DNA of 64,000 nt, from positions 40,163-104,162 of the forward strand of contig DASPGI010000066.1 of NCBI GenBank assembly GCA_035620695.1. The letters are read 5' to 3'. Positions within the stretch are counted from its first letter, which is position 1; every line of letters begins with the position of its first letter. Positions 1-64,000 of this stretch are shown here, in pieces. The notes under the pieces were generated by a model. That model had not been told where the DNA came from. It made no database searches and saw nothing but the letters and a program-made list of their open reading frames with translations. This DNA is from Alphaproteobacteria bacterium (GTDB lineage Bacteria > Pseudomonadota > Alphaproteobacteria > JAREAF01). The position numbers and the translations under genes were made by a program.

Positions 1-542
1 GGGCCGAGCTCGGCCGCCAGATAGCGCACGGTCGCTTCGAGCGCGGCCTTCACCGGTCCCATCACATTGTAATTCTCCACCACCATCTGGCTGCCATAGT
101 AGGTCATGGTGAACAGCGTGCCGCCCTCTGTCATCAACGGCTCGGCCAGCTTGGCCATGCGAATGAAGGACCAGCAGGACACATCCATGGCTTGGAGGAA
201 GCCCTCGCGCGACACGTCGACCACGCGGCCGTGCAGCGCCTCCTTCGGCGCGAAGGCGATCGAGTGCAAAAGAAAATCGAGCTGCCCCCAGTCCTGCCCG
301 ATCCGCTCGAACACCGCTTCCAGCTGCCCTTCGGCACGGACATCGAGTGGAAGCACCAGATCGGCCTCGACCTGTCTTGCCAGCGGCTCGACGAAGGGCT
401 TGGCCTTGTCGTTGAGATAGGTAATCGCCAGCTCCGCCCCGAGGCGATGGAATGCCTTGGCGCATCCCCAGGCAATGGAGTGCTCATTGGCGATGCCTGT
501 GACGAGACCCTTGCGGCCGCGCAAGAGCTTGAACTCGGTCAT
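1..542 (-). CDS. fabI: Enoyl-[acyl-carrier-protein] reductase (NADH), FabI family. Only the N-terminal ~180 aa are in the window; the gene runs off the left edge.
   Basis: The reverse-complement reading from the ATG at 540-542 gives MTEFKLLRGRKGLVTGIANEHSIAWGCAKAF..., the FabI Rossmann motif. The ORF track does not list it because the stop lies outside the window. It sits immediately downstream of ackA, as in the rhizobial pta-ackA-fabI2 arrangement. Confidence 0.85.
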   Translation of the reverse strand, partial: MTEFKLLRGRKGLVTGIANEHSIAWGCAKAFHRLGAELAITYLNDKAKPFVEPLARQVEADLVLPLDVRAEGQLEAVFERIGQDWGQLDFLLHSIAFAPKEALHGRVVDVSREGFLQAMDVSCWSFIRMAKLAEPLMTEGGTLFTMTYYGSQMVVENYNVMGPVKAALEATVRYLAAELG

Positions 543-549
543 GTCGGGT

Positions 550-1782
550 CTATGCGCCATGCATCATCTCCTGCCTTCCACCGCGTTGACGCGCCAACAC
601 CGCCAACGTATGGCGGGCGATCATCAACTCCTCGTCGGTCGGCAGCACGAAAAGCGCGACGCGACTGCCGGGAGCGGAGATCAGCGGGCCGCCCCGCTCG
701 TTTGCCTTCACATCAAGCTCGGCGCCAAGCCAGGCTAGCCGCTGAGCGATCCGAGCACGGATCTCGGGGGAGTTTTCGCCGATGCCGGCGGTGAAGACGA
801 ACGCGTCGAGGCCGCTCATGGCGGCGGCCAAGGAGCCGGCGGCGAGCCCCGCGCGATAGACGAAGTAATCGATGGCAAGAGCCGCTTCTGGCCTGCCGCT
901 CGCGAGGAGCTCTCGCATATCGTTGCTGAGACCGGACAGACCCTTGAGCCCGCACTCGTGATAGAGCAAGCGTTCAACCTCGGCCGCGCTCATGCCCTTC
1001 TCGGCGAGCAGGTACAGAACCACCCCGGGGTCGATTTGCCCCGGCCGCGTGCCCATGGGCAATCCATCCAGCGCGGTGAATCCCATTGTGCTGTCGACGC
1101 TGCGGCCATCGACCATCGCGCACATCGAGACACCGCTGCCCAGATGGGCGACGATGACCCGCCCTGATCGGATCTTCTCATCGAGCGCCGTCAGCCGCTC
1201 GGCGATGTATTCGTAGGAAAGCCCGTGGAATCCATAACGACGAACGCCTTCGGCATACAGACGGGAAGGGATGGCGTAGCGGTCCGCGACCTCCGGATGC
1301 CCGCGATGGAACGCGGTGTCGAAGCATGCGACCTGAAGAAGCTCGGGCGCCTGCGCGAGCAGCGCCCGTATCGGCGCCAAATTGTTCGGCTGATGCAGCG
1401 GCGCCAGGGACACGAAACGCTCGAGCTTGTCGAGAGTCTCGGCATCGATGACCGTCGGTGCATGGAAATCGGGGCCGCCATGCACAACGCGGTGCCCGAC
1501 GGCGACCGGAAAGCCGCGGACCGTTTCACGCAGCCAGGCCCCGACGCGCCGCATCGCCTCCGGAACGTTGGGAACCTCGTCGGCGGAATAGCGGCGTTCG
1601 GCCGTCATACCGGGCTCGACGCCTTCGGCGAGAAGCATGGGCTTGACGCCGATCCCTTCCATGCGGCCCTTGAGCTTCCGCTCCACCTCCTCGCCTCCTG
1701 CGGCGGCAGCGAAGAGCTGGAACTTGATGCTCGACGAACCCGCATTGATGACGAGGACGGTGTCCGTCGGCGACGCCCTCAT
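550..1782 (-). CDS. ackA: Acetate kinase
   Basis: 410 aa. The N-terminus [16 protein letters not shown] is the acetate/propionate kinase signature. It overlaps the pta stop by 4 bp. Confidence 0.95.
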
Positions 1783-2744
1783 CCGGTCACCTTGTCGGGC
1801 CGCGCCCGCAAGGCATGCGCATAAAGCACGGCGACCGCGCAGGAGGCCATCCGGGTACGCACCGAATCGGCACGCGAGGTAAGGATGATCGGAACCCTCG
1901 CGCCCAGCACTATGCCCGCGGCATCGGCCCTGGCGAGGAACGTCAGGTTCTTGGCCAGCATATTGCCGGCCTCGAGATCGGGTACGACCAGGATTTGTGC
2001 GCGACCGGCGACCTCGGAGCGGATGCCCTTGATGCGCGCCGCCTCGGGATCGATGGCATTGTCGAAGGCAAGCGGTCCATCGAGAACACCTCCTTTGATC
2101 TGTCCGCGGTCGGCCATTTTACACAAGGCCGCCGCCTCCAGCGTGGAGGGGATCTTCGGCGTGACCGTCTCCACCGCCGACAGTATCGCGACCCTTGGGA
2201 CACCGAGCCCGAGGCCGCTGAAGAGATCGATCGCGTTCTGGATGATATCCCGCTTGGCCTCGAGATCGGGGAAGATGTTCACCGCCGCGTCGGTGATGAA
2301 CAAGGGATCGGGATAAGTGGGCACATCCATGATGAAGACATGGCTGATCCGGCGGGCGGTCCTAAGCCCGGTCTCGCGCGAGGTCACCTCGTGCAGGAGC
2401 TCGTCGGTATGGAGGCTTCCCTTCATCAAGAGCTCACCCTTGCCTTCCCGAATGAGCGCCACACCCTTGGCCGCGGCCTCGTGGCTGTGCGCGGCGTCAA
2501 CGATCTCGTGGCCGGAAAGGTTCAGCCGGTGCTCCGCCGCGACTGCGCCGATCTTGCCTTTCGGGCCCACTAGGATCGGTCGGATGAGACCATGCTCGGC
2601 GGCTTCGAGGGCCCCGCCCAGCGAGGTCTCGTCGCACGGATGCACGACCACCGTCGGCAGCGCACCGGCCTCGCGCGCTTTCGCGATCAGCCGCTCATAT
2701 TTCGCGCCGCGAGGCTCCGTGTCCGGGGTGCCGGCCGCTACCAT
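1779..2744 (-). CDS. pta: Phosphate acetyltransferase, short ~320-aa Pta/Ptb type
   Basis: 321 aa with a phosphate acetyl/butyryltransferase fold. It has a 4-bp overlap with ackA, the classic pta-ackA operon. Confidence 0.88.
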
Positions 2745-3211
2745 CGGAAAAATATCCCGATATCTCCGGGCATCCCACCGGGATAGTTGAGCACCTCCAC
2801 CCGCATCTTGTAGCCGAGTGGGGCCAGATGCTCGACATGGTAGTCATAGACCTTTCTTGCAATCCCCTGCAGGCTTTCCGGCCAGTCCTCCTCGGCGTTG
2901 TTGATCCGCCGCCCTCCATCAGAGCACCAGGAGGCCGGGAACTGCCCGATCATGATTTCTTGCCGCCCCTGCTCGGCTGCCTTGCGCACGGCGGTATTGA
3001 AGCGCTCTATCGCTTCCCGCCCGATCTCGCGGCTCATGAAGGCGTCGTGAAGCTCGCGCTGCTCCTGTTCGATTCTTTTCTTCTTCTCCAGAGCCTCGCG
3101 CGCCGCGGCCATATCGCGATCCTCCTGGAGCTTGTTGAGCTCCGAAGGTGCCACGATCTTTCCGGCAGACGATTCCTTCGCTGGCGACATGATGTCCGCT
3201 CCTTTCTTCAT
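2738..3211 (-). CDS. Conserved hypothetical protein upstream of pta (orfA-like)
   Basis: 157 aa, charged coiled-coil-like sequence. Its stop overlaps the pta start and its start overlaps the DUF3141 stop (ATGA-type coupling). No motif recognised. Confidence 0.55.
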   Translation of the reverse strand: MKKGADIMSPAKESSAGKIVAPSELNKLQEDRDMAAAREALEKKKRIEQEQRELHDAFMSREIGREAIERFNTAVRKAAEQGRQEIMIGQFPASWCSDGGRRINNAEEDWPESLQGIARKVYDYHVEHLAPLGYKMRVEVLNYPGGMPGDIGIFFRW

Positions 3212-5436
3212 CCGCCCGAGCTTCCGGCGCGGGCCGCCGAGCGTCCGCCTCGGGGCGCCGCCGCGAGATCGATCAAGGTTCCGGGTGTCTGTTCACGCAA
3301 CCCGAACAGACCCTCAACTACTTCCAGACGCCTGCGAATTTCCGCATCAGGTTCGCCTCGCGCCGCCACCACGCGCCGAAGCAGTTCGAAGGCGGTTTTT
3401 CGCGCAGCGGCCTCCTTGGGCAGGAGTTTTGGAATAGCCTGTAGCGCCGCGTCGCGATCGATCAGCAGCATGTAAAACTGCTCGCGCAGTATCTGCTTGA
3501 AGCTCTGCAACGGTAGCGCGTTACTGCCCTCATGTTCTGCGCGAATGCGTCGGATTGCCTCGAAGATGCGCTCATCGGTGCCGCCGAAGGCACTGCCGAC
3601 ATAGACCAGCGCCCGTAACAGCGCCTCGCGTATGCCTCCCTCGCCGATTCGACTATGCAGCTCCGCCTTGCGTGCCTCAACAAAGGCGTCGTGCAGCGGG
3701 CTCCGGCCGGCTTGCTCCCGCGACCAGTCCGCGGAAATGCCAAGCATCGATTGCAGCACCGGAGAGCTATAGACGGTAAGGAAGGTGCGTTCATAGGCCG
3801 CATCACGCGCATCGCGCCACCCATCCAACGCCTTCACCATCTGCTCGGAGAACCGCTCCTGCATTTGCAGGAAGGGGTTGTCGGCGGATACCGGGCTGCG
3901 GTGGTCGCGGACCGTCTCGGCCAACGCGCCGACCGCCCGCATCATCGGATTGGCGTCTGACATCCACTCATATTGCAGCCGCAGCGGGTGCATCTGTGTG
4001 AGGAACGAGGCGAAGGGGGCAAATCCCGCGCGCACCGCCGGCGCAAAAAAATGCCGATACAGCGCGAGGTTGATCTCGGAGAGCCGCTCCACCGCAGCGA
4101 AGCGACGATCGTCCTCCGGGTCGGAGGGAGCCGCGGCCCTCAAGTCATCGAAGGTGCGCGCCTCGAACCGAAGAACCCAGTCGCCCGAGACGAGATCCGT
4201 TTCCTTCATCTCACTCTTCGGCACCAGCACCGCCTCGTAGAGGCCCGGCGGAAGCACATCGATGAAATCGATGTTGCTGGCGAACTCGTCATGCTCCTTC
4301 CGGGCGATCTTGGCGGAGACGAAGATGCCGAGATGTCCGATCGAGGCGTGAACCGAGTAGATGATGGTCTGCCCGTGGACGCGGATGTCGTCGACATCCT
4401 TGTAAAGATCAGTGATCCAGCCGAGGGCCTGCGGGGGCGGAGTAATGTTGTCGCCCTCAGAGCAGAATACCAGGATCGGCGAGCGGATGGCACGCAGATC
4501 GATGCGCGATCCCTCGGAGGTGACGATCTCCGAGCTCGAAAGCTTGTTGCCGATGAACAGCTTGTCGACGATAAACTGGATTTCCTCGGCGTTGAGCATG
4601 ACATGGCCGCCCCACCATTTCTCGAAACCAAGGAATCGCGGCCCTTCCGTGTCGATATTGGCGTAGAGATTGTAGGGCTTCTTCCATAGCGTGTTGGCTG
4701 GATCCAGATTCTCGAAATTGGCCACCAGCCAGGCGCCATCGAACTGCCCGTTTCCGGCATCGCCTAAGAGCGCCGTCAGCCAGCTTCCGCCGACCAAGCC
4801 GCCGGTATAGCGCATGGGGTTCTTGCCATGAACACCAGCCCAGTAGGACAGCGGCGCACCGGCAACCACCACCGGTCCGACCAGATCGGGATGGAGCGCC
4901 GCCAGCATCATCACCGCCCAGCCGCCCTGGCAGTTGCCGATGACGCAGGGCTTGCCCTCGGCGTCGGGGTGAAGCGCGATAACTCGTTCCAGAAACTTCG
5001 CTTCCGCGGCCGTCACGTCCTCGATCGTCTGGCCCGGCATCGGCTCCGGCAGAAAGCCGATGGCATAGCAGGGATGCCCGGCGGCGAGCGCCACGCCGAT
5101 CTCGCTATCCGCCTTGAAGCCGCCGATACCCGGCCCGTGCCCGGCGCGCGGATCGACGACGACGAATGGCCGCTTGCGCGGATCGGCTTCGATGCCTTCG
5201 GGCTGCCGGATGCGGACGAGGCCGTAGTTGACAGGCCGCTCCAGTCGGCGCCCATCCATCACCGGCTCGAATTCGAAGGACAAGACGTGGGGCGCGGTGC
5301 GGGCGGTATGCTCGCGGTACTGGTTCCCGCGTTGACGCAGCATGTCCAGGTAAAGCACGGTCCGCTGCGCCGAATCGACCAGATATTCGAATAGAGGATT
5401 GTTAAAGGCGGCAACCCGTTCCCTGCTTTCTTGCAT
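3208..5436 (-). CDS. DUF3141-family alpha/beta-hydrolase-like protein with a PhaC-like GxCxGG box
   Basis: About 742 aa. The start is taken at MQESRER... (ATG at 5436) because a GGAGGAG RBS lies 7 bp upstream; the listed ORF extends further to 5628. It contains GNCQGGW, a nucleophile-elbow/lipase box that resembles the PHA synthase G-X-C-X-G-G box. Confidence 0.7.
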   Translation of the reverse strand: MQESRERVAAFNNPLFEYLVDSAQRTVLYLDMLRQRGNQYREHTARTAPHVLSFEFEPVMDGRRLERPVNYGLVRIRQPEGIEADPRKRPFVVVDPRAGHGPGIGGFKADSEIGVALAAGHPCYAIGFLPEPMPGQTIEDVTAAEAKFLERVIALHPDAEGKPCVIGNCQGGWAVMMLAALHPDLVGPVVVAGAPLSYWAGVHGKNPMRYTGGLVGGSWLTALLGDAGNGQFDGAWLVANFENLDPANTLWKKPYNLYANIDTEGPRFLGFEKWWGGHVMLNAEEIQFIVDKLFIGNKLSSSEIVTSEGSRIDLRAIRSPILVFCSEGDNITPPPQALGWITDLYKDVDDIRVHGQTIIYSVHASIGHLGIFVSAKIARKEHDEFASNIDFIDVLPPGLYEAVLVPKSEMKETDLVSGDWVLRFEARTFDDLRAAAPSDPEDDRRFAAVERLSEINLALYRHFFAPAVRAGFAPFASFLTQMHPLRLQYEWMSDANPMMRAVGALAETVRDHRSPVSADNPFLQMQERFSEQMVKALDGWRDARDAAYERTFLTVYSSPVLQSMLGISADWSREQAGRSPLHDAFVEARKAELHSRIGEGGIREALLRALVYVGSAFGGTDERIFEAIRRIRAEHEGSNALPLQSFKQILREQFYMLLIDRDAALQAIPKLLPKEAAARKTAFELLRRVVAARGEPDAEIRRRLEVVEGLFGLREQTPGTLIDLAAAPRGGRSAARAGSSGG

Positions 5437-5796
5437 TAAAGCTCCTCCAACGCGACCGAACTTTTCGACATCTTCCCGGATGGCCGATCCGACCCCTTTG
5501 ACCTGCATCAAAGTGGCGGCATTCCGGCGGCAGTCAAGGAAAAGGACGCTTGCAGCTACCGGCCATTCAGCACCGCACGCGCATTCACGACGGAGATGAG
5601 CGAGGGCGACGAACGCGCTGCCACGCAATCATCATTGTGCCGCCCGCCGCTGGCGTCATTGTTTTCATGGAGCGCGTAAAAGCATCTGGTCGAAGGTAGT
5701 AGCCCCAACGCCCAACTCGGGGTTTTTTCGCTATTCCCACGGCTATTTCCGGAGCGGGCCTCAGCAGTTGTCGACGGTGCCGGGCTTGCGAACGGC

Positions 5797-7569
5797 TTAT
5801 GGCTTCCAGTCAACCCGGTGTTCGGCCAGATAGGCGTCGACTCCGGCTCCGAGCGTTGGATGGAAACTATCGTGCCCGAGTTGGCCCATGATCTCGAACC
5901 GCCGCAGCTTGTCTTTCACCGGATCCTTCATCTCGGCGAACCGCAACTCGATCCCGTCATGTCGCAGGCTCGTCTCCAACTCGGAGAGCATATCGGCTGA
6001 CGTCACATCCACGCTGGTGATGGGTTCTGCCGCGAGGACCACTCTGCGCACCGGCGTCGGCGACATTGCGATCGCCGCGCTCAGGCTCTTGCGAAACAAT
6101 TCGGAGTTGGCGAAAAAAAGCGGCGCATCCCAGCGAAAGATGACGAGGCCGGGAACAAGTCGCGCATGCGGATAGCGCCTAAGATCGTGGTATCCGCGCA
6201 AGCCGTCGACGCGGCCCAGAATCGCGGAGTATGGGCGCCAGCCGTCCCAGAGAAACTCGATCACGGCGATTACGATCGCAAGCCCGATACCCTGGATCGC
6301 GCCCAACGTAGCAACGCCCGCGAAGCAGGCCATGGACAGCCAGAATTCCCAACGCTGAATGCGATATATGCGGCGCAAATCGGTGATTTCGAAGAGGCCG
6401 ATGGCGGCCGCGATCACGACCGCCGCCAGCGCGCTGCTGGGCAGATCGCGCAGCAGATCGGGTGCAAGGACCAGAAGGAGCATGACGCCTCCCGCTCCGA
6501 CGACGCCGGTGAGCTGCGTCTTGGCGCCGGCGGACTCCGCCACGGGCGTTCGCGAGGAGGAGCTGCTGATCGGAAAGCCCTGGAAGAATCCAGCGGCGAG
6601 GTTGGCTGCTCCGAGCCCGATCACTTCCTGGTTCGGGTCCACACTTGTTCGCATCCTTGCGGCATAGGAGCGTGACAGCACGCTCGTGTCGGCAAAAGAC
6701 ACCAATGCGACGGCGCAACCACCGATGATGACAGGAACCAGGTCGCCTGCCTCTATCCACGGAACGACAAAGGAGGGCAAGCCCTCCGGCAAGGGACCGA
6801 GAACCTTGACCCCTGCGGCCTCGTCGAGCCCGAAGATACCGACCGCGGCGGTCGCGCCGATCACGGCGAGGAGAATGCCGGGATGACGTGTCCAGCGTTT
6901 CGACATCAAGATCACCAAGAGCGTGGCGGCCCCGATGGCGAAAGCGATCCAGTTGACCCTGCCGTTCAGGACCGCCTTGACGATCTCCAGCAAGTCTTGC
7001 ACCGGCCCGGTGCTCTTGACGGAGACCTGCAAGAGATTGGGGATCTGGCTGATAATCACCGTCAGCGCAATGCCGTTCATGTAGCCGTACCGGATCGGCT
7101 TGGAGAGGAGCTCGGTGATGAACCCAAGCCGCAGCACGCCAAAAAGGACGCATACGAGCCCGGCAACCACCGCCATCATGCCGGCAAGTGCGACGGCGCG
7201 GCCCGGATCTCCTCCCGACAGCGGCAGGACAGTGCCTAAGATAAGGGTCGCCAGCGCCGAATCCGGCCCCAGCACCAGGATCCGGCTTGGCCCGAACAAA
7301 GCATAGGCCAAGAGCGGAACGATGGTGGCATAAAGACCGTAGATGCCCGGCACGCCGGAAGCCACCGCATAGGCGATACCCACCGGGATCAACATGGCCG
7401 ACAAGACAAGGCCGGCCGTCAGATCGCTTGGCAGCCAGGCGAGCTTGTACCGTCGCGCGGATTCGATTCCCGGCAGCCAGCGTCGCCAACCCGATGCGGC
7501 CGCTTCCAAACCGGGGCTCCTCTGGCGACCCGATTCCGGGTCCCGCTCCTCAAGTGATGCCTCGTTCAT
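5797..7569 (-). CDS. SulP-family sulfate/anion permease with C-terminal STAS domain
   Basis: 590 aa. Polytopic N-terminal region (PVGIAYAVASGVPGIYGLYATIVPLL) followed by a STAS-like C-terminus. Confidence 0.9.
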   Translation of the reverse strand: MNEASLEERDPESGRQRSPGLEAAASGWRRWLPGIESARRYKLAWLPSDLTAGLVLSAMLIPVGIAYAVASGVPGIYGLYATIVPLLAYALFGPSRILVLGPDSALATLILGTVLPLSGGDPGRAVALAGMMAVVAGLVCVLFGVLRLGFITELLSKPIRYGYMNGIALTVIISQIPNLLQVSVKSTGPVQDLLEIVKAVLNGRVNWIAFAIGAATLLVILMSKRWTRHPGILLAVIGATAAVGIFGLDEAAGVKVLGPLPEGLPSFVVPWIEAGDLVPVIIGGCAVALVSFADTSVLSRSYAARMRTSVDPNQEVIGLGAANLAAGFFQGFPISSSSSRTPVAESAGAKTQLTGVVGAGGVMLLLVLAPDLLRDLPSSALAAVVIAAAIGLFEITDLRRIYRIQRWEFWLSMACFAGVATLGAIQGIGLAIVIAVIEFLWDGWRPYSAILGRVDGLRGYHDLRRYPHARLVPGLVIFRWDAPLFFANSELFRKSLSAAIAMSPTPVRRVVLAAEPITSVDVTSADMLSELETSLRHDGIELRFAEMKDPVKDKLRRFEIMGQLGHDSFHPTLGAGVDAYLAEHRVDWKP

Positions 7570-7619
7570 CCACGTACTCTGCGAGCCTGCGCACCTGTCC
7601 GGCCCTGGTCTTATGTGGG

Positions 7620-8681
7620 CTAGGATTCGGGCGTCAGGAAGAAAGCCAGGCCGAGAATCAGATAGACCGCAAGCAGCTGCACCCCTTTCAGCCAGTCCGA
7701 CCGCCCATCTCCGGCGACCTGCCCGGTTATCAGTACGGCCAACAATACAGTGAGCACCAGGCCCTCCCCGAAAACGAGATCCATCGTCGCCGGACCAACG
7801 AAGAGACTTGCCAGTACCAGAAGTGGAGCAACGAAAAGGGCGACCTGCACGCTGGATCCGATGGCGATCGACAGGGAGAGGTCCATGCGGTTCTTCATCG
7901 CGGCCGTGATCGCGCTGGCGTGTTCGGCGGCATTGCCGAGAATGGCGACGACGAAAACACCTATGAAGATGTTGCTAAGGCCAAGCTCGTGCGCGCTCGG
8001 CTCGATCGCCCCGACCAAGATCTCGCTTATCCAGGCGATGGCGACAGTCGCACCCGCAAGCACTGCGATTGCCCATCCAACCGGCCACGCCTCCCCATGC
8101 TCGCCATGCTCCGGTGCGGAGAATCCCGAGAACAACGTGGAATGGGTACGTAACGAAAAGAAGAGGAACATGACATAAACCACCAGCAGGACCACCGATA
8201 TGGAGAGGCTAAGGATCCCCTGCCCGCCCGGAACGTACTCGGCGACCAGCTGGCTGTAGGCAGCCGGGATGATCAATGCGATTGCCGCGAGCGTCAGCAT
8301 GGTGGCCTGCGAGCGCGCTCCCGCCGCATTGAAATGCTGCTCTTCGTGCCGAATGCCGCCGGCAAGCATAGCGGCACCGAGCACCAGCAGAATGTTGCCC
8401 ACGATGGATCCGGCGATCGAGGCTTTGACCACGTCGTGCAGCCCGGCGCGCAGAGCGGCGAGCGCGATGATCAGTTCGGCGGCGTTGCCGAAGGTGGCGT
8501 TGAGCAATCCGCCCACGCCTTCACCCGACCGGTTCGCGAGTTGCTCGGTGGCGCGACCCAACCAGCCGGCAAGCGGCAGAATCGCGATCGCGGCCGCCAA
8601 GAACACCAGCAGATAGCGCTCCGGCGTCAGGTACTCCAAAACGATCGCGATCGGGGTGAATATCAACAGCCATTTCATCAT
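7620..8681 (-). CDS. Ca2+/H+ antiporter, CaCA (ChaA/CAX) family
   Basis: Two Na_Ca_ex repeats with GNAAE motifs ([19 protein letters not shown]). Start taken at MMKWLL (ATG at 8681) behind a GGAG RBS; the listed ORF start at 8861 is probably an N-terminal over-extension. Confidence 0.85.
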
Positions 8682-8698
8682 ATCCAAGCAGTCTCCTC

Positions 8699-9427
8699 TC
8701 AGCCGCCCAAGGCAATGGCGACGGCCACCAGCGCGATGCCTAGCAACATCACGCCGACACCGGCGAACCACGGGTTCGCGATCGTATGGCGCGCCCACAG
8801 ATAGCCGACCACGAACAGCAAGATGGTGAGGAGCAAGTTGGAGAGGCGCAACGCCAGCCACGAGTCACTGACCAACAAAAATGGGGCAGCCGCCGGAAGG
8901 GCCGTCATGAACACGAGAAAGAATACGGTAACCGCCCCCATCAGATCGTCGCGCGTCACGCGAGTCCGAGGCGGCTGCGAGCGGGTGACAACTTCAAAAA
9001 CCCCCCGATATAGCCGATCGCGGTCTTCCTCTTGTGTGACCGGCTCGAGATCCGGCTCCATCTCGCGGCGAATTGCCGCCAGCGCCATAACCTCGTTCGG
9101 GGCCGCCTTGATGGCGCGAGCCAAGCGGACACGGCGGCTGCGGACGAACACCTTGCCCATGATATAGAGCACAGCGTCGATGATGCCCCAAGCGATGTTG
9201 CAGCCAATGGCCGCATAAAGCAGCTCTTGTGCGCTACCGGCTCCTTCGCCAGCGCGAATAGCGATACCGGCGCCAAGCGTGAAGGTCAGCACCATGATCA
9301 GCCCGAACAGGAGTTCACCAAGACTTTCCTCCGGACCGAGATAGCGTAGGAGAAGCAATGTCGGGTTCCCAAAATGCGAGGGTTTGATCGCTCTGAGTTC
9401 ATCGTGCCGCTTGCGATTCAAATTCAC
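8699..9427 (-). CDS. VIT1/CCC1-family iron/manganese transporter
   Basis: 242 aa. A cytoplasmic N-terminal helical region then five TM helices, with a VIT-family-like segment LYAAIGCNIAWGIIDAVLYIMG. There is an 18-bp gap to the CaCA gene. Confidence 0.75.
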   Translation of the reverse strand: MNLNRKRHDELRAIKPSHFGNPTLLLLRYLGPEESLGELLFGLIMVLTFTLGAGIAIRAGEGAGSAQELLYAAIGCNIAWGIIDAVLYIMGKVFVRSRRVRLARAIKAAPNEVMALAAIRREMEPDLEPVTQEEDRDRLYRGVFEVVTRSQPPRTRVTRDDLMGAVTVFFLVFMTALPAAAPFLLVSDSWLALRLSNLLLTILLFVVGYLWARHTIANPWFAGVGVMLLGIALVAVAIALGG

Positions 9428-9668
9428 AATCAGCTCCTGATTTTGACAAGGATCAAAGGCCGCATTGCAAAGCCATGCCGTTCACGCGCGCGCACCCCGC
9501 ACGGATGGACTTTAGTGCTAAGGCTTACGGCTCAACCTAGTCCGATAATGGCCTCTTTCGGGCAATCGACAGGGTCACGATTCAAGGACGATAGATAAGG
9601 GATGTCGCGGGCACTGCCTTTTCCCCAACCCTGCCCATGCGCGCTCTTTTTCGCGAACGGCGTCTGCG

Positions 9669-10772
9669 TCACGATGCCGGCGGCTTCTGTTGGTCCGCCA
9701 CCGGCCGCAACACATAGTCTCCGGGGCTCCATTCCCTCATCAAGGTGTAAAGAATGGCCAGAATCGTCGGCCCAAGAAAGATGCCGATGAAGCCGAAGGC
9801 GATAGCCCCGCCCAATATGCCGATGAGGATCAGCAGCAGAGGCAGCGCGCTGCCGCGCGAGATGAACATCGGCCTGATGACATTGTCGATATTCCCTACC
9901 AGGATGGCACTCCATGCGACCAGGAAAACGCCCCAGGCGATCTGGTCTGAGCGGAACAGCCAGATCGCGACCGGCAGCCAGACAATCACCGCCGCGCCCG
10001 GAATGATTCCGAGGAAACCCGTGGCGATGCCGAGCAGGAACGGCGCCGGCACCCCCGAAATCCAGTAGCCGAAAGCCGCGAGCGAGGCTTGCGCCAGCGC
10101 CGAGCCCATGACGCCGTAGACCACGCCCTTGAGCGTACCGTAGGCAACGGCCAGAAGACGCCGCGCCCGGTCTCCCGCCACGCGACTGAGGATGTCGGTC
10201 AGGCGATGCAAAGCGGCTTCGCCATCCCGATAGAAGAAGAAAGCGCAGACGATGCTGAGGGCAAGCTCCGCAATGCCGCCTCCCACCGCCGCGCCGATCT
10301 TCAACAACCGCTGGACCGCACCTCGCAGCAGTTGCTGCAGCTCCTCGGACTCGCTTCCTTCAGCGGCAAGCTCGCGCCAGCGTTGAACGAGCCTGTCTCC
10401 GACGAGCGGGATCCGCGCGAGGAAGTCAGGGGGCTCGACACCGCCCTCCTGAAGCGCCAGGCGCAGCCGTTCGCCCAAGGTCGCGACATTGTCCGCCATG
10501 GTCACGCCGACCAAAGCGACCGGGCCCAGCAGCACCAACACCAGCAGTAGCGTCATCAGCGTCGCCGCGAGCGTGCCACGCCCACCGAGATGTCTGCGGA
10601 ACCAGGAGAAAACCGGCCATGTGGCGATGGCAAGGATCGCGCCCCAAAGCAGAGCCGCCAGAAACGGCCGCACGATCACGAACGAGACCGCGCATAGAAG
10701 AAGGATGAAGATCAGCGCGAACGCGGTCGCGATGTAGGCGGTGCGTTGTTCGGGCCTCTGCGCCATATCCAC
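9669..10772 (-). CDS. AI-2E family transporter (PerM/UPF0118)
   Basis: 367 aa, 8 TM. The C-terminal conserved block NIDNVIRPMFISRGSALPLLLILIGILGG is typical of AI-2E/PerM permeases. Confidence 0.85.
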   Translation of the reverse strand: MDMAQRPEQRTAYIATAFALIFILLLCAVSFVIVRPFLAALLWGAILAIATWPVFSWFRRHLGGRGTLAATLMTLLLVLVLLGPVALVGVTMADNVATLGERLRLALQEGGVEPPDFLARIPLVGDRLVQRWRELAAEGSESEELQQLLRGAVQRLLKIGAAVGGGIAELALSIVCAFFFYRDGEAALHRLTDILSRVAGDRARRLLAVAYGTLKGVVYGVMGSALAQASLAAFGYWISGVPAPFLLGIATGFLGIIPGAAVIVWLPVAIWLFRSDQIAWGVFLVAWSAILVGNIDNVIRPMFISRGSALPLLLILIGILGGAIAFGFIGIFLGPTILAILYTLMREWSPGDYVLRPVADQQKPPAS

Positions 10773-10856
10773 CGCCCATCGGAATCGCTCCGTTGGCGAA
10801 CAATCTTCGGCCCTGCCAGGGCATACCCCGCATCGCCGCCGGCCGGGCGCGGATGC

Positions 10857-11648
10857 CTACAAGCGATAATTCACCGTGAATCCCAAGAACAGTTGATTCT
10901 CATCGCCCCGATTATCGACGACCGGGCTATCGGCCGCGTCGTCGATCAACCGGGTGAAGCCGCCGAGGAGCGTGGCCGACCAATGTTCGGCGAACCGATA
11001 GTTGACATTGGCGCTGACGCCGACATCCTTGAAACCGGCATCCGCATCGAAGGTGTTGAGCCCGCTTCGGGCGGCATCGCTGGCGTTCACGCCGAAATAC
11101 TCCGACATATAGTCTTCACTCGCCCAGTTGCTGAACAGCTCGGCGCCAATGGAGAAAGGGCTGTCGGGCATTCTATTGAAGTAGGACAGGCGCGGCGTGA
11201 CGAGATAGCCGTTGTCGCTGGCGACATCGTAGCGCAGATCGAGAAGCGCCGCGAAATCGGCGTTGGCCTGCGGGAAGAAGTCCCAACCAAAGATGCCGCC
11301 CAAGAAAAGTCCGGCATCGACACTCCTCATGCGGTCGACGGCGTCGTCTTCGACATTGTTGCGCTCGGGTATGTACAACCCCGATACACCAGCTCGCAGA
11401 TGCGGATCGGCGACGAAATTGGACCGCAACGCCGGTCCGGCCAGTGTTACATAGGTGTCGGGGTGGTAGAGATCCTTGGCGGAAAAGAGCCAAGTCGGCA
11501 CGCCCTGATAGTCGTCCGAACCCTCATAGTCCGGCGCGGCGCCGACACCCAGCCCCACGGTGAAGTCAGTCGCGTTCGCCGGAGCAATTGCCGCGGAAAT
11601 GACAAATGTTGCGACAGTGCAAAGGAATCCCAGGCTCAGTTTTTTCAT
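10857..11648 (-). CDS. MipA/OmpV-family outer-membrane protein
   Basis: 263 aa. Signal peptide MKKLSLGFLCTVATFVISAAIAPANA, beta-rich sequence ending FLGFTVNYRL, in keeping with an MltA-interacting-protein family beta-barrel. Confidence 0.75.
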   Translation of the reverse strand: MKKLSLGFLCTVATFVISAAIAPANATDFTVGLGVGAAPDYEGSDDYQGVPTWLFSAKDLYHPDTYVTLAGPALRSNFVADPHLRAGVSGLYIPERNNVEDDAVDRMRSVDAGLFLGGIFGWDFFPQANADFAALLDLRYDVASDNGYLVTPRLSYFNRMPDSPFSIGAELFSNWASEDYMSEYFGVNASDAARSGLNTFDADAGFKDVGVSANVNYRFAEHWSATLLGGFTRLIDDAADSPVVDNRGDENQLFLGFTVNYRL

Positions 11649-11899
11649 CTGTTTGGATCTCCATTCGCTTGTCCTAATACAACGTGGGTTCGATTCTGGC
11701 CGTGGCGAAATTCATTGAGCTGCCACCGGTGCGCATTGATGTAAATCAAGACCGCATTCGCCGCCACCTTATCTTTGTGCCGAAGTGGCCTGCTCACGCC
11801 GCTCCCAACAAATATGGCGTCGTCGCCGCGATTGGTAGCAGCGCCATCGGCGGTGCGACTCGAAGGTCATGCGCGGCCGACAATCCGCGGATTTCTCCG

Positions 11900-12970
11900 T
11901 CACCGCAGGGGATCCGGAAGATTTTCGCGGATAAGTATGGAAAACAGCGGGCTCTTGCCAGCCCGATCGGCGGCCTCGTTGATCTGCGCGCGGTTTTGCA
12001 ACTCCTCGAACGGCAGGCGCGTGTCGGGCGAGCCGCGCGCATAGAGATATTCGGGTGTATGCCCGGTCAGCAGCAGCCTCCAGTCCCAGGGCAGGACGGC
12101 GCCCGCCGCAAGACCCGCAACGCGGATCTGGCTGGTGCAATTGGTCCAGAGGGTGTTGTAGAAGCGCGGCCTCTGCGCAAGCGCGTTGATCGTTCGCAAA
12201 TATTCGAGAAAGAGGCGGCGTGCATTTTCAGGGGGGGTGCGCAGCCGGAAAAGATGGACGCGCTCCTTGCGGAAGGTCGTTCGCAGCCGCAAGAGATCGC
12301 GCTCGTCACCGAGAATATAGATCAGCTCGTAGTTCCGGAAGGCGCCTTGAAGGGTCGAATATTCCTGGTCCCGGCGTCGCCGGATTTCGATCGACGCGAT
12401 GATTTGCTCGCCCGTATCGAAACCGAAGCTGACCATCAGATGCGCGATATGCGGACCGCCCCAATAGGAGGCGATCAGGTCCAGGCGGCTCAGCGCGGAG
12501 AGGGAATAGCTGCGCTCCTCCCAGCGTTCGAGGAACCGATCCGTTCCATTCCAGTCGAAATTGCGGATGTTGCGGATGGTGACGCGATCGCCCTCGATCG
12601 AGGCTTCGGCCATTCTCGCGACCTCCGGCGGCCAGTTGCCGGCATGGGAAGGCTCGATCAGCGCCCAGGCCACAGTGGCCAGCGCGGCGGCGACCCCTAG
12701 AGCGAGGATCGCCGGCCGCAACCGTCGAAGGAAGACGCCGGCAAGCGCCAGCAGCGCCAACATGGCTACTGCCAGGGCGGCGGGAAGCCGCGCCTGACCG
12801 GACAGCACCGGTGCATAGAGAAGCACAAGCTCTGTCCAACCGCCGACGGCAAGAATGGCCAGGACAAAGAGGCTCTTGGATAGGATGTGCACGGCCAGTC
12901 CGCCGGCTCTCTTGGGCTGCAAGGGAACGCTACCGGCGCGTGCCATGCGATTACCCAGGGTCCCTTTCAA
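11900..12970 (-). CDS. DUF4105-domain (Lnb-like) membrane/periplasmic protein
   Basis: 356 aa. N-terminal TM helices then a soluble domain (YWGGPHIAHLMVSFGF...). An internal start at 12946 is possible. It begins 8 bp after the upstream SYLF gene. Confidence 0.6.
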   Translation of the reverse strand: MKGTLGNRMARAGSVPLQPKRAGGLAVHILSKSLFVLAILAVGGWTELVLLYAPVLSGQARLPAALAVAMLALLALAGVFLRRLRPAILALGVAAALATVAWALIEPSHAGNWPPEVARMAEASIEGDRVTIRNIRNFDWNGTDRFLERWEERSYSLSALSRLDLIASYWGGPHIAHLMVSFGFDTGEQIIASIEIRRRRDQEYSTLQGAFRNYELIYILGDERDLLRLRTTFRKERVHLFRLRTPPENARRLFLEYLRTINALAQRPRFYNTLWTNCTSQIRVAGLAAGAVLPWDWRLLLTGHTPEYLYARGSPDTRLPFEELQNRAQINEAADRAGKSPLFSILIRENLPDPLR

Positions 12971-12978
12971 GGATCCGC

Positions 12979-13551
12979 CTAACGTTCGATGCGCGTGATC
13001 TTCGATCCCTCGATGCCGAGGCCCGCCATCAGTCCTTCCTGTCCAAAAATGAACGCGTAGATATCGCTTTGAAGGGTGGTGGTGGAGGCCTTTTTGCCGA
13101 AGCCCTCATCGGCGACGACGATCGAAGGCCCGACGCCCAGCTCCCAGCCGTCGGATTTCTGGACATGCGCCAGCGCCTCGTCCGTCATCAGAAGCAGAGT
13201 GTAACTAAAGCTCTGGACGCCGATCTGGAGTCCGTAGGATGCGGCCACCGAATTATAGTAGCCGACGGTCTTGCCGCCGACCCGCAAGGCCCCCTGGCCA
13301 TAGGCGCCGCCAAGGACGAAGCCGCCTTTGATGATCGAGGGAAAAATGAGGACGCCCTTGGCCTTGTCGGCCAAGGCGCGCGCCCCCTCGTTCGTCCGAT
13401 AGAGGCTGTCCAGCGCGTTGTCGGCCTTGGCGTCGATCTCCGAAGCTGTTGCGGCCAGCGCCCCGCCTGGCAGGCTGAGTGTCAACATCACAATGGGCGC
13501 CGCCCGGCACAGGTCACGGCGCGAAAGACCAGACGGATGTCTTTTGAACAT
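12979..13551 (-). CDS. SYLF/Ysc84-like (DUF500) lipid-binding domain protein with Tat-type signal
   Basis: 190 aa. The SRRDLCRAAP twin-arginine-like leader is followed by the SYLF core (GGAYGQGAL..., LGVGPSIVVADEGFG). Confidence 0.7.
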   Translation of the reverse strand: MFKRHPSGLSRRDLCRAAPIVMLTLSLPGGALAATASEIDAKADNALDSLYRTNEGARALADKAKGVLIFPSIIKGGFVLGGAYGQGALRVGGKTVGYYNSVAASYGLQIGVQSFSYTLLLMTDEALAHVQKSDGWELGVGPSIVVADEGFGKKASTTTLQSDIYAFIFGQEGLMAGLGIEGSKITRIER

Positions 13552-13572
13552 GGCTCTGCTCTCCCTCCGCTC

Positions 13573-14415
13573 CTACTCCTCAAGGGCGCCCTGGAGGTAG
13601 ATTGCCTCCAGCAGGGCGCCCGGTGGCCGGTTCCCGAACGTCCCACGGTAGATTTTGGTGAGCTCGGTGGATTTGAAGATCCGCGCCAGCGCCCGGTCGA
13701 CCTCGAGCCTGAAATCCTCGTCGCCGCGCCGCAAGGCAAGGCCGTAAGGTTCGACGCTCAGAACCGACTCGGACAGCTTGATGCCCTCGGAGGGAGAGGA
13801 TTTGAGCAGCTCGGCCAGAATCGCGCGATCGGCGAAATAGGCGGAGATGTTCTTTGCGGCCAGCGCCTCCACCGCCAACTGATGATCGGCGAACCGCATG
13901 ATCTCGGTCTTGATGCCGAAGCGATCGATGGTCTCGATCAGCGACTGCTCGGTCGTGGTTCCCGACCGCACGCCGATCTTATGCCCCTCCAGTTCGGCGA
14001 AGGATTGCGGGCCGTCGGCCCGGAACAGGATCGCCGCGCCGGTCACATAGATGGGGGAGGAGAAGCTTACCTGCTCGCGGCGCGACAGAGTGATGGTCGT
14101 CGCCCCGCAGAGAAGATCTATCCGGCCCTCCTTCACCGCATCGAAGCGGTCTTCGGCCGTGACTTTGACATACTCGATCTTGAGCTCCGGCAGCTCTGCC
14201 GCCGCCTTGAGGTGCACCGAGACTGCGCGGCAAAGCTCGACGGTGTAACCGGAGGGCTCTCCAAGCTCGTTATAAAAGGAGAAAGGACGAGCATCTTGTC
14301 GCACTCCAATCCGGATCGTGCCGCGCTCGCGAATATCGTCGAGCGTTCCGGCGACCGCGGTCTGTGAAAGCATCATCAAGGCGATCAGGCTGAGCGTTAA
14401 TCTTGATCTGCTCAT
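13573..14415 (-). CDS. ABC-transporter substrate-binding protein, family 3 (polar amino-acid type)
   Basis: Start taken at MSRSRLTLSLIALMMLSQTAVA (signal peptide, ATG at 14415) rather than the listed 14526. The mature domain is PBP family 3-like (GTIRIGVRQDARPFSFYNELGEPSGYTVEL). Confidence 0.8.
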   Translation of the reverse strand: MSRSRLTLSLIALMMLSQTAVAGTLDDIRERGTIRIGVRQDARPFSFYNELGEPSGYTVELCRAVSVHLKAAAELPELKIEYVKVTAEDRFDAVKEGRIDLLCGATTITLSRREQVSFSSPIYVTGAAILFRADGPQSFAELEGHKIGVRSGTTTEQSLIETIDRFGIKTEIMRFADHQLAVEALAAKNISAYFADRAILAELLKSSPSEGIKLSESVLSVEPYGLALRRGDEDFRLEVDRALARIFKSTELTKIYRGTFGNRPPGALLEAIYLQGALEE

Positions 14416-14541
14416 ACGGGCATCCCCTGTCTCTTTACGCTCTGCGGCATTTGGTTGCGTTGGCAATATGAGCCGGCCGAAATGGCCGGCTAGAAAAGCA
14501 CGGCGGAGAGTGAAGTTCCGCCGCACGGATCCATGAGGCGT

Positions 14542-14913
14542 TTATCGCTGCAGCATCTGATCGATGCGATTTGTTTCCCGATTGAGATCTCCTTGGCTGC
14601 GAAGCTGCGCGGCGGTTCCCGCCTGCGGCGTGCTGTCCAACTGCTGAAGGCGCCGTTGGGCGGCAAGCTCGTTGCGATAAGATAAGGCCTTCTGCTGCTC
14701 CAGGGAATCAAGCGCTCCGGTTGGAGGGGAGGTGTAGCGATATGGCGCTATCGGGCTGGGCCGTTCCTCGGCCAGCGACGCGGACAGACTCAGGACGAGC
14801 AACACCGCGGAGCCGATGAGCCGTAACGGGGAGATCAGCCAACGGCTTCGGCATGTCTCGGCCCTAGTCATGGCACAGCCGCTCCTCCCGCGCTGATATG
14901 GTTCGCTCGCCAA
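14542..14913 (-). CDS. Hypothetical small secreted protein
   Basis: 123 aa with a hydrophobic leader (LISPLRLIGSAVLLVLSLSASLA). No recognisable domain. Start uncertain; an alternative is 14871. Confidence 0.4.
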   Translation of the reverse strand: MASEPYQRGRSGCAMTRAETCRSRWLISPLRLIGSAVLLVLSLSASLAEERPSPIAPYRYTSPPTGALDSLEQQKALSYRNELAAQRRLQQLDSTPQAGTAAQLRSQGDLNRETNRIDQMLQR

Positions 14914-15062
14914 TGAATGGAATACCCCTCGATCGCGCTTTTACTCAAATCAACCCGCACCGGTCCTACGCGAACGACTGCATCACCTCACCGAGCAAGG
15001 TCACTATGCAGATCATCTTAAGTAACCGGCGAAGCCTCTGTCGGCCACCCGCGAACTTGGCT

Positions 15063-15956
15063 TCAGTCCGCCTCGACAAAAAAGGGCTCGGGGTGTCGAT
15101 GCAGATCCTCGTAATGGATCAGGACCGGCTCACCCAGCGCGCAAGGCTCGCCCTCGCGGAAGGCCCAAACGCCGCGATCGGAATTCGCCCCCACGACATA
15201 TCCGTTGATGTAGAAACGGCGGTCCATCTCGGAGCGATTTGGGCCCGAGCCGTGGACGGTCAATAGATGCCAAAGGGCGACATCGCCCGGCTCCAACTCA
15301 ATATCGAGTAGATCCGCCGGATCGAGGCCGACACGACGCAGCTCCTCATCGCTCGCGCTGCGCGTCAGCACCGGACCAGCTTGATCGAGCGGCAGCTCGC
15401 CCAGCAGGTGGCTGCCGGGAAGCATGCGCATGCATCCGTTGAGGGAGCGATGCGGATCGACGGCGATGCCGGTCTGGACATAGGAGGTGGGCAGGTCGCG
15501 GAAGGCGCTGCGAGGTCGGCGGAAGCGAATATCCTGGTGGTAGGCGAATTCCGCCGCAGCCGCGCCGGGAGGCTTCCAATGCAGCTGATTGATGATCTGC
15601 TTGAGGTTCGCACCTATGAGAGGAGCCAGGATCGTCAGCATCCGCCGATCGAGTCGCACCGCGTCCAGCGTGGCGTCGAAATAGGAGGGCCATTGAACCA
15701 GGCGCAGCACGCGCCCGAGCTTCGCATCCTTGCTCTGCCGGAAGAATACATTCTGATGGCGATAGCTGGCGGGGTAGGTTAAGCCCTGCGCGCGGATACG
15801 GTCAAAGGCGGCAGCCATCCCCACCACCTCCTCGGCGCCGAACACGCCGCGCACCACCGTAAAGCCCCGCTCGCGGAAATCGTCAACCTGCTCTCGACTG
15901 AGGCAAACCTGTGCCGCCGACCCGCCCATTGCGGCAGAATGCCTGCACCCCATCAA
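15063..15956 (-). CDS. Phytanoyl-CoA dioxygenase (PhyH)-family Fe(II)/2-oxoglutarate oxygenase
   Basis: 297 aa with an HxD...H facial triad (YHQDIRF ... LTVHGSGPN). Start may be at 15929 (MGGSAAQ). Confidence 0.75.
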   Translation of the reverse strand: MMGCRHSAAMGGSAAQVCLSREQVDDFRERGFTVVRGVFGAEEVVGMAAAFDRIRAQGLTYPASYRHQNVFFRQSKDAKLGRVLRLVQWPSYFDATLDAVRLDRRMLTILAPLIGANLKQIINQLHWKPPGAAAAEFAYHQDIRFRRPRSAFRDLPTSYVQTGIAVDPHRSLNGCMRMLPGSHLLGELPLDQAGPVLTRSASDEELRRVGLDPADLLDIELEPGDVALWHLLTVHGSGPNRSEMDRRFYINGYVVGANSDRGVWAFREGEPCALGEPVLIHYEDLHRHPEPFFVEAD

Positions 15957-16019
15957 GTCCGGGAGAACTTATCCGGGGCTGCCCGATCGGAGAGCGGGCC
16001 TCACGGCGGAGATGCCTCT

Positions 16020-17144
16020 TCAGAAGGACAGCGCCAACGCCACGGAGACGCGTTTTTCCAAGGCGTCCTCCTCCAAATCAGCGGCGGGCGTGGCGAGCCC
16101 GCCGCCCATGCGCAAGGAAACGCCCGGACGAGGGGATTCTTCCGCCTGAACCACGAATTCGTGCGCTGATCCAATCGAGGAACGACTGGCGTAGAGGAGA
16201 TCGAGCCGCAAAGGCGCTCGCGGGCGAAGCGTCAGTCGCAGATCGGCCGACGCCCCCTCCTCCGCGAGGGCCAGAGGCTCGCCGGCACCGAGGTTGAGGG
16301 CCAAGGGCAGCGCGTCGCCGGCAACCTGGCCACGGGCTACCCGGTAGCGGACCGTCACAATGGGTGACCAGGGGGCCAAGTGGGCAAGGTCGTAACCCAG
16401 TTCGCCCTGGCCCCAATCGGCGGCCAGATCGGCCCCTTCGGTCGCCCGGTCGATCGGCCGGAAATAGCTCGCGCCGACAATCAGCGGGCCCGGCATCAGC
16501 CTGGCATCCAACCCGCCGAGTCTCAGATTGTCCTTGTCCTTGCCTTGGAGATGAAACAGCCGGAGCCGGCCCGGCCCGTGCTTCACCGTCATGGTCGCAC
16601 TGTCGAATTGAGCGGGCTGGCGCCGCATCCAGCAGTCGGCAGCGCAACGATCGGGGTCGGCGTCCCATTCGAGAAGGCCCGTCCCGTCATCGGCCATTTC
16701 GCGCCCGAAGGAGAGGCTTACCGCATCCTCTCCCAGCGCGCCGAGAAGCGCGCCGGAGGACCAGCCCGCATAGACCTGCTTCAGCCAGGCCATGCCGCGG
16801 CCATCGAACCGGATGTCCGAGGACTCTCCCTCCGCACCGGTCATCACCGCGCTCGCGGTCGACGCGGCCGCGAAGATGCCGCCGTAATATGGCGAGCGCG
16901 TTTCAAGGCGCGGCTGGAACAGACTGCCTGCACCCTCCTCAGCGGCGCTCAACGCCGCGCGCAGTTGGAGCCTGGCATCGCCGACCGCCTGAAGGTCCGG
17001 CACCGTCAGGTCGACACGCTTTTCGGTCACCTGTTCCGCACGTGCGGCAGGCCCGGCCAGGCAAAGCGGCGCCAAAAGTAAAGCGATCGAGGCAAGCTTT
17101 ATGCAAAGCTCGCGAAAATCCCTCCGAAGCGCCCCCATGGACAA
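16020..17144 (-). CDS. Hypothetical secreted protein, probably an outer-membrane beta-barrel
   Basis: 374 aa. Signal peptide (IALLLAPLCLAGPAARA), alternating amphipathic pattern, C-terminal ...VSVALALSF ending in an aromatic residue as in OMP beta-barrels. Confidence 0.55.
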   Translation of the reverse strand: MSMGALRRDFRELCIKLASIALLLAPLCLAGPAARAEQVTEKRVDLTVPDLQAVGDARLQLRAALSAAEEGAGSLFQPRLETRSPYYGGIFAAASTASAVMTGAEGESSDIRFDGRGMAWLKQVYAGWSSGALLGALGEDAVSLSFGREMADDGTGLLEWDADPDRCAADCWMRRQPAQFDSATMTVKHGPGRLRLFHLQGKDKDNLRLGGLDARLMPGPLIVGASYFRPIDRATEGADLAADWGQGELGYDLAHLAPWSPIVTVRYRVARGQVAGDALPLALNLGAGEPLALAEEGASADLRLTLRPRAPLRLDLLYASRSSIGSAHEFVVQAEESPRPGVSLRMGGGLATPAADLEEDALEKRVSVALALSF

Positions 17145-17250
17145 CCTCGCCCCCCTGTCGGGCGCGAGTGTGCAGGAGCAGAGACTTAGAGAGGTTTAAC
17201 GGCCAACTGTGGCGGGAACCACGATTTGACGCGTTTTCCCGTACGCCAGA

Positions 17251-18840
17251 TCAAGGCTGTCCGGTCTTTGCTCCCAAGGGTGCCTCCATATTGGGAAGAG
17301 AGGTGCTTTCGGAATGCTTGTCTCCGGTTTGGTCGCCTGCTTCCGGGTTCACTCTCACGATCCCGATCCCAATGAGGCTGAACAGAAAGGAAATCAGCGG
17401 ATTCAAAAGGTTGAAGAAGCAGTAGATCAGATAGTTGGAAGCCGGGATACCCAGAGCCGCCGCCATATAGGCGCCGCAGCTGTTCCAGGGGATCAGCGGC
17501 GAGGTCACGGTGGCGGAATCGCCGACTACGCGCGACAGCAGGACCGGCGCCAAGCCCCGGCGCTTGAACTCCATCCGGAACATCCGTCCGGGCAGCATGA
17601 TGGCGATATACTGGTCGGAGGTCAGCAGGTTGGCGCCGATCGCGGTTCCAATCACCACGCCGACCAAGCCTGCGACCGATTTCGCCTTGTCGATGATCGG
17701 ATCGACCAGCCGATTCAACAGCCCCGCCTGCTCGACCACCGCTCCGAAGGCCAGGGCCGTCATGATCAGCCATACAGTCACCATCATGCTTGCCATGCCG
17801 CCGCGGCTCAACAACTGGTCCAAGGCCGGATCGCCCGTGCTTGATTGATAGCCGGTGGCCAGTGCGGACCAGGCGCCCTTCAAAAGCGCCAGTGACTGCG
17901 GAATGTCCGGAGCGTCGGCGAATTCAAGCACCTTGTCCGGTGATTGGACCACCGCCAAGACGCCGCCCAGCAGCGCGCCAGCGAAGATCGCCAGGAAGGG
18001 TGGCGTGCGCAGCATCGCCAGTACGAATACCGCCAGGAGCGGCAAAAAGGCCCAGAGCGTGATGTGGTGACGATCGCCGATCCGCGTCAGCTCGGCGGAG
18101 GCGTCGAAATCTCCCGGCGACCCGATCAGCGCAAAAAACACCAGCGCAAGCACCAGGGCCGGCACCGAGATGCGCAACGATTCCTTGATATGGCTGAAAA
18201 TCTCCGATCCCGCCGCGGCCACCGCAAGATTGGCGGTGTCTGATAGCGGCGAGGTCTTGTCGCCGAAATAGGCGCCCGAGATCACCGCCCCGGCGGTGAT
18301 CGCCAGCGAGAGCTCCATCGTCGCGGCGATGCCCATGAGGCCGATGCCGATCGTCCCCGCGACCGTCCAGGAACTGCCGATCGCGGTGGCGACCACGGCG
18401 CAGATCAGCGCGGCGCTGGCATAGAAATATTGCGGCGAAAGCAGCTGCAGCCCGTAATAGACCATGGCGAGGATGGTGCCGCTCATCGCCCAGGTTCCAA
18501 TCAGCGCACCGACGCCCAGAAGAATGAAGATGGCGGCCAAACCGCTCGACACGCCTTCAACCGCGCCGGCGCGAATGCTTGCCCAGGGCCTTCCATTCTT
18601 GAAAGAGATCAATGTTGCCAGCACGGCGGCAAACACGAGCGCGATCTGGTTGGGTCCTTGAGAGGCGTCCGCGCCGTAGAGATAAAAAGACAAGGCCAGA
18701 AGGACGATCAGTCCGCCGACCGGAATCAAGGCGTCGAGGAGAGATGGTCTGCGCGCGGGCTGAGCCGGTTCTTCCGTGGACCCGGGCAAGGTCGGATCAG
18801 TTGCCGCCATCACCGTCTCGGTCGCCCTTGCGGCATCCAA
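17251..18840 (-). CDS. NhaC-family Na+/H+ (or arginine/ornithine-type) antiporter
   Basis: 529 aa, about 12 TM, NhaC-family topology. It begins 30 bp after arcC on the same strand, so it is likely co-transcribed with the arc operon. Confidence 0.85.
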   Translation of the reverse strand: MDAARATETVMAATDPTLPGSTEEPAQPARRPSLLDALIPVGGLIVLLALSFYLYGADASQGPNQIALVFAAVLATLISFKNGRPWASIRAGAVEGVSSGLAAIFILLGVGALIGTWAMSGTILAMVYYGLQLLSPQYFYASAALICAVVATAIGSSWTVAGTIGIGLMGIAATMELSLAITAGAVISGAYFGDKTSPLSDTANLAVAAAGSEIFSHIKESLRISVPALVLALVFFALIGSPGDFDASAELTRIGDRHHITLWAFLPLLAVFVLAMLRTPPFLAIFAGALLGGVLAVVQSPDKVLEFADAPDIPQSLALLKGAWSALATGYQSSTGDPALDQLLSRGGMASMMVTVWLIMTALAFGAVVEQAGLLNRLVDPIIDKAKSVAGLVGVVIGTAIGANLLTSDQYIAIMLPGRMFRMEFKRRGLAPVLLSRVVGDSATVTSPLIPWNSCGAYMAAALGIPASNYLIYCFFNLLNPLISFLFSLIGIGIVRVNPEAGDQTGDKHSESTSLPNMEAPLGAKTGQP

Positions 18841-18870
18841 CCGGGTGTTCGCCCGATCCCGTCGGCTCGA

Positions 18871-19809
18871 TCAGCGGTGCCATGAAAGGCCCTTGCGGTC
18901 GGAGCTGACCAGCGTTCCTTTTTCGCCCGCCACTATGGCCGGAATGTCGGCCAGCGCACCAATCGCGGCGGTCTTGCCGGTGGCTTCTGCGAAGCGGCAG
19001 GCGGCGTCGACCTTGGGTCCCATCGAGCCGGCCGGGAACTGATAGTCCCGCATCGACGCCGGGCTCGCCCGATGAATGGCCTTGGCATCGGGCTTGCCCC
19101 AATTCACGAAGACGGCGGCGGCATCGGTCGCCATTATGAAAAGGTCGGCGGCCAGTTCGCGAGCGAGAAGCTCGCTCGCCAAGTCCTTGTCGATGACGGC
19201 CTCGACGCCGATCAACTTGCGGTTCGCGCTACGCTGATACATGGTCGGAATGCCGCCGCCGCCGGCCGCGATGACGATGGTGCCCCTCTCCAACAACCAC
19301 CGGATGGGCCGGATCTCGAAGATGCGCTTGGGCTCAGGAGAAGGCACGACCCGTCGCCACTTGTCACCGTCCGCCTTGAAGATCCAACCCTTTTCCTTGG
19401 CGATGCGGTCGGCGGTCGACTTATCGTAAACCGGGCCAACGAACTTGGTCGGATTGGCGAAGCCCGGATCGTCGGGATCGATCTCGATCATGGTCAGGAG
19501 CGTGGCGAAGGGCACCTCAAACGGCAGCAGGTTGCCGAGCTCCTGCTCGATCATGTAGCCGATCATCCCTTCGGTTTCCGCGCCCAGGACGTCGAGCGGG
19601 TAGGCCTCGTCCGGCTTGTAGGCCGCGCCCTGAAGGGCAAGGAGCCCGACCTGGGGGCCGTTGCCGTGACTGATGACGAGCTGATGGTCGCGCGCGACAG
19701 GCGCCAGCGCCTCGGCCGCGATCTTCACATTCCGGCGTTGAGCGTCGGCGGTCATCGGCTCGCCACGTTTCAGAAGCGCGTTGCCTCCCAGAGCGACGAC
19801 GATGCGCAT
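18871..19809 (-). CDS. arcC: Carbamate kinase
   Basis: 312 aa. [17 protein letters not shown]... amino-acid kinase fold. Last gene of the arcDABC set. Confidence 0.95.
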
Positions 19810-19814
19810 GGCCC

Positions 19815-20819
19815 TTAATCTCCCAAGGTGGCGACCAGCAGCGCCTTGATCGTGTGCATCCGATTCTCGGCCTGCTCGAAGGCGATGTTCCGCTCTGACT
19901 CAAACACCTCGTTGGTGACCTCAAGCCCGTTCGTCATGCCGTAAGTTTCGGCGATCTGACGACCCACGACCGTCTCTGTATCGTGGAAAGCGGGCAAGCA
20001 GTGCATAAACCTCACTTGCGGGTTTCCGCTTGCCTCGATCAGGGCGTCATTCACCTGATAGGGCTTCAAGAGGTCGATGCGCTCCTTCCAAACCTCCTTC
20101 GGCTCGCCCATGGAAACCCAGACGTCCGTGTGAATGAAGTCCACCCCCTTCACCGCGGCCTTGGGGTCTTCGGTGATGGTGAGCTTGGCGCCGTGCTTAC
20201 GCTCCAAATCCTGGGCGATCTTCCTGTATTCCTGGGTTGGCCAGAGTTTCTTTGGGCCAGCGATGCGCACATCCATTCCCATCAGGCATCCGGCGATCAT
20301 CAGCGAATGGCCCATATTCGAGCGGGTATCGCCGACATAGGCGTATTTGATCTCGTGGATCGGCCGGTCGCTGTGCTCGCGCATGGTCATGATGTCCGCA
20401 AGCATCTGGGTCGGGTGATACTCGTCGGTTAGCCCGTTATAGACCGGCACGCCGGCATATTCCGCGAGCTGCTGCACGCCCTCCTGAGAAGCGCCGCGAT
20501 ACTCGATCGCGTCATACATGCGCCCCAGCACGCGCGCGGTGTCCTTGAAGGATTCTTTGTGTCCGATTTGCGAGCCCGCCGGATCGAGATAGGTGACATG
20601 CGCGCCCTGGTCATGACACGCGACCTCGAAGGCACAACGGGTGCGGGTCGAGGTCTTCTCGAAGATCAGGCAGATCTCCTTTCCTTCGAGATGCCGCTGC
20701 TCGGTCCTCGAGTACTTCGCCCGCTTGAGATCGCGCGCGAGATCCAGGAGGTAGCGGAACTCCCGTTGGGTGTAGTCCTGCACGGTCAAGAGCGAACGGT
20801 TGCGCAGATTGAAGCTCAC
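19815..20819 (-). CDS. arcB: Ornithine carbamoyltransferase, catabolic
   Basis: 334 aa. STRTR carbamoyl-phosphate motif and HCLP ornithine motif. Called arcB from operon context. Confidence 0.93.
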
Positions 20820-20847
20820 GGGTTCCCTCCGTCGACATTGATGGCAT

Positions 20848-22077
20848 TCAATAGGCTGGGTCGCGGGAGACAGGGCAGGTCATGCAATGGCCACCGCCAC
20901 GCCCGCGGCCAAGCTCGGCTCCGCGTACGGTGATCACTTCGATGCCCGCCTTTCTCAGAAGAGTGTTGGTGTGAATGTTCCGGTCGTAGGCGACGACGAC
21001 GCCGGGCTCTAACGCGACGACGTTGTTTCCGTCGTCCCACTGCTCGCGTTGTGCGTCGTAGGCGTCTCCTCCGGTCTCGACGACGTGGAGCTTTTTTAAC
21101 CCCAGCGCCTCCGGAACCACCTCCAAAAGCGGCTTCGTCTCCTTGCGTATCTCGATGCCGACCGGCTCCTTGCCGGGATAGGCGCTGTAGCAGGCGATCT
21201 GATCGACCACCTCGCGGAAGACGGTGACGATATCGCGATCACAGAAACTGAAGACCGTATCGAGATGCATCGCCGCCCGGCTCTTGGGCATCAGGCATGC
21301 GATCACGCGCGAGGCCGCCTTGTTCCGGAACAGCTCGCGACAGACCTGCATCACCGCGTGCCGGCTGGTCCTCTCGCCCATCCCGATCAGCACCAGCCCC
21401 TTCCCGACCGGCATGACGTCGCCGCCTTCCATCGTGGCATTGGCGAAGTCTTCGTCCGAATCACCCCACCAGATCTTGAAATCGCCCTGTTTAAACAGCG
21501 GGTGAAACTTGTAGACGGCGCGCTGGAGCAGGGTTTCCGGCTTGCGCGCCGGCCAGAACATCGGATTGCACGTAACCCCGCCATAGATCCAGCAAGAGGG
21601 ATCGCGCTGAAACAGGGTATTGGGAATCGGCGGGATCACGAAATCGGCGCCACCGAACGCCTCGCTCATCATCTTCTTCATGCCGTTTTCAGGGAGGTCG
21701 TCGACGGCGATGCCGCCGATCAGATGTTCGGCCAGTTGCTTGGCCGGCATCTCGTCGAGCCAAGGACGCATCGCCACCGCAGCGCCGACGCCAACATGAT
21801 TCGACGTGATACGGCGGTCGAGGATGAAGGCTCGTCCCTCGGGCTCTTCCAGAACCGCGGTCAGCAGATCGTGCAGGTCCAGGACCTCGGTGCCTCGTTC
21901 CTGCATCTTCAGCGCGAAGTCGTAGTGGTCCTTCTGCGCCTCGTGCACCCACAGCACATCGTCAAATAGCAGGGTATGGCAGTTTCCGGGCGTGAGGCGC
22001 TGATGCGCCAAACCGGGCCGGCACACCATCACCGCATTCAGCTTGCCGACCTCAGAGTGAACCCCGAGCTTGAACAT
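20848..22077 (-). CDS. arcA: Arginine deiminase
   Basis: Start taken at [13 protein letters not shown] (ATG at 22077) behind a GGAGAGGAAG RBS. The listed ORF start at 22149 would overlap arcD and is probably an over-extension. It contains ADI family blocks, including the catalytic Cys region GGGHCMTCP. Confidence 0.93.
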
Positions 22078-22121
22078 CTTCCTCTCCCGTAATCCGTGAT
22101 CCGAAGAAGCTTCCACTCCGT

Positions 22122-23603
22122 TCAAAGCGGGCTGATTTGGCCGGTCCATAAGAGCCAGCCTGCGTAGACGCCGAGCGCGACGATTGCTGCGGCGATCAGC
22201 GCCTCGATCCCTGTGAAGGCTGCCTGCCCCGTCTCCCTACGCGCCTTGACATAGACGAGGATGCCCGGAACGAAGAGCACCGCGCACATCAACAGGTAAG
22301 AGAGCCCTGCGGCATAGACGAGCCAGAGTCCATAAAGGGTGGCGACCGCGCCTACGATCAAATCGCGGGTCCGCCCGCGCTCCGCCGTTCCGTAGCCCTC
22401 GCCCGTCAGCGCCAGCTTCAGCGCATAGGCGCCGGAGAAGACGTAAGGAGGCAGGATGGCCACCGAAGCGATGAAGTAGAAGAACTGATAGGCGCTCTTC
22501 GAGAAGAACGAGAGCACCAGGAACAGCTGGATAAGGATATTGGTGACCCAGAGCGAGTTGACCGGCGAGCCGTTGGCGTTCTCCGCGGCGAACCATTTGG
22601 GGAAGGTGCCGTCGCGGCCGCAGATATAGGGAATTTCCGCACAGAGAAGCGTCCAGGCCAAGAATGCGCCCCCGACCGAAACGATCAGACCGATATTGAT
22701 GACGGCCGCACCCCAGGGCCCGACCACCGAGGCAAGGACCCCGGCCATCGAAGGAACCTTCTGGTCGGCAAGCTCGGGCTGGCTCAACACCCCGGTGGCC
22801 AGAAGCGACACGAGCACATAGATGCCGAGAGCTCCGAGGAAGCCGAGCACGGTCGCCCGCCCGACATCTCGCCGATTGGCCGCGCGGGCGGAGTAGACGC
22901 TTGCACCCTCGATGCCGATGAAGACCCACAAGGTCACCAGCATCGTGCTCTTGACCTGGTCGAGCACCGAGCCAAGCCCGGCATTCTCAGCGCCGCCTGC
23001 CCGGCCCCAGAAATCGAAAGTGAACTGGTCCCAGTTGAAGGCGATGATCGCCACCAGGATGAAGAGCATGATCGGCGCCAGCTTGGCGACGGTCGTGATC
23101 AGGTTGACGAACGCCGCCTGCCGTATGCCCTTCAGCACCAGGGCATGGATCAGCCAAAGGCAGATCGACGCCCCGATGATGGACGGCAGGTTGTTGCCGT
23201 CCCCGAACATCGGAGCGAAGTAGGACAGCGCCGAGAAGATCGCGACCGCATAGGCGACGTTGCCGAGGAAGGCGCTGATCCAGTATCCCCAGGCGCTGTT
23301 GAATCCGATGAAATTGCCGAAGCCCGCCTTGGCATAGGCGTAAGGGCCGGCGTCGAGGCCAGGCTTGCGCATGGCCAGACCCTGATAGACGAAGGCGAGC
23401 ATCAACATGCCGATGCCGGTCACGATCCAGCCGATCACGATCGCGCCAGGACCAGCACTTCTCGACATGTCGGACGGCAGATTGAAGACGCCGCCGCCGA
23501 TCATCGAACCGACGACGAGTGCGACCAAGGGCAGGAGCGTCAATTTTGGCGATACGCCGGCTGCCCTGCTCTCCTGTCCGGCCGTTGCAACCTGAGTGGT
23601 CAT
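22122..23603 (-). CDS. arcD: Arginine/ornithine antiporter, APC superfamily
   Basis: 493 aa, 12-13 TM, with an APC-type N-terminus ([18 protein letters not shown]). First gene of the arc operon. Confidence 0.9.
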
Positions 23604-23668
23604 TAGTGGTCCCTAAATAAGTGATCCCTAAGTCGGATCAGATGTAAGGCGCACCAAACGGAACGTTG

Positions 23669-23682
23669 TTGATCTGGATCAA
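23669..23682. promoter_or_regulatory. Candidate FNR/ANR-type box TTGATCTGGATCAA upstream of arcD
   Basis: Perfect TTGAT-N4-ATCAA palindrome centred about 72 bp upstream of the arcD start codon, in the 340-bp arcD/porin divergent intergenic region. Confidence 0.55.
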
Positions 23683-23942
23683 AGGGTGCCCGTGATTGCT
23701 CTTCAAGTTTTTGTGATCTTCCGAACTAGAAGTGACTGCACAAGAGGTAGCCTTAAGTTCGCGGCCAATCACCAGCTTGTCTGTAACTCGCTCGCCACAC
23801 GGTATGATTGATCTCGAATCTCATTTTGGTTTCGCGTTGACCCTCTATCCTCCGCGGTTCTACTCCGGTGCCGTGGGCCAAGACTCGGAAGGCTGACAGG
23901 GGGATTGACTCCTCCAGCCTTGATCTTGGAGGGGGCCATAAG

Positions 23943-25064
23943 ATGAAAAGAGTTCTGTTGGGAACGACGGCATTGATGGCCGCCAGCGCGATCGGCATGG
24001 GCCAAGCCCATGCGAAGTTCGATGTGACGATCAATGGCGTCTGGAACACCGCTTACGGCTTCGTCGACCAGGATGACAGCACCGGCGAGTCTGGCGACAA
24101 TAGGCACAACCAAGCCATCAACGAAGACTTCGAGGTGTTTTTCCAGATAACCCAGACCTTGGATAACGGCGTTACGGTCGGCGGCCGAGTCGAGCTGGAA
24201 GGCTTTCAGTCCGACAGTGACCAAATTGATGAGCGCTGGATCTATTTCCGCGGCGGCTTCGGCGAGGTCCGCATCGGCGACGAGGACGACGCCCGCAAGC
24301 TGATGTCTTACACCTCTCCGAACCCGACGAACTTCCTTTTCGGCGTGAATTCGCCCTCCTTCACCTTCCAGAGCTTGGCCTCCGGCCAGGTCGTGTCGAC
24401 CAACTCGACCACTCCGTTCGACGGCGACTCCTCGAAGATCATCTACTTCACGCCCTCCTTCAGCGGTTTCCAGCTCGCCGTCTCTTACGCGCCAGATGCC
24501 AGCCAGGACCGCACCGGTTTCGGCACCGGCAGCACCCAGGATTTCGTGTCGAGTTATGTCTCGATCGGAGCAAACTATTCCGGTCAGTTCGACGGCTTTA
24601 CTATCGGGGCTGGCGGCGGATATTCCCAGGCTCACGCCGAAACCAACGGTCCTGGTCCTTTCGGCAATGCCATCAACGACGACAGCCCCTATACTTGGGC
24701 GGCCGGCGCGAATATCGGCTTCGGCGGGTTCACCGTGGGCGGATCGATCGCGATGGGCGATGGGCTGGATTCAACCGGCTACAACGGCTATTCGGTGACC
24801 GAAGCCACCGTCTATGATATCGGCGTGACCTACGCGTTCGATGCGGTCAATGTCGGCATCGCCTGGAGCCACGGCGAATACGAGGACGTAAACGACGGCG
24901 AGAATGACGAGCTCGACTTCATCACCCTCGGCTCGGGTTACACATTGGGCGAGGGGGTGTTACTCGCCGCCTTCGTCGGATGGTTCGACTATGAGGATGG
25001 AGGCCCGACGAGCAACGACAATACCGGCTGGCAGGCCGGCGTCGGCGCCGGGCTCGACTTCTGA
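23943..25064 (+). CDS. Alphaproteobacterial porin (Omp2/RopA-like)
   Basis: Start at MKRVLLGTTALMAASAIGMGQAHA (signal peptide, GGAGGGGG RBS) rather than the listed 23868. Glycine-rich beta-strand pattern with a C-terminal ...GVGAGLDF. Confidence 0.8.
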   Translation: MKRVLLGTTALMAASAIGMGQAHAKFDVTINGVWNTAYGFVDQDDSTGESGDNRHNQAINEDFEVFFQITQTLDNGVTVGGRVELEGFQSDSDQIDERWIYFRGGFGEVRIGDEDDARKLMSYTSPNPTNFLFGVNSPSFTFQSLASGQVVSTNSTTPFDGDSSKIIYFTPSFSGFQLAVSYAPDASQDRTGFGTGSTQDFVSSYVSIGANYSGQFDGFTIGAGGGYSQAHAETNGPGPFGNAINDDSPYTWAAGANIGFGGFTVGGSIAMGDGLDSTGYNGYSVTEATVYDIGVTYAFDAVNVGIAWSHGEYEDVNDGENDELDFITLGSGYTLGEGVLLAAFVGWFDYEDGGPTSNDNTGWQAGVGAGLDF

Positions 25065-25162
25065 CCTCGATCTCTGGTTCGCGCGTAGCCTCTGGGCTTG
25101 AGCGCCGTTGCTTTGACAAGTGCGGCCTCTTTTCCAGGAACGATGTTCCGAAAGGGAGTGGC

Positions 25163-26629
25163 ATGAGCGTCCAGCAATCTTGCGCACCGCTTGGCCGTCG
25201 GGAACTCCTCGTGGCGCTTCTCGCCGCGCCACCGCTGCTTTTCGCCTATCGCGCGCTGGCGCAGACAGGAGCTCTGCAAGACGAAGACGAAGCGGAAATA
25301 CCCGATGACCCGTTACTTGCCACCGCCCTCAGCCATTGGACCGGCGATCTTGACGGGATGGTCGAACGGGGCATGCTCCGCATCGCGATTCCGTTTGGAT
25401 TGACGACCTATTTCCTCGACGGTCCCGATCAACGGGGCTTGACCTACGAGTTCGCGCTGAAATTCGAGGAGTTCCTGAAGAAGCGCCTGGGCAAACAGGC
25501 GGCCAGGTTGACACTGGTTGTCATACCGACCAGCCGTGACCGGCTCTTTCCGATGGTGACGGAAGGTCTGGTCGACATCGCTGCCGGTTCGCTCACCATC
25601 ACGCCCGATCGGCTCGCGATCGTCGATTTCAGCGATCCTTTTGGCACAAATGTGCGTGAGGTGCTGGTCACAGGTCCCGCTGCGCCCGATATTCGCACAG
25701 CTGAGGATCTGCTAGGGACGCCCATCCATATCCGGCGGTCCAGCAGCTTCTACGAGCATCTGCGGGACCTGAATGATCGCCGGATCGCCGAAGGCAAGGA
25801 GCCGTTCCTGGTCGTGGAGGCGGATGAGAAACTGACGACGGACGATTTCTTCGAGATGGTGTCCGCCGGAATGTTTCCAGCGACGATCGGCGACGATTTC
25901 GCGGCCAACTTTTTCGTTCAGGTCTTCGACAATCTCCGTATCCATGACGATCTCGTGCTTGCGGATAATCAGTCGCTCGGCTGGGCGTTCCGGAAGAACA
26001 GCCCGCAATTGAAGGAGGCGGTAAACGCCTTTGTCGATACGGCCCGCAAGGGAACACAGTTGGGCAACATCCTGCTTGCAAAGTATCTCAAGAATACGAA
26101 ATGGGTCGAGAACGCGCTGGCCCCGGGCGAGCGGGAGAAGTTCAAGGCGACAGTCGGCCTCATCAAGACCTATGCCGATCGCTACGAGTTCGATTGGCTG
26201 ATGATCGGGGCACAGGCGTACCAGGAGTCCCGGCTCGATCAGAGCAAACGCAGCCCGGTCGGCGCGATCGGCATCATGCAGGTAATGCCGCAGACCGCGC
26301 GCGATCCCAATGTGGGAATTCCCGACATCCACATCACCGAGCCGAATGTTCATGCCGGGGTCAAATATCTGCGCTTCGTGCGCGACCAATATTTTAGCGA
26401 TCCCGAACTGACGGAGCTGGATCAGACCCTGTTTTCTTTCGCCGCCTACAACGCGGGTCCCGGCAACATTCGCAAAGCTCGCCGCCATGCCGGGAAGCTC
26501 GGCCTCGATCCGAATGTCTGGCTCGACAATGTCGAGATTGCCGCGGGCAAGGTGATCAGCCGCGAACCGGTCGTTTACGTGCGCAACATCTACAAGTATT
26601 ACATCGCGTACAAGTCGATCGGCGGATAG
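25163..26629 (+). CDS. mltF: Membrane-bound lytic murein transglycosylase F-like (PBP3 domain + SLT domain)
   Basis: 488 aa. N-terminal family-3 solute-binding-like domain plus a C-terminal lytic transglycosylase domain with the catalytic block AYQESRLDQSKRSPVGAIGIMQVMPQTA. Confidence 0.85.
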   Translation: MSVQQSCAPLGRRELLVALLAAPPLLFAYRALAQTGALQDEDEAEIPDDPLLATALSHWTGDLDGMVERGMLRIAIPFGLTTYFLDGPDQRGLTYEFALKFEEFLKKRLGKQAARLTLVVIPTSRDRLFPMVTEGLVDIAAGSLTITPDRLAIVDFSDPFGTNVREVLVTGPAAPDIRTAEDLLGTPIHIRRSSSFYEHLRDLNDRRIAEGKEPFLVVEADEKLTTDDFFEMVSAGMFPATIGDDFAANFFVQVFDNLRIHDDLVLADNQSLGWAFRKNSPQLKEAVNAFVDTARKGTQLGNILLAKYLKNTKWVENALAPGEREKFKATVGLIKTYADRYEFDWLMIGAQAYQESRLDQSKRSPVGAIGIMQVMPQTARDPNVGIPDIHITEPNVHAGVKYLRFVRDQYFSDPELTELDQTLFSFAAYNAGPGNIRKARRHAGKLGLDPNVWLDNVEIAAGKVISREPVVYVRNIYKYYIAYKSIGG

Positions 26630-26682
26630 CGCGATTGGAGAGCCCGCCCCGTCGAGCGAAAACTGCAGTTAAGGATGCGGAG

Positions 26683-26862
26683 ATGCGTATTGCTTATTGG
26701 CTGGCGGCGAGCGCGATGCTGCTTGCGGCGGGCTGCGCCGAGGAGCCCGGTCCACCGCGCTGCTACAAGATCCTCGAATCGTCGAATGAGTCCGGCGCGC
26801 GCGCGCTCATGGTGACGCCCTGCCCGCCCGGAAGGCACGGGCTGCTGAAAGACGGGGAGTAG
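26683..26862 (+). CDS. Hypothetical small lipoprotein
   Basis: Start at MRIAYWLAASAMLLAAGC, a lipobox LAAGC, about 59 aa. No homology recognisable. Confidence 0.35.
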   Translation: MRIAYWLAASAMLLAAGCAEEPGPPRCYKILESSNESGARALMVTPCPPGRHGLLKDGE

Positions 26863-26986
26863 CTCGGCGCGACGGCAGACAATCCCGCCGTCCCACGAGG
26901 TTAACCAACCTTCATTATAGAGTTTTTAAATAACTTTCGCTCTAATCCTCGCCGGTCCCCTGAGCCGGATTTGATAGGAGGAGATA

Positions 26987-27205
26987 ATGACAAGAGCAGT
27001 TGCTGTTCCGACTTACGTCATCCCGGTTCGCGCCATCGAGGCGACCGTTCACCCGCAAACCGGAGAAGCGGGAGTACAGTTCATGGATCCGACCAGCTCG
27101 ACCGTGTTCCTGCCGGTCTCGCTGGACTCTCTTAAAGAGCTGGCCTCGGATATCAACTGGATCCTGACGCGATTGGAACTTGCAGGCGAGGCAAGTGCCA
27201 CCTAA
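26987..27205 (+). CDS. Hypothetical small protein (72 aa)
   Basis: Strong RBS AGGAGGAG immediately upstream of the ATG. No recognisable domain. Convergent with the histidine kinase gene. Confidence 0.4.
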   Translation: MTRAVAVPTYVIPVRAIEATVHPQTGEAGVQFMDPTSSTVFLPVSLDSLKELASDINWILTRLELAGEASAT

Positions 27206-27358
27206 CCCCTGGTTGTTCAGATCCAGCCAAGCCACCACAGAACCCATCGTCGCAACCCCGGCGATGGCGGCATAGACGAGCAGCATCATCGCGGCCGCGA
27301 GAGCGGGGTGTCGTATCTGCGAACAGAAAGAGTGCCGAATCGGGCGTGAAGCCGGAGA

Positions 27359-28771
27359 TTAAGAAAGGGGCACCTCGATTTCGCAGCGCAAGCCGTCCTT
27401 GCGCCACTCCATTTCGAGGGTACCTCCCAACTGCTGACAGACGGCCCCTTCAATGATGGTCATGCCGAAGCCCTTTTTTCTCGGCGGCTGGGCCTCAGCG
27501 CAACCGCTTTCCGTCCACCGGAACAGCAGTCGGTCGCCCGGCATCCCCCACCAGCGCAGCTCGATACGGCCGGACGGCTGGTGGATTGCGCCATGCTTGA
27601 CGGCGTTGGTCGACAGCTCGTGCACCACCATGGCGAGCGACTGGGCCAGCTGCGGGGAGACCGAAAGAGAGGGGCCATCGATCGCCACGCGGACATTCTC
27701 GCCTCCCAGATAAGGAGCAAGCTCGTCCTGGACGATACGGCGCAGATCGGCACCTTCCCAGCGCGAGGTCGACAGCAAGGTGTGCGCACGAGACAGGGCC
27801 GAGATGCGGCCGTCGACCGCCTCCTTGAACTCCGGTATTGAATCGGCCTGGGTCAGATGCACCAGCGCCTGGATCACCGCAAGCATGTTCTTCGCCCGGT
27901 GGTCCACCTCGCTGGCAAGCAGGCGCAGCCGTTCCTCCGACGCCTTGCGCTCGGTGATGTCCACCAGCATGTTGACCGCCCCGACCACGGCGCCCGAGCA
28001 ATCGTGCAGGAGTGTCGGATAGGGCGCAAAGGTAACGCGCGTGCCGTCCGGACGCTCCACGACGGCTTCGGCGCCTCTGATCGGGCGGCGCTGGTTGAGC
28101 GTCTGGGCCATGGGGCAGTGATCGTGCGGCATCGGCCTGCCATCGGGATAGAACAGCCGCCACGATCCGCACCAGGTCGCGGTTCCGATCTCAGGTCGAC
28201 ACCCCCAAAGCTCGACGGCGGCTTCGTTGTAGAAGGTGATGGAACCGGCCGCATCCGTGGTGTAGATGGCGGCGGGCAGTCCTTGAAGCAGCTCACGCAG
28301 CCGCTGTTCGCTTTCCTTGACCCTCTCTTCTGCAAGCCTGCGGCGAGTGATGTCCTGAAAGCAGTTCACCGCGCCGGCGAGCTCTCCCGTCTCCGAGAAA
28401 AGCGGCCGGACATTGAGCAGAACCGAGATGCGTGTCCTATCCGGGCGCTCGATCGTGAGCTCTCGATCGACAGCCGGAATTCCGGTCCGCAATACTTCCG
28501 CCATCGGCGTTTCGTCGAGCGAGAGCGGCACGCCGTCCGGCGTGTAGGCGCGCAACGCTCCGCAATAACGCTGCCGAGCCTCGCCGATCTGCGGCGAGCG
28601 GCCCCAAAGCATCGCGGCGCGCTCGTTGTAGCGGATCAGCGCCCCGTCCCGGTCGCAGATGCACAAGCCGATCGGCAGCGCATCGAAGAGGTGTTCGCCC
28701 CAAAGCGGGAGGGACCTTGGCTGGGCCGAGACGAATGGAACGACCTTTTCCGCCGCGGTCGGCTCGCTCAT
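27359..28771 (-). CDS. Cytoplasmic PAS-PAS sensor histidine kinase, HWE/HisKA_2 family
   Basis: 470 aa. Two PAS-like repeats, an H-box HRAKNMLAVIQAL (HisKA_2) and an HWE-type ATPase region (HELSTNAVKHGA ... RWWG ... E). No TM segments. Confidence 0.85.
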   Translation of the reverse strand: MSEPTAAEKVVPFVSAQPRSLPLWGEHLFDALPIGLCICDRDGALIRYNERAAMLWGRSPQIGEARQRYCGALRAYTPDGVPLSLDETPMAEVLRTGIPAVDRELTIERPDRTRISVLLNVRPLFSETGELAGAVNCFQDITRRRLAEERVKESEQRLRELLQGLPAAIYTTDAAGSITFYNEAAVELWGCRPEIGTATWCGSWRLFYPDGRPMPHDHCPMAQTLNQRRPIRGAEAVVERPDGTRVTFAPYPTLLHDCSGAVVGAVNMLVDITERKASEERLRLLASEVDHRAKNMLAVIQALVHLTQADSIPEFKEAVDGRISALSRAHTLLSTSRWEGADLRRIVQDELAPYLGGENVRVAIDGPSLSVSPQLAQSLAMVVHELSTNAVKHGAIHQPSGRIELRWWGMPGDRLLFRWTESGCAEAQPPRKKGFGMTIIEGAVCQQLGGTLEMEWRKDGLRCEIEVPLS

Positions 28772-28888
28772 GCTTCACCTCTCCCAAATTGTCGGCTCAC
28801 GCAAGGGACGAAGCGCGCGGCCGAACCGATGAAAACATCCGAAAATGGCGGCAGTTCTCGGCATCAAGTCGCCGGCCATTCACGGATC

Positions 28889-29692
28889 TTAGAATTGAGC
28901 GCCAAGCGCTATCATGCCGGCCAGAATCAGCGTCCATCCCGTGACGCGGGTCAGCCAGTGCCCCAACGGCACGCTTTTCTCGATCAAGATATAAAGGGCG
29001 AGCCCTCCGATCCAGGCGAAGTTCATGACGCCCCCATAGAAGAGCAGCCCCATCATGACCCAACAGCAACCGAGGCAATAGGCGCCATGCGCGATACCCA
29101 TGCGAAGAGCGCCAAATCGGCCCGAGCGCCAGTGGTGCGAAAGAAACCGAAGCGGGCTTTGGCAGTGGGCGAGGCATGCGCGTTTGATCGGAGTGAGCTG
29201 CCAAGTTCCCGCGCCGATCAGGATAAGCCCGCCCAAGAATGAGCTAGCGCTGGCCATCGCCATGGTCATGAGGCCGCTCTGGTCGAGCGCCCAGTGGAGG
29301 ATTGCCGCGACCAGGCTGAAACTGCCCCAGACCAGCATATAGCCCCAGGCGAAGGACAGCGTCGCCGACGCTCGCCCATCCGTCAAGCGCCGAGCGACGA
29401 GGTCGTAGAGAAGAATAGTCGGGGCAGCGCTCGGCAGCATCATCGCCGCCATCATGATCCACCACATCAGGAAGATCACGACGGCGTAGCCGGGGGACCA
29501 GGGCAAGGGCGCCATCACCATGCTCGGGTCCATTCCATCCATCGAGGGCATGCCCGCCCCGGCGAAGAGATAGACCCAAGCCAACCCCGCCACGACCAAA
29601 AGCGCTACCGTCACGACGCGGCGTTCGCGCTGCAGCACCAGCCGCCATGCTTGGCGAGATCCTCGAATCTGATGGAGAGCGACCTCGCCCAT
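28889..29692 (-). CDS. DUF2182-family predicted metal-binding integral membrane protein
   Basis: Start at MGEVALH (ATG at 29690-29692), which overlaps the stop of the upstream DUF1326 gene by one base (ATGA coupling) with a neighbouring GGA; the listed ORF start is 29746. Polytopic (6 TM), Met/Trp-rich helices. Confidence 0.7.
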   Translation of the reverse strand: MGEVALHQIRGSRQAWRLVLQRERRVVTVALLVVAGLAWVYLFAGAGMPSMDGMDPSMVMAPLPWSPGYAVVIFLMWWIMMAAMMLPSAAPTILLYDLVARRLTDGRASATLSFAWGYMLVWGSFSLVAAILHWALDQSGLMTMAMASASSFLGGLILIGAGTWQLTPIKRACLAHCQSPLRFLSHHWRSGRFGALRMGIAHGAYCLGCCWVMMGLLFYGGVMNFAWIGGLALYILIEKSVPLGHWLTRVTGWTLILAGMIALGAQF

Positions 29693-30327
29693 CAGGCAAT
29701 CACGCCCTTGGGTCCGTAGGCGACATATGTCAGAAAGCCATAGCAATTACGGTGCTGCATACCCAGCTCGGGACCTGCGGACTCGAAACGGCCACTGGCC
29801 ATCTCGGCCTCGCGGAACTCGAATCCCTCCGGCAGCCGGATCTGCGCCCGGTGCGGCGCGCCGGTCACGGGGTTGCGGATTGGCTCCAGGCTCATCTCCA
29901 TCATTCCAGGCACGCGGAAGCCGCCGGTGCGTGATTCGAGATCAGCGCTGAACTCTACGGGAGCCACGATCAGGTCCAGCTCACGGGCGATGGTTGCTCC
30001 ATAGATGTTGAAGGGTGTGGCCGGCTCCTGCTCCTTGCCGGACATGATCTGGATCAGCGCATCGCGCTGCTCGGGCGTGGCGCGCTCGTCGATGAAGCCC
30101 TGCGCGACGCCGCCCCCCTCATGAACCGGCCCCGGCCAGCGGTAGCGCGCACCGATGATGAGCCCGTCGAGCTTCACGGCGCCGAAATGACCTTGGTCGA
30201 TCCGATGCGCCTCCAGGCCTTCGCAGATCGGGTGCGTCGGACGTGCATTGAACTCGCACGGGCAGCCATAGTCGCAATTGCAGGCGGAGATCTTGGGTCC
30301 CTTGATCATCCAGTCCCGATGCGCCAT
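29692..30327 (-). CDS. DUF1326-family protein, the usual partner of DUF2182
   Basis: 211 aa, soluble, with a Cys-rich N-terminus (ISACNCDYGCPCEFNARP). Translationally coupled to the downstream DUF2182 gene. Confidence 0.7.
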   Translation of the reverse strand: MAHRDWMIKGPKISACNCDYGCPCEFNARPTHPICEGLEAHRIDQGHFGAVKLDGLIIGARYRWPGPVHEGGGVAQGFIDERATPEQRDALIQIMSGKEQEPATPFNIYGATIARELDLIVAPVEFSADLESRTGGFRVPGMMEMSLEPIRNPVTGAPHRAQIRLPEGFEFREAEMASGRFESAGPELGMQHRNCYGFLTYVAYGPKGVIA

Positions 30328-30413
30328 CTGCGCCTCCTCGACGATTCCAGTTTAGTGGAAGAAAAACGATGATGCCCGCCGGATCAAGCCGGTTAAGGGT
30401 GCATAGGGAGTAG

Positions 30414-31352
30414 TCACGGTCGTGGAGCGAAACCCGCGGGGTCGGTGTTTGCTCCGCACAGCACAACGCCGACGCGCTCGCCCGCTTCGATGGGATAGGC
30501 ACCGCAGAGCAACGCCGCCAGCGCCGCCGCGCCGCCGGGCTCGACGAGGATGCGCAGCTCGCGCCACAGCGCCCGCTGCGCCGCCTGGATCGCATCATCT
30601 TCGACCAGCAGCACGCGCAGGGCCTGAGCTTGCGCGATCTCGCAAGCAAGACCGCCCGCCTCGCGCGCGCCGAGGGAATCGGCAGCGATGCCCGATACGG
30701 CCACCGGAACGGGCCGCCCCGCCGCCAGTGCGTCATGCAAGGTCGGCGCAAGGTTCGGCTCGACACCAATGACGCGGGTGCCGCTACCCTGATAGGCCAG
30801 TGCCATTCCGGCGATGAGCCCTCCACCGCCGACCGCGACCAGAACGCTATCGAGGTCCGGCGCCTGGCGCCGCAATTCGAGCCCCACGGTGCCTTGACCC
30901 AGAACAACCTCGGGCTGGTCGTACGCGTGAACGACCAGCGCGCCGCTTGTCTCTGCCCGAATCGCGCTGGCCGCAAGGGCCTCGGCATAGGTCGCGCCGG
31001 TCACCGCCACATCGGCGCCGGTGTCGCGGATGGCCCGAAGCTTGGCCGGCGCGGCGATGGTCGGAACGAAGATTGTCGCCTTGACCCCGAGCCGGCGCGC
31101 CGCGTGGGCGACGGCAATTCCGTGATTTCCGCCCGAAGCCGCGATCACGCCCGACGATGGAATCTCATGAGACAGCAGGCGGTTGAACGCCCCGCGAGGC
31201 TTGAAGGAGCCGGTGACTTGCAGGAATTCGAGCTTGAGCGTAAGGCGACCGTTGAGCCCAAACGCCCCCTTCTCCAGCTCCAGGACGGGCGTGGTGCGGA
31301 TGTGCGGCGCGATTCGCTCCAAAGCGTCGGCGATGCCGTTCCTGTCGATCAT
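30414..31352 (-). CDS. PLP-dependent threonine/serine dehydratase-like enzyme
   Basis: Start at MIDRNGIADALERIAPHIRTTPV (ATG at 31352) rather than the listed 31502. Lys motif SFKPRG and a glycine-rich PLP loop ASGGNHG. Confidence 0.8.
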   Translation of the reverse strand: MIDRNGIADALERIAPHIRTTPVLELEKGAFGLNGRLTLKLEFLQVTGSFKPRGAFNRLLSHEIPSSGVIAASGGNHGIAVAHAARRLGVKATIFVPTIAAPAKLRAIRDTGADVAVTGATYAEALAASAIRAETSGALVVHAYDQPEVVLGQGTVGLELRRQAPDLDSVLVAVGGGGLIAGMALAYQGSGTRVIGVEPNLAPTLHDALAAGRPVPVAVSGIAADSLGAREAGGLACEIAQAQALRVLLVEDDAIQAAQRALWRELRILVEPGGAAALAALLCGAYPIEAGERVGVVLCGANTDPAGFAPRP

Positions 31353-31383
31353 CTCCGCACCATGACGACGACGTGCTGTCGCT

Positions 31384-32025
31384 TCAATGGGGATGGGGCG
31401 TGGAGCCCGAGAGGAGACCCAGCCGCTGGAAATGGCCGCGCAACTCCTCTGCTCCAATGAACCGGATCGCTTGAAAGCCGAGCCCGAGAGCCGCCGCGAC
31501 ATTCGCCTGCGAATCGTCTACGAAGATCGTGCGCTCGGGTATCAATCCCGTCCTCTCGATCAGCAACCCGAAGATTCGCGGGTCGGGCTTGATCACCCCC
31601 TCCTCGCCAGAGATCAGGATGTGCCGGAACCGGTTCAGGAACGCAAAACGCCTGCGTCCGATCGGGAATGTCTCGGCCGACCAGTTGGTCAACGCATAGA
31701 GCGGCATTCCGCTTGAATGCAGCTCCTCCAGAAGAGCGACCGTGCCTGAGATCTCTCCGCCAAGCATTTCCTCCCAACGCTCCCGCCAAGCGCGAATGAA
31801 CGGCTCCTGTTCAGGGTGGAGAAGCATAAGTTCGGCCAAGCCCTCCTCGAAGGAGCGGCCGGCATCGAGGCGCCGAATCCAATCCGGGGAGCACACCTCC
31901 CTCAGGAATCTCTCCATCGCCTCCTCCTCGTCGAACAGCTTGCGATAGAGATGGCGCGGATTCCAGTCGATGAGCACCCCGCCGAGATCGAAGACCACCG
32001 CTCCGATCGCAATCCGATCCTCCAT
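31384..32025 (-). CDS. HAD-superfamily hydrolase (subfamily IA-like phosphatase)
   Basis: Start at MEDRIAIGAVVFDLGGVLIDW (DxG motif I) rather than the listed 32295; about 213 aa. Motif IV-like FVDDS. Confidence 0.8.
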   Translation of the reverse strand: MEDRIAIGAVVFDLGGVLIDWNPRHLYRKLFDEEEAMERFLREVCSPDWIRRLDAGRSFEEGLAELMLLHPEQEPFIRAWRERWEEMLGGEISGTVALLEELHSSGMPLYALTNWSAETFPIGRRRFAFLNRFRHILISGEEGVIKPDPRIFGLLIERTGLIPERTIFVDDSQANVAAALGLGFQAIRFIGAEELRGHFQRLGLLSGSTPHPH

Positions 32026-32026
32026 A

Positions 32027-32944
32027 TCAACCAGCCTCCAGAGTCGGTGCGAGTCGCGGCAGAGCCTCGTGGATCTCCCGCTCGGTCGGCAGGCTGCTCT
32101 GCGCGCCCTGAGTGAGACAGGCGAGCCCGCCGGCCACACTGGCCCATCGCAAAGCCTCGCCCGGATCAAGCCCGCGATCGAGCGCGGCGGCGAAGACTCC
32201 GACCGCGGCATCGCCGGCGCCGGTGGTGTCCGCCGGCGTGATTGGGAGGGCCGGGACGCGCCACCGCGCCTCGCCCTTACAGGCAGCGATGCCACGAGCG
32301 CCCAATGTGATCACCACGCCAATATTGAACGCGCTGGCGATCGTCTTTGCATCGCCTTCGGAGCTGAGCCCCTGCGCCTTGGCGAGATCGACCGCCTCGC
32401 CTTCGTTGAGGATGAGCCAATCGAGCTTGCGCAAGAGATCGGAGGGCACAGGGCCGGCAGGCGCGAGGTTGAGCAGGATCGTCACACCCCGGGTGGCGGC
32501 GCGCCGGGCCAGGCTCCAAATTTCCTCGGCCGTGACCTCGCGCTGAAGCATCAGGATCGTACCCTGCTGCAGCAGCGCATCGGGTACGGCACGCTGGGTC
32601 AGCTTCGCGTTCGCGCCGAGTGCCACGGCGATCTGGTTCTCGCCTTTGGGATCGACGCAAATCAGCGCGCAGCCGGTCGGCGCCGATGCATCTCGGACCA
32701 GGTGATCGAGACCGACGCCCGCTGCGACGAGTTCGGCCAGGGCTGGCTCGGCAAAGGCATCACGGCCGACACAGCCGACGAAATGCGCTTCAGCACCAGC
32801 GCGACGCGCGGCCAACGCTTGATTGGCGCCTTTGCCACCGGGAAGCGTGCGATAGCCGGGCCCAAGCACGGTCTCGCCCGGACGCGGCAGACGCTCTACG
32901 GAGGCGATCAGGTCCAGATTGACGGCGCCAAACGAGATGATCAT
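32027..32944 (-). CDS. PfkB-family carbohydrate kinase (ribokinase-like)
   Basis: Start at MIISFGAVNLDL (ATG at 32944) rather than the listed 33079. GG dipeptide region PGGKGANQA and the ATP-binding signature DTTGAGDA. Its stop lies next to the HAD gene start. Confidence 0.85.
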   Translation of the reverse strand: MIISFGAVNLDLIASVERLPRPGETVLGPGYRTLPGGKGANQALAARRAGAEAHFVGCVGRDAFAEPALAELVAAGVGLDHLVRDASAPTGCALICVDPKGENQIAVALGANAKLTQRAVPDALLQQGTILMLQREVTAEEIWSLARRAATRGVTILLNLAPAGPVPSDLLRKLDWLILNEGEAVDLAKAQGLSSEGDAKTIASAFNIGVVITLGARGIAACKGEARWRVPALPITPADTTGAGDAAVGVFAAALDRGLDPGEALRWASVAGGLACLTQGAQSSLPTEREIHEALPRLAPTLEAG

Positions 32945-35193
32945 CGAACGAGCTCGAGTTTCACGGAGGCGCTGCGTTTTGGAACCAAATAACGAAGCCG
33001 GTTCCCTTCCCGCCGACCCGCCAGCACGCTGCCGTCGAGGCGCGCCTTCAGGCCGTCTCCTGCGGGAACGGCAATCCACGCGGCGGGGCCGGGCGGCAGC
33101 TCGGCTTTCACGGCGTCGGCATCGAAGGAAAGCCCGGTCAAGCGCTCAACGGATGTGATCAGGCGCGGCTGTCCATCGATGCTGAGCGTCATCGCTTCCG
33201 TTTCCGTCGACGATTCCAATCCGCCCCAGGGCGAGCAGACCGGACCCGATCGTTCGCCGTTCTTGCCGCGCGCGACAGACCAACCCCACCAAGGCGTCAC
33301 GTCGATGCGCTCGCCGAGGGCGATGAACGGCATCAGCGCGCCCCAGCCATAGAAGGAATCCGTGTCCGGCTGGTCAAAGGCCTCTCCGGTCGTGGCGGAA
33401 TAGTTTTCCGGGCATTTGCGGTCGGCCCAGGCGCGCCGGAACAGGCGCCAGCCATTCTCGGCGAGCAGGCTCGCCTCCGCCATGAAGCCGGCCCGCCGCA
33501 AGCCCGCCCAGACCAGAAAGTTCAGCGGCGGCCAGATCCGGCCCCGCCAATAGACATTGTCGGCGAAAGCCGGATCGTCGCGAGTGACCGAGGGCAAGAG
33601 CCACTCGCCGCCGAATTTCCGGGGATCGCCGAGGAGCCGTACCATGGCGCTCGCCTGCTCGGGGCGCGCCGCTCCTGCCAGAAGCGGAAAGAAACTGGTC
33701 GGCGCCAGGGAGCAAACAAAGCGTCCCGACCAGAGGCGATTGGCAAAGACCTGCCGCTCGCCATCCCAGAGCCGCTCGGCGATACGTGCCTTCAAAGCCT
33801 CCGCGCTTTCGGCATGGCGGCGCGCTGCTTGCTTTTTCCCCAGCACCTCCGCGATCAGCGCCAGCATTTCCGCGTCCAACGCGATCAGGCTGTTGAGGCC
33901 GACATCGGCGGCATTCAGCGTCCGTGTTTTCAGATCGAATTCGGCCTCGTCATGGACCGGGGAATTGTCCATAAAGGATTCGTCCTTGGCCGCGAGCTTC
34001 GTGCCGATATAGAGCCCAGCGCCGATATCCGAGCTGCCATATTCGTAAAGCCCGTCGCCATTGCCGTCGCGCCGCGCCAGCCACCAGCGGTGATTGGCAT
34101 CCAAAACGGGCCAGGCGCGGCGCAACAGCTCCCGCGAACCGAGACGCGTATGAAGAAGCCAGACGATGAAGCTTCCGATGGGGGGCTGCGAACGGTCGAG
34201 CCACGCGTCTCGACCGGTGATGAGGCAGGCAAGATTGCCCTCGGGCGTGGCGTTGCCCAGCGCAGCCTCGAGATTTTCGCGCGCGAGGTCGGGATCGATC
34301 GCGCTCGCCATCAGCGCATGGAAAAACAGATCGTCGAGCCACACACCCCAGCCACCGAATTTCTGCATGCCCCAGTTCCGGCTGAGCGTCGTGTAGGGGC
34401 GATGATTCACCGGGTCCCAAACCGTGTTCCAGGTAATCACATCACGCACGGCGGCCAGCGGGTCGGCGCTCTGGTCTCGCGATCCACCACCGCTCCAACC
34501 CTCTCCACTCGCGGGGGATGACGGCTGAAGCCGCGAAAGCGTCTCTCCGACACGCCGTACCGCCGTGCCCGGATCCGCCGCGACGGTGGCGACGAAGGTC
34601 AAACCCGGCATCTCTTCCAGATTGTAGCGCAACGCCAGAAGCGTGCCGGAGGTGCTCCGCGAATCGAGATACCAGTAGCCCTTGCTCTGCATCTCCTCGC
34701 GCAATGCCGCAAGCGAGGAATGGGCCGTCACCAGAAGCGGGCGGCGGCTGGCCCCGACCGCAACCTTCCATCTCCGATGAACCGCCTGAGCAAACCCTGT
34801 CCGCGGGTCGAACCGCCAGCGCGCCGATGCGCCAGCGCGCTCGGGCGCCATCAGCCGCAGTGCGAGCACGACCCAGAAGCGCAGGCCCCATTCGCCGTGC
34901 TTGAGCACGCGATAACGGCCGATCAATGTCGTCGGATCCGGAGAGGTGTAGCGAAGCTCGAGCTCGGTTCCGGCATGCGCGAGCCGGAGCCAAACGCCAT
35001 CGGCGGTGACCCGGCGTTGACCCAAGCTGAGACCCGGCGCGCCGGCGGGATAGTCGGTGAAGTCGTTGCGGCTGGCTGCATAGGTGCAGGGACGCAGCTC
35101 CAGGCCCAGCGGCAGATACCGCATCGCCGCGGGATGATCGGAGTCCCAACTATTCCAAGCGCGCTCGGCCGGGACGATATCAGTCCCGATCAT
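32941..35193 (-). CDS. Six-hairpin glycoside hydrolase of the GH63 / GDE_C (amylo-alpha-1,6-glucosidase-like) superfamily
   Basis: 750 aa. A large soluble enzyme whose C-terminal half resembles (alpha/alpha)6-barrel glycosidases such as YgjK and mannosyl/glucosylglycerate hydrolases. Its start overlaps the isochorismatase-family gene stop (ATGA). Confidence 0.65.
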   Translation of the reverse strand: MIGTDIVPAERAWNSWDSDHPAAMRYLPLGLELRPCTYAASRNDFTDYPAGAPGLSLGQRRVTADGVWLRLAHAGTELELRYTSPDPTTLIGRYRVLKHGEWGLRFWVVLALRLMAPERAGASARWRFDPRTGFAQAVHRRWKVAVGASRRPLLVTAHSSLAALREEMQSKGYWYLDSRSTSGTLLALRYNLEEMPGLTFVATVAADPGTAVRRVGETLSRLQPSSPASGEGWSGGGSRDQSADPLAAVRDVITWNTVWDPVNHRPYTTLSRNWGMQKFGGWGVWLDDLFFHALMASAIDPDLARENLEAALGNATPEGNLACLITGRDAWLDRSQPPIGSFIVWLLHTRLGSRELLRRAWPVLDANHRWWLARRDGNGDGLYEYGSSDIGAGLYIGTKLAAKDESFMDNSPVHDEAEFDLKTRTLNAADVGLNSLIALDAEMLALIAEVLGKKQAARRHAESAEALKARIAERLWDGERQVFANRLWSGRFVCSLAPTSFFPLLAGAARPEQASAMVRLLGDPRKFGGEWLLPSVTRDDPAFADNVYWRGRIWPPLNFLVWAGLRRAGFMAEASLLAENGWRLFRRAWADRKCPENYSATTGEAFDQPDTDSFYGWGALMPFIALGERIDVTPWWGWSVARGKNGERSGPVCSPWGGLESSTETEAMTLSIDGQPRLITSVERLTGLSFDADAVKAELPPGPAAWIAVPAGDGLKARLDGSVLAGRREGNRLRYLVPKRSASVKLELVR

Positions 35194-35801
35194 TCCGCTC
35201 TCCGGTCGGGCCAGGCCGCGAGCACTCCCTCAAGGCTGGCAATTTGGATCTGCTGATCAAGGCGCGGGTAAATCGCCTCGAGCGCGGCGTGGTGGCCCGC
35301 GGGCGAGGAGGAGGCAACGGCATCCTCCACGATTATGACGCGGTAGCCACGATCGGTCGCACCGAGAGCGAACGCCAGCACGCAGACATCGGTTTCTACC
35401 CCGGTCAGCACCAGCGTCGATGCTCGACGGCGTCCGATGGCCTTGACGAAGGCGGGGTCTTCCCAACCGCCATGGCTACGCTTGTCCAAAATCGAATCAG
35501 GTCGCGCATGCCGGGCCAGAGGCGGCACAAGGTCGAGCAGTGCAGGGTCCATGTGCGAGAGCGTCACGCTCTGCCAACGCCGGTAATAGTACCGCCATTG
35601 TCCATGCGCATCTTCCGCCCTGCGCGGCGTGACGAAGCGCGTGAACAAGGTCTCGTGCGGATGGCTGCCGATCAGCCTCAAAATCGGCGGCACGAGCTTT
35701 GGCAGCTCGGGCACCGACCAGTCGGGGTGCTCAACGAACAGCCGCTGCATGTCGAGGACGATGTGGAGCGTGTCGGCGCCCAGCGCGCCCTTCAATCTCA
35801 T
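35190..35801 (-). CDS. Isochorismatase-family (cysteine) hydrolase
   Basis: 203 aa. TGVETDVCVL catalytic-Cys block typical of isochorismatase / nicotinamidase / RutB-like hydrolases. Confidence 0.8.
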   Translation of the reverse strand: MRLKGALGADTLHIVLDMQRLFVEHPDWSVPELPKLVPPILRLIGSHPHETLFTRFVTPRRAEDAHGQWRYYYRRWQSVTLSHMDPALLDLVPPLARHARPDSILDKRSHGGWEDPAFVKAIGRRRASTLVLTGVETDVCVLAFALGATDRGYRVIIVEDAVASSSPAGHHAALEAIYPRLDQQIQIASLEGVLAAWPDRRAE

Positions 35802-35847
35802 GACAACCCGCAGGTGACGAAGCGATCCCGGAAAGCACGGCTACTGG

Positions 35848-36915
35848 TCATGGCGTGACCCAGATGCTGTGCTCGGGCGCCCAGAAGAGAGTTACGGCGG
35901 CGCCGGCATCACGCGGCGCGGCGGCGCGGTTCTGCTCGAATACGGTCAGCTCCTGGCCGGGAATCTCGATCCGGTAGGCGATGCTGCTGCCGGAATAGAT
36001 CGAACGCAAGATGCGCCCTTCAACCCGGTTGGCGCGGGCGGGCGCGTCTTTGGCAGGATCGACGAGTTGGATCTTCTCCGGCCGTACCGCCAGAATCGCT
36101 TCGCCGTCCGGCGGCGGCAATGCGCTCTCAACCGCAACCCCCGCGGTCGTGCGCACCTTGCCGCCCGCGGCGGCACCCCGCTCGACGCTGCCGCAGAAAA
36201 GGTTGGCCTCGCCCAGGAACTCGGCCGCAAATCGGCTCTGTGGGTGCTCATAGACTTGCGCCGGCGGGCCGATCTGCATCAGCCGGCCCTCGCTCAGGAT
36301 AGCGATACGGTCGCAGAGCGTCAGCGCTTCCTCCTGATCGTGCGTGACGAAGAGGGTCGTGATGCCGACCGTACGCTGAATCTGTTTCAGCTCCACCTGC
36401 ATTTCCTGCCGCAAGCGCTTGTCCAGGGCGCCCAGGGGCTCGTCCAGCAGCAGCACTTTCGGCCGGGTCACCAGCGCGCGCGCAAGCGCAACTCTCTGCT
36501 GCTGACCGCCGGAAAGCTGGCGCGGCCGGCGCTCCTCCAGTCCGGAAAGGCGCACCAGGCGTAGCGCCTCGGCGACACGCTCTGTGATCTCCGCCTTGGC
36601 AATGCCGCGAACTTGCAGACCGAAGGCGATATTGTCGAAGACGCTCAAATGCGGAAAGAGCGCGTAATTCTGGAATACCATGCCGATGCCGCGCTTGTGG
36701 ACCGGTACCGTCTCGATGCGTTGCCCGTCGATGCGGATCTCTCCAGACTCCGGCATGACGAAGCCGGCGATGGCGCGCAGCAACGTGGTTTTGCCGCTGC
36801 CGCTTGGACCCAGAAGCCCGAAGAATTCGCCCTCCGCCACCCTGAGCGTCACGCGATCGAGCGCGGCAACCGCGCCGTAGCGCTTTACCGTCTCGTGCAC
36901 TTCGACCGCGCTCAC
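35848..36915 (-). CDS. ABC transporter ATP-binding protein (PotA-like)
   Basis: 355 aa. Walker A GPSGSGKTT, signature LSGGQQQRV, Walker B LLLDEP, and a C-terminal TOBE-like regulatory domain. Confidence 0.9.
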   Translation of the reverse strand: MSAVEVHETVKRYGAVAALDRVTLRVAEGEFFGLLGPSGSGKTTLLRAIAGFVMPESGEIRIDGQRIETVPVHKRGIGMVFQNYALFPHLSVFDNIAFGLQVRGIAKAEITERVAEALRLVRLSGLEERRPRQLSGGQQQRVALARALVTRPKVLLLDEPLGALDKRLRQEMQVELKQIQRTVGITTLFVTHDQEEALTLCDRIAILSEGRLMQIGPPAQVYEHPQSRFAAEFLGEANLFCGSVERGAAAGGKVRTTAGVAVESALPPPDGEAILAVRPEKIQLVDPAKDAPARANRVEGRILRSIYSGSSIAYRIEIPGQELTVFEQNRAAAPRDAGAAVTLFWAPEHSIWVTP

Positions 36916-37685
36916 CGCTCTCCTCCGAAACGGTAGAAGCGTGCTACTGCCAGCATCAGCCCCATGGACACCAGTATGATCACCGTGGAAATGGCGTTGA
37001 TTTCCGGCGTGAAGCCCTTGCGGATGGCGGAATAGATCTCGACCGGCAGCGTCGAAACCCCTGGTGGCGCGAGAAAATAGGAGATGACGAACTGGTCGAA
37101 GGAGACGGCGAATGCAAAGAGAGCCGCCGCGACCACACCCGGCGCGATCACCGGCAAGGTCACGCGCCGGAAAGTGGTCCAGGGGCCGGCTCCGAGAGTG
37201 GCCGCCGCTTCCTCAAGCGTGACGCCGAAGCTGCGCAATCTCGCGCCGACCACGACGATGACGTAAGGCAGCGACAAGGCGACATGCCCCAGCAGGATGG
37301 CATGCAGGCCTCGTCCGATCCCGGTCCAGAAGAACAACACCAGCATGGCCGTGCCGATGATCAGCCAGGGAATCGTGATCGGGGGCAGGAGCAGAATCTG
37401 CAGAAGCGTGGCACCTCGGAAACGATAACGCTGGAACGCAAGGGCCGCCATCGTACCGAGTGCGGTCGCGATGGCCGTGTTCGCAAGCGCGATGGCCAGG
37501 CTGTTGAGCCCCGCCCCGACCAGTCGCTCATTGCCGGCAAGCCGTTCGAACCAGATGGTGTCGAAGACCATCGGCATGGCGTAAAGGGGAGATTGGTTGA
37601 AGGCCATTACCGCCATCACTCCCAGCGGCAGATAGAGAAAGATCAGCACCAGAACGAGGACGCTGCGCAATAGGATGGGCGCCAT
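36912..37685 (-). CDS. ABC transporter permease (PotC-like)
   Basis: 257 aa, 6 TM. 4-bp overlap with the ATPase gene. Confidence 0.88.
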   Translation of the reverse strand: MAPILLRSVLVLVLIFLYLPLGVMAVMAFNQSPLYAMPMVFDTIWFERLAGNERLVGAGLNSLAIALANTAIATALGTMAALAFQRYRFRGATLLQILLLPPITIPWLIIGTAMLVLFFWTGIGRGLHAILLGHVALSLPYVIVVVGARLRSFGVTLEEAAATLGAGPWTTFRRVTLPVIAPGVVAAALFAFAVSFDQFVISYFLAPPGVSTLPVEIYSAIRKGFTPEINAISTVIILVSMGLMLAVARFYRFGGER

Positions 37686-37700
37686 TGCCGGGACCTGCCT

Positions 37701-38636
37701 CTATCGCCCGGTCGCGGCCGCGAGCGGACGGCCGAGGACGGGAGCGGCAATGGCCATCAGAAGAAGCACTATCGCCAAAAGAATGAAGGAGAGGGCAGCG
37801 CCGAGCGGCCAGTTGAAGACGACGGTGAACTGATCCTCAATCACCGTGCCGAGCATGATTCCCTCCGGACCGCCCAGGATGCGCGGCTCCATGAACGAGC
37901 CGATCACCGGGACGAAGATCAGGACCACTCCGACCAGCAGTCCCGGCAGGCTAAGCGGCAAGGTCACCCGGCGAAAGACGGTGAGGGGCGAGGCGCCGAG
38001 GCTGAGCGCCGCCTCCTCGAGACTTGTCTCGATCGCTTGCAGCGAGAGATAACAAGTGAGGATCATGTAAGGCAGGAAGGAGTGGACCAGGCCGACTACG
38101 ATCGCCGGGTAGCTGAAGAGGATGCCGAGCGAGGGCGCCTCGGGCCAGAGGACCTGGACCGATTGGTCGATAAGCCCACCCCCGCGCAGCACCATGGTCC
38201 AGGAAAAGATGCGCACCAGCGCATTGCTCCAGAATGGCAGCACGATCAGGAGGAACAGCGCCTCGCGCCAGCGTCCCGGCACATGGCGCGCCAAGGCGAG
38301 TGCAGCGGGATAACCGATCACCATGCACCAGAAGGTGACGTCCAGACCGAGCTTGAGCGAGCGCCAGGTAAGGGTGCGGTAGAATTCCTTGTCCATGAAG
38401 GCCGCATAGTGCCGAAACGTGAATTCGGCCTCGCGCCCTCCGAAGGGGGCCACCGAGAGAAAGCTGAACAGCAGCATCGCCGAAAGCGGCAGGAAGATCG
38501 TGAGCAAGAGCCAGAGATAGGCCGGGCCCAGAAGATAGAATGGGGCAAGACTCGCCCGGGAGATCGCAGATGCGCCGGCCCTGCCCCTTCCGCCGCTACC
38601 AGACATTCCCTGCACGATGTTTGAAGGGCTAGCCAC
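37701..38636 (-). CDS. ABC transporter permease (PotB-like)
   Basis: 311 aa, 6 TM. 15 bp upstream of the second permease. Confidence 0.85.
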   Translation of the reverse strand: MASPSNIVQGMSGSGGRGRAGASAISRASLAPFYLLGPAYLWLLLTIFLPLSAMLLFSFLSVAPFGGREAEFTFRHYAAFMDKEFYRTLTWRSLKLGLDVTFWCMVIGYPAALALARHVPGRWREALFLLIVLPFWSNALVRIFSWTMVLRGGGLIDQSVQVLWPEAPSLGILFSYPAIVVGLVHSFLPYMILTCYLSLQAIETSLEEAALSLGASPLTVFRRVTLPLSLPGLLVGVVLIFVPVIGSFMEPRILGGPEGIMLGTVIEDQFTVVFNWPLGAALSFILLAIVLLLMAIAAPVLGRPLAAATGR

Positions 38637-38740
38637 CCCACCCTCACCCGACCTCTTCCGCCCCAGGGGCGGGAGAGGGGCTCAATGAGCGACCCCTCGC
38701 CCCGCCGAGCGGAGAGAGGGTCGGGGTGAGGGGCAACTCA
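38630..38740. repeat. GC-rich palindromic intergenic repeat element (REP/RIME-like)
   Basis: Imperfect inverted arms CCCTCACCCGACCTCTTCCGCC ... GGCGGAGAGAGGGTCGGGGTGAGGG flank an internal CCCCAGGGGCGGGAGAGGGGC palindrome. The element sits between the periplasmic-binding-protein gene and the first permease. Confidence 0.5.
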
Positions 38741-38760
38741 ACTGCGCACGCGCCAACAGC

Positions 38761-39834
38761 TCACAGCGCGATCTTGGTCTTTACTTCCTGCCAGAGATCG
38801 AGCCACTCCTGCTTGCGGTCGTCGGGAATCGGCGCCTGGAACTGGAGGCGCTTGGCCACCTCCGGGTTGCCGAGAACGGCGCGGTTCAGCGCATCCTCGG
38901 GCAGCTCGGCGTTGGCCTTGGCATTGGCCGAGGCGGGAGCGCCGACATTGTTGTCCCATGGCACATAGAAGTCCGGATCGACCATATAGTCGATGAAGGC
39001 ATGCGCCGCGTCCGGATTGGGTGCGCCAGCGGCGATGGAGAGGCCGTCGAACCAGCCGATCGCGCCCTCCTTCGGCACTACGAACTCGACCGGCAGTCCG
39101 AACGCTTTCTTGCTGCGGGCGGCCGAACCGGACCAGTAGACCGCGATGTCGAACTGGTCGGCTTGCATATACTTGTTCCACTCATCCTCGGAGGACCAGA
39201 AGGTCGCGATCTGCGGCTTCAAGGCCTCGAGCTTTTCGCGGATCTTGCCCATGTCGGCGGGATTGTTCATATCCTGGCCCGTGGCGATCGCGGCGAGCTG
39301 CACGGCCTCGATCGCGTCGTCGCGCCAGCCGATCCGACCCTTGAATGCGGGATCCCAGAGCACCTGGATCGACTCCGGCGCTGGTGCGATTTCCGCACTG
39401 TCGTAAGCGAATGAGGTGACGCCCCAAACCCAGGAGAGGCCATAGGTCTTGCCGTCGATATTCAGATAGGTGTGGTCACGGAATGTGGGCGTCAAATCGG
39501 CGAAATTGGTGATCTTCGATGTGTCGATCGGCTGGATCAGCCCTTCCGACTGCGCCTGACCGGTGAAGGTTGAGTTGATGAGCACGACATCGTAGGTGCC
39601 GGGGCTGGTCCGCAGCTTGGTCAGCATCTCCTGCTCGGAGTTGAAATAGTCGTGGCTGACCTTGACGCCATGCGCCTTCGAGAAGGCCTCGACGGCCCAG
39701 GCCTCGTCAGTGCCGTAACCCTGCCAGTTGAGTACCCTGAGCTCGCCCGCCGCCGCCGCGCGCCGCCTCAGCGCCGGAAGGGTCGTCAGCGCCAAAGCCG
39801 CCGACGAGCCGATGAGAAACTGCCGCCTCTGCAT
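38761..39834 (-). CDS. ABC transporter periplasmic substrate-binding protein, family 1 (PotD/PotF-like), Tat-type signal
   Basis: 357 aa. N-terminus MQRRQFLIGSSAALALTTLPALRRRAAAA, then a PotD-like fold. Confidence 0.85.
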   Translation of the reverse strand: MQRRQFLIGSSAALALTTLPALRRRAAAAGELRVLNWQGYGTDEAWAVEAFSKAHGVKVSHDYFNSEQEMLTKLRTSPGTYDVVLINSTFTGQAQSEGLIQPIDTSKITNFADLTPTFRDHTYLNIDGKTYGLSWVWGVTSFAYDSAEIAPAPESIQVLWDPAFKGRIGWRDDAIEAVQLAAIATGQDMNNPADMGKIREKLEALKPQIATFWSSEDEWNKYMQADQFDIAVYWSGSAARSKKAFGLPVEFVVPKEGAIGWFDGLSIAAGAPNPDAAHAFIDYMVDPDFYVPWDNNVGAPASANAKANAELPEDALNRAVLGNPEVAKRLQFQAPIPDDRKQEWLDLWQEVKTKIAL

Positions 39835-39940
39835 GCGAAATCCTCCCCGCCTCTTTACCGGGCGTACTGTCCCTGCGCGGGAGGGCCCGAGCCCTGCCCC
39901 GCGACCGATCAGGATTAAAGGCGGCTGGCCGGGCGACTTG

Positions 39941-41836
39941 TCAATTCAGAACTCGGGGGACCCCGGATGGCGCCTTCGCGCAATGGGCCGCACCTGCCGC
40001 CCTGGCGATGGCCCGGATCTCCTCTGCATCCAAGGTCTCGCGCTCAAGCAAGGCATGCGCCAGAGCTTCTAGGGCCGATGCCTGGCGGGTCAGCATCGCG
40101 ATCGCCCGGCCATGGGCGCACTCGATGATGGCACGCACCTCGCTGTTGATCAGCGCCGCCGTGGTGTCGGTCATCGCCGCCCGCTCATAAGCGCCGGAGG
40201 CTGCGCCCCCCTCCGCATAGGCCACCAGCCCCATCCGCTCGCTCATGCCCCATTTGCAGACCATGTTGCGCGCGATGTGGGTGGCCATCTCGATGTCGGC
40301 GGCCGCCCCGGTGGTGATGCGTCCAGGCCCGAAGACCAGCTCTTCCGCCGCCCGGCCGCCCATGGCCACCGCAAGGTCGGCTTCGAGCTTGGCGCGGGTC
40401 GCCGAAAGGCGGTCGCGCTCCGGCAGACGCACCACCTGGCCCAGCGATCGGCCGCGCGGCAGGATGGTCGCTTTATGCACCGGGTCGGAATCGGGCTCGT
40501 TCAGCGCGACCAGCGCATGGCCAGCCTCGTGATAGGCAGTGAGCCTCCGTTCCTCCTCGCTCATGGTAAGGCTGCGCCGCTCGGAGCCCATCAGGATCTT
40601 GTCCTTGGCGGCCTCGAAAGCGACCATATCCACCGCGTCGGCCCCGTGCCGCGCAGCGATCAGGGCCGCCTCGTTGACCAGATTGGCAAGGTCGGCACCG
40701 GAGAATCCAGGGGTGCCGCGCGCAAGATCAAGCACCTGAACCTTCTGTTCCAGCTTCAGCTTGCGCATATGGACGGTCAGGATTTCGATGCGGCCCTTCA
40801 GATCGGGATTGGCGACGTTGACCTGACGATCGAATCGGCCCGGCCTCAGCAGCGCGGGGTCGAGCACGTCCGGACGGTTGGTCGCGCCGATCAGCACGAC
40901 ACCCTCGGAAGGATCGAAGCCGTCGATCTCGACCAGAAGCTGGTTCAGGGTCTGGTCATGCTCGTCATGCCCGCCGCCCCCGCTGCCGTTACGCCGCCGA
41001 CCGACGGCGTCGATCTCGTCGATAAAGACGATGCAAGGGGCCTGCTTGCGGGCGGCGCGGAAGAGCGAGCGCACCCGCCGGGCGCCGAGGCCGACAAACA
41101 TCTCGACGAATTCGGAGCCCGAGATGGAGAAGAACGGCACCTTCGCCTCGCCGGCGACGGCACGTGCAAGCAGAGTCTTGCCGGTGCCCGGGGGTCCCAA
41201 CAGCAAAAGTCCTTTGGGCATGCGCCCGCCCAGCGACTGAAAGCGCGCCGGATCCTTTAGAAAGGCGATGACTTCGGCCAATTCTTCCTTGGCATCCTCC
41301 ACGCCCGCCACATCGGCGAAGGAAAAGCCGTTGCGCTTGGGATCGATCAGCTGCGCAGGCGATCGGCCGATCCCAAGCAACCCACCGCGACCAAAGCCGC
41401 CGCCGACCAGATAGAGTATCGGGCCGAGTAGAATCAGCGCCGGGACCAGCGAGATCATCAAGTCGATGAGGCGCCCATCCTCGGGTGCGAGAAAGGCCAG
41501 CTCGACCCCTGCTTGCCCCGCTCGCGCGGCCATCTCGGGCGCAAATCCTTCCGGAAGCAGCGTCGTCGTGAACCCGCCGGCATGGGTGCGGATCGCGAGG
41601 CGATCTTCCTTCAACACCAGTCCGGCGACTGCGCCCTCGTCGAGCAGGCGCAGAAAATCGGAATAGGCGATCTCCTCGGCGAGCGCCTCGGCAGGGCCGG
41701 CCTCGAGGTTGCCGCCCGCTTCCTTGAACAGGGCGCGGGCCTCGTCGCCCTTGCCCCAGGACAATGCCGCATAGGTTCCCGCAGAACACAGAAGCGCAAT
41801 TCCGGCGAGGATTGCCACCTTCCACTTGGCCGTCAT
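39941..41836 (-). CDS. ftsH: ATP-dependent zinc metalloprotease FtsH (paralog)
   Basis: 631 aa. Two TM helices flank a periplasmic region. AAA+ Walker A GPPGTGKT, Walker [10 protein letters not shown], second region of homology, and the zinc motif HEAGHA. Confidence 0.9.
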
Positions 41837-42146
41837 CGCCTCGTCACCCCACCGCCGATGCCGGAACGGTCTGAGCGAAGCCCTAGCATCGTCATGGAAA
41901 ACGAATGGTTAAGCTGCGCAAGGCGCTCCTTCTCTTCGGCCTGGAAAGTATCAGGGAAACTGCGGCCGTCACTGCCGCCCGAGTGTCCCCGACTCGGTCG
42001 GGCAATTCTTCTAACCCGTTTGAATATTGTGTGCGGAGAGATATGCCAAACAAAAATCTGCGATACGAGCCAACTTTTTTCTCGCTTCCCGTCCTGGCTT
42101 ACGTATTCTCGCCGCCGGCAAGGGGAATTGAGGGGGTCCATGACCG

Positions 42147-42926
42147 ATGTCGAACCGGCTTTCGCCGGCGGTAGGTCTGTTGGTGCGGGCCACGGCCGCC
42201 ATTATGGCGCTTGTCGTTCCGATCATCTTCGCTGAGGCCGCAACAGCCAGTCCGGAAGATCTCCGGTCCAAGCCTGATCTGTCGGCGCCGGATCTCGCCA
42301 AGGGCGTGGAGGCAATGAAACGCGGTTCCGACTATCTGGCCTTCGCCATCTTCGAGCCCTATGCGGAGCGAGGCAACCCGGTAGCAGAAGCGAATCTCGC
42401 AAACCTGTATTTGCGCGGGCGTGGCACCGAAAAGAATCCGCAAGTGGCGCGGCTGCTCTTCGAAACGGCGGCGATGCGAGGTTTGCCGCTGGCCTATGGG
42501 CAGCTTGGTGCCCTCTACCAGCAGGGCGAAGGCGCACCCGCCGATCCGAAGCTGGCATTGGATTGGTACCGGCGCGGCGCGGCCGCGGGCGATTCGGTCA
42601 GCCTGTTCGGATTGGGGCTTATGTATCAGAATGGGCTGGGGGTCCGTGCCGATCTGTTGCAGGCGGCGAAATGGTATCGCATGGCGGCGGCGCGCGGCCA
42701 TGCCCGCGCCAAGTTCGTTTTGGGCGTCATGCACTTTCAGGGTCAGGGCGTGGCCAAGAACCTGATCGAGGCCTACAAATGGTTCGCGCTGGCGCAAGCC
42801 GCGCTGCCGCCCGGACTGGATCGCGACCGCAGCGCCAAGGCGGCAAGCCTTATCGAGGCAAGCCTGCCGCATAACGAACTGGAAGCGGCGCGCGCCTCCG
42901 CACGCTCCTGGAAGCCGGAGGAATAG
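42147..42926 (+). CDS. Sel1-repeat (TPR-like) secreted protein
   Basis: 259 aa. Signal-peptide-like N-terminus and about five Sel1 repeats (...LANLYLRGRGTEKN..., ...LGALYQQGEG..., ...LGLMYQNGLG..., ...LGVMHFQGQG..., ...AYKWFALA...). Confidence 0.8.
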   Translation: MSNRLSPAVGLLVRATAAIMALVVPIIFAEAATASPEDLRSKPDLSAPDLAKGVEAMKRGSDYLAFAIFEPYAERGNPVAEANLANLYLRGRGTEKNPQVARLLFETAAMRGLPLAYGQLGALYQQGEGAPADPKLALDWYRRGAAAGDSVSLFGLGLMYQNGLGVRADLLQAAKWYRMAAARGHARAKFVLGVMHFQGQGVAKNLIEAYKWFALAQAALPPGLDRDRSAKAASLIEASLPHNELEAARASARSWKPEE

Positions 42927-42935
42927 GCCTACGCG

Positions 42936-44843
42936 CTAATGCAGCGCTTGTTCGTGCGGGCGCGGCGCGGTCTCCCCAACCGCGCGGCGCAACTCCTCGC
43001 GCAACCGCTCGGGCGCGAAGGGCTTGTGCAGCAGCACGCAGCCCGACTGCTTGGCCTCGCGCAAGCGGTCGGGGCCGGTGTCGCCGGTGAGGATGATCCC
43101 CGGGATGCGCCGACCGGCGATCTGCGCGATCAGCGCGATGGTCTCGACCCCGGTCATCCTGCTCGGCATGCGAAAATCGCTGATCACCAAGGCCGGAGTC
43201 CGTGGCGCCGAGCGCACCGCGATTAGCGCCTTTTCCGGACTACCTGCGGCAATCACCCGGTAGCCCCAGCCCTCCAGCATCATCTGCATCCCGATGCGTT
43301 GCTCACGATCGTCCTCGATGATGAGGATGGTCGAGGCCGAGGGCGGGATCTCAGTAACTGGCTCAACCGAGGGCGCGGGCGCCGCGGCGCTCGCCTGGAC
43401 CAGTGGCACGGAAATAGAGAAAACTGAGCCGTGACCCGGCCGCGAACGCACCGATACCGGATGGTCGAGCAGGCGCGCCATGCGCGCCACGATCGGCAGT
43501 CCTAGCCCAAGCCCTTGCGAGCGGTCGCGCTCCGGATTGCCGATCTGAAAGAAATCCTCGAAAACCGCCTGCTGTTTTTCTACCGGGATGCCGATGCCGG
43601 TATCGACCACGATCAGGTTCCACCGGCCGGCCCGACGACGGCAACCCAAAAGAATGCCGCCCCGTTGCGTGTAGCGCAGCGCATTGTTGAGCAGATTGCG
43701 CACCATGCGCTCCAGCAGCACGGAATCCGATCGCACCACAGCCAGTGACGGCACCATGCGGAAATCAAGCCCCTTTGCAGAGGCTTGTGGCTCGAATTCT
43801 TGCGCCAGTCGGGTCAGCATCGACTGAATGGGAAAATCCGCAAGGCGCGGCTCGACGGTGCCCGCCTCCAGCGTCGAGATATCGAGCAGAGCGTTCAGGA
43901 GCTCCTCGCCCGCCTGCATAGCTTCGCCCAAGCGTGTCGCTATTTCGCGTGTGCCGCTGTCGGCAAGGCGCGATTGCAGGATATGGTGGAAGAGGCGCAT
44001 CGCCTGAAAAGGCTGCCGCAGGTCGTGGCTGGCGGTCGCGAGGAATCTGGACTTCGCGGCATTGGCCCGCTCAGCCTCGTCGCGCGCACGACGCTCGGCC
44101 CCTTCGGCACGGCGTCGTTCGGTGATCTCGACCGTAAGCCGCCGGTTGCTGCTCTCAAGCGCGGCCGTGCGCTCGGCAACGCGCTGCTCGAGATTGGAGA
44201 GGAGGCGATCGCGCGACCGCAGCAATGCATCCTTCTCCAGCCGTAGGCGCTGGCTGCGGGCGAACGCGCTGCCCAGATTGCGGGCGACGATCGACAGCCC
44301 AGCGGCATAGGCTATGACCATCGCGGCCATCGCCAAATGCGCGATCGTACCTTCCATCGCGAGCCGGGCGCCGAGCGGCAGCAGGACGGGAAGGAGAAAG
44401 GTGTAGAAGGCCGGCCCGTAGCACGACAGCGCCGCCGCCGCTCCGGCACACATCCCCGTCGCGGCCAGAATCGTGAGCATCTGCAGCAGAAGCGTACTCG
44501 GAAAGAGCAGGGCCAGCCCGACGCCCCACAAGACCGCCGCGACCGCCGTTCCACCCACCGCGATGCCAGCCCAGGCGTCGATTTCATCGGGCGAGGGATC
44601 AGCGCAGCGGCGTCTGCGCCAGAGCACAAATCGCGCGGCTGACACGACCAGAATTGAGATGAGCCACGCCACCGGAAGGATCCATTCACCTTCCGTCGCC
44701 AGCGCAACGGCGATCAGAAGCGCGACTACCACATTGCTGGCCAGGACGACGGGTTGCTGCTGGAAGAGCACGCGCACTTGCTCTGCCCGCAGCCGCGCGG
44801 CCTCGGGCTGCCCCTCCCACGCTTCGGCGTCAGGGGTCTGCGC
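42936..44843 (-). CDS. Membrane-anchored hybrid sensor histidine kinase / response regulator
   Basis: N-terminal 6-7 TM sensor module, H-box ATASHDLRQPFQA, HATPase_c (NLLNNALRYT ... DTGIGIP ... GLGLGL) and a C-terminal receiver (ILIIEDD ... ISDFRMP ... ILTGD). Start uncertain (44843, 44867 or 45044). Confidence 0.85.
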   Translation of the reverse strand, partial: AQTPDAEAWEGQPEAARLRAEQVRVLFQQQPVVLASNVVVALLIAVALATEGEWILPVAWLISILVVSAARFVLWRRRRCADPSPDEIDAWAGIAVGGTAVAAVLWGVGLALLFPSTLLLQMLTILAATGMCAGAAAALSCYGPAFYTFLLPVLLPLGARLAMEGTIAHLAMAAMVIAYAAGLSIVARNLGSAFARSQRLRLEKDALLRSRDRLLSNLEQRVAERTAALESSNRRLTVEITERRRAEGAERRARDEAERANAAKSRFLATASHDLRQPFQAMRLFHHILQSRLADSGTREIATRLGEAMQAGEELLNALLDISTLEAGTVEPRLADFPIQSMLTRLAQEFEPQASAKGLDFRMVPSLAVVRSDSVLLERMVRNLLNNALRYTQRGGILLGCRRRAGRWNLIVVDTGIGIPVEKQQAVFEDFFQIGNPERDRSQGLGLGLPIVARMARLLDHPVSVRSRPGHGSVFSISVPLVQASAAAPAPSVEPVTEIPPSASTILIIEDDREQRIGMQMMLEGWGYRVIAAGSPEKALIAVRSAPRTPALVISDFRMPSRMTGVETIALIAQIAGRRIPGIILTGDTGPDRLREAKQSGCVLLHKPFAPERLREELRRAVGETAPRPHEQALH

Positions 44844-45203
44844 TCCTGCCATCTCAATGTTCGCGGCAGGTCTCATTCCCCGACAACGCCCCCTTGGATC
44901 GCAATAGTCCTTTTCGGTCGCCGCACGGCAAAGAGCAGTCGATCGCTCTTGCGGACTTAAGGCCCCCTGCTCGCGCAGTCCCGGGAAAACGAATCCCGAG
45001 TGAATGCGAACGCGGCATTGATCACGATATCTCGACGCTTGCACGTTACCTAGGAATTACTTTGAAATATTAACTCTGCCTTAGAGAACTTCATTTCCTG
45101 CGCGAAATTGCAACCTTTCGCTGCGCTTGGAAGTCGGCATGCTTGCCCCAAGCCCGAGCGGCATGTCACCAATCCGCCTCGCCCTCATCAAACAGGAGCC
45201 TCC

Positions 45204-46367
45204 ATGCCGACAGATACACTTCGCTTCAGCGCCGCGATGAGGCTCGTGGGCGAGTCCGAGATCGCGCAGGTCTGGAAGCTGGGCTTCGAGGTTCCCGATG
45301 TCGTGGGGCTGTGGGTGGGCGAGGGAGACCTGCCGACGCCGGACTTCATCTCGGATGCCGCGGTCAAGGCGCTGCGCGACGGGCACACCTTCTACACGCA
45401 CAAAAGCGGCATCCCGGAGCTGCGTGCCGCACTGCGGCGCTACCATGCGCGCATCTACGGCGTCGAACCTGCGATTGAACGGATCACGGTCACGGGCTCC
45501 GCCATGACCGGCATCTTGATGCTGATGCAGGCTCTGCTTGATCCGGGCGATTCGGTCGCGGTGGTAACGCCGGTCTGGCCCAACATCTTCGCCGCCGTCC
45601 AGATTCAGGGCGGCATCGTCCGCGAGGTGCCGCTGAAGGTCGAGGGCGATCGCTGGCGTCTCGACCTTGAAGCGTTGTTCGCCGCCTGCGACAGGACCAC
45701 CAAGGCCATTTTCATCGTCTCGCCCGGCAACCCGACGGGCTGGATCATGACGGCGGAGGAGCAGGCGGCGGTCGTCGACTTCTGCCGACAGCGCAGCATC
45801 CTCTACATCGCCGATGAGGTCTATCACCGCTTCGTCTATGAAGGGCGCGGTGTCGCCCCCTCGGTGCTGGAGGTGATGCGGCCGGACGACCCGGTGTCGA
45901 TCGTCAACACGTTTTCGAAGAGTTGGGCCATGACCGGCTGGCGGCTCGGCTGGCTGATCAGTCCGCCCAGGCTGGCCGAAACCCTCGATACGCTCGTGGA
46001 ATACAATACCAGCGGCAGCCAACCATTCCTGCAGCATGCCTGCATCGTGGCGCTCGAGAAAGGCGACGGCTTCATCGCCGAGCAGGTGGAGCGATGCGGA
46101 CGCGCACGTGCACTTTTGATGCAGCGCTTCGCGGCGATGCCCCGCATCCGGCTGATGCGCCCGGATGCCGCTTTCTACGCCTTCTTCGGAATCGAAGGCG
46201 TGAGCGACAGCCTGAGCCACGCCAAGAAGCTGGTGCGCGAGGCGCGCGTGGGGCTAGCACCCGGCACCGCTTTCGGCAAGAGCGGCCAAGGCTGGTTCCG
46301 GCTATGCTATGCGGGCAGCATCGACCGGCTCCAGCGCGGGTTCGACCGTCTCGAGGCGGCACTTTAG
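45204..46367 (+). CDS. Class I/II PLP-dependent aminotransferase (aspartate/aromatic type)
   Basis: Start at MPTDTLRF (AGGAG RBS) rather than the listed 45108. PLP-lysine block NTFSKSWAMTGWRLGW. Confidence 0.85.
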   Translation: MPTDTLRFSAAMRLVGESEIAQVWKLGFEVPDVVGLWVGEGDLPTPDFISDAAVKALRDGHTFYTHKSGIPELRAALRRYHARIYGVEPAIERITVTGSAMTGILMLMQALLDPGDSVAVVTPVWPNIFAAVQIQGGIVREVPLKVEGDRWRLDLEALFAACDRTTKAIFIVSPGNPTGWIMTAEEQAAVVDFCRQRSILYIADEVYHRFVYEGRGVAPSVLEVMRPDDPVSIVNTFSKSWAMTGWRLGWLISPPRLAETLDTLVEYNTSGSQPFLQHACIVALEKGDGFIAEQVERCGRARALLMQRFAAMPRIRLMRPDAAFYAFFGIEGVSDSLSHAKKLVREARVGLAPGTAFGKSGQGWFRLCYAGSIDRLQRGFDRLEAAL

Positions 46368-46392
46368 TCCGTGTTGAAAGTTCTCTCGCCGG

Positions 46393-47019
46393 TCAGCCGG
46401 CTTTGACCTGCCTGCTGCGCTCGGGCGCATCATCGCGGGAGCGGGCGCGCTTACGAAAGATCCAGATGCTGGCAGGCGGCACGTTCTGTAGGACGCGCGC
46501 GACCGGACGCCCCTTCAGTCCGAACTCGCGACGTGGCAAGGGCGAGAACAGGCTGTAGGTGAATTGGATGAACGGAGCTCCAGGCTCCAACACCTCGAAA
46601 CTGGCGTCCAGAAGCTCGCGTAGAATGCGCTTGGGCATCGCCACCACAGGTAGGCCTGACACCACTGCGGCGACCGGTCCGATGCCGAGCGTCTTCAGAT
46701 GCTGGCCGAGATGTCGGGCATCGCCCTGGACGACCGTCACGCCCGGAAACCTGCTGCGCAAATGGCGCGCAAGATCCGGATCCCGTTCGACCACGATCAG
46801 ACGTTCAGCCGGGACGTGATGCAGGAGCGCTGCCGTCACCGATCCGGTGCCGCCGCCCAGCTCCACGATCGGCAGACTGGAGCGGCGCGGCACGACCCGC
46901 GCCATCGCCCGCCCCAAATGCTCACCCGAGGGTGCGATCGCCCCAACCCGCAACGGCGATTTCAACCACGCCTTCAGGAACAGGAGCGTGGCGTTCGAGT
47001 TCTTGTCGGTGAGCGGCAT
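46393..47019 (-). CDS. Small class I SAM-dependent methyltransferase (rRNA-adenine-dimethylase-like / Rhodobacter-type phospholipid N-methyltransferase-like)
   Basis: Start at MPLTDKN (ATG at 47019). SAM motif I VELGGGTGSVTAAL. Confidence 0.7.
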   Translation of the reverse strand: MPLTDKNSNATLLFLKAWLKSPLRVGAIAPSGEHLGRAMARVVPRRSSLPIVELGGGTGSVTAALLHHVPAERLIVVERDPDLARHLRSRFPGVTVVQGDARHLGQHLKTLGIGPVAAVVSGLPVVAMPKRILRELLDASFEVLEPGAPFIQFTYSLFSPLPRREFGLKGRPVARVLQNVPPASIWIFRKRARSRDDAPERSRQVKAG

Positions 47020-47100
47020 GCCTCGCTCCCGTGCCTGGCTCGGACGCGCCATTCGCGCCGAAGTCAGCGGCTTTGGCCAGTGATATATACGCTCGTTAGC

Positions 47101-48369
47101 TCACGAGGAAGCGGATTGCCGTGCCAGCGTCAGCGGTCGGTCCGCCAGAAAAAGGTGATTGATGGCGTTCAGCACGGCGTAAAGCGCCGCAAAATCCCGC
47201 TCGAATTCCCCCTCGCTCAGCGAAAGGCCGGCCTCGGAGACCGCGCGGCGAAGGTCGCCGATGGTGCGCCGCCCATCGATCTGCGCAAGGATTGGCACGG
47301 CCCGGCGCGGCAATGGAAAGCTCAGGCTGGTCGCGCCAAAGCCAACCTTCAGCGGCTGGCCTGGCTTCAATCCACGCGCGAGGGCGCCGCCGTCCCCCTC
47401 GCGCAAGATCGGGATCAGATCGGAGGCGATTTGCGCCTTCGACCGACGAGCATCGCCGGCCGGAACCAGATAGGCGATATGAACCTTGAGGTCGCCGGCA
47501 ACCAGCTCCGCCACGGCGGCCCTCTGGATCGGGTCGAGAGGCCGCAGTCGTTCAAGGAGCGCCGGATCGGTGAGATAGCTTTCCGGCTGGTAGCGCGCCG
47601 GCTCGATCAGGCTGACGACATCGAAACCGGCCGAAGCGACGAGTTGCGCCAGTTCGGGCACCGTATAGGACCGGTCGCGCTCATGCAGAAGCAGATCGTA
47701 AAGACCGGCGTCGCCGCCCTTGAGATGGTCGCCGACAAAGGGATTGCGAAGCAACCAGTTGGTGCGGGGAAGCTGCCTAAGAAGACGACGGGCGCGGTCC
47801 AGCCGGGTCCGCTGCGGCTCGCCCTCATTGGTCAGCGCGCGCAAGATAGTTTGTGCATGGTAAACGCCGATTCGCCCAAGCGCGCCGTAGACCATCATCC
47901 CGATGCCGCCGCCCTGCGCCAGGGCGCGCCTAAGCATGGCGAGGCCCGCTGCCGGATCTTCGAGATGATGCAGGACGCCGCAGCAATCGACATAGTCGAA
48001 GGAACCGAGCCCGGATCCCTCCAACTCCTCGATCGTGCCGGCTTCGAATCGAATGTTGCCGAGATTGCGGATCCTCGCCCGCGCTTCGGCAATGTTTCGC
48101 GCGGCTCGGCTGGGCTCGAGATGAACGATCTCTGCCGGCGCGCGGAGATCGGAGAGCTGCTGAGCCAGCATAATCGCTCCGTCGCCGGTGCCCGCCCCGG
48201 CAAACAATGCACGAAACGGAAGGTCGAAGTCGCGCCGCCCGGCAAAAAGATAATGGTTGATCTCGAGGATGTGGCTCGGCGAGCCGACGATCAGCCTGCG
48301 CCGTTCGTCGGCCGGATCGCGCGCGGGGTAAGGAAACTCCTCGTACTGGGCCCGGACGGGGTCGCTCAT
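47101..48369 (-). CDS. Class I SAM-dependent methyltransferase, about 422 aa, function unknown
   Basis: The real start is at MSDPVRAQYEEFPYP (ATG at 48369, ATGA-coupled to the qor stop). The listed 757-aa ORF is an out-of-frame 5' over-extension through qor. SAM motif I FAGAGTGDGAIMLAQQL. Confidence 0.7.
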   Translation of the reverse strand: MSDPVRAQYEEFPYPARDPADERRRLIVGSPSHILEINHYLFAGRRDFDLPFRALFAGAGTGDGAIMLAQQLSDLRAPAEIVHLEPSRAARNIAEARARIRNLGNIRFEAGTIEELEGSGLGSFDYVDCCGVLHHLEDPAAGLAMLRRALAQGGGIGMMVYGALGRIGVYHAQTILRALTNEGEPQRTRLDRARRLLRQLPRTNWLLRNPFVGDHLKGGDAGLYDLLLHERDRSYTVPELAQLVASAGFDVVSLIEPARYQPESYLTDPALLERLRPLDPIQRAAVAELVAGDLKVHIAYLVPAGDARRSKAQIASDLIPILREGDGGALARGLKPGQPLKVGFGATSLSFPLPRRAVPILAQIDGRRTIGDLRRAVSEAGLSLSEGEFERDFAALYAVLNAINHLFLADRPLTLARQSASS

Positions 48370-49355
48370 TCCTTCAAGGTGAGCACCACCTTGCCCGTGG
48401 CGCGCCGCTCCTTGAGCGATTTGAGGGCTTCGGCCACTTCGCCAAGCGGCAGGCGATGCAAGACATGGGGCTTGAGGAGGCCCTGGCTCCACCAGCCGAA
48501 CAGCTCGGCGAAGGCCGGCGCAAGAAGCTCCACCGCATGCTTGCGATACGAGCCCCACCAGAATCCCAGCGCGGAGGCATTCTTGACCAGCAGCAGATTG
48601 GCCGGAATCTGTTGCACGCGTCCCCCGGCAAAGCCGATCACGATCACCCGCCCGCCCCAGGCGAGCGCCCGGAACAGCGCATCGAACGTGTCGCCGCCGA
48701 CCGGGTCGAAAGCAACTTCGATACCGGGCTTGCTGAGCTTTTGCGCAATGTCCTTCAGCCGGCCACGCAGATCCTCGACGCGATAGTCGATGACATAGTC
48801 CGCACCTCGCGCGGCGGCGAGCGCCAGTTTGTCGACGCCGGAGGCGCCGGCGATCACCGTGGCGCCCAGCGCTTTGCCTACCTCGACGGCTGAAAGGCCG
48901 ACGCCCCCGGCGGCCCCGGTTACCAAGAGGAGCTCGCCGGGCCGGGTACCGGCGCGCCATCGCAGCGCGCCATAGGCCGTCCCGTAGGTGATCGGGAATC
49001 CTGCAGCGGTCGCGAAGTCCATTTCGTTCGGGATCGCAAAGACGTCGCTCTCGCGTGCGACCGCCTGCTCGGCGAAGCCGCCATGATCGAGCACGGCCAT
49101 GACCCGCTGGCGTGGGGTGAGCCGCTTCACGCCCGGCCCGATGGCTCGGACGGTGCCGGCAACCTCCAGCCCCGGCACGAAGGGCAGCGGCGGCTTTTCC
49201 TGATACTGGCCCGCGACCATCAGAATATCGGCGAAATTCACGCCAGCCGCGTGCACATCGATCGTGACTTGGCCAGGACCGGGAGCCGGGGTCGGCAACT
49301 CGTCCAGCACCAGACCTTCGGGGCCGCCCGAGGCGCGGCAGATCACCGCACGCAT
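48366..49355 (-). CDS. qor: NADPH:quinone oxidoreductase (zinc-type MDR superfamily)
   Basis: 329 aa. MDR fold with the nucleotide-binding glycine motif VTGAAGGVGLSAVEV. Confidence 0.88.
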   Translation of the reverse strand: MRAVICRASGGPEGLVLDELPTPAPGPGQVTIDVHAAGVNFADILMVAGQYQEKPPLPFVPGLEVAGTVRAIGPGVKRLTPRQRVMAVLDHGGFAEQAVARESDVFAIPNEMDFATAAGFPITYGTAYGALRWRAGTRPGELLLVTGAAGGVGLSAVEVGKALGATVIAGASGVDKLALAAARGADYVIDYRVEDLRGRLKDIAQKLSKPGIEVAFDPVGGDTFDALFRALAWGGRVIVIGFAGGRVQQIPANLLLVKNASALGFWWGSYRKHAVELLAPAFAELFGWWSQGLLKPHVLHRLPLGEVAEALKSLKERRATGKVVLTLKE

Positions 49356-49515
49356 GGCACTTCTCGCAAATCAAATCTCATATCTAGGCGTCCGGTGCGG
49401 CACATCGCGCTCGCACCACCCCCGGAAGGTCATACGGATGTCGCCCAAGCCGCCATCCCTCCCTTCCTACGATGCTCATATAGTGCCTCGTCAAACCGCG
49501 ATCCAGGTCCCTTTC

Positions 49516-50553
49516 TCAAGCTTCGCCGGCGTTGATCCGGATCGCTCCCACCAGTCGTCCGACGCGGTTGAAGACGGGTGGATGAAGGCGCAAAGCAAGA
49601 TTCTGGCGGCTGAGTTCGTCGAGTAGGCCGAAGCTTTCGAGCAAATGCGCCACCACAAGCTCAACCGCGCGTCCCGCGCCGTCCACGGTCTTGAGTGCAA
49701 TGCCGATGCCCTGCTCCGGCAAGGCGGCGCAGAATACACCCTCCGCGCCTGTCTTGACGAAGGCGCGCGCGCCCAGACACTCCATCACCTCGGTGCAGAA
49801 TCGCCCCGTGCCGGCGAGCATGAACGGCTCGGCAGCGACGGCGCTGCGAATGCGATCGACGGCGGCGCGACGGTCGGGCGGCAGGGCGCCGGGATCGGCG
49901 ATACGCGCCATGCCGAGCGCGAGCTTTTCCAAGGGAACCCCCATGACCGGAATGCCGCAGCCGTCGATCCCCCTGGGCGCGCGCGACAGGTCGACACCGC
50001 ACATCTCCTCAAGCACGCGCGTGACGCGCTGTTGCACGGGATGAGTCGGCTCGATATAGCCGCGCACGCGCTCTCCCATGTGGCGGGCGGTGGCAAGAAA
50101 TCCAGCATGCTTTCCCGAGCAGTTATTGTGCGCGGGGCTTGCGGCCAATCCGGCGGCGATAAGCGCGGCAGCGCTGGGTTCGTGAAATGGCGTGTGGCTG
50201 CCGCATTCGAGGTCGGCTTGCGAAAGCCCGATCCGCTCCAGCCAGTGCAACACCCTTTCGACATGCCGCGGTTCGCCGCTATGCGAGGCGCAAGCCAGGG
50301 CAAGTTCGCTCGCATCGACAGCCCACCGATCGGCCGCACCGGTCTCGACCAAAGGCAATGCCTGCAGCCCCTTGACGGCTGACCGCGCAAAGACGGGGCT
50401 TTCGATCTCGCCGCGCCAGGCGATGCGACGTCCGGCGGAGTCGACCGCGGCGAAAGAAACCGCATGTCGGCTCTCGACCATGTCGCCGCGAATGACCTCG
50501 ACGATAAGGGGCGCGTGTCCGCCATCGCGCGGCTGCGCAAGAAGCTCGGTCAT
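49516..50553 (-). CDS. Asparaginase II family protein (Rhizobium-etli-type L-asparaginase)
   Basis: 345 aa. Family PF06089-like blocks (SAVKGLQALPL ... CSGKHAGFLA). Confidence 0.8.
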   Translation of the reverse strand: MTELLAQPRDGGHAPLIVEVIRGDMVESRHAVSFAAVDSAGRRIAWRGEIESPVFARSAVKGLQALPLVETGAADRWAVDASELALACASHSGEPRHVERVLHWLERIGLSQADLECGSHTPFHEPSAAALIAAGLAASPAHNNCSGKHAGFLATARHMGERVRGYIEPTHPVQQRVTRVLEEMCGVDLSRAPRGIDGCGIPVMGVPLEKLALGMARIADPGALPPDRRAAVDRIRSAVAAEPFMLAGTGRFCTEVMECLGARAFVKTGAEGVFCAALPEQGIGIALKTVDGAGRAVELVVAHLLESFGLLDELSRQNLALRLHPPVFNRVGRLVGAIRINAGEA

Positions 50554-50644
50554 GGCTGATGGAATACCTGCCGCTCGCCAGATCCCTCAAGGTCGAGCCG
50601 ACCACCTTGCCTCGTTCACGGCGCGCGTGCAAGGTTTGGGCCCG

Positions 50645-51205
50645 ATGGGAACCTCGTCCGTCCCTCGTGGCTATTTCGGCATCGGCGTCGAGCGCGTCAG
50701 CAAGCCGATGAATCTCGGCGCGCTCTTGCGCACTGCCCATGCCTTTGGCGCCAGCTTCGCCTTCGCCATCGCGCCGGATCTGAGGTTCCGCGACGCCAAA
50801 CGCTCCGACACATCGGCCACCCCGGAGCATCTGCCGTTCTACACCTTCGCCAGCGCGGCCGAATTGATGCTTCCGAAAGGCTGCGCCTTGGTGGGGGTCG
50901 AGCTCTTGGAGGAGGCGGATGACCTGCCGAGCTTCCGCCATCCGCGGCAGGCCGCTTATGTGTTGGGCCCCGAGCGCGGCAGCCTGTCGCCAGAACTGAT
51001 GGCGGTCTGCGATTTCCTGGTGCGCATCCCGACGCGCTTCTGCATCAATCTGTCGGTCGCCGGAGCGATCGTTCTCTATGACCGGCTGCTCTCGGCCGGG
51101 CGCTTTGCTGAGCGGCCGATCGTGGCTGGGGCAGCGCCGCTGCCACTGGCGCCTCATCGCCATGGCGCCCCGATCTGGGTGAAGAAGCGCGCGCGCCGCG
51201 CATGA
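50645..51205 (+). CDS. SpoU/TrmH-family RNA 2'-O-methyltransferase
   Basis: Start at MGTSSVPRGYFGIGVERVSKPMNLGALLRTAHAFGA (186 aa), the typical SPOUT/TrmH N-terminus, rather than the listed 50192. Divergent from the asparaginase gene. Confidence 0.75.
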   Translation: MGTSSVPRGYFGIGVERVSKPMNLGALLRTAHAFGASFAFAIAPDLRFRDAKRSDTSATPEHLPFYTFASAAELMLPKGCALVGVELLEEADDLPSFRHPRQAAYVLGPERGSLSPELMAVCDFLVRIPTRFCINLSVAGAIVLYDRLLSAGRFAERPIVAGAAPLPLAPHRHGAPIWVKKRARRA

Positions 51206-51273
51206 TCCGCTTGGAAACGAGGGTATTGAACGCTTGGCGATCGGGCCGTCCACACGTTATCCTTCCTCGCGCC

Positions 51274-51798
51274 ATGAGATTCCCATCAATGTCCACCCTG
51301 TTCGCGCTCTGCGCGCTGACGCTTGAGCCGAGCACCGTCCTCGCGCAGAGCGTCGAGCCGATTGGCGAGGCTGGAAAGTGGCGCGCCTACACCTTCCTCG
51401 AGGACGGCAAGAAGGTCTGCTACATGTCCGCCGCTCCGGACAAGTCGGAGGGCGACTACAAGGTGCGGGGCGAGGTCTATGCCCTGGTCACCCACCGTCC
51501 GGCGCTGGACAGCCGCGACGTAGTGGAGCTGAAAACGGGCTATCCTCTCAAGCCCGACGCCGACATCGTGGTCACCATCGACGGCAAGCAGAAGTTCATC
51601 CTGTTTGCCGACAAGGAGTCGGCCTGGACACCCGACGACAAGGCCGACCGGGCGCTGGTCATGGCCATGGTGAAGGGAAACAGGATGGTGGTCGAAGGGG
51701 TCTCCAGCCGTGGCACCAAGACCAAGGACACTTATTCCTTGAGCGGCTTCGGCAAAATGCATCAGACGATCGGTGCGGCCTGCGGCGTCAAGGGTTAG
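51274..51798 (+). CDS. Invasion-associated locus B (IalB)-family periplasmic protein
   Basis: Start at MRFPSMSTLFALCALTLEPSTVLAQS (signal peptide). The mature protein resembles IalB (WRAYTFLEDGKKVCYMSAAPDKSEGDY). Confidence 0.72.
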   Translation: MRFPSMSTLFALCALTLEPSTVLAQSVEPIGEAGKWRAYTFLEDGKKVCYMSAAPDKSEGDYKVRGEVYALVTHRPALDSRDVVELKTGYPLKPDADIVVTIDGKQKFILFADKESAWTPDDKADRALVMAMVKGNRMVVEGVSSRGTKTKDTYSLSGFGKMHQTIGAACGVKG

Positions 51799-51831
51799 CG
51801 CCGCACGCGCCCCTCTCTTATATTCAGGGCC

Positions 51832-52992
51832 ATGAGCACCGAGCGCCATGCCAGCCGCTTCGCCCCGCCGGCCCCAAGCGCCGAGGGACGTCTTGACCTG
51901 ATCGGTCTTGATCGGAGCGAGCTTCAGACCACGCTCAGCGAGATCGGGGCCGAGCCGTTTCGAGCGCGCCAGCTCTGGCACTGGATCTACCATCGCGGGG
52001 TGAGCGACTTCGCGTTGATGACCAGCCTGGCGAAGGAATTCCGGCTGCGGCTTGCCGAACGCTTCATCATCGGGCGACCGCAGATCGCCGCCAACAGCCT
52101 CTCTGGCGACGGCACCCGCAAATGGCTCCTGCGCTTTGCGGACGGGCAGGAGGTCGAGACGGTGCACATCCCCGAGGAGGATCGCGGCACGCTTTGCGTT
52201 TCCTCCCAGGTCGGCTGCACGCTCACCTGCCGCTTCTGCCATACCGGCACGCAAGCGCTCGTGCGCAACCTCGGCGCGGCGGAGATCCTGGGGCAGGTGA
52301 TGCTGGCGCGCGACGCGCTCGGCGAATGGCCGTCGCCCAAGGACGACCGGCTCCTATCCAACATCGTGCTGATGGGGATGGGTGAGCCGCTCTACAATTA
52401 CGACAATGTCGCCAAAGCGCTGAAGATCGCGATGGACCATGAGGGCATCTCGATCTCGAAGCGCAAGATCACGCTTTCGACGGCAGGCGTCGTGCCGATG
52501 ATCCGGCGCGCTGGCGCCGAGCTTGGAGTCAATCTCGCCGTTTCGCTCCATGCGGTCACCGACGAGCTGCGCGATCGGCTGGTGCCGCTTAACCGAAAAT
52601 ATCCCATCGCCGAGCTATTGATGGCGCTGCGCGACTATCCCGGGTTGTCCAATGCCCGGCGGATCACCTTCGAATATGTGATGCTGAAGGGGGTCAACGA
52701 TTCGCCGGCCGACGCGCGCGCTTTGGTGAAGCTGATCCAGGGCATTCCGGCCAAGGTCAATTTGATCCCGTTCAATCCTTGGCCGGGCGCGCCGTTCGAA
52801 TGCTCGGACGCGGCGGACATTGAGCGCTTTGGCGATATCGTCAACGCCGCCGGTTACGCCAGCCCCGTTCGCACCCCCCGCGGTCGTGACATCCTCGCCG
52901 CCTGCGGCCAGTTGAAGAGCGAAAGCCGGCGTTTGCGGGCGTCCCTGCGCACGGGCGCTCAGGTAGCGCCGGAGAGCGTTTCGCTTAGTTGA
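51832..52992 (+). CDS. rlmN: 23S rRNA (adenine2503-C2)/tRNA methyltransferase RlmN, radical SAM
   Basis: 386 aa. Radical-SAM cluster motif [11 protein letters not shown] (CX3CX2C) plus conserved RlmN N- and C-terminal blocks. Confidence 0.9.
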
Positions 52993-53012
52993 TCCGGGGG
53001 CTGTTGCGCTAA

Positions 53013-53029
53013 CATTATTGCGAATAATG
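53013..53029. promoter_or_regulatory. AT-rich perfect palindrome CATTATTGCGAATAATG (candidate operator)
   Basis: 17-bp perfect inverted repeat in the rlmN / membrane-protein intergenic region, about 170 bp upstream of the 53202 start codon. Strongly AT-rich in a ~65% GC genome. Confidence 0.4.
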
Positions 53030-53201
53030 TATCGTTGAATTACCCTATCTCCGGACGATTGTTTTAGATAAGCCGCCTGCCCGCCTTGCGCGGAGACGCT
53101 GGCGGCGCAGCTTCCAAGCGCAGCGCCTCCTGGTCAAATTTCATTCAGAGCAACTTGGCGCCCAACCTCCGTCGTTCCGCGAACCTCGGGGCGCGAGGCG
53201 C

Positions 53202-54821
53202 GTGGACTCATCGGTATCCAAACACGATCCCTTGCAGTGGAGCGGCCCTTTCTGGGCAGCGCTTCCCCTTCTGTTTCTCGCTGCCCTGGCGACGGCGAGC
53301 ATCGGGCTGGTTCTGAACACGAACGGCGCGTTCTTCTATACGCTTGATGATCCATACATCCATCTTGCCCTCAGCGAGCGAATCGCGCGGCTGCACTATG
53401 GACTGAACGCAGGCGAATTCGCCGCGCCCTCCTCCTCGGTCTTGTGGCCGTTCCTATTGGCTCCCTTCGCCTCATATTCCTGGCACCATCTCGTTCCCCT
53501 CGGCATCAATCTGGCCGCCCAGGCGGGCACGCTCGCGCTTATCCACCAGCTCATGCATCGCGGTACCAAAGGGGGCGCTCCGGGGCTTGCAGCACTCCTT
53601 TCCATTCTCATCGCGTGGTGCGGCGGCACATTCGCGCTGATCTTCACAGGCATGGAGCACAGCCTCCATCTGATGCTGGCCGTTGCAACGGTCCTTGGTC
53701 TGATCATCCTGATCGAGGAGCGGCGCCTTGTCGGTTGGCTGCCAGCCCTGCTGGTCTTTGCCCCGCTGATCCGTTACGAGGCCGGGGCGCTAACGGCGAT
53801 CGGCCTCATCTCAGTGTGGAGTGCTGGCTACCGCCGCCCAGCCCTCCTTACAGCGGCCGCGTGTCTGTTGCTGCTTGCCGCATTCAGCCTGTTCCTTGTC
53901 GCGAATGGTTCGCCCCCGTTTCCCGGTTCGGTGCTCGCAAAGCTTGGTGAGGGGATGGATCCCGGAAGCAGCATTGCCGCAAGCCTCATCAAGACGGCCA
54001 ATTTCAAGCTGGCCCAGGCCGAAGGCCGGAACCTCGTCCTGTCGCTCTGCGCCGCGGCGCTTGCGGGGGCGTTGGTTTCCAGTGGCAGACGGCTGGTCGC
54101 GCTGCTGGCGCTCGCCTTTCTGCTCCACTTCCTGTTCGGTCTCCTGACCGAGCGCTACATCGTCTATCTGCGCACCCTGCTTCTGATCGGCGCCGCCTAT
54201 ATCCTGGCCCCGCATCTGCACAGATTGAGAGAATGGAAAGGTGTCGCAGCCGCGATCGCCCTTTTGCTCCTGGCAAGCATGCCCCTCCTCTTCGAACCAG
54301 GGCGCGAATTTGTCCGCTTGCCCGGCAGGGCACAGGACATCCGGCTGCTTCAGTCGCAGGCGCATCGCTTCATCGTGGAGGAGTGGAAGCGGCCCGCCGC
54401 AGTCAATGATCTGGGGCAAGCGGCCTACCGCAATCCAAATTACGTGCTCGACCTTTGGGGCCTGGGTTCGGAAAAGGCCCGCCTTGCCCGCCTTGCGGGC
54501 GGAGAAGGCTGGGCGCAGCCGCTCCTCGTTAATCGACATGTCAAGCTGGCTCTGGTCTTCGATTCCTGGCTGAAGCGATCCATTCCCGGAGACTGGATCC
54601 GGCTGGGCGCGCTCAAGATCGACGAGGCCGTGGTGACGCATATGAAGGAGGAGCTTGCCTTCTACGCCGATCCGCGCGCCTCGGGCGAGCTTGTCTGCCT
54701 TCTGGCTCGGTTCGCCGAGACCCTGCCGCACGGCGTTCGTTTCCGGGCCGCGGCGACAAGCGCGCACAGTCCCCTCGCTTGTCACAATCTCGGCGATCCC
54801 CGATACTCCGCGCCCACTTGA
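53202..54821 (+). CDS. Polytopic membrane protein of unknown function; paralog of 56202..57761
   Basis: 539 aa, about 9-11 TM plus a ~180-aa C-terminal soluble region. It shares conserved blocks with the second copy ([14 protein letters not shown].../...[14 protein letters not shown].../...[27 protein letters not shown]...). The DDPYIHL motif follows TM1, as in GT-C-type transferases (speculative). Confidence 0.65.
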
Positions 54822-54849
54822 TCGGAGCAGATGCCAAGAGGGCTGGGCG

Positions 54850-56052
54850 GTGAAGGGCGCGGTAAAGAAAGTGGTCCTTGCCTATTCGGGCGGGCTGGAC
54901 ACATCGGTCATCCTCAAATGGCTGCAGGAGACCTACCGCTGCGAGGTCGTTACCTTCACGGCCGATCTCGGCCAGGGCGAGGAGTTGGAACCGGCCAGAG
55001 CCAAGGCCGAGCTTTTGGGCGTGAGGGAGATCTTCGTCGAGGATCTGCGCGAGACCTTCGTGCGCGACTATGTCTTTCCGATGTTCCGGGCCAACGCACT
55101 CTATGAGGGGGTCTATCTGCTCGGCACCTCGATCGCGCGGCCCTTGATCGCCAAGCGCCAGATCGAGATCGCCCGAGAGGTCGGGGCCGATGCGGTCGCT
55201 CACGGTGCCACCGGCAAGGGCAATGACCAGGTTCGCTTCGAGCTCGCATACTATGCGCTGAAGCCCGACATCCGGGTGATCGCCCCCTGGCGCGAATGGG
55301 ATCTCGCCTCGCGCACCGAGTTGATCGAGTTCGCCGAGCGTCACCAGATCCCGATCGCCCGGGACAAGCGCGGCGAGGCGCCCTTCTCGGTCGACGCCAA
55401 CCTCCTGCACATTTCGGCCGAGGGCAAGGCGCTCGAAGATCCTTGGGCCGAGCCCGAGGAGTTCGTCTATTCGCGCAGCGTGGCGCCCGAAGACGCGCCC
55501 GACAAGCCCGCCTATGTCGAGATCGCATTCGAGCGGGGCGATCCAATCGCGGTCGATGGCGAGCGGCTAACTCCAGCCGCGCTGTTGACCAAGCTGAATG
55601 AACTTGGCGGCAAGCATGGCGTGGGCCGCGTCGACCTGGTCGAGAACCGTTTTGTCGGAATGAAATCCCGGGGCGTTTACGAGACGCCGGGCGGCACCCT
55701 CCTCCACGCCGCCCATCGCGGCATCGAGAGCCTGACCCTCGATCGCGGCGCGGCACATCTCAAAGACGAGCTGATGCCGCGCTATGCCGAGCTCGTCTAC
55801 AACGGTTTCTGGTTCTCCCCCGAACGCGAAATGCTGCAGGCCTTGATCGACAAAAGCCAGGAGAAGGTCACGGGCGAGGTGCGCCTGAAGCTCTACAAGG
55901 GCTCGGCGCGAGTTGTCGGGCGCAGATCGCCGAACTCGCTCTACAGCCTCGCTCATGTCACCTTCGAGGAAGACCAGGTTTACGACCAGCGCGACGCCGA
56001 GGGTTTTATCAAGCTGAATGCCCTGCGATTGCGGCTGCTGCGTCGGCAATAA
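54850..56052 (+). CDS. argG: Argininosuccinate synthase
   Basis: Proposed GTG start at 54850 giving [19 protein letters not shown]..., because there is no in-frame ATG before the [10 protein letters not shown]-loop. Conserved ArgG blocks throughout, ending ...[13 protein letters not shown]. Confidence 0.93.
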
Positions 56053-56201
56053 AAGACTGCAAGAACGAATTTTTCATTCATAATCGGGCAACTTTGGTCT
56101 AACCTACCCTCTTCACGGGCGGCAATGGCTGCCGGCGCTCGCGACCTCATATCCCGGCCGGCGGTTGAGCGCGAAACCCGAACGAACTCGTCGATAACTC
56201 C

Positions 56202-57761
56202 TTGATGATCGATACGGTTCACAAGCAACGGGCTCGGCTGTTCCAGGCACGGTTGCTCGTCTCCCCAATCCCGTTCGCGACCTGTCTCTTCCTGATCGAG
56301 CTTGCGGCGGCCCTGGCGCTCAGCGGCGGACAGTTCAGCTACGTATTGGATGATCCCTACATCCATCTGGCGGTCAGCGAGGAGCTGGCCCGCGGCGGAT
56401 ATGGAATCAACTCTGACGAGCTGGCCTCTCCCTCCTCTTCGATACTTTGGCCGCTCATTCTGACGCCATTCGCCCGCCTGTCGTTTCATCCCTATCTGCC
56501 GCTGATCCTCAATTACGGGTTCGTCCTCGCCTCCGCGCTCACGGCGCGAAGGCTTTTCGAGACGGAGCTGCGGAGCGAACACCGACCGGCTGTACGCGAC
56601 GGCCTTACCACCCTCCTGCTCTTCCTGGGCAGCTTCGTTTTCCTGGCCTTCATGGGCCTGGAGCATGTGCTCCAATCATGGCTCGGCCTCCTCATCCTGC
56701 TCGGCGTCATTCTGGCCAAGCGGGAGGGCCGGACGCGATGGTGGCTATGGGCCGCTCTCGCCGGCGCGCCGCTCGTGCGCTTCGATTCATTGAGCTTGAC
56801 CGTGCCTTTTGCTTTCTTGCTCTGGCGCATGGGCTACGGCCGGCAAGTGTTGACCATAGTCGCCGTGCTGAGCGTTGCTTTCCTTCTCTACGCGGGCGTG
56901 ATGCGGATGCTCGATCTTCCGATTCTACCGAGCTCCATTCTTGTGAAGGCGGCGATTGCCCACGCCGATCTGTCCATCGGTTCCACCGCGACTGGCCTGG
57001 TCCGGAACTTCTTTTCGGCCCACATTCTTTTGCGCCTGTCTGGTTTCCTCTTGCTCGTAGCCCTGCTTGTCGGGCGCCACCGCGGACCGGCGTTAGCCCT
57101 CGCCGCGGCCTGCATGCTGCATTTCATCTTTGGCTTGTCGGGATATGCATTTGGCCGTTACGAGGCCTATCTTCTCGTGGCTGCTATCTCTCTCTTCGCT
57201 CTGGCGGGGGCTCCGGCCCTGGCCTCGCTCGCCGAGCGGCGGGGCCTGTTGGTGGCGATGTTCGCCGCGGCGCTGATTGCGACCCCACTCTGGCCCATGG
57301 CGGTTCGCAATCATGCGTATCTACCCCTCGCCGCGGCGAATATCGTCGCTCAGCAGCATGAGATGCATCGCTTCGCGACCGAGTTCGTGCAAGGGCCGGT
57401 GGCGGTCAACGACCTCGGTCGGGTCTCTTATCGCAACGAGCATTATGTACTCGATCTGTGGGGTCTCGGTTCCGAAGAAGCTCGGCGCAGGCGTCTTTCC
57501 GGCGAGCCGGGCTGGGCAAAGGGACTGCTAAGCCAGCATGATGTTCAGTTGGCGATGATCTATGACGACTGGCTGGCAAACGAGGTGCCGGCCGACTGGA
57601 TGCCGATCGGCCGCTTGGCGCTGACGCGTAAGTTCGATACCGGGCTGCTGCCGGAGGTCGCCTTCTATGCCCGGCCGGACCGCGCCGCGGAACTGACGGA
57701 GGCGGCACGACGCTTCGCCGCCGGTCTGCCGCCCGGAGCTTCCTTCCGCTTCGCCGAGTAA
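56202..57761 (+). CDS. Polytopic membrane protein of unknown function; paralog of 53202..54821
   Basis: 519 aa with the same architecture and conserved blocks as the upstream copy ([14 protein letters not shown]..., SSSILWPLILTPFA..., [27 protein letters not shown]...). Confidence 0.65.
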   Translation: MMIDTVHKQRARLFQARLLVSPIPFATCLFLIELAAALALSGGQFSYVLDDPYIHLAVSEELARGGYGINSDELASPSSSILWPLILTPFARLSFHPYLPLILNYGFVLASALTARRLFETELRSEHRPAVRDGLTTLLLFLGSFVFLAFMGLEHVLQSWLGLLILLGVILAKREGRTRWWLWAALAGAPLVRFDSLSLTVPFAFLLWRMGYGRQVLTIVAVLSVAFLLYAGVMRMLDLPILPSSILVKAAIAHADLSIGSTATGLVRNFFSAHILLRLSGFLLLVALLVGRHRGPALALAAACMLHFIFGLSGYAFGRYEAYLLVAAISLFALAGAPALASLAERRGLLVAMFAAALIATPLWPMAVRNHAYLPLAAANIVAQQHEMHRFATEFVQGPVAVNDLGRVSYRNEHYVLDLWGLGSEEARRRRLSGEPGWAKGLLSQHDVQLAMIYDDWLANEVPADWMPIGRLALTRKFDTGLLPEVAFYARPDRAAELTEAARRFAAGLPPGASFRFAE

Positions 57762-57773
57762 CGAGAGACAATC

Positions 57774-58454
57774 TCAGCCGATCGGCGAAACCCCGAACAC
57801 GGCCGGGTGCAGGCCGATCAAAAGCGCATAGAACGCCGCCGCCAAGGCCAGGCGCCACCAGCCGATCTCCGACCAGACGAGCCGAGCGCGGCCTTGGGCG
57901 ATGGCGGCGATGGGAAGGTTCGAGGTGCGCGAAGCGAAGGCGGTCCAGCCGGCCGGGTCGCGCCCGCGCGTCTTGCGGTCGATCTCGACCGTGCCGACCA
58001 GGGCGAGCGCCAGCATTCCACCGAATAACACCAGCGAGGGAAAATCGCCATTGACGACCAGGTGCCCCGCCGCCCAGAGCGCCACCGACCACAGGAACGG
58101 GTGGCGCGTTATCGCCATCACGCCGCGCGCCGCATCCGCACCAAGGCCTCGCGTCTGACCCACCGTGGTCGGATTGCGCTGGCTGAAGGCGCCGACGAAG
58201 AGGAGGCTGGCCGGCGCCATCAAAAGAAGCGGCACGGCTGAGAACTGCGGTCCCCACCACGGCGCGCGCGGCGCGGTCGCATAGCCATAGGAAAGCCAGA
58301 GGAGGCCAATGAGCGCCACCATAGAATAGGCCATGGTGAAGCCGCGCTCGCCGAGCCAGCTCGCCAGCTTCGGCCGAACGGGCCCGGAGGCCAGGATGAC
58401 ATGCCCACCATAGAAGAGGGCCGCGCCCATCAGCAGGTGAGATGTGCCGGACAT
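57774..58454 (-). CDS. nnrU: NnrU-family membrane protein
   Basis: 226 aa, 5-6 TM, with the NnrU-like block ITRHPFLWSVALWAAGHL. Confidence 0.72.
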   Translation of the reverse strand: MSGTSHLLMGAALFYGGHVILASGPVRPKLASWLGERGFTMAYSMVALIGLLWLSYGYATAPRAPWWGPQFSAVPLLLMAPASLLFVGAFSQRNPTTVGQTRGLGADAARGVMAITRHPFLWSVALWAAGHLVVNGDFPSLVLFGGMLALALVGTVEIDRKTRGRDPAGWTAFASRTSNLPIAAIAQGRARLVWSEIGWWRLALAAAFYALLIGLHPAVFGVSPIG

Positions 58455-58497
58455 GGCGGCGATGGTCCGCGCCGCCGCAGAGGCTTGTCAAGCTGCC

Positions 58498-59373
58498 TCA
58501 AGCTTCGATGCCGCGACGCCTTCGAAACGCGGTCAGCGTGTTCTGCAAGAGGCAAGCGATGGTCATCGGCCCGACCCCGCCCGGAACGGGGGTGATGGCG
58601 CCCGCAACCTTGGCGGCTTCGGCGAAGGCGACGTCGCCCACCAGCCGCGCCTTCCCCTCGCGCTCGACGCGGTTGATGCCGACATCGATCACCATCGCGC
58701 CGGGCAGGATCCAGTCGCCCCGCACCATCTCCGGCCGGCCGACCGCGGCGATCAGGATCTCGGCGCGGCGACATTCGCCAGCGAGATCATGCGTCCGAGA
58801 ATGAGCGACCGTCACCGTGCAATTCTCCTGCAGGAGAAGCTGGGCCATCGGCTTGCCGACGATGTTGGAGCGCCCCAGCACGAGAGCGCGTTTGCCGGAT
58901 AGATCGCCGAGATGGTCCTTCAGAAGCATCAGGCAACCGAGCGGCGTGCAGGGCACCAGGCCCGGCAGACCCGTCGCCAGCCGTCCGACATTGACGACAT
59001 GGAACCCGTCCACATCCTTGTCCGGATCGATGGCGTCAAGCATCTTTGTCGAATCGATGTGCTTCGGCAGCGGCAGCTGGATGAGGATGCCGTCGATCTC
59101 CGGATCGGCGTTGAGACTGCGAATGAGGCTCAAAAGCTCAGCCTCTGAAGCTTCCGCCGAAAGCCGGTGCTCGAAGGAATTCATCCCCACCTGCCTGGTC
59201 TGAAGCGCCTTGTTGCGCACATAGACCTGACTCGCCGGATTGTCTCCGACCACGACCACGGCAAGGCCGGGGACGAGATCATGGGTGGATTTGATGCCGG
59301 CGACCGCCTCCCCGATGCGCCGGTGCATCCCTTCGGCGAAGGCTTTGCCATCGATGATCGCCGCTCGTGTCAT
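58498..59373 (-). CDS. folD: Bifunctional methylenetetrahydrofolate dehydrogenase (NADP+) / methenyl-THF cyclohydrolase
   Basis: 291 aa. [14 protein letters not shown]... N-terminus and FolD blocks (GILIQLPLP ... DVDGFH ... [13 protein letters not shown]). Confidence 0.95.
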
Positions 59374-59457
59374 TCGGATCGAAGCTCCCCTCTCATGCGG
59401 GCGGCAGAATAGCCCCGCCCGATCGCCTTGTGGCTCGCGCGCAAGCGAAGCCGCATG

Positions 59458-59796
59458 TCACCTGCGCGACGCGCCGGCGAGGCGGGCCGCAAGCCAGGCC
59501 TCCAGGTGCTGACGCAGCCGGCCGGACTCGCCCGCCAGGTGCAGGGTCTTGTGGCGGTCGACGGCCCCGGAGAGCAGCGACAGGCTCCGCTTCGGGACCC
59601 GCCATTGCCGCGCCAGGAAGGCGATCAGCTCGGCATTGGCGCGCCCGCCTTCGGGCGGCGATGCAAGCGCGATCCTCAGCTCGGCGCGGCCGTCCGGCCG
59701 ATCGGCAAGCCCCAGCACCCGCGCGGGCGCGGATCGGGGGCTGACCCGGACGAGGATGCGCACACCGTCCGCCATTTCAGCGAAGGGCGAGCCCAT
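59458..59796 (-). CDS. DUF167 / YggU (UPF0235) family protein
   Basis: 112 aa (...VRILVRVSPRS ... GRANAELIAFLARQ...). Downstream of the yggT homolog, as in yggS-yggT-yggU clusters. Confidence 0.7.
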   Translation of the reverse strand: MGSPFAEMADGVRILVRVSPRSAPARVLGLADRPDGRAELRIALASPPEGGRANAELIAFLARQWRVPKRSLSLLSGAVDRHKTLHLAGESGRLRQHLEAWLAARLAGASRR

Positions 59797-59806
59797 GGCC
59801 GGCCGC

Positions 59807-60086
59807 TCAGCGCAGATATTCGTTCATCAAGCCACGGACCAGGAGGAGCAGAACGATCAGCGCCAGGGGCGAGAGGTCCACCCCGCCAAGGTTGGGCAGG
59901 ACGCGGCGAAACGGCCTCAGCGCCGGCTCGGTGATCCGGTAAAGGAAATCGCCGATGGTGCGGACGAACTGATTGCGTGTATTGACGATGTCGAACGACA
60001 CCAGCCAGCTCAGGACGACATAGATGATGACGACCCACATATAGAGGTCGATCAGGCTGCTGATCAGTCCAACGATCGTGTTCATC
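59807..60086 (-). CDS. YggT-family small membrane protein
   Basis: Start at MNTIVGLISSLIDLYMWVVIIYVVLSWL (ATG at 60086), about 92 aa with two TM helices. The listed ORF start at 60268 is an over-extension. Confidence 0.7.
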
Positions 60087-60290
60087 GGCGCGGATTCTAT
60101 TCGGGAACGGTCAGAGAATGCGTAATCGCGGGCCGAAACCCTAGCCCAGCCCTCGCCGCATCCGCAAGGGAGCACGCTTGCGGTCAAACTCTCCGCTTCG
60201 CGCAGGCCCGGCCGCGCAGCAGAAAATCGGGCCTGGCGCAGCCTTGACAGCCTTCGTTCCGCCACCACATAGTCGCCCGCCCGAAGGTCA

Positions 60291-60366
60291 GGGGCCGTAG
60301 CTCAGTTGGGAGAGCGCCTCGTTCGCAATGAGGAGGTCAGGGGTTCGATTCCCCTCGGCTCCACCA
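60291..60366 (+). tRNA. tRNA-Ala (anticodon CGC)
   Basis: GGGGCCGTAGCTCAGTTGGGAGAGCGCCTCGTTCGCAATGAGGAGGTCAGGGGTTCGATTCCCCTCGGCTCCACCA. G3:U70 Ala identity pair, anticodon loop TTCGCAA, T-arm GGTTCGATTCC, encoded CCA. Confidence 0.9.
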
Positions 60367-60382
60367 GGATTTCAGCAGCGCT

Positions 60383-60410
60383 TTGGTCGAATACGACCAA
60401 GGCTTTTTGT
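60383..60410 (+). terminator. Rho-independent terminator downstream of tRNA-Ala
   Basis: Hairpin TTGGTCGAATACGACCAA (7-bp stem) followed by GGCTTTTTGTTT. Confidence 0.5.
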
Positions 60411-60555
60411 TTAGGGCGCCATGCTCTTCTCGCCGCTCGTTCCTGCTTTCTTCGCGCTCCGATAGCAGCCACCCCCATGTCGAGGTGAGGAAGACTCGTC
60501 GGCTTGAATTCGGCTATTTCCTGTTCCTTGCGGCTCACAATCGATCGAGGCAGGC

Positions 60556-61320
60556 ATGATCTCGGCGGATCTTTCCGGCAAGGTTGCCTTTGTCACGGGC
60601 GCGGCCTCGGGTATCGGGCTGGCGGTGGCGGAGTTGCTCGCTGCCAACGGCGCCAGTGTCGCGATCAATGATCTGCCCGACGATCCGCGCCTCGATGCGG
60701 CGGTCGAGCGGCTGCGGCAGGCCGGGCATGATGTTCACGCGTTTTCGGGCGACGTCGGCAAGCCAAGGGACGTCGAGATCATGATCGCGCGCGCGGCCGA
60801 GCGAATGGGTCGCATCGACTATCTCGTCAACAACGCGGCGACACCCGGCACGACGGCGCCGATTTCGCCGGCCGACTTCGAGCGCATGGACGAGGCGTTC
60901 TGGTTGCGGCTCGTCTCCGTCAATCAGATCGGCCCCTATCGCTGCTTGAAGGCTGCGGCGCCCTATCTGAGGCAAGCGCGGGGCGCGGTGGTCAACGTCG
61001 CGTCGACCGCCGGCCTGGGCGAGGGCGGATCCTCGAGTGTCTACGCCGCGACCAAGGCCGCGCTCATCCTGCTCACCAGAGAATGGGCGTTCGCGCTCGG
61101 GCCCGAGGTTCGCGTCAACGCCATCGCGCCGTCGACCGTAGAGGGCTCGGACTGGGAATGCCGCTTCGATCCCGCGGAGCTGGCCGCCATGATCGCCAAG
61201 CTGCCCTTGCGTCGCGCCGGACGACCCGAGGACTATGCCGAGGTGGTGTTCTACCTGTTGGCGGGCGCCGGATACATTACCGGACAGACGATCGTGGTCG
61301 ACGGCGGTGGAGTTCGCTGA
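60556..61320 (+). CDS. Short-chain dehydrogenase/reductase (SDR) family oxidoreductase
   Basis: 254 aa. TGAASGIG cofactor motif, NNAA motif, catalytic YxxxK region (SSVYAATKAAL). Confidence 0.85.
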   Translation: MISADLSGKVAFVTGAASGIGLAVAELLAANGASVAINDLPDDPRLDAAVERLRQAGHDVHAFSGDVGKPRDVEIMIARAAERMGRIDYLVNNAATPGTTAPISPADFERMDEAFWLRLVSVNQIGPYRCLKAAAPYLRQARGAVVNVASTAGLGEGGSSSVYAATKAALILLTREWAFALGPEVRVNAIAPSTVEGSDWECRFDPAELAAMIAKLPLRRAGRPEDYAEVVFYLLAGAGYITGQTIVVDGGGVR

Positions 61321-61474
61321 CGCACTGAACGACCCTCATTCGCTCGTGGGATCGACATCTGCTAGGCTAGGCCCGCAAGCCGGCATGAGGAATTCTCTCC
61401 CGGGGGACCGAAGTGGCCGCCGGTGAGTTCCACAGCGACGCCGGCCGGCCTTACACCATCGGTCCGGCTAAGCA

Positions 61475-63067
61475 ATGTCCCAGTCAAAATCGACGGCCAT
61501 CGAATGGATCGACTCCCGGCGCGCCCAGTGGTCCGATTGGCACCAGCTCATCTGGAACTTCGCCGAAACCGCCTGGCGCGAATATCACTCCGCCGCCTGG
61601 TATGTGGATCTGTTGAAAAGCGAAGGTTTCGCCGTGGAGGCCGGCAGCGCTGGAATGCCCACCGCCTTCTCCGCGCTCTGGGAGAACGGAGCCGGCCCGA
61701 CCATCGGCGGCTATGCCGAATATGACGGCGTGCCCGGCAACTGCCAGGCCGCGGACATCGTGCGCCGTCCGCGCGACGGCCTCAGCCCCTATGCGGGCGG
61801 CCACACCGACCCGCATTCGGCCTTGGGGATCTCCGCGCTCGTCGGAATCCTTGCGGCGAAGGAGGCGATGACCCGGCACAAAATCCGAGGCCGCCTCAAG
61901 CTCATCGGCGAGCCGGCCGAGAAGGTTCGCGGCTCGAAGCCGATCCATGCCGCCGCCGGCTATTATGACGATCTCGACGCGGCGATCAGCTTCCATCCCT
62001 TCTACATGCTGCCGCTCTGCAACACCGTCCGCTGGAACACCCATTGCGGCGTCGGCTACGCCGCCATTTACACCTTCACCTGCGACAGCCCCGAGACATG
62101 GATGGCGGCGGAAGCGGATTCGCCGATCCCGGCCTATCACAGCGCCGCCCGCGCGCCTGGCGCCAACGACGCGCTCTTCCAGATGTACCTCTCCGGCAAG
62201 GCGCTCAAGGAACACATCCTCTCGAGCGGCACGAGCTGGTCGATGAATGAGGCCATTCTCACCGCCGGACAGGCGACCGCGGACAATATTCCGGCGCAGA
62301 TGGCGCAGATCACCTACATAGCCCGAGTGCCAACCATCGCCATGGCCGAGCATGTGTTCAAGGCGCTCGATCATTTCGCGGAATCGGCGGCGCGAACGGC
62401 CCATTGCTCATGGCGGCGCGACTGGGTCTCGAAGAGCCGGCCGGGGCTGCCCAATCACGTGATGGCGCGCACCACCTACGACAATCTTGAGCGGGTCGGT
62501 CCGCCCCGATTCGGTGACGAATCGATCGCGCTGGCGAATGGAATCCGCCGGTCGCTTGGACTGGTGCCCTCGAACGCGCCCTTCCTTGCCGACATAGAGC
62601 GCCTGCGCAATCCGGAGGAGGCCGAAACGGAGCTACGCCGCTTGCTCCCGCCCTCACAGGAGCATTTCACCTCCGACGACTACACGGAATATTGCTGGCA
62701 TGCGCCGACCGTCAGACTGTATGTCGGCCGCCCCACGCTTGCGCCGCGCCCGGACGGGATCGGCTATCCGACATGGGTCATGAATGCGCTGGGAGGCCTT
62801 GCGCCTTGCATCGATCCGATGATCGAGGTGGCGGCCAAGACGATCGCCTTCACCGCCCTTGATCTTCTGGAGGACCGTGAGCGGCTCTCGGCCGCGAAGG
62901 CCGAATTCCAGGACCGGACCGGTGGCGGTGTCGGCGGCAGCCGCTGGATCGCTCCGCTCTGCGACTACGACCCGCCGATCCACTTCCGCTGGCCCGAATA
63001 TGTGAGCACGCCCCGTGGCCGCGTGGAGTGGGTCATACCCGCAAATCCCCGCGACGCGGCCGGTTGA
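61475..63067 (+). CDS. M20-family amidohydrolase (AbgB / aminobenzoyl-glutamate-utilisation-like)
   Basis: 530 aa with the two-domain M20D layout (dimerisation insert). Metal-ligand-like His/Asp/Glu blocks (GGHTDPH ..., ...GEPAEK...). Confidence 0.8.
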   Translation: MSQSKSTAIEWIDSRRAQWSDWHQLIWNFAETAWREYHSAAWYVDLLKSEGFAVEAGSAGMPTAFSALWENGAGPTIGGYAEYDGVPGNCQAADIVRRPRDGLSPYAGGHTDPHSALGISALVGILAAKEAMTRHKIRGRLKLIGEPAEKVRGSKPIHAAAGYYDDLDAAISFHPFYMLPLCNTVRWNTHCGVGYAAIYTFTCDSPETWMAAEADSPIPAYHSAARAPGANDALFQMYLSGKALKEHILSSGTSWSMNEAILTAGQATADNIPAQMAQITYIARVPTIAMAEHVFKALDHFAESAARTAHCSWRRDWVSKSRPGLPNHVMARTTYDNLERVGPPRFGDESIALANGIRRSLGLVPSNAPFLADIERLRNPEEAETELRRLLPPSQEHFTSDDYTEYCWHAPTVRLYVGRPTLAPRPDGIGYPTWVMNALGGLAPCIDPMIEVAAKTIAFTALDLLEDRERLSAAKAEFQDRTGGGVGGSRWIAPLCDYDPPIHFRWPEYVSTPRGRVEWVIPANPRDAAG

Positions 63068-63179
63068 TAGGTGTCGAGTCCGTGCCCGACGGCGTGACGG
63101 TTAGGGCAGGTCGTGTTCATTTCCAGTCTCGTAGCCCTCATCGCAATGTCGCAGGTCACCCCCACCCGGCGCGTTCCGC

Positions 63180-63262
63180 GCCGACCTCCCCCCTCGAGGG
63201 GGAGGTGAAATTATGGTGCCGCAGCAATGACTTGCCCCCCCTTGAGGGGGAGGCCGCGAGCG
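63180..63262. repeat. GC-rich palindromic direct-repeat element (two copies of a CCCCCCTYGAGGGGGAGG motif)
   Basis: GACCTCCCCCCTCGAGGGGGAGGTG (near-perfect palindrome) and TTGCCCCCCCTTGAGGGGGAGGCC about 50 bp apart in the convergent intergenic region. Pseudo-translation gives PLEGEV / PLEGEA. Confidence 0.45.
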
Positions 63263-63324
63263 GGACGCGAGCGGGAGGGGGTGCGGGAGAGCACGCTTCC
63301 GATCACCCTTGAACGGAACGTGCT

Positions 63325-64000
63325 CTAGCGCAGGCCCGCCTCGGCTGGCTGAGCGGGCGACCGGGCGAGAGGGCCGATGGTCGGCCGGTCGCGCAGATGG
63401 CCGCTCAAGCGATGCTCCATCCTGCGGAACATCCAGACCAAGGAATAGGTGACCGTCAGATACATGAGCGCGATGGTGATGTAGAGCTCATAGAAGGCGA
63501 AAGTGTTGCTGATGATCGCCTCGGCGGTGCCGGTCAGCTCCTGGATGGTGACGATGCTCGCGATGGCGCTGGCCTGCAAAGTCAGAATCACTTCATTGGC
63601 GAAAGCGGGCAGCGCATACCGGAACGCGCGCGGCAGGACGATGCGCCGCAACAGCAAGGACCGGCTCATGCCAACCGACTTCGCCGCCTCGACCTCGCCA
63701 TGCGGCACCGCCAGGATGGCGCCTCGGAAGATCTCCGTCTGATAGGCGGCTGTGTTCAGCGTGAAAGTAAGTACCGCGCAGTACCAGGGCTCTCGCAGGA
63801 ACGGCCAGAAGACGCTTTCCTGAATCCCGGGGATCTGCCCGCTGCCGTAATATATGAGGTAGAGCTGCACGAGGAGCGGGGTGCCACGCATCACATAGAC
63901 ATAGGCATAGACCGGCATCCAGGCGATGGGATTGCGCGAAACGCGCAACAGCGCAAGCGGCACCGCCACCACGAAGCCGAGTGCAAGCGATATTGCGACC
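63325..64000 (-). CDS. Polar amino-acid ABC transporter permease (His/Glu/Gln/Arg/opine family). Truncated at the right window edge.
   Basis: The listed ORF 63325..63972 is 215 aa with no start before the window end. It carries an EAA-like loop (...EAAKSVGMSRSLLLRRIVLPRA...). Confidence 0.85.
   Translation of the reverse strand, partial: VAISLALGFVVAVPLALLRVSRNPIAWMPVYAYVYVMRGTPLLVQLYLIYYGSGQIPGIQESVFWPFLREPWYCAVLTFTLNTAAYQTEIFRGAILAVPHGEVEAAKSVGMSRSLLLRRIVLPRAFRYALPAFANEVILTLQASAIASIVTIQELTGTAEAIISNTFAFYELYITIALMYLTVTYSLVWMFRRMEHRLSGHLRDRPTIGPLARSPAQPAEAGLR

Follow-up and report, generated by a model that had tools for sequence, protein, structure and literature searches.

The window, a 64-kb stretch of DNA, carries on its minus strand five co-oriented genes, which are well supported as one operon and encode a DUF3141 protein, the small protein orf150, a Ptb-like phosphotransacylase, an acetate/propionate kinase and FabI. 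A perfect and conserved FNR/FixK-type box precedes them, and activation of the operon at low oxygen through this box, not by phosphate starvation, is well supported by the sequence. The best explanation, put forward tentatively, is a low-oxygen substrate-level-phosphorylation operon in which DUF3141 would thiolyse poly-3-hydroxybutyrate (PHB) to acyl-CoA for the Ptb-like Pta and the kinase. The genes and sites are as follows.

1..560, minus strand: enoyl reductase FabI, PRK07533 type (NF005717)
550..1782, minus strand: acetate/propionate-family kinase (ackA), 410 aa (PF00871, E 2.5e-105; TIGR00016)
1779..2744, minus strand: phosphotransacylase, PRK11890 type, 321 aa (PF01515; NF008852)
2738..3190, minus strand: orf150, small orphan protein
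3208..5436, minus strand: DUF3141 protein, 742 aa (PF11339, E 2.7e-277)
3287..3311, no strand assigned: inverted repeat GTCTGTTC-N9-GAACAGAC with 8-bp arms, inside the DUF3141 coding sequence
5498..5511, minus strand: perfect FNR/FixK-type box TTGATGCAGGTCAA
5797..7569, minus strand: SulP/STAS anion transporter (PF00916 and PF01740, TIGR00815)

The five co-oriented genes and the 742-aa DUF3141 protein had been described in an earlier note on this DNA, and both were borne out. The genes do form a tight unit, but the 4-bp overlaps ascribed to it are limited to pta and ackA (1779..1782), the sole such junction in the cluster. The overlap of orf150 and pta is 7 bp (2738..2744), while ackA and fabI overlap by 11 bp if fabI starts at ATG 560, which has a good AGGAG site, or are separated by 7 bp with ATG 542. 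In L094, a close relative (91% identical), the FabI orthologue has 263 aa, and its gene shares 4 bp with ack. Because fabI runs past the window start it is cut at base 1, leaving the N-terminal 180–186 aa, and this truncated protein scored 327 bits against NF005717 (cut-off 337). The kinase reached 345 bits with TIGR00016 (cut-off 293). For DUF3141, ATG 5436 is preceded by GGAGGAG and is the start consistent with the homologues; an 806-aa ORF from TTG 5628 was rejected as an artefact, since homologues match ATG 5436. The 360-bp intergenic region upstream (5437..5796) has the coordinates given previously. The SulP/STAS transporter beyond it probably shares the regulon of DUF3141 but not its transcript, and a SulP homologue was found within 10 kb of DUF3141 in 25/80 loci.

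The phosphotransacylase scored 530 bits with NF008852 (cut-off 413) and 513 bits with the C-terminal half of NF006045, a bifunctional enoyl-CoA hydratase/Pta. With 319 bits for Ptb (TIGR02706) against 68 bits for classical Pta (TIGR00651), its sequence is much closer to the phosphate butyryltransferases than to classical Pta. The MaoC-hydratase/Pta fusions found in DUF3141 clusters have a homologue of it as their Pta half.

The small ORF had been given as 157 aa. A product of 150 aa is likelier, based on the start at ATG 3190, on the homologues, which are all about 143–150 aa, and on L094, where the upstream ATG of the longer version is missing. A ribosome-binding site (AAAGGAG) lies 17 bp past the DUF3141 stop, and the database copy P0121 is 150 aa and 100% identical. 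The N-terminal part of the protein is a long, charged helix and the C-terminal part a compact alpha/beta domain; a Pfam family and a structural match were sought for it and neither was found. A position between DUF3141 and pta is seen in this window, in L094 and in 1/80 other loci only, and orf150 would be an accessory protein within the same regulon. The cluster on Sinorhizobium meliloti pSymA shares the pta-ackA-fabI order, with identities of 78% for Pta, 62% for Ack, 73% for FabI and 61% for DUF3141, but has DUF3141 itself directly upstream of pta, whereas the window has the extra 150-aa gene in between. As pSymA has no small ORF at this position, the proposed likeness of orf150 to S. meliloti orfA was dropped and its identity with orfA rejected.

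The inverted repeat at 3287..3311 exists as described earlier, but its suggested role as a regulatory site did not hold: seven such 8-bp repeats occur in 3.4 kb, this one included, and in L094 both arms are mutated in a non-compensatory manner. It falls in the codons for GLFGLREQT and is, judged on its sequence, a chance feature outside the system.

The box TTGATGCAGGTCAA (TTGAT-N4-GTCAA) has its centre about 69 bp before the ATG of DUF3141 and is therefore the likely class II site at which an activator would act on the operon promoter. A 22-nt block holding it is identical in L094, with diverged flanks. Four distinct FNR/FixK-type boxes were found in the window against 0.13 expected; one of the three others precedes an arcDABC arginine-deiminase operon, another anaerobic ATP source, 18 kb away. 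A TTGA-N6-TCAA motif lies near the DUF3141 start in 34/75 related loci, against 0.077 per 600 bp as background, and an upstream box was present for 67% of orf150, 62% of PflB and 47% of DUF3141 genes versus 9% of other genes. The pSymA leader has an FNR-type box with one mismatch (TTGACGCAGATCAC, at −88), where that of the window is perfect. Phosphate-stress regulation by Pho had been proposed for the operon, and this perfect, conserved box of the oxygen-limitation/fermentation regulon was overlooked. Scans for Pho-box-like repeats in 5437..5796, around 3287..3311 and upstream of the pSymA copy gave none above shuffled expectation, so that the two leaders are also alike in this respect; the best match, 9/14, is the commonest best score among shuffles. 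The arrangement resembles Anr/FNR-dependent anaerobic ATP operons, such as arcDABC and the ackA-pta operon of pyruvate fermentation in Pseudomonas, in its FNR-type box at promoter distance and in substrate-level phosphorylation; it differs from them by the addition of DUF3141, orf150 and FabI and by a Pta that is Ptb-like.

DUF3141 comprises an alpha/beta-hydrolase core that is extended at the C-terminus by a helical part of about 300 aa. Three motifs stand out in the core.

4918..4938, minus strand: nucleophile elbow GNCQGGW (translation), Cys169 codon at 4930..4932
4438..4461, minus strand: SEGDNITP motif with candidate catalytic Asp329, codon at 4450..4452
4321..4341, minus strand: IGHLGIF motif with candidate catalytic His368, codon at 4333..4335

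The cysteine of the G-X-C-X-G-G elbow, recognised earlier together with the fold, is conserved in 102/109 cluster representatives covering the column, the aspartate in 129/138 and the histidine in 124/134, and all three are kept down to 36% identity. The PhaC-like appearance of the elbow proved to be part of a remote likeness to PhaC, which, though weak, is in register. By hhalign (probability 16%), GNCQGGW was set on the lipase-box cysteine of PhaC (GYCLGGT) and SEGDNITP on the aspartate of KDHVAPW. The class III model TIGR01836 matched with E 1.2e-7 and 31 bits (cut-off 365), and the top Foldseek match was the PhaC-CoA structure 6k3c (E 1.3e-5), with generic hydrolases nearly equal. The AF2 model has a pLDDT of 74, with poorly modelled Asp329 and His368 loops. 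Class I and III PhaC share the fold, the elbow and the order of Asp then His with DUF3141, which differs in forming its own Pfam family, in its helical C-terminal domain and in having no PhaC_N domain in domain and profile searches. As the earlier note had supposed, no description of its enzymatic role was found in the searchable literature.

The operon linkage noted earlier is widely conserved: pta adjoins DUF3141 in 44/65 loci, spanning Alpha-, Beta- and Gammaproteobacteria, and the complete DUF3141-pta-ack-fabI order is present in 24/65. Recurrent neighbours are Crp/Fnr regulators, PflB, PflA, FocA and CoA-transferase A/B, and Rhodoplanes has Fnr-PflB-PflA-FocA-FabI-DUF3141-Pta on a single strand. 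MaoC hydratases, sometimes fused to Pta, also occur and adjoin fabI in Bradyrhizobium; PPK2 is frequent and phaC occasional (within 10 kb in 3/80 loci). Halomonas has DUF3141-ack-pta-PhaC in one string, and a genuine PhaC is also part of the DUF3141 string of locus L027. Pseudomonas islands with a class I.3 phaC combine it with phaR, phaP, DUF3141, eutD, ackA, fabI, phbB and paaJ, while those with other class I types have shorter gene sets, phaZ being unlisted (bioRxiv 10.1101/2025.03.12.642780). The Pseudomonas and Burkholderia islands thus share the DUF3141, Pta, Ack and FabI module with the window, but there PHB synthesis, phasin and regulator genes adjoin, often with a MaoC-Pta fusion, none of which was found in the 64 kb. 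In a phaR mutant of B. diazoefficiens under microoxia, blr3455-3459, nodN and pcaI were up 4–9 fold (PMC10888616 supplement).

Under the preferred, tentative reading, oxygen limitation would switch the operon on through an activator, presumably of the FNR/FixK/Anr type, at 5498..5511. DUF3141, as a PhaC-related Cys-Asp-His acyltransferase acting on stored PHB, probably mobilises the polymer to acyl-CoA, and would most likely cleave it with CoA (thiolysis) to (R)-3-hydroxybutyryl-CoA. PHB as the substrate, mobilisation over synthesis and the acyl-chain specificity are what we infer. Oxidation and thiolysis of 3HB-CoA would give acetyl-CoA, and dehydration and reduction by FabI possibly butyryl-CoA, with re-oxidation of NADH. 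The Ptb-like phosphotransacylase would turn the acyl-CoAs into acyl-phosphates, from which the kinase would make ATP. The Ptb-like nature of this Pta, its homology to the fused Pta halves and the MaoC genes beside fabI speak for C4 chemistry, and the strings and islands with phaC, together with the phaR mutant of B. diazoefficiens, for a link to PHB. PhaZ1 of R. eutropha has a catalytic Cys. As a cysteine-type alpha/beta hydrolase forming 3HB-CoA from PHB, PhaZ1/PhaZa1 offers a precedent for thiolysis and may serve as a working analogy (PMC3430594), although DUF3141 matched neither PHB_depo_C nor the PhaZ models at E ≤ 0.01. Several observations count against this reading: the scarcity of nearby phaC and the absence of PHB genes from the window; a shorter DUF3141 clade that lies in copper/heavy-metal islands without pta or ack; the weak PhaC similarity, with its near-equal Foldseek hydrolases and poor triad loops; and the lack of an FNR-type regulator gene within the 64 kb. 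The sequence by itself would also allow the reaction to run the other way, and FabI may be no more than a fatty-acid-synthesis isozyme.

It is unlikely that DUF3141 is instead an alternative PHA synthase or its partner for times of oxygen limitation, with Ack and Pta assimilating acetate to acetyl-CoA and PHB as electron sink, as in glycogen- or phosphate-accumulating organisms. Its box and triad resemble those of PhaC, the family is present in Competibacteraceae, Contendobacter and Dechloromonas, and PPK2 is a common neighbour. A review on Burkholderia suggests that phaC-pta-ack-fabI clusters serve to store acetate (PMC8231600), and in Herbaspirillum a 'phaC2'-pta-ackA operon is expressed together with the genes of PHB synthesis (PMC8222739). 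However, PhaC_N is missing, the scores are far under the PhaC cut-offs, and Halomonas and L027 have a true PhaC within the same string, so that DUF3141 is no PhaC replacement. Synthesis of PHB from acetate also gives FabI and the MaoC-Pta fusions no role. Deletion of phaC1 in R. eutropha results in a PHB-negative strain despite DUF3141-like genes, which counts against a synthase as well. Equally doubtful is a DUF3141 unrelated to PHB, a Cys-dependent thioesterase, esterase or acyltransferase on other acyl-CoA or lipids in a low-oxygen or stress regulon, for example in membrane remodelling with FabI, with the Pta-Ack linkage reflecting co-regulation only. Most loci are without nearby PHB genes, some DUF3141 genes stand alone or in metal-resistance islands, the fold search scores generic hydrolases almost equal to PhaC, and many neighbours are transporters (SulP, AI-2E, RND). 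Opposed to this are the adjoining pta across three proteobacterial classes, the Cys nucleophile, which PHB synthases and the thiolytic depolymerase typically have, the invariable association of the Pseudomonas PhaC/PhaR/PhaP islands with DUF3141 (bioRxiv 10.1101/2025.03.12.642780) and the regulatory effect of PhaR in Bradyrhizobium (PMC10888616). The original proposal, a PhoB-controlled phosphate-stress acetyl-phosphate operon in which DUF3141 would assist by acetyl transfer and so supply the acetyl-CoA/acetyl-phosphate node, is improbable. In S. meliloti the ORF-pta-ack-fabI operon is reported to depend on PhoB (Summers 1999, cited through PMC8231600), which also speaks against the preferred reading, PPK2 is a link to phosphate metabolism, and in Herbaspirillum both pta and ackA react to the status of Pi and polyP (PMC8222739), but no Pho box exceeds shuffles in either leader and the promoter position is taken by the perfect, conserved FNR-type box.

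With a low-oxygen box rather than a Pho box, the operon probably yields energy without oxygen, perhaps from stored PHB.

The genes of the module are co-oriented, as the earlier note had it; all lie on the minus strand and follow each other in this order:

3208..5436, minus strand, DUF3141 protein, 742 aa (PF11339, E 2.7e-277, nearly end to end)
2738..3190, minus strand, small ORF orf150, 150 aa, 3' of DUF3141
1779..2744, minus strand, phosphotransacylase (pta), 321 aa
550..1782, minus strand, acetate/propionate-family kinase (ackA), 410 aa
running off the window, minus strand, FabI, first ~180 residues inside the window

The unit is as tight as had been proposed, but the 4-bp overlap described for its junctions is found only between pta and ackA, as a classic ATGA. 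Orf150 and pta share 7 bp, and ackA and fabI are separated by 7 bp or overlap by 11 bp, according to the start codon. The small ORF, previously given as 157 aa, almost certainly has 150 aa, starting at ATG 3190 behind an AAAGGAG site, and the gap between DUF3141 and orf150 is therefore 17 bp. All 512 homologues detected measure about 143–150 aa, an identical database protein from an NCBI metagenome-assembled alphaproteobacterium has 150 aa, and the alternative upstream ATG is absent from the closest relative, locus L094, whose DUF3141 is 91% identical. An 806-aa DUF3141 starting at TTG 5628 was rejected; homologues begin at ATG 5436, behind a GGAGGAG. The repeat at 3287..3311, put forward as an internal regulatory site, exists but is attributed to chance: 3.4 kb of sequence hold seven inverted repeats of 8 bp, and in L094 both arms show non-compensating changes. 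A terminator-like hairpin at 2756..2770 was also rejected, as it is at chance level and accounted for by the GIFFRW codons. An Rfam scan of 1..12500 gave no matches and a sigma-70 consensus scan gave no sites.

Regulation by phosphate, as suggested in the earlier note, was not borne out. Pho boxes were sought as direct CTGTCAT-like repeats spaced 11 bp, allowing at most three mismatches to the E. coli/rhizobial consensus and taking shuffled leaders as control. No box was found in the leader (5437..5796, upstream of DUF3141), where the best half-site pair scores 9/14, the commonest best score of shuffled leaders. The two matches in the window with at most three mismatches are both distant from the operon (2.8 expected in 64 kb). 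The leader of the Sinorhizobium meliloti pSymA copy also has 9/14 as its best match, at shuffle level.

The leader carries a perfect FNR/FixK/Anr-type box, TTGATGCAGGTCAA, at 5498..5511, with its centre about 69 bp upstream of the DUF3141 ATG. A promoter of this type was recognised by a TTGAT-N4-ATCAA-like box, at promoter distance and kept in orthologous leaders, and the site shows all three properties. With the predicted transcription start at ~5463, the geometry is that of a class II promoter. Leader identity to L094 is only 78%, yet a 22-nt block with the box is invariant in the alignment. Four distinct TTGAT-N4-RTCAA sites occur in the window against 0.13 expected, each of them in intergenic DNA in front of a gene on the minus strand. 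Among the window genes scanned, none encodes an FNR-type regulator. Another block of ~55 nt, upstream of the box at ~5640..5700 (…CCTTCGACC…GCTCCATGAAAACAATG.CGCCA.CGGCG), is shared with L094, unlike the diverged leader around it; the peptide of a possible short ORF in it is not conserved between the two.

The box recurs at related loci. A perfect TTGA-N6-TCAA was present in 34/75 of them between −350 and +250 of the DUF3141 start, with a background of 0.077 per 600 bp. When all neighbourhood genes were considered, boxes preceded orf150 homologues in 12/18 loci, PflB in 5/8, a GNAT gene in 5/9, DUF3141 in 35/75 and CoA-transferase A in 9/21, compared with 9% of unrelated genes and 3% for the internal Ack gene. 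The pSymA copy has TTGACGCAGATCAC, one mismatch off the FNR-type consensus.

A second box in the window, the perfectly palindromic FNR/Anr site TTGATCTGGATCAA at 23669..23682, lies upstream of a complete arginine-deiminase pathway operon on the minus strand (17251..23682, box included):

22122..23603, minus strand, arcD-like permease
20848..22149, minus strand, arcA
19815..20819, minus strand, arcB
18871..19809, minus strand, arcC
17251..18840, minus strand, NhaC-type antiporter

In Pseudomonas, the arginine-deiminase operon is the textbook Anr-dependent source of anaerobic ATP. Two more FNR-type boxes (9443..9456 and 11736..11749), in the region 5797..11749, fall within a 12-kb co-directional array that runs through MipA, an AI-2E transporter (9669..10772), a VIT1-like protein, a Ca2+/cation exchanger and SulP, and then the DUF3141 operon; AI-2E and SulP homologues adjoin DUF3141 in other genomes too. 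A role of the operon in substrate-level phosphorylation under oxygen limitation, within a local regulon that would also include the arginine-deiminase operon, is well supported.

The enzymes downstream were assigned with profile models. Pta matches PF01515 (E 6.8e-46) and NF008852 (530.4 bits, cut-off 413), and stays below the equivalog cut-offs of both classical Pta (TIGR00651, 67.6 against 311.2) and Ptb (TIGR02706, 318.6 against 410.5). AckA matches PF00871 with 352.8 bits and TIGR00016 with 344.8 bits (cut-off 293.4). FabI, probably of the PRK07533 type, reaches 327.3 bits with NF005717 (cut-off 337) with just 180 of ~262 residues in the window; its L094 orthologue is full length.

DUF3141 scores 921.5 bits with PF11339 (cut-off 29.7), residues 21-596 spanning model positions 1-581 of 582. 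The family is large: the query matched more than 8000 clusters at 90% identity and, at 50% identity, 4330 representatives (E <= 0.001), 895 of these at E <= 1e-30. The motif GNCQGG (residues 167-172) is accompanied by an apparent triad of Cys169 in GNCQGGW, Asp329 in GDNITPP and His368 in GHLGIF. These three residues are invariant down to 36% identity, in Rhizobium phaseoli, Methylocystis, Halomonas and Ralstonia, and among the best 150 representatives they were found in 102/109, 129/138 and 124/134 sequences, respectively, with many of the exceptions resembling frameshifted fragments. The earlier note had named lack of conservation of the cysteine among homologues as speaking against its proposal; the cysteine proved conserved. 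A PDB sequence search with the DUF3141 profile gave no significant relative. In the AlphaFold model (pLDDT 74, pTM 0.73) a helical domain of ~300 aa comes after an alpha/beta-hydrolase core. Foldseek ranks the PhaC-CoA complex 6k3c first for this model (E 1.3e-5), with generic hydrolases close behind.

The likeness of the box to that of PHA synthases, pointed out in the earlier note, holds and extends to the Cys/Asp/His residues, but not to the PhaC_N domain or the family cut-offs. In an hhalign comparison with genuine PhaC, GNCQGGW falls on GYCLGGT and GDNITPP on KDHVAPW (E 0.0016, probability 16%). DUF3141 does not belong to the PhaC family, because PhaC_N (PF07167) was not found in it and its scores lie under the curated cut-offs: the NCBIfam match to class III PhaC (TIGR01836) is sub-threshold at 31.1 bits (cut-off 365.3, E 1.2e-7), and TIGR01838 gives 16.7 bits (cut-off 622.65). 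DUF3141 would thus work like a PhaC-type cysteine acyl-enzyme, outside that family. The PHB_depo_C and PhaZ models for intracellular PHB depolymerases of the PhaZa1 type (Pfam and NCBIfam) gave no match at E <= 0.01. Two granule-associated hydrolases of R. eutropha with a 'synthase/depolymerase signature', A0671 and B1632, lie beside pta/ackA and may be DUF3141 proteins. Thiolytic cleavage of PHB is established for PhaZ1 (PMC3430594). The five full texts found to mention DUF3141 assign no reaction to it.

A shorter DUF3141 clade of ~570-640 aa, without the last helical segment, occurs in copper and heavy-metal resistance islands (loci L087, L089, L090 and L091; seen in Acidovorax, Roseobacter, Halomonas and Methylocystis), beside Cu P-type ATPases, DUF2933 and ICMT-like genes.

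Neither a Pfam family nor a structural match was found for orf150. Its family counts ~512 proteins, entries including 2738..3190 of the window and 8854..9324 of locus L085, and homologues also occur away from DUF3141, in Ensifer canadensis as ppk2-orf150-AI-2E and in Azospirillum on their own. The small ORF had been likened to S. meliloti orfA; a comparison of gene order does not agree with this, as DUF3141 directly precedes pta on pSymA with no orf150 homologue between them.

Neighbourhoods were compared for 80 loci from species genomes (Xanthobacteraceae, Bradyrhizobium, Rhodoplanes, Sinorhizobium/Ensifer, Paracoccus, Competibacteraceae, Dechloromonas and Sulfuritalea). The genes found within 10 kb of DUF3141 are, with the number of loci, fabI (66), pta (62), ack (53) and homologues of orf150 (27) and SulP (25). 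In the 65 loci with enough downstream sequence, pta is directly 3' of DUF3141 in 44, and 24 have the complete order DUF3141-pta-ack-fabI, which is also that of Ralstonia solanacearum (Betaproteobacteria). Outside the window, orf150 stands between DUF3141 and pta in only two loci, one of them L094. Among the genes that recur nearby are those for CoA-transferase A/B, AI-2E transporter, PPK2, HlyD/RND pumps, Crp/Fnr regulators, FocA, PflB with its activase and MaoC dehydratases. A Rhodoplanes MAG (L025, 1694..13200) encodes on one strand Crp/Fnr-PflB-PflA-AAE-family transporter-FocA-FabI-DUF3141-Pta, which places DUF3141 inside a mixed-acid fermentation cluster. In Caballeronia, also of the Betaproteobacteria (L092, 7884..17413), the order is DUF3141-fabI-(enoyl-CoA hydratase/Pta fusion)-ack-plasma-membrane H+ P-type ATPase-PPK2. 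PPK2 is a frequent neighbour of DUF3141 (16/80 loci), and together with the Caballeronia arrangement this suggests a gene set for 'energy without respiration'. On pSymA (L001, 10597..11302), a 98-aa annotated DUF3141 fragment and a 128-aa hypothetical gene lie divergently, ~1.2 kb upstream of the intact DUF3141-pta-ack-fabI; the fragment is probably the remnant of a duplication.

The phaC gene is absent from the 64-kb window and was found within 10 kb of DUF3141 in only 3/80 loci. Halomonas (Gammaproteobacteria) has DUF3141-hyp-ack-pta-PhaC, and this PhaC contains PhaC_N and PHBC_N. The PhaC proteins beside the module in a Pseudolabrys MAG (L027, 5251..6948) and on a Halomonas plasmid (L089, 11307..13073) are 60% identical, so that one PhaC lineage in particular may move together with DUF3141-pta-ack.

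This type of operon has been noticed before and is widespread, the locus described here being a new member. Sporadic class I phaC islands of Pseudomonas always contain phaR, phaP and DUF3141; classes I.1-I.3 add phbB and paaJ, class I.3 adds eutD, ackA and fabI, and a depolymerase gene is not among the genes listed (bioRxiv 10.1101/2025.03.12.642780). Burkholderia phaC-pta(phaJ fusion)-ack-fabI clusters have been tied to the S. meliloti operon (2021 review, PMC8231600). In a phaR mutant of B. diazoefficiens under microoxia, blr3455 and blr3456 (hypothetical), pta (blr3457), ackA2 (blr3458), fabI (blr3459), nodN (bll3460) and pcaI (bll3462) are up 4-9 fold, together with known microoxic genes (PMC10888616). 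From the Bradyrhizobium loci, blr3456 would be the DUF3141 gene. The joint rise of these orthologues with microoxic genes points indirectly to oxygen-dependent transcription of the operon. A literature search returned nothing specific on anaerobic PHB fermentation linked to Pta-Ack.

We infer a role of DUF3141 with PHB as its substrate because of the PhaC-like cysteine chemistry, the constant company of PhaC, PhaP and PhaR in mobile PHB islands lacking a depolymerase, the PhaR effect in Bradyrhizobium, the Ptb-like Pta, and the hydratase-Pta fusions with their accompanying enoyl reductase. DUF3141 would mobilise PHB in a CoA-dependent manner, Pta-Ack would gain ATP from the acyl-CoAs delivered to them, and FabI would serve as NADH sink. 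PHB would give (R)-3HB-CoA, then crotonyl-CoA (MaoC) and butyryl-CoA (FabI, NADH being consumed), which the Ptb-like Pta would turn into acyl-phosphate and Ack into butyrate or acetate plus ATP. It is a tentative and rather doubtful proposal that oxygen limitation induces a widespread pathway with PHB as anaerobic energy reserve and internal electron acceptor, and that DUF3141 is the enzyme missing from it, mobilising PHB in dependence on CoA. The main rival to PHB mobilisation is the reverse direction, in which PHB would be synthesised anaerobically from acetate as an electron sink. A role of DUF3141 outside PHB metabolism is less likely; in its favour, PHB genes are usually not adjacent to DUF3141, and the short clade resides in metal-resistance islands, a location that a PHB role does not explain.

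In nodule bacteria, plant pathogens, opportunists and wastewater organisms, DUF3141 is a neighbour of the main fermentation enzymes that yield ATP. If PHB mobilisation takes place as proposed, rhizobia, Bradyrhizobium, Ralstonia, Burkholderia and wastewater GAOs would keep the energy of the ester bond as ATP. Coupling of PHB to substrate-level phosphorylation at low oxygen would account for the survival of obligately respiring PHB accumulators under anoxia and for the retention of PHB by bacteroids, and would offer a means of influencing PHB turnover in strains that produce bioplastic. Should DUF3141 have no PHB role, the change from phosphate control to FNR/FixK-type control still alters which experiments are sensible, and FNR-type control provides a concrete, testable way into the function of DUF3141 and orf150.

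Follow-up and report, generated by a model that had tools for sequence, protein, structure and literature searches.

What does a transporter gene of the NhaC family contribute when it stands at the end of an otherwise ordinary arginine deiminase (ADI) operon? The question is raised by positions 17,251 to 23,603 of a 64,000-nucleotide stretch of the alphaproteobacterial contig DASPGI010000066.1, the whole of which is called the window here. Textbooks describe the ADI pathway as a source of anaerobic ATP and of pH tolerance, with transport ascribed to ArcD or ArcE. The fifth gene of the operon, named N in this work, encodes a member of an NhaC-family clade that is distinct and widespread among bacteria; this clade is tied to the deiminase step and not to the formation of ornithine. 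No description of N or its clade was found in the published literature.

The preliminary description had listed five genes in tight succession; all the ORFs were recovered in their places on the minus strand, and the short gaps between them were measured. The arcD gene (22122..23603, minus strand, 493 aa) encodes an APC-family arginine/ornithine antiporter (TIGR03810, 636 bits at a cutoff of 591; PF13520, E 7e-68). It is followed by arcA (20848..22077, minus strand), which encodes an arginine deiminase of 409 aa (PF02274, E 1e-126; NF002381, 570 bits at a cutoff of 414). The TIGR01078 score of this protein, 485.7 bits, is marginally below the cutoff of 489.1. As read from the sequence, the arcA gene starts with the ATG at 22077, with the ribosome-binding site GGGAGAGGAAG ahead of it. 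The ornithine carbamoyltransferase gene arcB (19815..20819, minus strand, 334 aa) has a GTG start preceded by GGAGGG; its product matches NF002470 (551 bits, cutoff 545), PF00185 and PF02729, and the gene context suggests that the enzyme is catabolic. The carbamate kinase gene arcC (18871..19809, minus strand, 312 aa) is assigned by NF009008 (496 bits, cutoff 361) and TIGR00746 (393 bits, cutoff 358). Thus, ArcA, ArcB, ArcC, and an APC-type ArcD are all present, and the complete, ordinary arcDABC operon of the ADI pathway is confirmed, as had been claimed. The gaps read from the sequence are 44 bp between arcD and arcA, 28 bp between arcA and arcB, and 5 bp between arcB and arcC.

The NhaC-family gene does lie directly after arcC on the same strand (17251..18810, minus strand; PF03553, E 1e-40). 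The gap between them is 30 bp if translation starts at TTG 18840 (529 aa) and 60 bp if it starts at ATG 18810 (519 aa). The database protein P0001 has 519 aa and is 100% identical over its full length to the translation from the ATG. Neither a terminator nor a promoter-like site was predicted from the sequence in the arcC–N gap, nor was a stable hairpin or other structure, and the location of N after arc genes recurs in annotated or inspected relatives with gaps of 1–92 bp. Given the short gap and the common strand, the placement of N on the arcDABC transcript in the preliminary description holds up well: arcD, arcA, arcB, arcC, and N very probably form a single transcription unit.

A perfect FNR/ANR/FixK-type palindrome, TTGATCCAGATCAA, is located at 23669..23682 (no strand assigned) and ends 66 bp upstream of the arcD ATG. 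Just two perfect matches, this one included, occur in the 64 kb, where 0.008 would be expected from the base composition. The arcDABC operon of P. aeruginosa is subject to FNR/ANR-type regulation upstream of arcD, and by analogy the operon of the window is likely to be controlled through this palindrome under anaerobic or microaerobic conditions. Among the relatives, comparable sites at a comparable distance were found only in loci L013 and L021, and no FNR-type site was found ahead of N in any locus examined. The GC content, proposed earlier as a check for horizontal acquisition, is 0.622 in this block and 0.636 ± 0.015 in segments of the same size, and so gives no compositional sign of recent transfer. 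Divergently from arcD, on the plus strand, lies a gene for an outer-membrane porin of the Porin_4 family (23868..25064; PF13609, E 7e-46). Homologous porin genes are located immediately downstream of N in L001, L004, L017, L065, and L082 (the last on plasmid p4 of A. brasilense Sp7), and close to N in L016. The porin possibly belongs to the arc module, where it might take part in arginine uptake.

The assignment of N to the NhaC family (2.A.35) is borne out by the PF03553 (Na_H_antiporter) profile, which is matched at positions 1–303 of 303 with 140 bits at a gathering score of 23. The score with the TIGR00931 NhaC model (348.7 bits) is just below the cutoff of 370, which the Aeromonas popoffii orthologue of N passes with 375.3 bits. 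The ArcD of Halobacterium salinarum, a proven Arg/Orn exchanger, reaches 365.9 bits with the same model, so this threshold discriminates poorly. There is no match of N to PF03606 (DcuC), the family of ArcE, with which the genuine ArcE-type protein encoded beside N in L025 reaches 373 bits. In the AlphaFold model of N (pLDDT 80, pTM 0.79), the predicted fold is that of the elevator-type metabolite carriers of the IT superfamily and not that of NhaA/NapA. The top PDB match in a Foldseek search was B. subtilis MleN (9a59_A, itself a modelled structure; E 2e-24, TM 0.69, 29% identity), followed by TRAP SiaQM, INDY, NaS1, ArsB, and AbgT (E 1e-8 to 1e-3); the match to NapA had a TM of only 0.15. Across 64 arc-linked N proteins, 82 positions are invariant. 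The motif WNSCGAY (residues 442–448), a putative hairpin tip, is specific to the N clade, and position 430 is Gly in the arc-linked clade and Glu in all other NhaC references examined.

The survey of the closest relatives of N covered 83 loci in genomes taken at species level and in plasmids; the hosts that can be cultured include Azospirillum brasilense Sp7, Paraburkholderia, Pseudovibrio, and Aeromonas popoffii. Arc genes adjoin N in 65 of the 83 loci, which represent several phyla, nearly always immediately and on the same strand, and in at least four different gene orders. One could see in N a housekeeping NhaC antiporter that came to lie downstream of arcC by chance and has no link to the ADI pathway. 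The 15 loci without an arc or glutaminase gene near N, as well as the poor conservation of the upstream FNR boxes among relatives, would agree with this. However, the members without arc genes either branch off at the base of the tree or lie inside arc-linked clades, which indicates secondary loss, and the conserved linkage effectively refutes this explanation, which is now hardly credible. The adjacency of N and arc genes is far beyond chance, and N is a real accessory part of the ADI pathway.

N is almost always an addition to the canonical exchanger, ArcD or the DcuC-type ArcE, and almost never its substitute. In the 25 loci with complete arcABC and N, a full APC-type ArcD is encoded in 14, an ArcD cut by the contig end in two, a DcuC-family ArcE in eight, and neither in one (L083); three further arc-linked loci are interrupted by the contig end. 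In the remaining 37 arc-linked loci, arcA is followed by N, neither arcB nor arcC lies within 10 kb, and an ArcD-like gene precedes arcA and N in 34. An ArcD or ArcE exchanger is missing within 8–10 kb only in L083 (arcABC-N) and L053 (arcA-N), so that N replaces it in two of about 62 evaluable arc-linked loci.

The 37 loci with arcA alone also show that N tracks arcA and not arcBC: since arcB and arcC are absent, no ornithine is made by these modules. In 16 of them, belonging to several proteobacterial classes, adjacent and co-directional genes encode Mrp-type cation/H+ antiporter subunits (mrpE, F, G, B, C, D). An RND pump gene accompanies 15 of these 16 loci, and an MFP gene accompanies 13. 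The arrays fused to Mrp genes are tight in the two loci inspected gene by gene: the genes overlap or are 0–92 bp apart in L030, and the gaps are 12–31 bp in L066. The ArcD of the deiminase-only modules carries 16 group-specific substitutions, several of which presumably fall in the substrate-lining helices, by analogy with AdiC. These substitutions fit a protein that may itself exchange arginine for citrulline. No recurrent citrulline-metabolising gene was found near these modules. In three loci of distant taxa (L028, L052, and L076), N is followed by a glutaminase gene in place of arc genes; glutaminase is another NH3-releasing enzyme. The N proteins of L028 and L052 keep all 82 of the 82 clade-invariant positions, which points to one substrate common to the arc and glutaminase contexts.

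The idea favoured in the preliminary description was that N is a second Arg/Orn exchanger, similar in function to the Halobacterium ArcD. Such an exchanger would either duplicate the APC-type ArcD or work at another affinity or pH optimum. The statement behind this idea was correct, as the H. salinarum exchanger is indeed an NhaC-type protein: on pNRC200, the genes arcA-arcC-argF precede an arcD of the NhaC family, and the cluster encodes no other transporter. N also matches NF052307, the model of this ArcD, along its whole length (E 2e-91); an arc cluster can encode paralogous exchangers (ArcD1 and ArcD2 of L. lactis), and in L083 and L053 N could act in place of the missing exchanger. However, the NF052307 score is 307 bits at a cutoff of 650, whereas the true ArcD scores 799. 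In a search with the N-clade profile, the H. salinarum ArcD was the lowest of five NhaC references (329 bits, the other four 365–440); it is 34% identical to N and differs at 32 of the 82 clade-invariant positions. In a neighbour-joining tree, a distance tree with five outgroups only, it falls together with the Haloferax NhaC and not within the N clade. N was therefore rejected as an orthologue of this ArcD. The very rare replacement of ArcD or ArcE, the retention of N where no ornithine is formed, and the pairing with glutaminase also speak against the exchange of arginine for ornithine, and we regard this role as quite improbable.

A possible, though doubtful, alternative is that N carries citrulline, or neutral amide and ureido amino acids more broadly (citrulline, glutamine), perhaps with Na+ or H+ coupling as in MleN. 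Through N, citrulline could then overflow and be taken up again where the cluster is complete, and leave the cell in the case of the deiminase-only modules; N would be a functional analogue of the ArcE/PTP of lactic acid bacteria. The tie of N to the citrulline-forming arcA, even where arcB and arcC are missing and citrulline must leave, agrees with this. Citrulline is moved poorly by the L. lactis ArcD1 and well by ArcE, and in L. sakei the second transporter of the arc operon, PTP, is needed for its re-uptake (PMC5300872). The NhaC family contains a proven metabolite exchanger in the H. salinarum ArcD, the elevator-type carrier fold and the top match to MleN point the same way, and the hairpin-tip signature, being peculiar to the N clade, suggests an organic substrate that is likewise specific to it. 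Glutamine is chemically similar to citrulline, and a single binding site could suffice beside the deiminase as well as beside glutaminase. However, N accompanies ArcE in eight loci, although the S. pneumoniae ArcE already moves citrulline efficiently. If N exported citrulline on its own, the ArcD-like obligate exchanger of the deiminase-only modules would be left without a counter-substrate. The transport of citrulline also would not specifically explain why fusion with Mrp operons recurs, and a citrulline-metabolising gene does not recur near these modules.

We tentatively prefer to see in N a putative cation/proton antiporter that offsets the effects of deimination on pH and charge. Transcription of the operon would probably start at an FNR-type promoter upstream of arcD. 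In the classical ADI pathway that the operon encodes, ArcD swaps external arginine for internal ornithine, and ArcA, ArcB, and ArcC convert arginine to ornithine, 2 NH3, CO2, and ATP. N would move Na+, K+, or possibly NH4+ against H+ and thus correct the disturbance of cytoplasmic pH and charge caused by the release of ammonia from a cationic amino acid. A pH/Na+ homeostasis partner was the other suggestion of the preliminary description; it has gained support from the recurrent Mrp fusion and the glutaminase pairing, while the activity itself stays putative. The antiporter assignment is also supported by the PF03553 match, the score near the TIGR00931 threshold with the A. popoffii orthologue above it, the presence of a dedicated exchanger, and the association with arcA. 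The possible Arg/citrulline exchange by the ArcD of deiminase-only modules, the precedent of the tyrosine decarboxylase operon discussed below, and the arcC–N gap without a predicted terminator argue in the same direction.

Several points weaken the antiporter assignment. Membership in the NhaC family does not predict ion antiport, given the 366 bits of the H. salinarum ArcD with the NhaC model; the nearest structural match, MleN, is a metabolite exchanger, and the model of N folds like an elevator-type metabolite carrier. Transporter genes inside catabolic operons usually serve pathway metabolites, and WNSCGAY would fit a clade-specific organic substrate. Glu430 is replaced by Gly in the arc-linked clade, the glutaminase argument is based on three loci, and the Mrp genes could be linked as part of a general stress island, with no need for a shared substrate. 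A broader and rather unlikely variant is that the ArcD-like protein, ArcA, and N form an as yet unrecognised, arginine-driven module of ion and pH homeostasis, in which deimination (Arg+ to neutral citrulline and NH3) would move charge and protons and would not serve ATP formation. N would then be a cation/H+ antiporter or an exchanger co-exporting Na+ or NH4+ with the product. If true, this would explain the Mrp/RND fusion in many proteobacteria, the dispensability of arcB and arcC, and the replacement of the deiminase by glutaminase, and the arcDABC-N operon of the window would be an ATP-yielding version that keeps the accessory part.

A third type of transporter is conserved beside arcA in at least 60 species, almost always on top of ArcD or ArcE. 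A part of ADI physiology has been missed, be it the balance of pH and charge, the handling of ammonium, or the movement of citrulline. The substrate of N, once known, would correct the annotation of hundreds of genomes and explain the deiminase-only modules fused to Mrp antiporter operons.

When comparing the operon with known systems, its similarity to arcDABC of the P. aeruginosa type can be noted: the four genes have an identical order and tight spacing, and an FNR/ANR-type box lies upstream of arcD. The difference is the NhaC-family fifth gene appended after arcC, and to our knowledge the described P. aeruginosa arc operon includes no such gene. B. subtilis MleN, a malate-2H+/Na+-lactate antiporter, combines precursor/product exchange with Na+/H+ movement; it shares the NhaC family with N and is its best structural match, although this comparison used a modelled MleN structure, its substrates are carboxylates, and there is no orthology at the sequence level. 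Like N, the H. salinarum ArcD (Wimmer et al. 2008; NF052307) is a PF03553 protein of similar length encoded at the end of an arc cluster; however, it is the sole transporter there, whereas an APC-family ArcD is present besides N in the window. In the survey of 124 arc clusters by Noens and Lolkema, only ArcD and ArcE are reported as bacterial exchangers. ArcE/PTP, a DcuC-family Arg/Orn/citrulline exchanger, is an additional or alternative transporter of arc clusters and a possible functional analogue of N; ArcD and ArcE occur together in a few clusters of Lactobacillales, the second transporter handling citrulline (Noens and Lolkema 2016). ArcE nevertheless belongs to a different family (PF03606) and co-occurs with N in eight loci. 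In the tyrS-tyrDC-tyrP-nhaC operons of Enterococcus and Lactobacillus, nhaC is co-transcribed and substrate-induced beside an APC-type precursor/product exchanger (PMC6351943). An E. faecalis NhaC encoded outside a tdc cluster is 33% identical to N. These operons involve a decarboxylase and not a deiminase and belong to another phylum; like N, however, their nhaC is an NhaC-family gene that closes an operon for amino-acid catabolism in which an APC antiporter is already encoded, and its role there is putative too.

The preliminary description proposed a complete arcDABC operon followed by an NhaC-family gene, and this is confirmed by five co-directional ORFs on the minus strand (17251–23603) and by profile searches. 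The cluster consists of arcD, encoding an APC-family arginine/ornithine antiporter (22122–23603; TIGR03810, 636 bits against a cutoff of 591), arcA, encoding arginine deiminase (20848–22077; PF02274, E-value 1e-126; NF002381, 570 bits against 414), arcB, encoding ornithine carbamoyltransferase (19815–20819; NF002470, 551 bits against 545), arcC, encoding carbamate kinase (18871–19809; TIGR00746, 393 bits against 358), and the NhaC-family gene, hereafter N (17251–18810; PF03553, E-value 1e-40). The junctions read from the sequence are as tight as was claimed for the arc genes, with gaps of 44, 28, and 5 bp. The 30 bp gap reported between arcC and N is correct if N starts at the TTG codon at 18840, but it becomes 60 bp if the start is the ATG codon at 18810. 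A 519-aa database protein from an "Alphaproteobacteria bacterium" MAG is identical to the ATG-start translation of N (100% over the full length).

Neither terminator-like nor promoter-like sites were predicted in the arcC–N gap, and the RNA structure of this junction is not unusual (z-score −0.7). A promoter of its own for N, considered earlier as an argument against co-transcription, was not supported, as the region upstream of N shows neither an FNR box nor a sigma-70-like site nor any structure; a promoter within arcC that drives N is possible. A perfect FNR/ANR/FixK-type palindrome, TTGATCCAGATCAA, is located at 23669–23682, 66 bp upstream of the arcD start. The window contains two perfect FNR-type sites, while its composition predicts 0.008. 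The second box, TTGATGTAAATCAA (11736–11749), lies between a MipA-like gene (10857–11648) and a gene encoding an Lnb_N-domain protein (11900–12970), and suggests another oxygen-regulated promoter. The FNR box was rejected as a family-wide regulator: apart from the window, just two loci (L013 and L021) have one at a comparable position.

The GC content of the cluster is 0.622, compared with 0.636 ± 0.015 in windows of equal length. This difference of less than one standard deviation gives no hint of recent acquisition, so the composition test proposed for horizontal transfer yielded no signal. A scan of ORFs flanking the cluster revealed no mobile-element genes. Relatives are plasmid-borne in Azospirillum and Sinorhizobium and lie beside an IS3 transposase in Aeromonas.

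Several neighbours of the cluster can be noted. A 374-aa ORF (16020–17144, minus strand) lies 106 bp downstream of N on the same strand with no evident terminator between them; it has a signal-peptide-like N-terminus and no Pfam or NCBIfam match, and it is not kept beside N at other loci. Further downstream, 6.5 kb from N, an AI-2E/UPF0118-family transporter is encoded (9669–10772, minus strand), and another one is found near the Sinorhizobium cluster (L083, 13628–14767). Members of this family are reported as Na+(Li+)/H+ antiporters in the title of PMC5379678; the proximity to both clusters may be a coincidence. A Porin_4-family porin gene (23868–25064, plus strand) is divergent from arcD. 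Homologous porins directly follow N in five loci (L001, L004, L017, L065, and L082) and are encoded nearby in L016, and the module may include this porin as an outer-membrane channel. The porin side is flanked by genes for an MltF-like lytic transglycosylase with SBP_bac_3 and SLT domains (25163–26629, plus strand) and a PAS/HWE histidine kinase (27359–28771, minus strand), with no evident link to the arc genes.

For the comparison with relatives, 20 homologues were aligned, the best 80 loci of at least 594 relatives (among 600 matches listed) were taken from one-genome-per-species contigs, and three annotated replicons from a plasmid collection were added, giving 83 loci. Arc proteins were located by tblastn and by clustering of GC3-guided ORF calls made with a heuristic caller written for this analysis. 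Being the best 80 of at least 594, these loci represent the N clade rather than the NhaC family at large. A complete arcABC set lies beside N in 25 of the 83 loci, arcA without arcB or arcC within 10 kb in 37, arc genes cut at a contig end in three, a glutaminase gene in place of arc genes in three, and neither arc genes nor glutaminase in 15. The gene orders include arcD-A-B-C-N (as in the window), N-arcD-A-B-C, X-arcA-B-C-N, and arcD-arcA-N, where X encodes a DcuC-family protein (PF03606, 373 bits), the type of exchanger described as ArcE by Noens and Lolkema (PMC5300872). The first impression that N is the sole transporter of the arcABC–N clusters in Rhodobacterales and Pseudovibrio was rejected: there, arcA is preceded by a gene for this DcuC-family ArcE. 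In the best-80 set with the three replicons, only two evaluable arc-linked loci, L083 and L053, lack both ArcD and ArcE. One MAG (L049, 6412–9097) has its N preceded by an arcD and an arcA that are broken into several frames; these are either pseudogenes or affected by assembly or sequencing frameshifts.

The hosts of these best 80 loci include Alpha-, Beta-, and Gammaproteobacteria, "delta" MAGs, Actinobacteria, and others. According to RefSeq annotation, the arcC–N gap is 43 bp in Azospirillum brasilense Sp7 plasmid p4 and 1 bp in Sinorhizobium sp. C101. The p4 cluster has the order arcD-A-B-C-N-porin, and its N is AMK58_RS28175. In a neighbour-joining distance tree with five outgroups, arc-less members are basal or nested within arc-linked clades, a pattern indicative of secondary loss. 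Judged from these gene neighbourhoods, chance adjacency of N and the arc genes is excluded.

Across this set, N tracks arcA and not ornithine formation, as indicated by the 37 loci with arcA and N and without arcB or arcC in the 10-kb flanks. Such deiminase-only modules occur, for example, in Paraburkholderia monticola, Polymorphobacter arshaanensis, and Aeromonas popoffii, and an ArcD-like gene is present in 34 of the 37. Sixteen group-specific positions separate their ArcD from that of complete pathways, which would fit a changed counter-substrate. Recurrent neighbours encode a LuxR-type response regulator, phospholipase A1, a GntP-like permease, MarC, RND and MFP components, and Mrp proteins; no recurrence of citrulline-metabolising genes was found within the 10-kb flanks. 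Co-directional genes of an Mrp-type cation/H+ antiporter (mrpE, F, G, B, C, and D) lie within the flanks in 16 of the 37 loci (L030, 7223–20273; L066, 1655–11455; L033, L035, L037, L041–L043, L048, L050, L051, L056, L063, L064, L068, and L079), accompanied by an RND pump gene in 15 (all but L042) and an MFP gene in 13. The two inspected closely, L030 and L066, each form one tight array: in Polymorphobacter arshaanensis (L030), the order is arcD-arcA-N-MFP-RND-x-mrpE-F-G-B-C-D with overlaps or gaps of 0–92 bp, and L066, from an Aestuariivirga MAG, has mrp genes leading directly into arcD-arcA-N with gaps of 12–31 bp. Genes for MarC, phospholipase A1, and a LuxR-type response regulator are frequent companions of the Mrp-linked modules. 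The fusion of deiminase-only modules to Mrp operons, seen outside the window, is a more surprising result than the accessory transporter itself.

In three distant taxa, a glutaminase gene (PF04960) in place of arc genes comes directly after N: a Lysobacterales MAG (L028, 1286–3900), Deefgea chitinilytica (L052, 10025–12620), and a cyanobacterial MAG (L076, 7010–9670). In the neighbour-joining tree, two of these three N proteins group inside the deiminase-linked clade, and the same two keep all 82 clade-invariant residues.

The arcDABC operon itself is textbook knowledge. A survey of 124 arc clusters (PMC5300872) reported only ArcD and ArcE in bacteria and mentioned NhaC just for haloarchaea. 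In the open-access literature, we found no description of an NhaC gene in bacterial arc clusters, of NhaC with citrulline, or of the arginine deiminase pathway with Mrp, nor of a deiminase-only module with an Mrp array. The clusters studied here thus carry a conserved third type of accessory transporter without a published description in that literature.

As stated in the preliminary description, the ArcD of Halobacterium salinarum is an NhaC-type protein: on plasmid pNRC200, an NhaC-family arcD comes after arcA-arcC-argF, and the literature identifies its product as the exchanger of the pathway. The suggestion that N is an ArcD of this type did not survive the comparison: scores with the ArcD model and with a clade profile, the placement in the tree, and the invariant residues all speak against orthology, which was rejected. 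With the ArcD model NF052307 (cutoff 650), N scores 307 bits and the Halobacterium protein 799. Against a profile of 82 N proteins, Halobacterium ArcD is the weakest of five NhaC references (329 bits), the others, from B. thuringiensis, E. faecalis, Haloferax, and an E. coli plasmid, reaching 365–440 bits. It shares 34% identity with N of the window, falls outside the N clade in the neighbour-joining distance tree with five outgroups, and lacks 32 of the 82 residues that all arc-linked N proteins share. The "NhaC" equivalog model (cutoff 370) gives 349 bits for N, 375 for its Aeromonas orthologue, and 366 for H. salinarum ArcD; because the last is a proven amino-acid exchanger, this model leaves the substrate unsettled. 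In L088 (1809–4431) and in Serratia and Yersinia plasmids (hits H26–H28 and H31), NhaC-family genes overlap or abut genes for PLP-dependent aminotransferases or MalY/PatB proteins, which fits the idea that many "NhaC" proteins are amino-acid-related carriers.

The AlphaFold model of N (pLDDT 80) best matches the model of Bacillus subtilis MleN, followed by the elevator-type carriers TRAP, INDY, NaS1, ArsB, and AbgT; NhaA/NapA-type antiporters were not matched in this structural search, and no match was found among solved structures sought by sequence. The predicted fold is that of a metabolite carrier.

Arginine deiminase and glutaminase both release ammonia, and in both reactions the net charge of the amino acid falls by one unit from substrate to product: Arg+ is converted to neutral citrulline, and neutral glutamine to Glu−. 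Exchange of substrate for product would therefore leave a cation and proton imbalance, and N may be a cation/proton antiporter (for Na+, K+, or perhaps NH4+) that corrects this imbalance. Such antiport is, tentatively, the most likely role for N that the genomic evidence suggests. It fits four observations: N is added to ArcD or ArcE, it follows the deiminase and not arcBC, its invariant residues are kept with glutaminase, and it is fused to Mrp operons. Mere adjacency without a functional link is essentially excluded by the recurrence of the linkage. That N is a redundant arginine/ornithine exchanger would have a precedent in Halobacterium, but the cluster there managed without an APC-family ArcD or an ArcE, whereas N-bearing loci nearly always keep one of them. 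That lineages have seldom dispensed with these proteins argues against arginine import by N, and such an exchanger seems unlikely, less so than no link but more so than a citrulline carrier.

Transport of citrulline, or of neutral amide amino acids generally, is the main rival to the antiporter role and is possible, if somewhat less likely. It draws on the general rule that transporters inside operons carry metabolites of the pathway, on the predicted elevator-carrier fold of N, and on its clade-specific hairpin-tip motif. Under it, ArcE/PTP would be the functional analogue of N, or MleN the mechanistic one. Cation/proton antiport by N, for its part, would also match another known system, the tyrosine decarboxylase operons, which carry an unexplained nhaC gene.

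Follow-up and report, generated by a model that had tools for sequence, protein, structure and literature searches.

A predicted FNR/Anr/FixK-type activator site at the arcD promoter of an arginine deiminase operon in an uncultured alphaproteobacterium

Background

The arcDABC operon of Pseudomonas aeruginosa shares with the locus described here the gene order arcD-arcA-arcB-arcC and an FNR-type box upstream of arcD. The Pseudomonas arc box is imperfect (TTGAC-N4-ATCAG), whereas a perfect consensus is present in the alphaproteobacterial window (i.e., the whole stretch of 64,000 nucleotides, or 64 kb, that was analysed). The Pseudomonas box is reportedly centred at −41.5, a position credited to Gamper et al. 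1991 and Winteler & Haas 1996. A preliminary description of this DNA had referred to an equivalent ANR box in the Pseudomonas arc operon, and published work agrees, reporting Anr boxes in front of arcD for 20 out of 24 Pseudomonas species with arginine fermentation genes (PMC6588701). In P. aeruginosa, Anr activates arcDABC as well as ackA-pta, and arc control in Pseudomonas additionally comprises an AraC-type ArgR helper site and repression by NarL (PMC12491237). When the P. aeruginosa arcD promoter was sought in a plasmid collection, the match obtained (H25) proved to be a paralogue linked to ddaH rather than arcDABC.

In rhizobia, the “anaerobox” of FixK and FnrN has the identical consensus, TTGAT-N4-ATCAA (PMC7888657), and PMC3164228 (citing Bobik et al. 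2006) names arcABC among the experimentally confirmed FixK targets of S. meliloti. No site with at most one mismatch was found in the arc region of S. meliloti SM11; for many arcD genes of Mesorhizobium, Rhizobium, Shinella, and Devosia, a box was present at the distance seen in the window. The rhizobial regulators are either FixK, which senses oxygen indirectly (via FixLJ or hFixL-FxkR), or FnrN, which senses it directly, and the window does not distinguish between these two types. Unlike the rhizobial FixK/FnrN systems, the 64-kb window contains no fix genes. In the Rhodobacterales, FnrL and Dnr of Dinoroseobacter shibae use class II sites 39.5–41.5 bp upstream of mapped transcription starts (PMC5398030). 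Boxes of the Rhodobacterales arcD homologues surveyed here were located farther upstream (−160 to −190 from the ATG), which would imply extended leaders or another promoter architecture. In the literature, TTGAT-N4-ATCAA is given as the binding site of FNR, Anr, and FixK (PMC7888657, PMC6588701, PMC5398030). Control of arginine fermentation by Anr and FixK is already established, and the arcD box described below would be a further instance that leaves the current understanding unchanged.

The arcDABC operon and the gap upstream of arcD

The window contains a complete arginine deiminase operon, in which all four genes (arcD-arcA-arcB-arcC) are contiguous and in the same orientation. The following features were assigned to the operon and its surroundings:

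22122..23603, minus strand: arcD, arginine-ornithine antiporter, first gene of the operon (TIGR03810, 636 bits, cut-off 591)
20848..22149, minus strand: arcA, arginine deiminase (NF002381, 570 bits)
19815..20819, minus strand: arcB, catabolic ornithine carbamoyltransferase (NF002470, 551 bits)
18871..19809, minus strand: arcC, carbamate kinase, the ATP-yielding step (NF009008, 496 bits)
17251..18840, minus strand: NhaC-family transporter (TIGR00931, 349 bits, and NF052307, 307 bits, both below the cut-offs)
23604..23942: non-coding gap of 339 bp with divergent genes on either side (GC content 51.6% vs 63.7% for the whole window)
23943..25064, plus strand: divergent porin gene (Porin_4, E = 5e-46)

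ArcD, ArcB, and ArcC each scored above an equivalog cut-off; ArcA reached 485.7 against the equivalog TIGR01078 (cut-off 489.1) and passed only the subfamily model NF002381. The N-terminus of ArcD aligned with homologues starting at residue 1. The coordinates of arcA are those of the longest open reading frame, its real start probably lying about 25 codons downstream. The NhaC-family transporter gene starts 31 nt downstream of arcC, no convincing terminator was found at the junction of the two genes, and the transporter is probably co-transcribed with arcC. It may represent a second, unrelated arginine/ornithine exchanger in the arc operon; NF052307 is the model of an NhaC-type “ArcD arginine/ornithine antiporter” and has a cut-off of 650 vs the 307 bits scored.

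Other control elements were sought in the gap. Repeats of TGTCGC-N8-AA form the ArgR site of Pseudomonas. Control of an ArgR type, raised as a possibility in the preliminary description, was not borne out, as neither this half-site (at most one mismatch) nor the ARG box of E. coli/Bacillus (TGAATWWWWATTCA, at most three mismatches) matched anywhere in 23604..23942; in this respect the gap, which belongs to an uncultured alphaproteobacterial host, differs from the Pseudomonas promoter with its ArgR site. Comparison of the gap with Rfam gave no match at E ≤ 1, and reading of the sequence for the K-box of FxkR showed a lone GTTACA with no repeat. One weak hairpin (23640..23622) was considered as a terminator within the gap and rejected, since it was within chance expectation.

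The palindrome and its chance expectation

A perfect CRP/FNR-family palindrome, TTGATCTGGATCAA (TTGATCCAGATCAA in arcD orientation), is located at 23669..23682. This 14-bp inverted repeat matches the TTGAT-N4-ATCAA consensus at 10/10 specified positions, and the exact FNR/ANR consensus noted earlier was verified in both sequence and coordinates. Its distance to the arcD ATG, given earlier as about 72 bp, was measured as 72.5 nt from the box centre (23675.5) to the start codon (A at 23603), so that the box starts at −79. No longer repeat containing the box was found.

Two perfect TTGAT-N4-ATCAA sites were present in the 64 kb vs 0.02 expected, and none of 100 shuffles reached this number; with up to one mismatch allowed, seven sites were found in the window vs 0.89 expected. 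The four top-scoring sites (at 23669, 11736, 5498, and 9443) were all non-coding and upstream of minus-strand genes, a pattern suggestive of a regulator in this organism that uses the TTGAT-N4-ATCAA motif.

Survey of arcD homologues

For 80 arcD homologues from species-representative genomes, start codons were assigned and the upstream regions were then scanned for TTGAY-N4-RTCAA. The gene order arcD-arcA-arcB-arcC was found in nearly all of the 80 loci. The motif occurred in the 300 nt preceding arcD in 42/80 loci (46 matches in 24 kb), although these homologous promoters are phylogenetically related, and the counts thus overstate the number of independent observations. The coding regions of the same loci, which served as a control, yielded 0 matches in 239 kb, a far-upstream control (−3000..−400) yielded 10 matches in 185 kb, and shuffled upstream regions yielded 0.045 loci with a box. 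The positional mode was at −80..−71, where 19 matches start and where the box start of the window (−79) also falls. Among the hosts with a box upstream of arcD were Mesorhizobium, Rhizobium, Shinella, Devosia, Phyllobacterium, and several MAGs. In the box-bearing homologues, the central N4 and the flanks of the box (including the 20 nt preceding it) varied and the box-to-arcD distance was conserved. Taken together, the comparative evidence predicts a functional box, in a fixed-distance arrangement of FNR box and arcD that is widely shared in Alphaproteobacteria, with one arc sub-lineage being mostly devoid of it.

Promoter geometry and transcription start

Thirty-four homologous promoters were aligned on the box, and the information content was determined per position. 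The flanks carried near-zero information, except for TAnATT, which occupies +36..+41 counted from the start of the box. When a TAnnnT score was calculated for offsets 24–49, a single peak was obtained at 36 (1.77 vs ≤0.94 elsewhere). If TAnATT is taken as the −10 element at −12..−7, the box centre is placed at −41.5, i.e., the class II position of FNR. As a proxy for this position, TAnATT was seen at that offset only, in 31–34 homologous promoters, and the TACATC of the window is in register with it. For promoters that depend on Fnr, boxes at 39.5–41.5 have been described as nearly optimal (PMC5398030). The resulting predictions for the window are as follows:

23641..23646, minus strand: predicted −10 hexamer TACATC, separated from the box by 22 nt and in the register of TAnATT
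23604..23634, minus strand: predicted 31-nt 5′ leader, from box and −10 geometry

The candidate −10 element lacks the conserved final T. From the geometry of box and −10 element, the arcD transcription start is predicted near 23634 (±2) on the minus strand, so that the combination of a box at −41.5, the −10 hexamer TACATC, and this start constitutes a testable promoter prediction. The predicted leader contains an SD-like AGGGA (23614..23610). Separately, a 15-nt tandem duplication was observed at 23602..23631 (TTAGGGATCACTTAT / TTAGGGACCACTAAT in arcD orientation), which lies partly in the predicted leader, doubles the SD-like AGGGA, and is missing from the syntenic relative L081.

A consensus scan for sigma-70 −35/−10 promoters found none in 23550..24000. 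The predicted −35 position of the arcD promoter is occupied by the box and offers no good −35 hexamer; the lack of a stand-alone sigma-70 promoter is expected where an activator replaces the −35 contact. The earlier proposal that an FNR-family box serves the arcD promoter is hence supported by the occurrence of the box in 42/80 homologues, the positional mode that includes −79, the −10 element in register, and the absence of a sigma-70 promoter. On this comparative support, we assign a rough probability of 0.8 to the reading that the palindrome drives arcDABC as a class II site for an activator of the FNR/Anr/FixK type, in other words as a genuine operator to which such a member of the CRP/FNR family would bind.

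The symmetry of the site and its location in a divergent gap also allow for an action on the porin gene, in addition to or instead of arcD, be it from a distance or as a class II site that works in both directions and gives the porin a long leader, and a weak CAAGTT hexamer can be read from the sequence at the mirror-image −10 position. We consider this improbable: direct control of the porin by the box is unlikely because 267 nt separate its centre from the ATG of the porin and because the adjacency of the porin is not conserved, being limited to L081 and, at a greater distance, L002, whereas the box-to-arcD distance is conserved. The 226-nt leader that would result is, moreover, not accounted for by any RNA family or small ORF. 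A porin promoter may lie within the gap, as suggested previously, but none was detected by the consensus scan; TTGACC-N17-CTACTC at about 23838..23866, read by eye, could be the porin's own promoter.

Close relatives and promoter turnover

The closest other ArcD proteins (82–86% identity) were from metagenome contigs. Upstream of arcD, the near relative L087 has TTGACGTAGATCAA at −76 and L081 has GTGATCTGCGTCAA at −74, L083–L086 show TTGATTTGAAACAC, a degenerate version, at about −77, and no box was found in L082 (86% ArcD identity). L081 is the sole syntenic relative with the same divergent porin/arcD pair (porin 85% identity). Its gap could mostly not be aligned with that of the window, and the top conserved non-coding 20-mer between the two (13/20) spans the box and the bases directly downstream.

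Azospirillum-type and Rhizobiales arc operons (75–80% ArcD identity; L001–L014) were mostly without an FNR-like box. Five of these loci (L003, L006, L007, L008, and L011) have a common motif, GGAAACCGTATCAATCTTCTG...GCTTAAAATTTGGGCTTCC, about 110–200 nt upstream of arcD, and the Azospirillum-type loci with this motif also have a conserved long leader; four Azospirillum-type loci gave no match to Rfam at the gathering score. Palindromes of the form GTTACCGTAAC are located upstream of arcD in L007, L012, and L013. The box is therefore widespread but not universal, which points to promoter turnover within the arc lineage.

That the closest Azospirillum-type arc operons do without such a box could also be taken to mean that the palindrome is there by chance or is non-regulatory (e.g., the end of a repeat element or a cluster of restriction sites), the arc operon being controlled otherwise. 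This is very improbable, given that 0.02 perfect sites are expected per window, that both the position and the −10 register agree with dozens of homologous promoters, and that the box lies outside any longer repeat.

Other boxes in the window

The three further top-scoring sites and their downstream genes are:

5498..5511: one-mismatch box (TTGATGCAGGTCAA as read on the minus strand), starting at −75 from the ATG at 5436, in the same geometry as at arcD
3208..5436, minus strand: DUF3141 protein (PF11339, 921 bits)
11736..11749: second perfect box TTGATGTAAATCAA, the only other one in the window, starting at −101 from the mipA-like ATG at 11648
10857..11648, minus strand: MipA-family outer-membrane gene
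9443..9456: one-mismatch box (TTGATCCTTGTCAA as read on the minus strand), only 15 nt ahead of where the longest ORF of the VIT-family gene begins
8699..9427, minus strand: VIT-family ORF

The VIT-family gene probably either has its true start further downstream or is transcribed into a nearly leaderless mRNA. The DUF3141 operon (550..5511, minus strand) encodes the DUF3141 protein, a 157-aa ORF, a PTA_PTB phosphotransacylase, and an acetate kinase, in the same gene order as on Azospirillum brasilense plasmid p2, and possibly turns polyhydroxyalkanoate into ATP. No box with at most one mismatch was found in eight plasmid-borne homologues of this operon (0/8), which indicates that the box at 5498 is not generally conserved; the DUF3141 homologue of S. 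meliloti Rm41 has TTGACGCAGATCAC with two mismatches.

A tentative reading, which we regard as possible but rather doubtful, is that promoter turnover followed a transfer of the operon, placing a perfect FNR box at the canonical distance in the window when relatives with 75–86% ArcD identity mostly have other motifs, and that the region is an approximately 24-kb “hypoxic energy” island. This island would comprise arcDABC and DUF3141-pta-ackA with matching box geometry, together with the boxed MipA-like and VIT-like genes. If true, an uncultured alphaproteobacterium would hold two ATP-yielding fermentative operons in a compact island of this kind.

Regulator and signal

For the predicted class II site at arcD, the following mechanism is proposed. 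A dimeric activator of the CRP/FNR family would bind the palindrome; candidates are an O2-labile [4Fe-4S] protein of the FNR/FnrN/FnrL/Anr type or a FixK-type protein made under the control of FixLJ. Positioned in the −35 region of arcD and centred at about −41.5 (class II), the bound activator would recruit RNA polymerase to the weak −10 element TACATC (23646..23641), and transcription would proceed from about 23634 on the minus strand through arcD, arcA, arcB, arcC, and probably the gene of the NhaC-type transporter. Scarcity of oxygen would thereby switch on arginine fermentation, with ATP being generated via carbamate kinase. No gene of the CRP/FNR family was recognised in the 64-kb window, based on Pfam searches of ORFs of 200–260 aa and a crude screen for HTH motifs.

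Low oxygen is the presumed signal for arcDABC. Since the sites of Dnr and Anr are indistinguishable (PMC5398030), the box alone cannot tell an O2 from a NO signal, and the motifs of NnrR and FixK overlap as well (PMC5596199). The box might accordingly be the target of a CRP/FNR paralogue sensing something other than oxygen, e.g., a NO-responsive protein of the NnrR/Dnr type, in which case the operon would sense denitrification intermediates or another signal; a gene for NnrU, a marker of NnrR regulons, is present in the window at 57774..58454 (minus strand). We judge this unlikely, because the site is the full TTGAT-N4-ATCAA rather than the looser TTG-N8-CAA, all documented precedents among proteobacterial arc operons involve Anr or FixK, and the co-boxed operon of the ackA-pta type is a typical target of Anr and not of Dnr. 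With oxygen as the presumed signal, what is gained is the annotation of arcDABC, which we would make with confidence, as a predicted member of an oxygen-limitation regulon in an uncultured alphaproteobacterium.

Apart from this, the NnrU gene hints at a NO-responsive regulon of the NnrR type in the organism. One further gene was noted in the window:

27359..28771, minus strand: LOV/PAS-type histidine kinase (NF052306, 192 bits, below the cut-off)

Follow-up and report, generated by a model that had tools for sequence, protein, structure and literature searches.

The window, a stretch of 64,000 nucleotides from an Alphaproteobacteria bacterium (contig DASPGI010000066.1), carries on its minus strand two genes that encode a soluble DUF1326 protein and a PpoB2/DUF2182 membrane protein (Table 1). 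As an earlier note on this DNA had claimed, the DUF1326 gene comes first and is translationally coupled to the second by an overlap at a TGATG junction; the stop codon of the former and the start codon of the latter (ATG, 29692..29690) have one A in common, and the second gene ends with TAA at 28891..28889. The start assigned to the 267-aa product is the same in a 100%-identical database protein of 267 aa (P0121). The Pfam assignments put forward in the same note held on profile search, with 168.3 bits for PF07040 (cut-off 25, E=2.5e-49, profile positions 2-169 of 177) and 213.7 bits for PF09948 (cut-off 28.7, E=2.7e-63, profile positions 1-187 of 188). Homologues of the two proteins number in the thousands, and the GC3 of both genes (0.78-0.79) is equal to that of the neighbouring genes; hence, these are real genes and not chance ORFs. 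No compositional trace of recent horizontal acquisition in the source genome was found at the pair. The neighbours of the pair in the window were matched by Pfam to a PLP Ser/Thr dehydratase, a HAD hydrolase, a PfkB kinase, a glycoside hydrolase and an HWE kinase.

Table 1. Genes, motifs and signals at the DUF1326-DUF2182 locus (positions in the window).
Feature	Position	Strand	Description
Shine-Dalgarno GAGGAGG	30339-30333	minus	5 nt 5' of the DUF1326 ATG; read directly from the sequence
DUF1326 (DmdF-like) gene	30327..29692	minus	211 aa, soluble cytoplasmic product; PF07040 match
Cys signature C16-x-C18-x3-C22-x-C24 ... C35 (CNCDYGCPCEFNARPTHPIC)	30223..30282	minus	proposed thiolate metal site
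TGATG junction	29694..29690	minus	DUF1326 stop TGA and DUF2182 start ATG
PpoB2/DUF2182 (DmdE-like) gene	29692..28889	minus	267 aa, inner-membrane product; PF09948 match
Met-rich periplasmic loop, residues 45-66 (GAGMPSMDGMDPSMVMAPLPWS)	29495..29560	minus	between TM1 and TM2; 5 Met, no K/R
TM2 Met ladder MWWIMMAAMM	29438..29467	minus	M76, M80, M84 (i, i+4, i+8), with M81 and M85
C173-x3-C177 (CLAHC)	29162..29176	minus	cytoplasmic K/R-rich segment, TM4-TM5; both Cys invariant, 97/97
H202, C206, C209, C210 (HGAYCLGCC)	29063..29089	minus	TM5 His/Cys3 site within the membrane; invariant, 97/97
Terminator-like hairpin, then GUUUUC	28826..28892	minus	begins at the DUF2182 stop codon
PAS-PAS-HWE kinase gene	28771..27359	minus	470 aa; PAS_4/PAS_9 x2, HWE_HK and HATPase_c

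The Cys cluster CNCDYGCPCE, which had been pointed out near the N-terminus of the DUF1326 protein, is present at residues 16-25 and is completed by a fifth cysteine, C35. All five cysteines were invariant in 35 close homologues and each was 90-96% conserved in 70 representatives of 34-55% identity, a set in which H69 was conserved at 84%. A tandem paralogue of DUF1326 also retained the five. Other invariant polar residues were E25, E36, H69, Q87, N152, H159 and Y196. In the AF2 model the loop bearing the Cys cluster was the sole low-confidence loop (pLDDT 63), the one that AF2 fails to place when no ligand is present. The protein has the beta-cone fold that defines the acetoacetate decarboxylase-like superfamily and shares it with ADC, MppR, Sbi00515 and Swit_4259 at 6-12% identity, although at 211 residues it is shorter than these enzymes (~250 residues). 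To our knowledge, the N-terminal five-Cys cluster is absent from acetoacetate decarboxylase-like enzymes. Sequence searches with the DUF1326 protein gave no Pfam match besides DUF1326 at E<=5 and none to a PDB sequence at E<=10, and for both proteins of the pair the search by sequence for remote family or solved-structure relatives returned none.

The second protein had been described as rich in Met and Trp, and it contains 20 Met and 14 Trp in its 267 residues. The six transmembrane helices attributed to it were recovered as the last six helices of the protein, which are those spanned by the PF09948 domain; hydropathy and charge placed an additional N-in signal-anchor helix before them, so that the total is seven and not six. 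The AF2 model (pLDDT 82.5) contained nine helices. According to the positive-inside rule, the Met-rich loop lies outside and the CxxxC motif inside. In 97 homologues the periplasmic loop was 11-83 residues long, with 21.7% Met and zero Cys, and MxM or MxxM motifs, repeats such as DMPGMDQG included, occurred in 84 of them. M76, W77, M80, M81, M84 and M85 of TM2 were invariant in the whole set (97/97). The segment from residue 166 to 193, which holds C173 and C177, carries 5 K/R, and its short helices lie outside the bilayer; the residues of the His/Cys3 site sit 8-16 residues into TM5, counted from the cytoplasmic side. A polytopic protein with six TM helices in the domain and with conserved Met, His and Cys motifs is what PF09948 describes. 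Structural comparison of this protein returned just a weak, generic similarity to MFS halves, and neither a DsbD/CcdA-like fold nor a Pfam match of that kind was found. The annotation quoted for the family, only a predicted metal-binding membrane protein, is outdated, since the Pfam name of PF09948 is now 'PpoB2, copper chaperone' (PMC2855505).

The linkage of the two genes was surveyed in 80 genomes that encode a relative of DUF1326, for which 6 kb of flank was requested per side. A DUF2182 gene adjoined DUF1326, or a tandem paralogue of it, in 64 of the 80 genomes, and in 62 it lay downstream on the same strand; L037 was the only surveyed locus with DUF2182 first. When the search was started from the DUF2182 side, DUF1326 was immediately upstream in 4/4 look-ups. 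The claim that the pair is conserved was thus borne out. The distance from the DUF1326 stop to the DUF2182 start was mostly +1 to +15 nt in related loci and the exact TGATG overlap was present in 3 of about 58 junctions, so that the short spacing, and not the overlap, is conserved. For 13 of the 80 DUF1326 genes the fetched downstream sequence contained no DUF2182, which indicates that a DUF1326 client would not strictly need an adjacent partner gene. Furthermore, the two proteins co-diverge (r=0.59, a value reached in 0 of 2000 permutations), and the cassette was found in at least 527 species genomes scanned, from several phyla. The earlier note had also suggested a survey for gene fusions: no natural DUF1326-DUF2182 fusion, which would have spoken for direct contact of the two proteins, was found, and all 240 listed homologues were single-domain. 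Two apparent double matches, P0312 and P0379, gave no support for a fusion; in P0379, the one that was read, the DUF1326 part is followed by an apparent out-of-frame, Arg-rich read-through.

The pair is thus kept as a unit in several phyla, although the gene neighbourhoods around it are otherwise unrelated. When about 800 flanking ORFs were clustered in search of a third conserved gene, no cluster was present in more than 10 of the 80 loci, and in a Pfam scan of the 146 immediately flanking genes every family stayed at 7 or fewer. Among the flanking genes surveyed, neither copper-homeostasis genes nor tyrosinases nor copper-responsive regulators recurred beside the pair, and the credible ORFs of the 64-kb window included neither a tyrosinase nor a multicopper oxidase nor any other classical copper protein or motif. 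A glutaredoxin gene was located directly upstream of the pair in 6-7 loci of one clade. One pair lay inside an island of IS elements with an integrase and another beside an RND efflux operon, and in two other lineages the pair was adjoined by differing sensor genes, encoding a MASE3-hemerythrin kinase and a GAF-SpoIIE protein. As for shared signals, k-mer enrichment over 77 upstream regions gave GC-rich composition only and no common operator or promoter, the pattern scan for sigma-70 promoters and terminators gave nothing useful, and no riboswitch or leader was detected by Rfam.

The cytoplasmic PAS-PAS-HWE kinase gene had been correctly placed on the same strand, after a gap of exactly 117 bp, and its product has no hydrophobic segment (maximum KD 1.34). 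The link to the pair that this position implied was not sustained. In a tblastn of eight window neighbours against the 80 loci only L002, the closest relative (85% identical), was matched, and the kinase was rejected as a part of the module. The terminator-like hairpin that follows the DUF2182 gene has an RNA fold of -26.6 kcal/mol (z = -3.24; equalled by 1 of 200 shuffles); it is partly conserved in L002 and was not called by the simple terminator scan. Because the kinase is a neighbour only in L002 and the hairpin separates it from the pair, it is placed outside the module.

Two systems in which copper is handled by membrane proteins were compared with the DUF2182 protein. PpoB2 of Marinomonas mediterranea is reported to pass copper specifically to its operon partner, the tyrosinase PpoB1 (PMC2855505). 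Like PpoB2, the window protein belongs to PF09948/COG5486, is polytopic, carries metal-binding motifs and shares a two-gene operon with a soluble protein, of which it is the proposed helper. Unlike in the PpoB2-PpoB1 system, this partner is a DUF1326 protein and not a tyrosinase, and a copper transfer would here be proposed by analogy. In Ctr1/COPT transporters, extracellular Mets motifs and an essential MxxxM motif in a TM helix are combined with a cytosolic Cys motif proposed to pass copper to chaperones (PMC4039008), and Met-rich domains recruit Cu+ (PMC11494321). The Met loop of DUF2182, its invariant M76-x3-M80-x3-M84 and its cytoplasmic C173-x3-C177 follow the same logic, as a functional analogy only: the protein is not homologous to Ctr1/COPT (Pfam gave no match to Ctr up to E<=5), it has 1+6 helices instead of three TM per subunit of a trimer, and it possesses an extra invariant His/Cys3 site within the membrane.

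The description of the pair as one of unknown function has been overtaken by the literature. In 2026 DmdE and DmdF of Ruegeria lacuscaerulensis ITI-1157 were described, a DUF2182 protein and a DUF1326 protein, with mutant phenotypes and in vitro peroxidase activity (EMBO J 2026, PMC12992908). In that work the two are called 'always adjacent', neither can be dispensed with for DMSP demethylation or for growth on DMSP, and DmdE is not a DMSP transporter (PMC12992908). Purified DmdF consumed H2O2 and released O2, the latter in a test with 10 mg/ml protein and 1.76 M H2O2, and ROS were raised in the dmdF mutant; the H2O2-consuming activity is reported for the Ruegeria DmdF only, and the paper makes no mention of a cofactor, copper or cysteines (PMC12992908). 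It also notes 'dmdEF-like' pairs in other bacterial groups and calls them phylogenetically distinct (PMC12992908).

Compared by family and by published description, the window pair resembles DmdE/DmdF in having the same two Pfam families side by side, as well as a cytoplasmic soluble partner and a membrane partner with an N-terminal signal-like helix. The HMM match, the CxCx3CxC...C signature and the adjoining DUF2182 gene identify the soluble protein as a member of the DUF1326/DmdF family. Nevertheless, the window pair has neither the DMSP operon context nor the dmdE-dmdF order of DmdEF proper. DUF1326 is first here and in 62/80 loci, whereas the paper lists dmdE (DUF2182) first, and there is no dmdR (GntR), dmdA, acuI or DinB near the window pair. 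None of these DMSP families (dmdR, dmdA, acuI, dinB) was found among the 146 clade flanking genes or in the Rhodobacterales loci of the clade.

The invariant Cys, Met and His residues of both proteins fit the membrane-associated metal or redox module that the earlier note had suspected. We tentatively propose that the DUF1326-DUF2182 pair is a self-contained, DmdF/DmdE-like two-gene operon, with the HWE kinase as a separate transcription unit, and that its mechanism is a relay of Cu(I) from the periplasm to the cytoplasmic DUF1326 protein as client; taken jointly, these two parts are a little more apt to fail than to hold. The membrane protein would be an insertase as well as a small conduit for soft metals, with Cu(I) as the most likely ion. 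Once caught by the periplasmic Met-rich loop, Cu(I) would be led by the invariant Met ladder of TM2 as far as the invariant His/Cys3 site in the membrane, from where the cytoplasmic CxxxC pair would take it over and deliver it to the CxCx3CxC...C cluster of DUF1326, which is co-translated. By analogy, DUF1326 would be a dedicated client, as the tyrosinase PpoB1 is of PpoB2, and once metallated it could be a redox protein, consistent with the H2O2 consumption of DmdF, or a cytosolic Cu(I)-thiolate buffer. Import and export are not readable from the sequence, and the direction of the relay is a proposal. Sites made of Cys, Met and His are ligands of Zn, Cd, Hg or Ag as well, and they could alternatively work as redox relays.

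One rival reading is a defence against peroxide or thiol stress, as was proposed for DmdEF, in which DUF1326 would be a Cys- or metal-based peroxidase and the membrane protein, instead of delivering a metal, would be a thiol/electron relay that re-reduces it, or would protect or repair periplasmic targets. The H2O2 consumption and O2 release by DmdF and the rise of ROS in its mutant (PMC12992908), the invariant Cys pairs of both proteins (CxC, CxxxC and CC) and the glutaredoxin gene upstream of the pair in one clade speak for it. We consider it unlikely, however, since the concentrations of protein and H2O2 used with DmdF mean that its specific activity is perhaps low, or the activity adventitious, the fold of DUF1326 is acetoacetate-decarboxylase-like and not that of a known peroxidase, peroxiredoxin or catalase, DUF2182 has no DsbD/CcdA-like fold or Pfam match, and DinB and other stress genes are missing from the flanks in the clade. 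Moreover, a loop with 22% Met, MxxM repeats and zero Cys is characteristic of Cu(I) binding and not of a redox relay. The detoxification of soft metals would use the same ligand set as the Cu(I) relay, with the Cys cluster of DUF1326 sequestering Cu(I), Ag(I), Hg(II) or Cd(II) for export through the membrane, or with the pair bringing a toxic metal into the cytosol to be processed there, in the manner of MerT and MerA; MerT has a Cys-pair relay of similar layout. The pairs found in the IS/integrase island and beside the RND efflux operon also agree with this explanation, which is nonetheless less probable again: there is no energy-coupling domain and no metal-responsive regulator of the MerR, CueR or ArsR type, resistance genes do not recur nearby, and the contexts are ordinary chromosomal ones with native GC content. 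In addition, the sole characterised family member cited, PpoB2, supplies copper to an enzyme and does not remove it.

The invariant polar residues outside the Cys cluster of DUF1326 (E25 to Y196, listed above) would also suit a lyase, decarboxylase or hydratase of acetoacetate-decarboxylase or AttH fold with a structural Zn(Cys)4, whose substrate or product would be moved by the membrane protein. An enzyme and transporter of this type is improbable given the 6-12% identity to enzymes of these folds, without a Pfam or PDB sequence match, and the fact that metabolic pathway genes are not recurrent beside the pair; DMSP is not transported by DmdE (PMC12992908), and at its invariant positions the membrane protein has metal ligands, which are untypical of substrate binding. 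The pair could finally serve as an input that detects a metal or redox signal for the downstream PAS-PAS-HWE kinase, whose gene is on the same strand at 117 bp, and in two other lineages unrelated sensor proteins adjoin the pair. This is very improbable, as the kinase adjoins the pair in just 1 of the 80 other genomes, the 85%-identical L002, its gene has its own Shine-Dalgarno and is preceded by the stable hairpin, and the type of sensor varies between lineages.

The Cu(I) relay would bear on two matters, the delivery of copper to cytoplasmic targets in bacteria, of which little is known, and the part that DmdE plays in marine DMSP demethylation, which the work of 2026 did not settle. No link between the thread of work on the copper chaperone PpoB2 and that on DmdEF and oxidative stress was found in the searchable literature; from the sequence features, a single model, in which the membrane protein metallates its soluble partner, could serve both. 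A wider form of the proposal would make the entire PF09948 family a bacterial analogue of Ctr1, that is, a small, unenergised Cu(I) import channel and insertase for dedicated cytoplasmic clients with adjacent genes. DUF1326 would be the main client, as a previously unrecognised Cu(I)-thiolate class on an acetoacetate-decarboxylase-like beta-cone, acting as a non-haem H2O2-detoxifying enzyme or as a copper buffer. In that case the essentiality of DmdE for DMSP demethylation would be explained, since DmdE would metallate DmdF, and the family would provide copper with an entry to the cytoplasm of bacteria, a route of which the definition is still poor. This wider form is doubtful. As the cassette is widespread, a correct assignment would annotate thousands of gene pairs now called 'hypothetical'. 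For the window itself the result is a modest one: it adds a further copy of the cassette, and the adjoining kinase has no connection with it.

The DUF1326 and PpoB2/DUF2182 genes of this alphaproteobacterial MAG constitute a member of the known DUF1326/DUF2182 cassette (DmdF/DmdE-like, PpoB2-family), in a distinct clade. The Pfam search returned the two families proposed in the earlier note, PF09948 being currently named "PpoB2, copper chaperone", and NCBIfam has a model for neither protein. Both genes were present in single copy in the window, with the same GC and GC3 as its remainder, and their junction on the minus strand read TGATG, as previously described, the A of the DUF2182 ATG being common to the TGA of DUF1326. 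An automatic ORF list had stretched the DUF2182 frame to a TTG at 29746 (28889-29746, 285 aa); this start was countered by the N-termini of the homologues and by an identical database protein of 267 aa, which favored the ATG at 29692.

Features of the pair, its surroundings and its membrane protein (window positions, or residues where stated)
Feature	Position	Strand	Description
DUF1326 gene	30327 to 29692	minus	211-aa ORF, GAGGAGG upstream; PF07040, E=2.5e-49
PpoB2/DUF2182 gene	ATG 29692-29690, end 28889	minus	267-aa ORF; PF09948, E=2.7e-63
PAS-PAS-HWE histidine kinase gene	28771-27359	minus, as the pair	soluble; exactly 117 bp downstream of DUF2182
PLP-dependent Ser/Thr dehydratase gene		minus	upstream of DUF1326, 86-bp gap
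Hairpin	from DUF2182 stop codon		followed by GUUUUC; stable, -26.6 kcal/mol, z=-3.24
Block of ~45 nt	30368-30413	minus	between dehydratase stop and DUF1326 start
Metabolic gene run	30414-35193	minus, as the pair	upstream of the pair
N-terminus	residues 1-25		cytoplasmic, 6 K/R
TM1	residues 26-44		signal anchor, outside Pfam domain
Periplasmic loop	residues 45-66		5 Met, no K/R
TM2			carries MWWIMMAAMM; TM3 next
Second periplasmic loop	between TM3 and TM4		short, Met-containing
Cytoplasmic segment	between TM4 and TM5		K/R-rich; C173-x3-C177, H186/H187
TM5			H202, C206, C209, C210; then TM6, TM7
DUF1326a-DUF1326b-DUF2182 triplets	related loci L009, L013, L014, L031, L033, L036, L040, L045, L047, L050, L053-L055, L059, L074 and others		
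DUF1326 paralogue upstream	related loci L003-L005, L007, L008, L019, L078 and others		

The two genes are genetically coupled, and their conserved co-occurrence, claimed earlier, was borne out when one genome per species was queried with an alignment of DUF1326 homologues. Relatives were found in at least 527 genomes, and the best 80 loci (56-85% identity), from Alpha-, Beta- and Gammaproteobacteria, Nitrospinota, Chloroflexota, Acidobacteriota, a cyanobacterium and Rhodothermia, were taken for neighborhood analysis, their six-frame ORFs being screened by HMMs made from our own alignments. Within the sequence retrieved on either side of DUF1326 (requested flanks, 6 kb each), DUF2182 was present in 64 of the 80 loci: directly after DUF1326 in 43, including L049 with a frameshift-split DUF2182; in the order DUF1326a, DUF1326b, DUF2182 in 17; in a looser class of two (L012, DUF2182 directly after and frameshift-split; L020, a 137-aa ORF in between); divergent in L010; and first in L037. 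Thirteen loci were without DUF2182 although 1.5 kb or more was available downstream, and three were cut short by a contig end. Reverse look-ups from DUF2182 homologues (47-53% identity) found DUF1326 immediately upstream in 4/4; the contexts were unrelated, and in one of them the pair sat between transposases and an integrase. Nearly all junctions were short, +1 to +15 nt in most cases, and TGATG as an exact overlap occurred only in the window, in L002 (its closest, 85%-identical relative) and in L069. Divergence of the two proteins was correlated (r=0.59; 0/2000 permutations as high), and no gene fusion, for which a survey had been proposed, was seen among homologues and related loci.

In Nitrobacteraceae bacterium AZCC 2161 (L082:1-12774), the pair carried transposase genes on both sides (Transposase_mut, DDE_Tnp_1) and a phage-type integrase on its upstream side, which suggests that the cassette is able to move horizontally.

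The cysteine cluster CNCDYGCPCE noted in DUF1326 lies at residues 16-25. C16, C18, C22, C24 and C35 were each conserved in 90-96%, and H69 in 84%, of 70 representatives (34-55% identity). AF2 modelled the protein with confidence (pLDDT 92.3), residues 21-30 of the Cys loop being the exception, and no sequence-level PDB or Pfam relatives of the protein were found. A second DUF1326 paralogue was present in 25 of the 80 related loci and absent from the window. This paralogue "b" (38-53% identity to "a") keeps all five cysteines and H69, and has Gln invariably at E25 and Glu at K12 in 21/22, which suggests an a/b heteromer or a division of labor.

The Met/Trp richness reported for the membrane protein corresponded to 20 Met and 14 Trp per 267 residues. 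Its topology was derived from hydropathy and charge (positive-inside rule), and its AF2 model (pLDDT 82.5) contained nine helices. In 97 homologues the first periplasmic loop ranged from 11 to 83 residues and was always Met-rich (21.7% Met, 0% Cys, 0.7% His), MxM or MxxM motifs being present in 84 of them, with repeats such as DMPGMDQG. Residues invariant in all 97 included M76, W77, M80, M81, M84, M85, P87, Q165, K170, C173, C177, P180, H202, C206, C209, C210, M214 and K239; M76, M80 and M84 are spaced i, i+4, i+8, on one helix face.

A full-text literature search returned only the PpoB2 and DmdEF studies as relevant. With PpoB2 of Marinomonas mediterranea, a role was assigned to a COG5486 protein for the first time: the specific transfer of copper to the tyrosinase of the same operon (PMC2855505). 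In Ruegeria lacuscaerulensis, the DUF2182 and DUF1326 proteins were named DmdE and DmdF (EMBO J, 2026; PMC12992908); their genes are "always adjacent", DMSP supports growth of neither mutant, DmdE does not transport DMSP and had its function left open, and purified DmdF consumes H2O2, O2 release having been tested with 10 mg/ml protein and 1.76 M H2O2. "dmdEF-like" pairs of other bacterial groups were described there as phylogenetically distinct and remote from DMSP genes. The text of that paper mentions no cofactor, copper, haem or cysteines, and a full-text search on the name PpoB2 did not return it. The window locus differs from the Ruegeria one in its opposite gene order and its context, and dmdR/dmdA/DinB surroundings were absent from the Rhodobacterales loci of our set. 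Given these published roles, the earlier description of a pair of unknown function is partly superseded; what had been observed in the sequence stood, and its interpretation held in part and was in part overtaken by publications. The present analysis connects PpoB2 with DmdEF and contributes a testable relay model at residue level.

In this model, the membrane protein would take Cu(I) from the periplasm and pass it, presumably by direct contact, to the five cysteines of DUF1326, which would be the client, its reported H2O2 reactivity depending on the delivered metal. The membrane protein combines a Mets region outside the cytoplasm, a TM helix with a methionine ladder, deeper thiolate/imidazole ligands and a cytosolic Cys pair, a layout that follows the logic of Ctr1/COPT copper channels (PMC4039008); recruitment of Cu+ by Met-rich domains is established (PMC11494321), and in the only family member characterised, PpoB2, copper goes to the partner from the same operon (PMC2855505). 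On these grounds the Cu(I) relay is favored, and it would explain the common phenotype of the dmdE and dmdF mutants.

Against the relay, no copper genes or copper regulators recurred near the pair, and the 13 DUF1326 genes mentioned stand alone. Rival readings are a redox relay (thiol or peroxide), detoxification of soft metals, a transporter paired with an ADC-like enzyme, and an input module for the HWE kinase. The kinase does follow on the same strand at the distance noted earlier. Nevertheless, it was rejected as part of the pair, being a neighbor in L002 only, separated by the stable hairpin and provided with its own GAGG.

No further genes are part of the pair. The window neighbors recurred in L002 alone. 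When all flanking ORFs were clustered, no group was shared by more than 10 of the 80 loci, and the recurrent clusters (ribosomal protein S4, glutaredoxin, isocitrate dehydrogenase, TetR, GAF-SpoIIE) reflected single-clade synteny. Neither an Rfam element nor an upstream motif shared by the related loci was found. The ~45-nt block (CTACTCCCTATGCA..CTTAACCG..GATCCG.CGGGCATCATC) was nearly identical in L002, the remaining intergenic region having diverged, in a comparison of just these two sequences; its role may be that of operator, promoter or, for the gene before it, terminator. The metabolic run, syntenic with L002, encodes an MGH1-like glycoside hydrolase or trehalase, a PfkB sugar kinase, a HAD hydrolase and the PLP Ser/Thr dehydratase, and has the look of a separate sugar- or compatible-solute-utilization block.

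Additionally, sensors adjoined the pair in three lineages: the PAS-PAS-HWE kinase of the window, a MASE3-HisKA-hemerythrin kinase (L087:3017-4942) and a GAF-SpoIIE-HATPase_c_2 protein downstream of the pair in L057, L060, L061, L070 and L075. The three types are unrelated and none is conserved across lineages, so their position may be coincidence. In those same five loci, which belong to one Rhodospirillales clade, CtaG/Cox11 and COX3 lay ~5 kb upstream of the pair, and in a Methylococcales MAG (L068:2317-7503) a stand-alone DUF1326 gene was located between COX3-COX3-COX4_pro and SURF1 in a haem-copper oxidase cluster. These arrangements hint, weakly and within limited clades, at a connection with cuproenzyme biogenesis.
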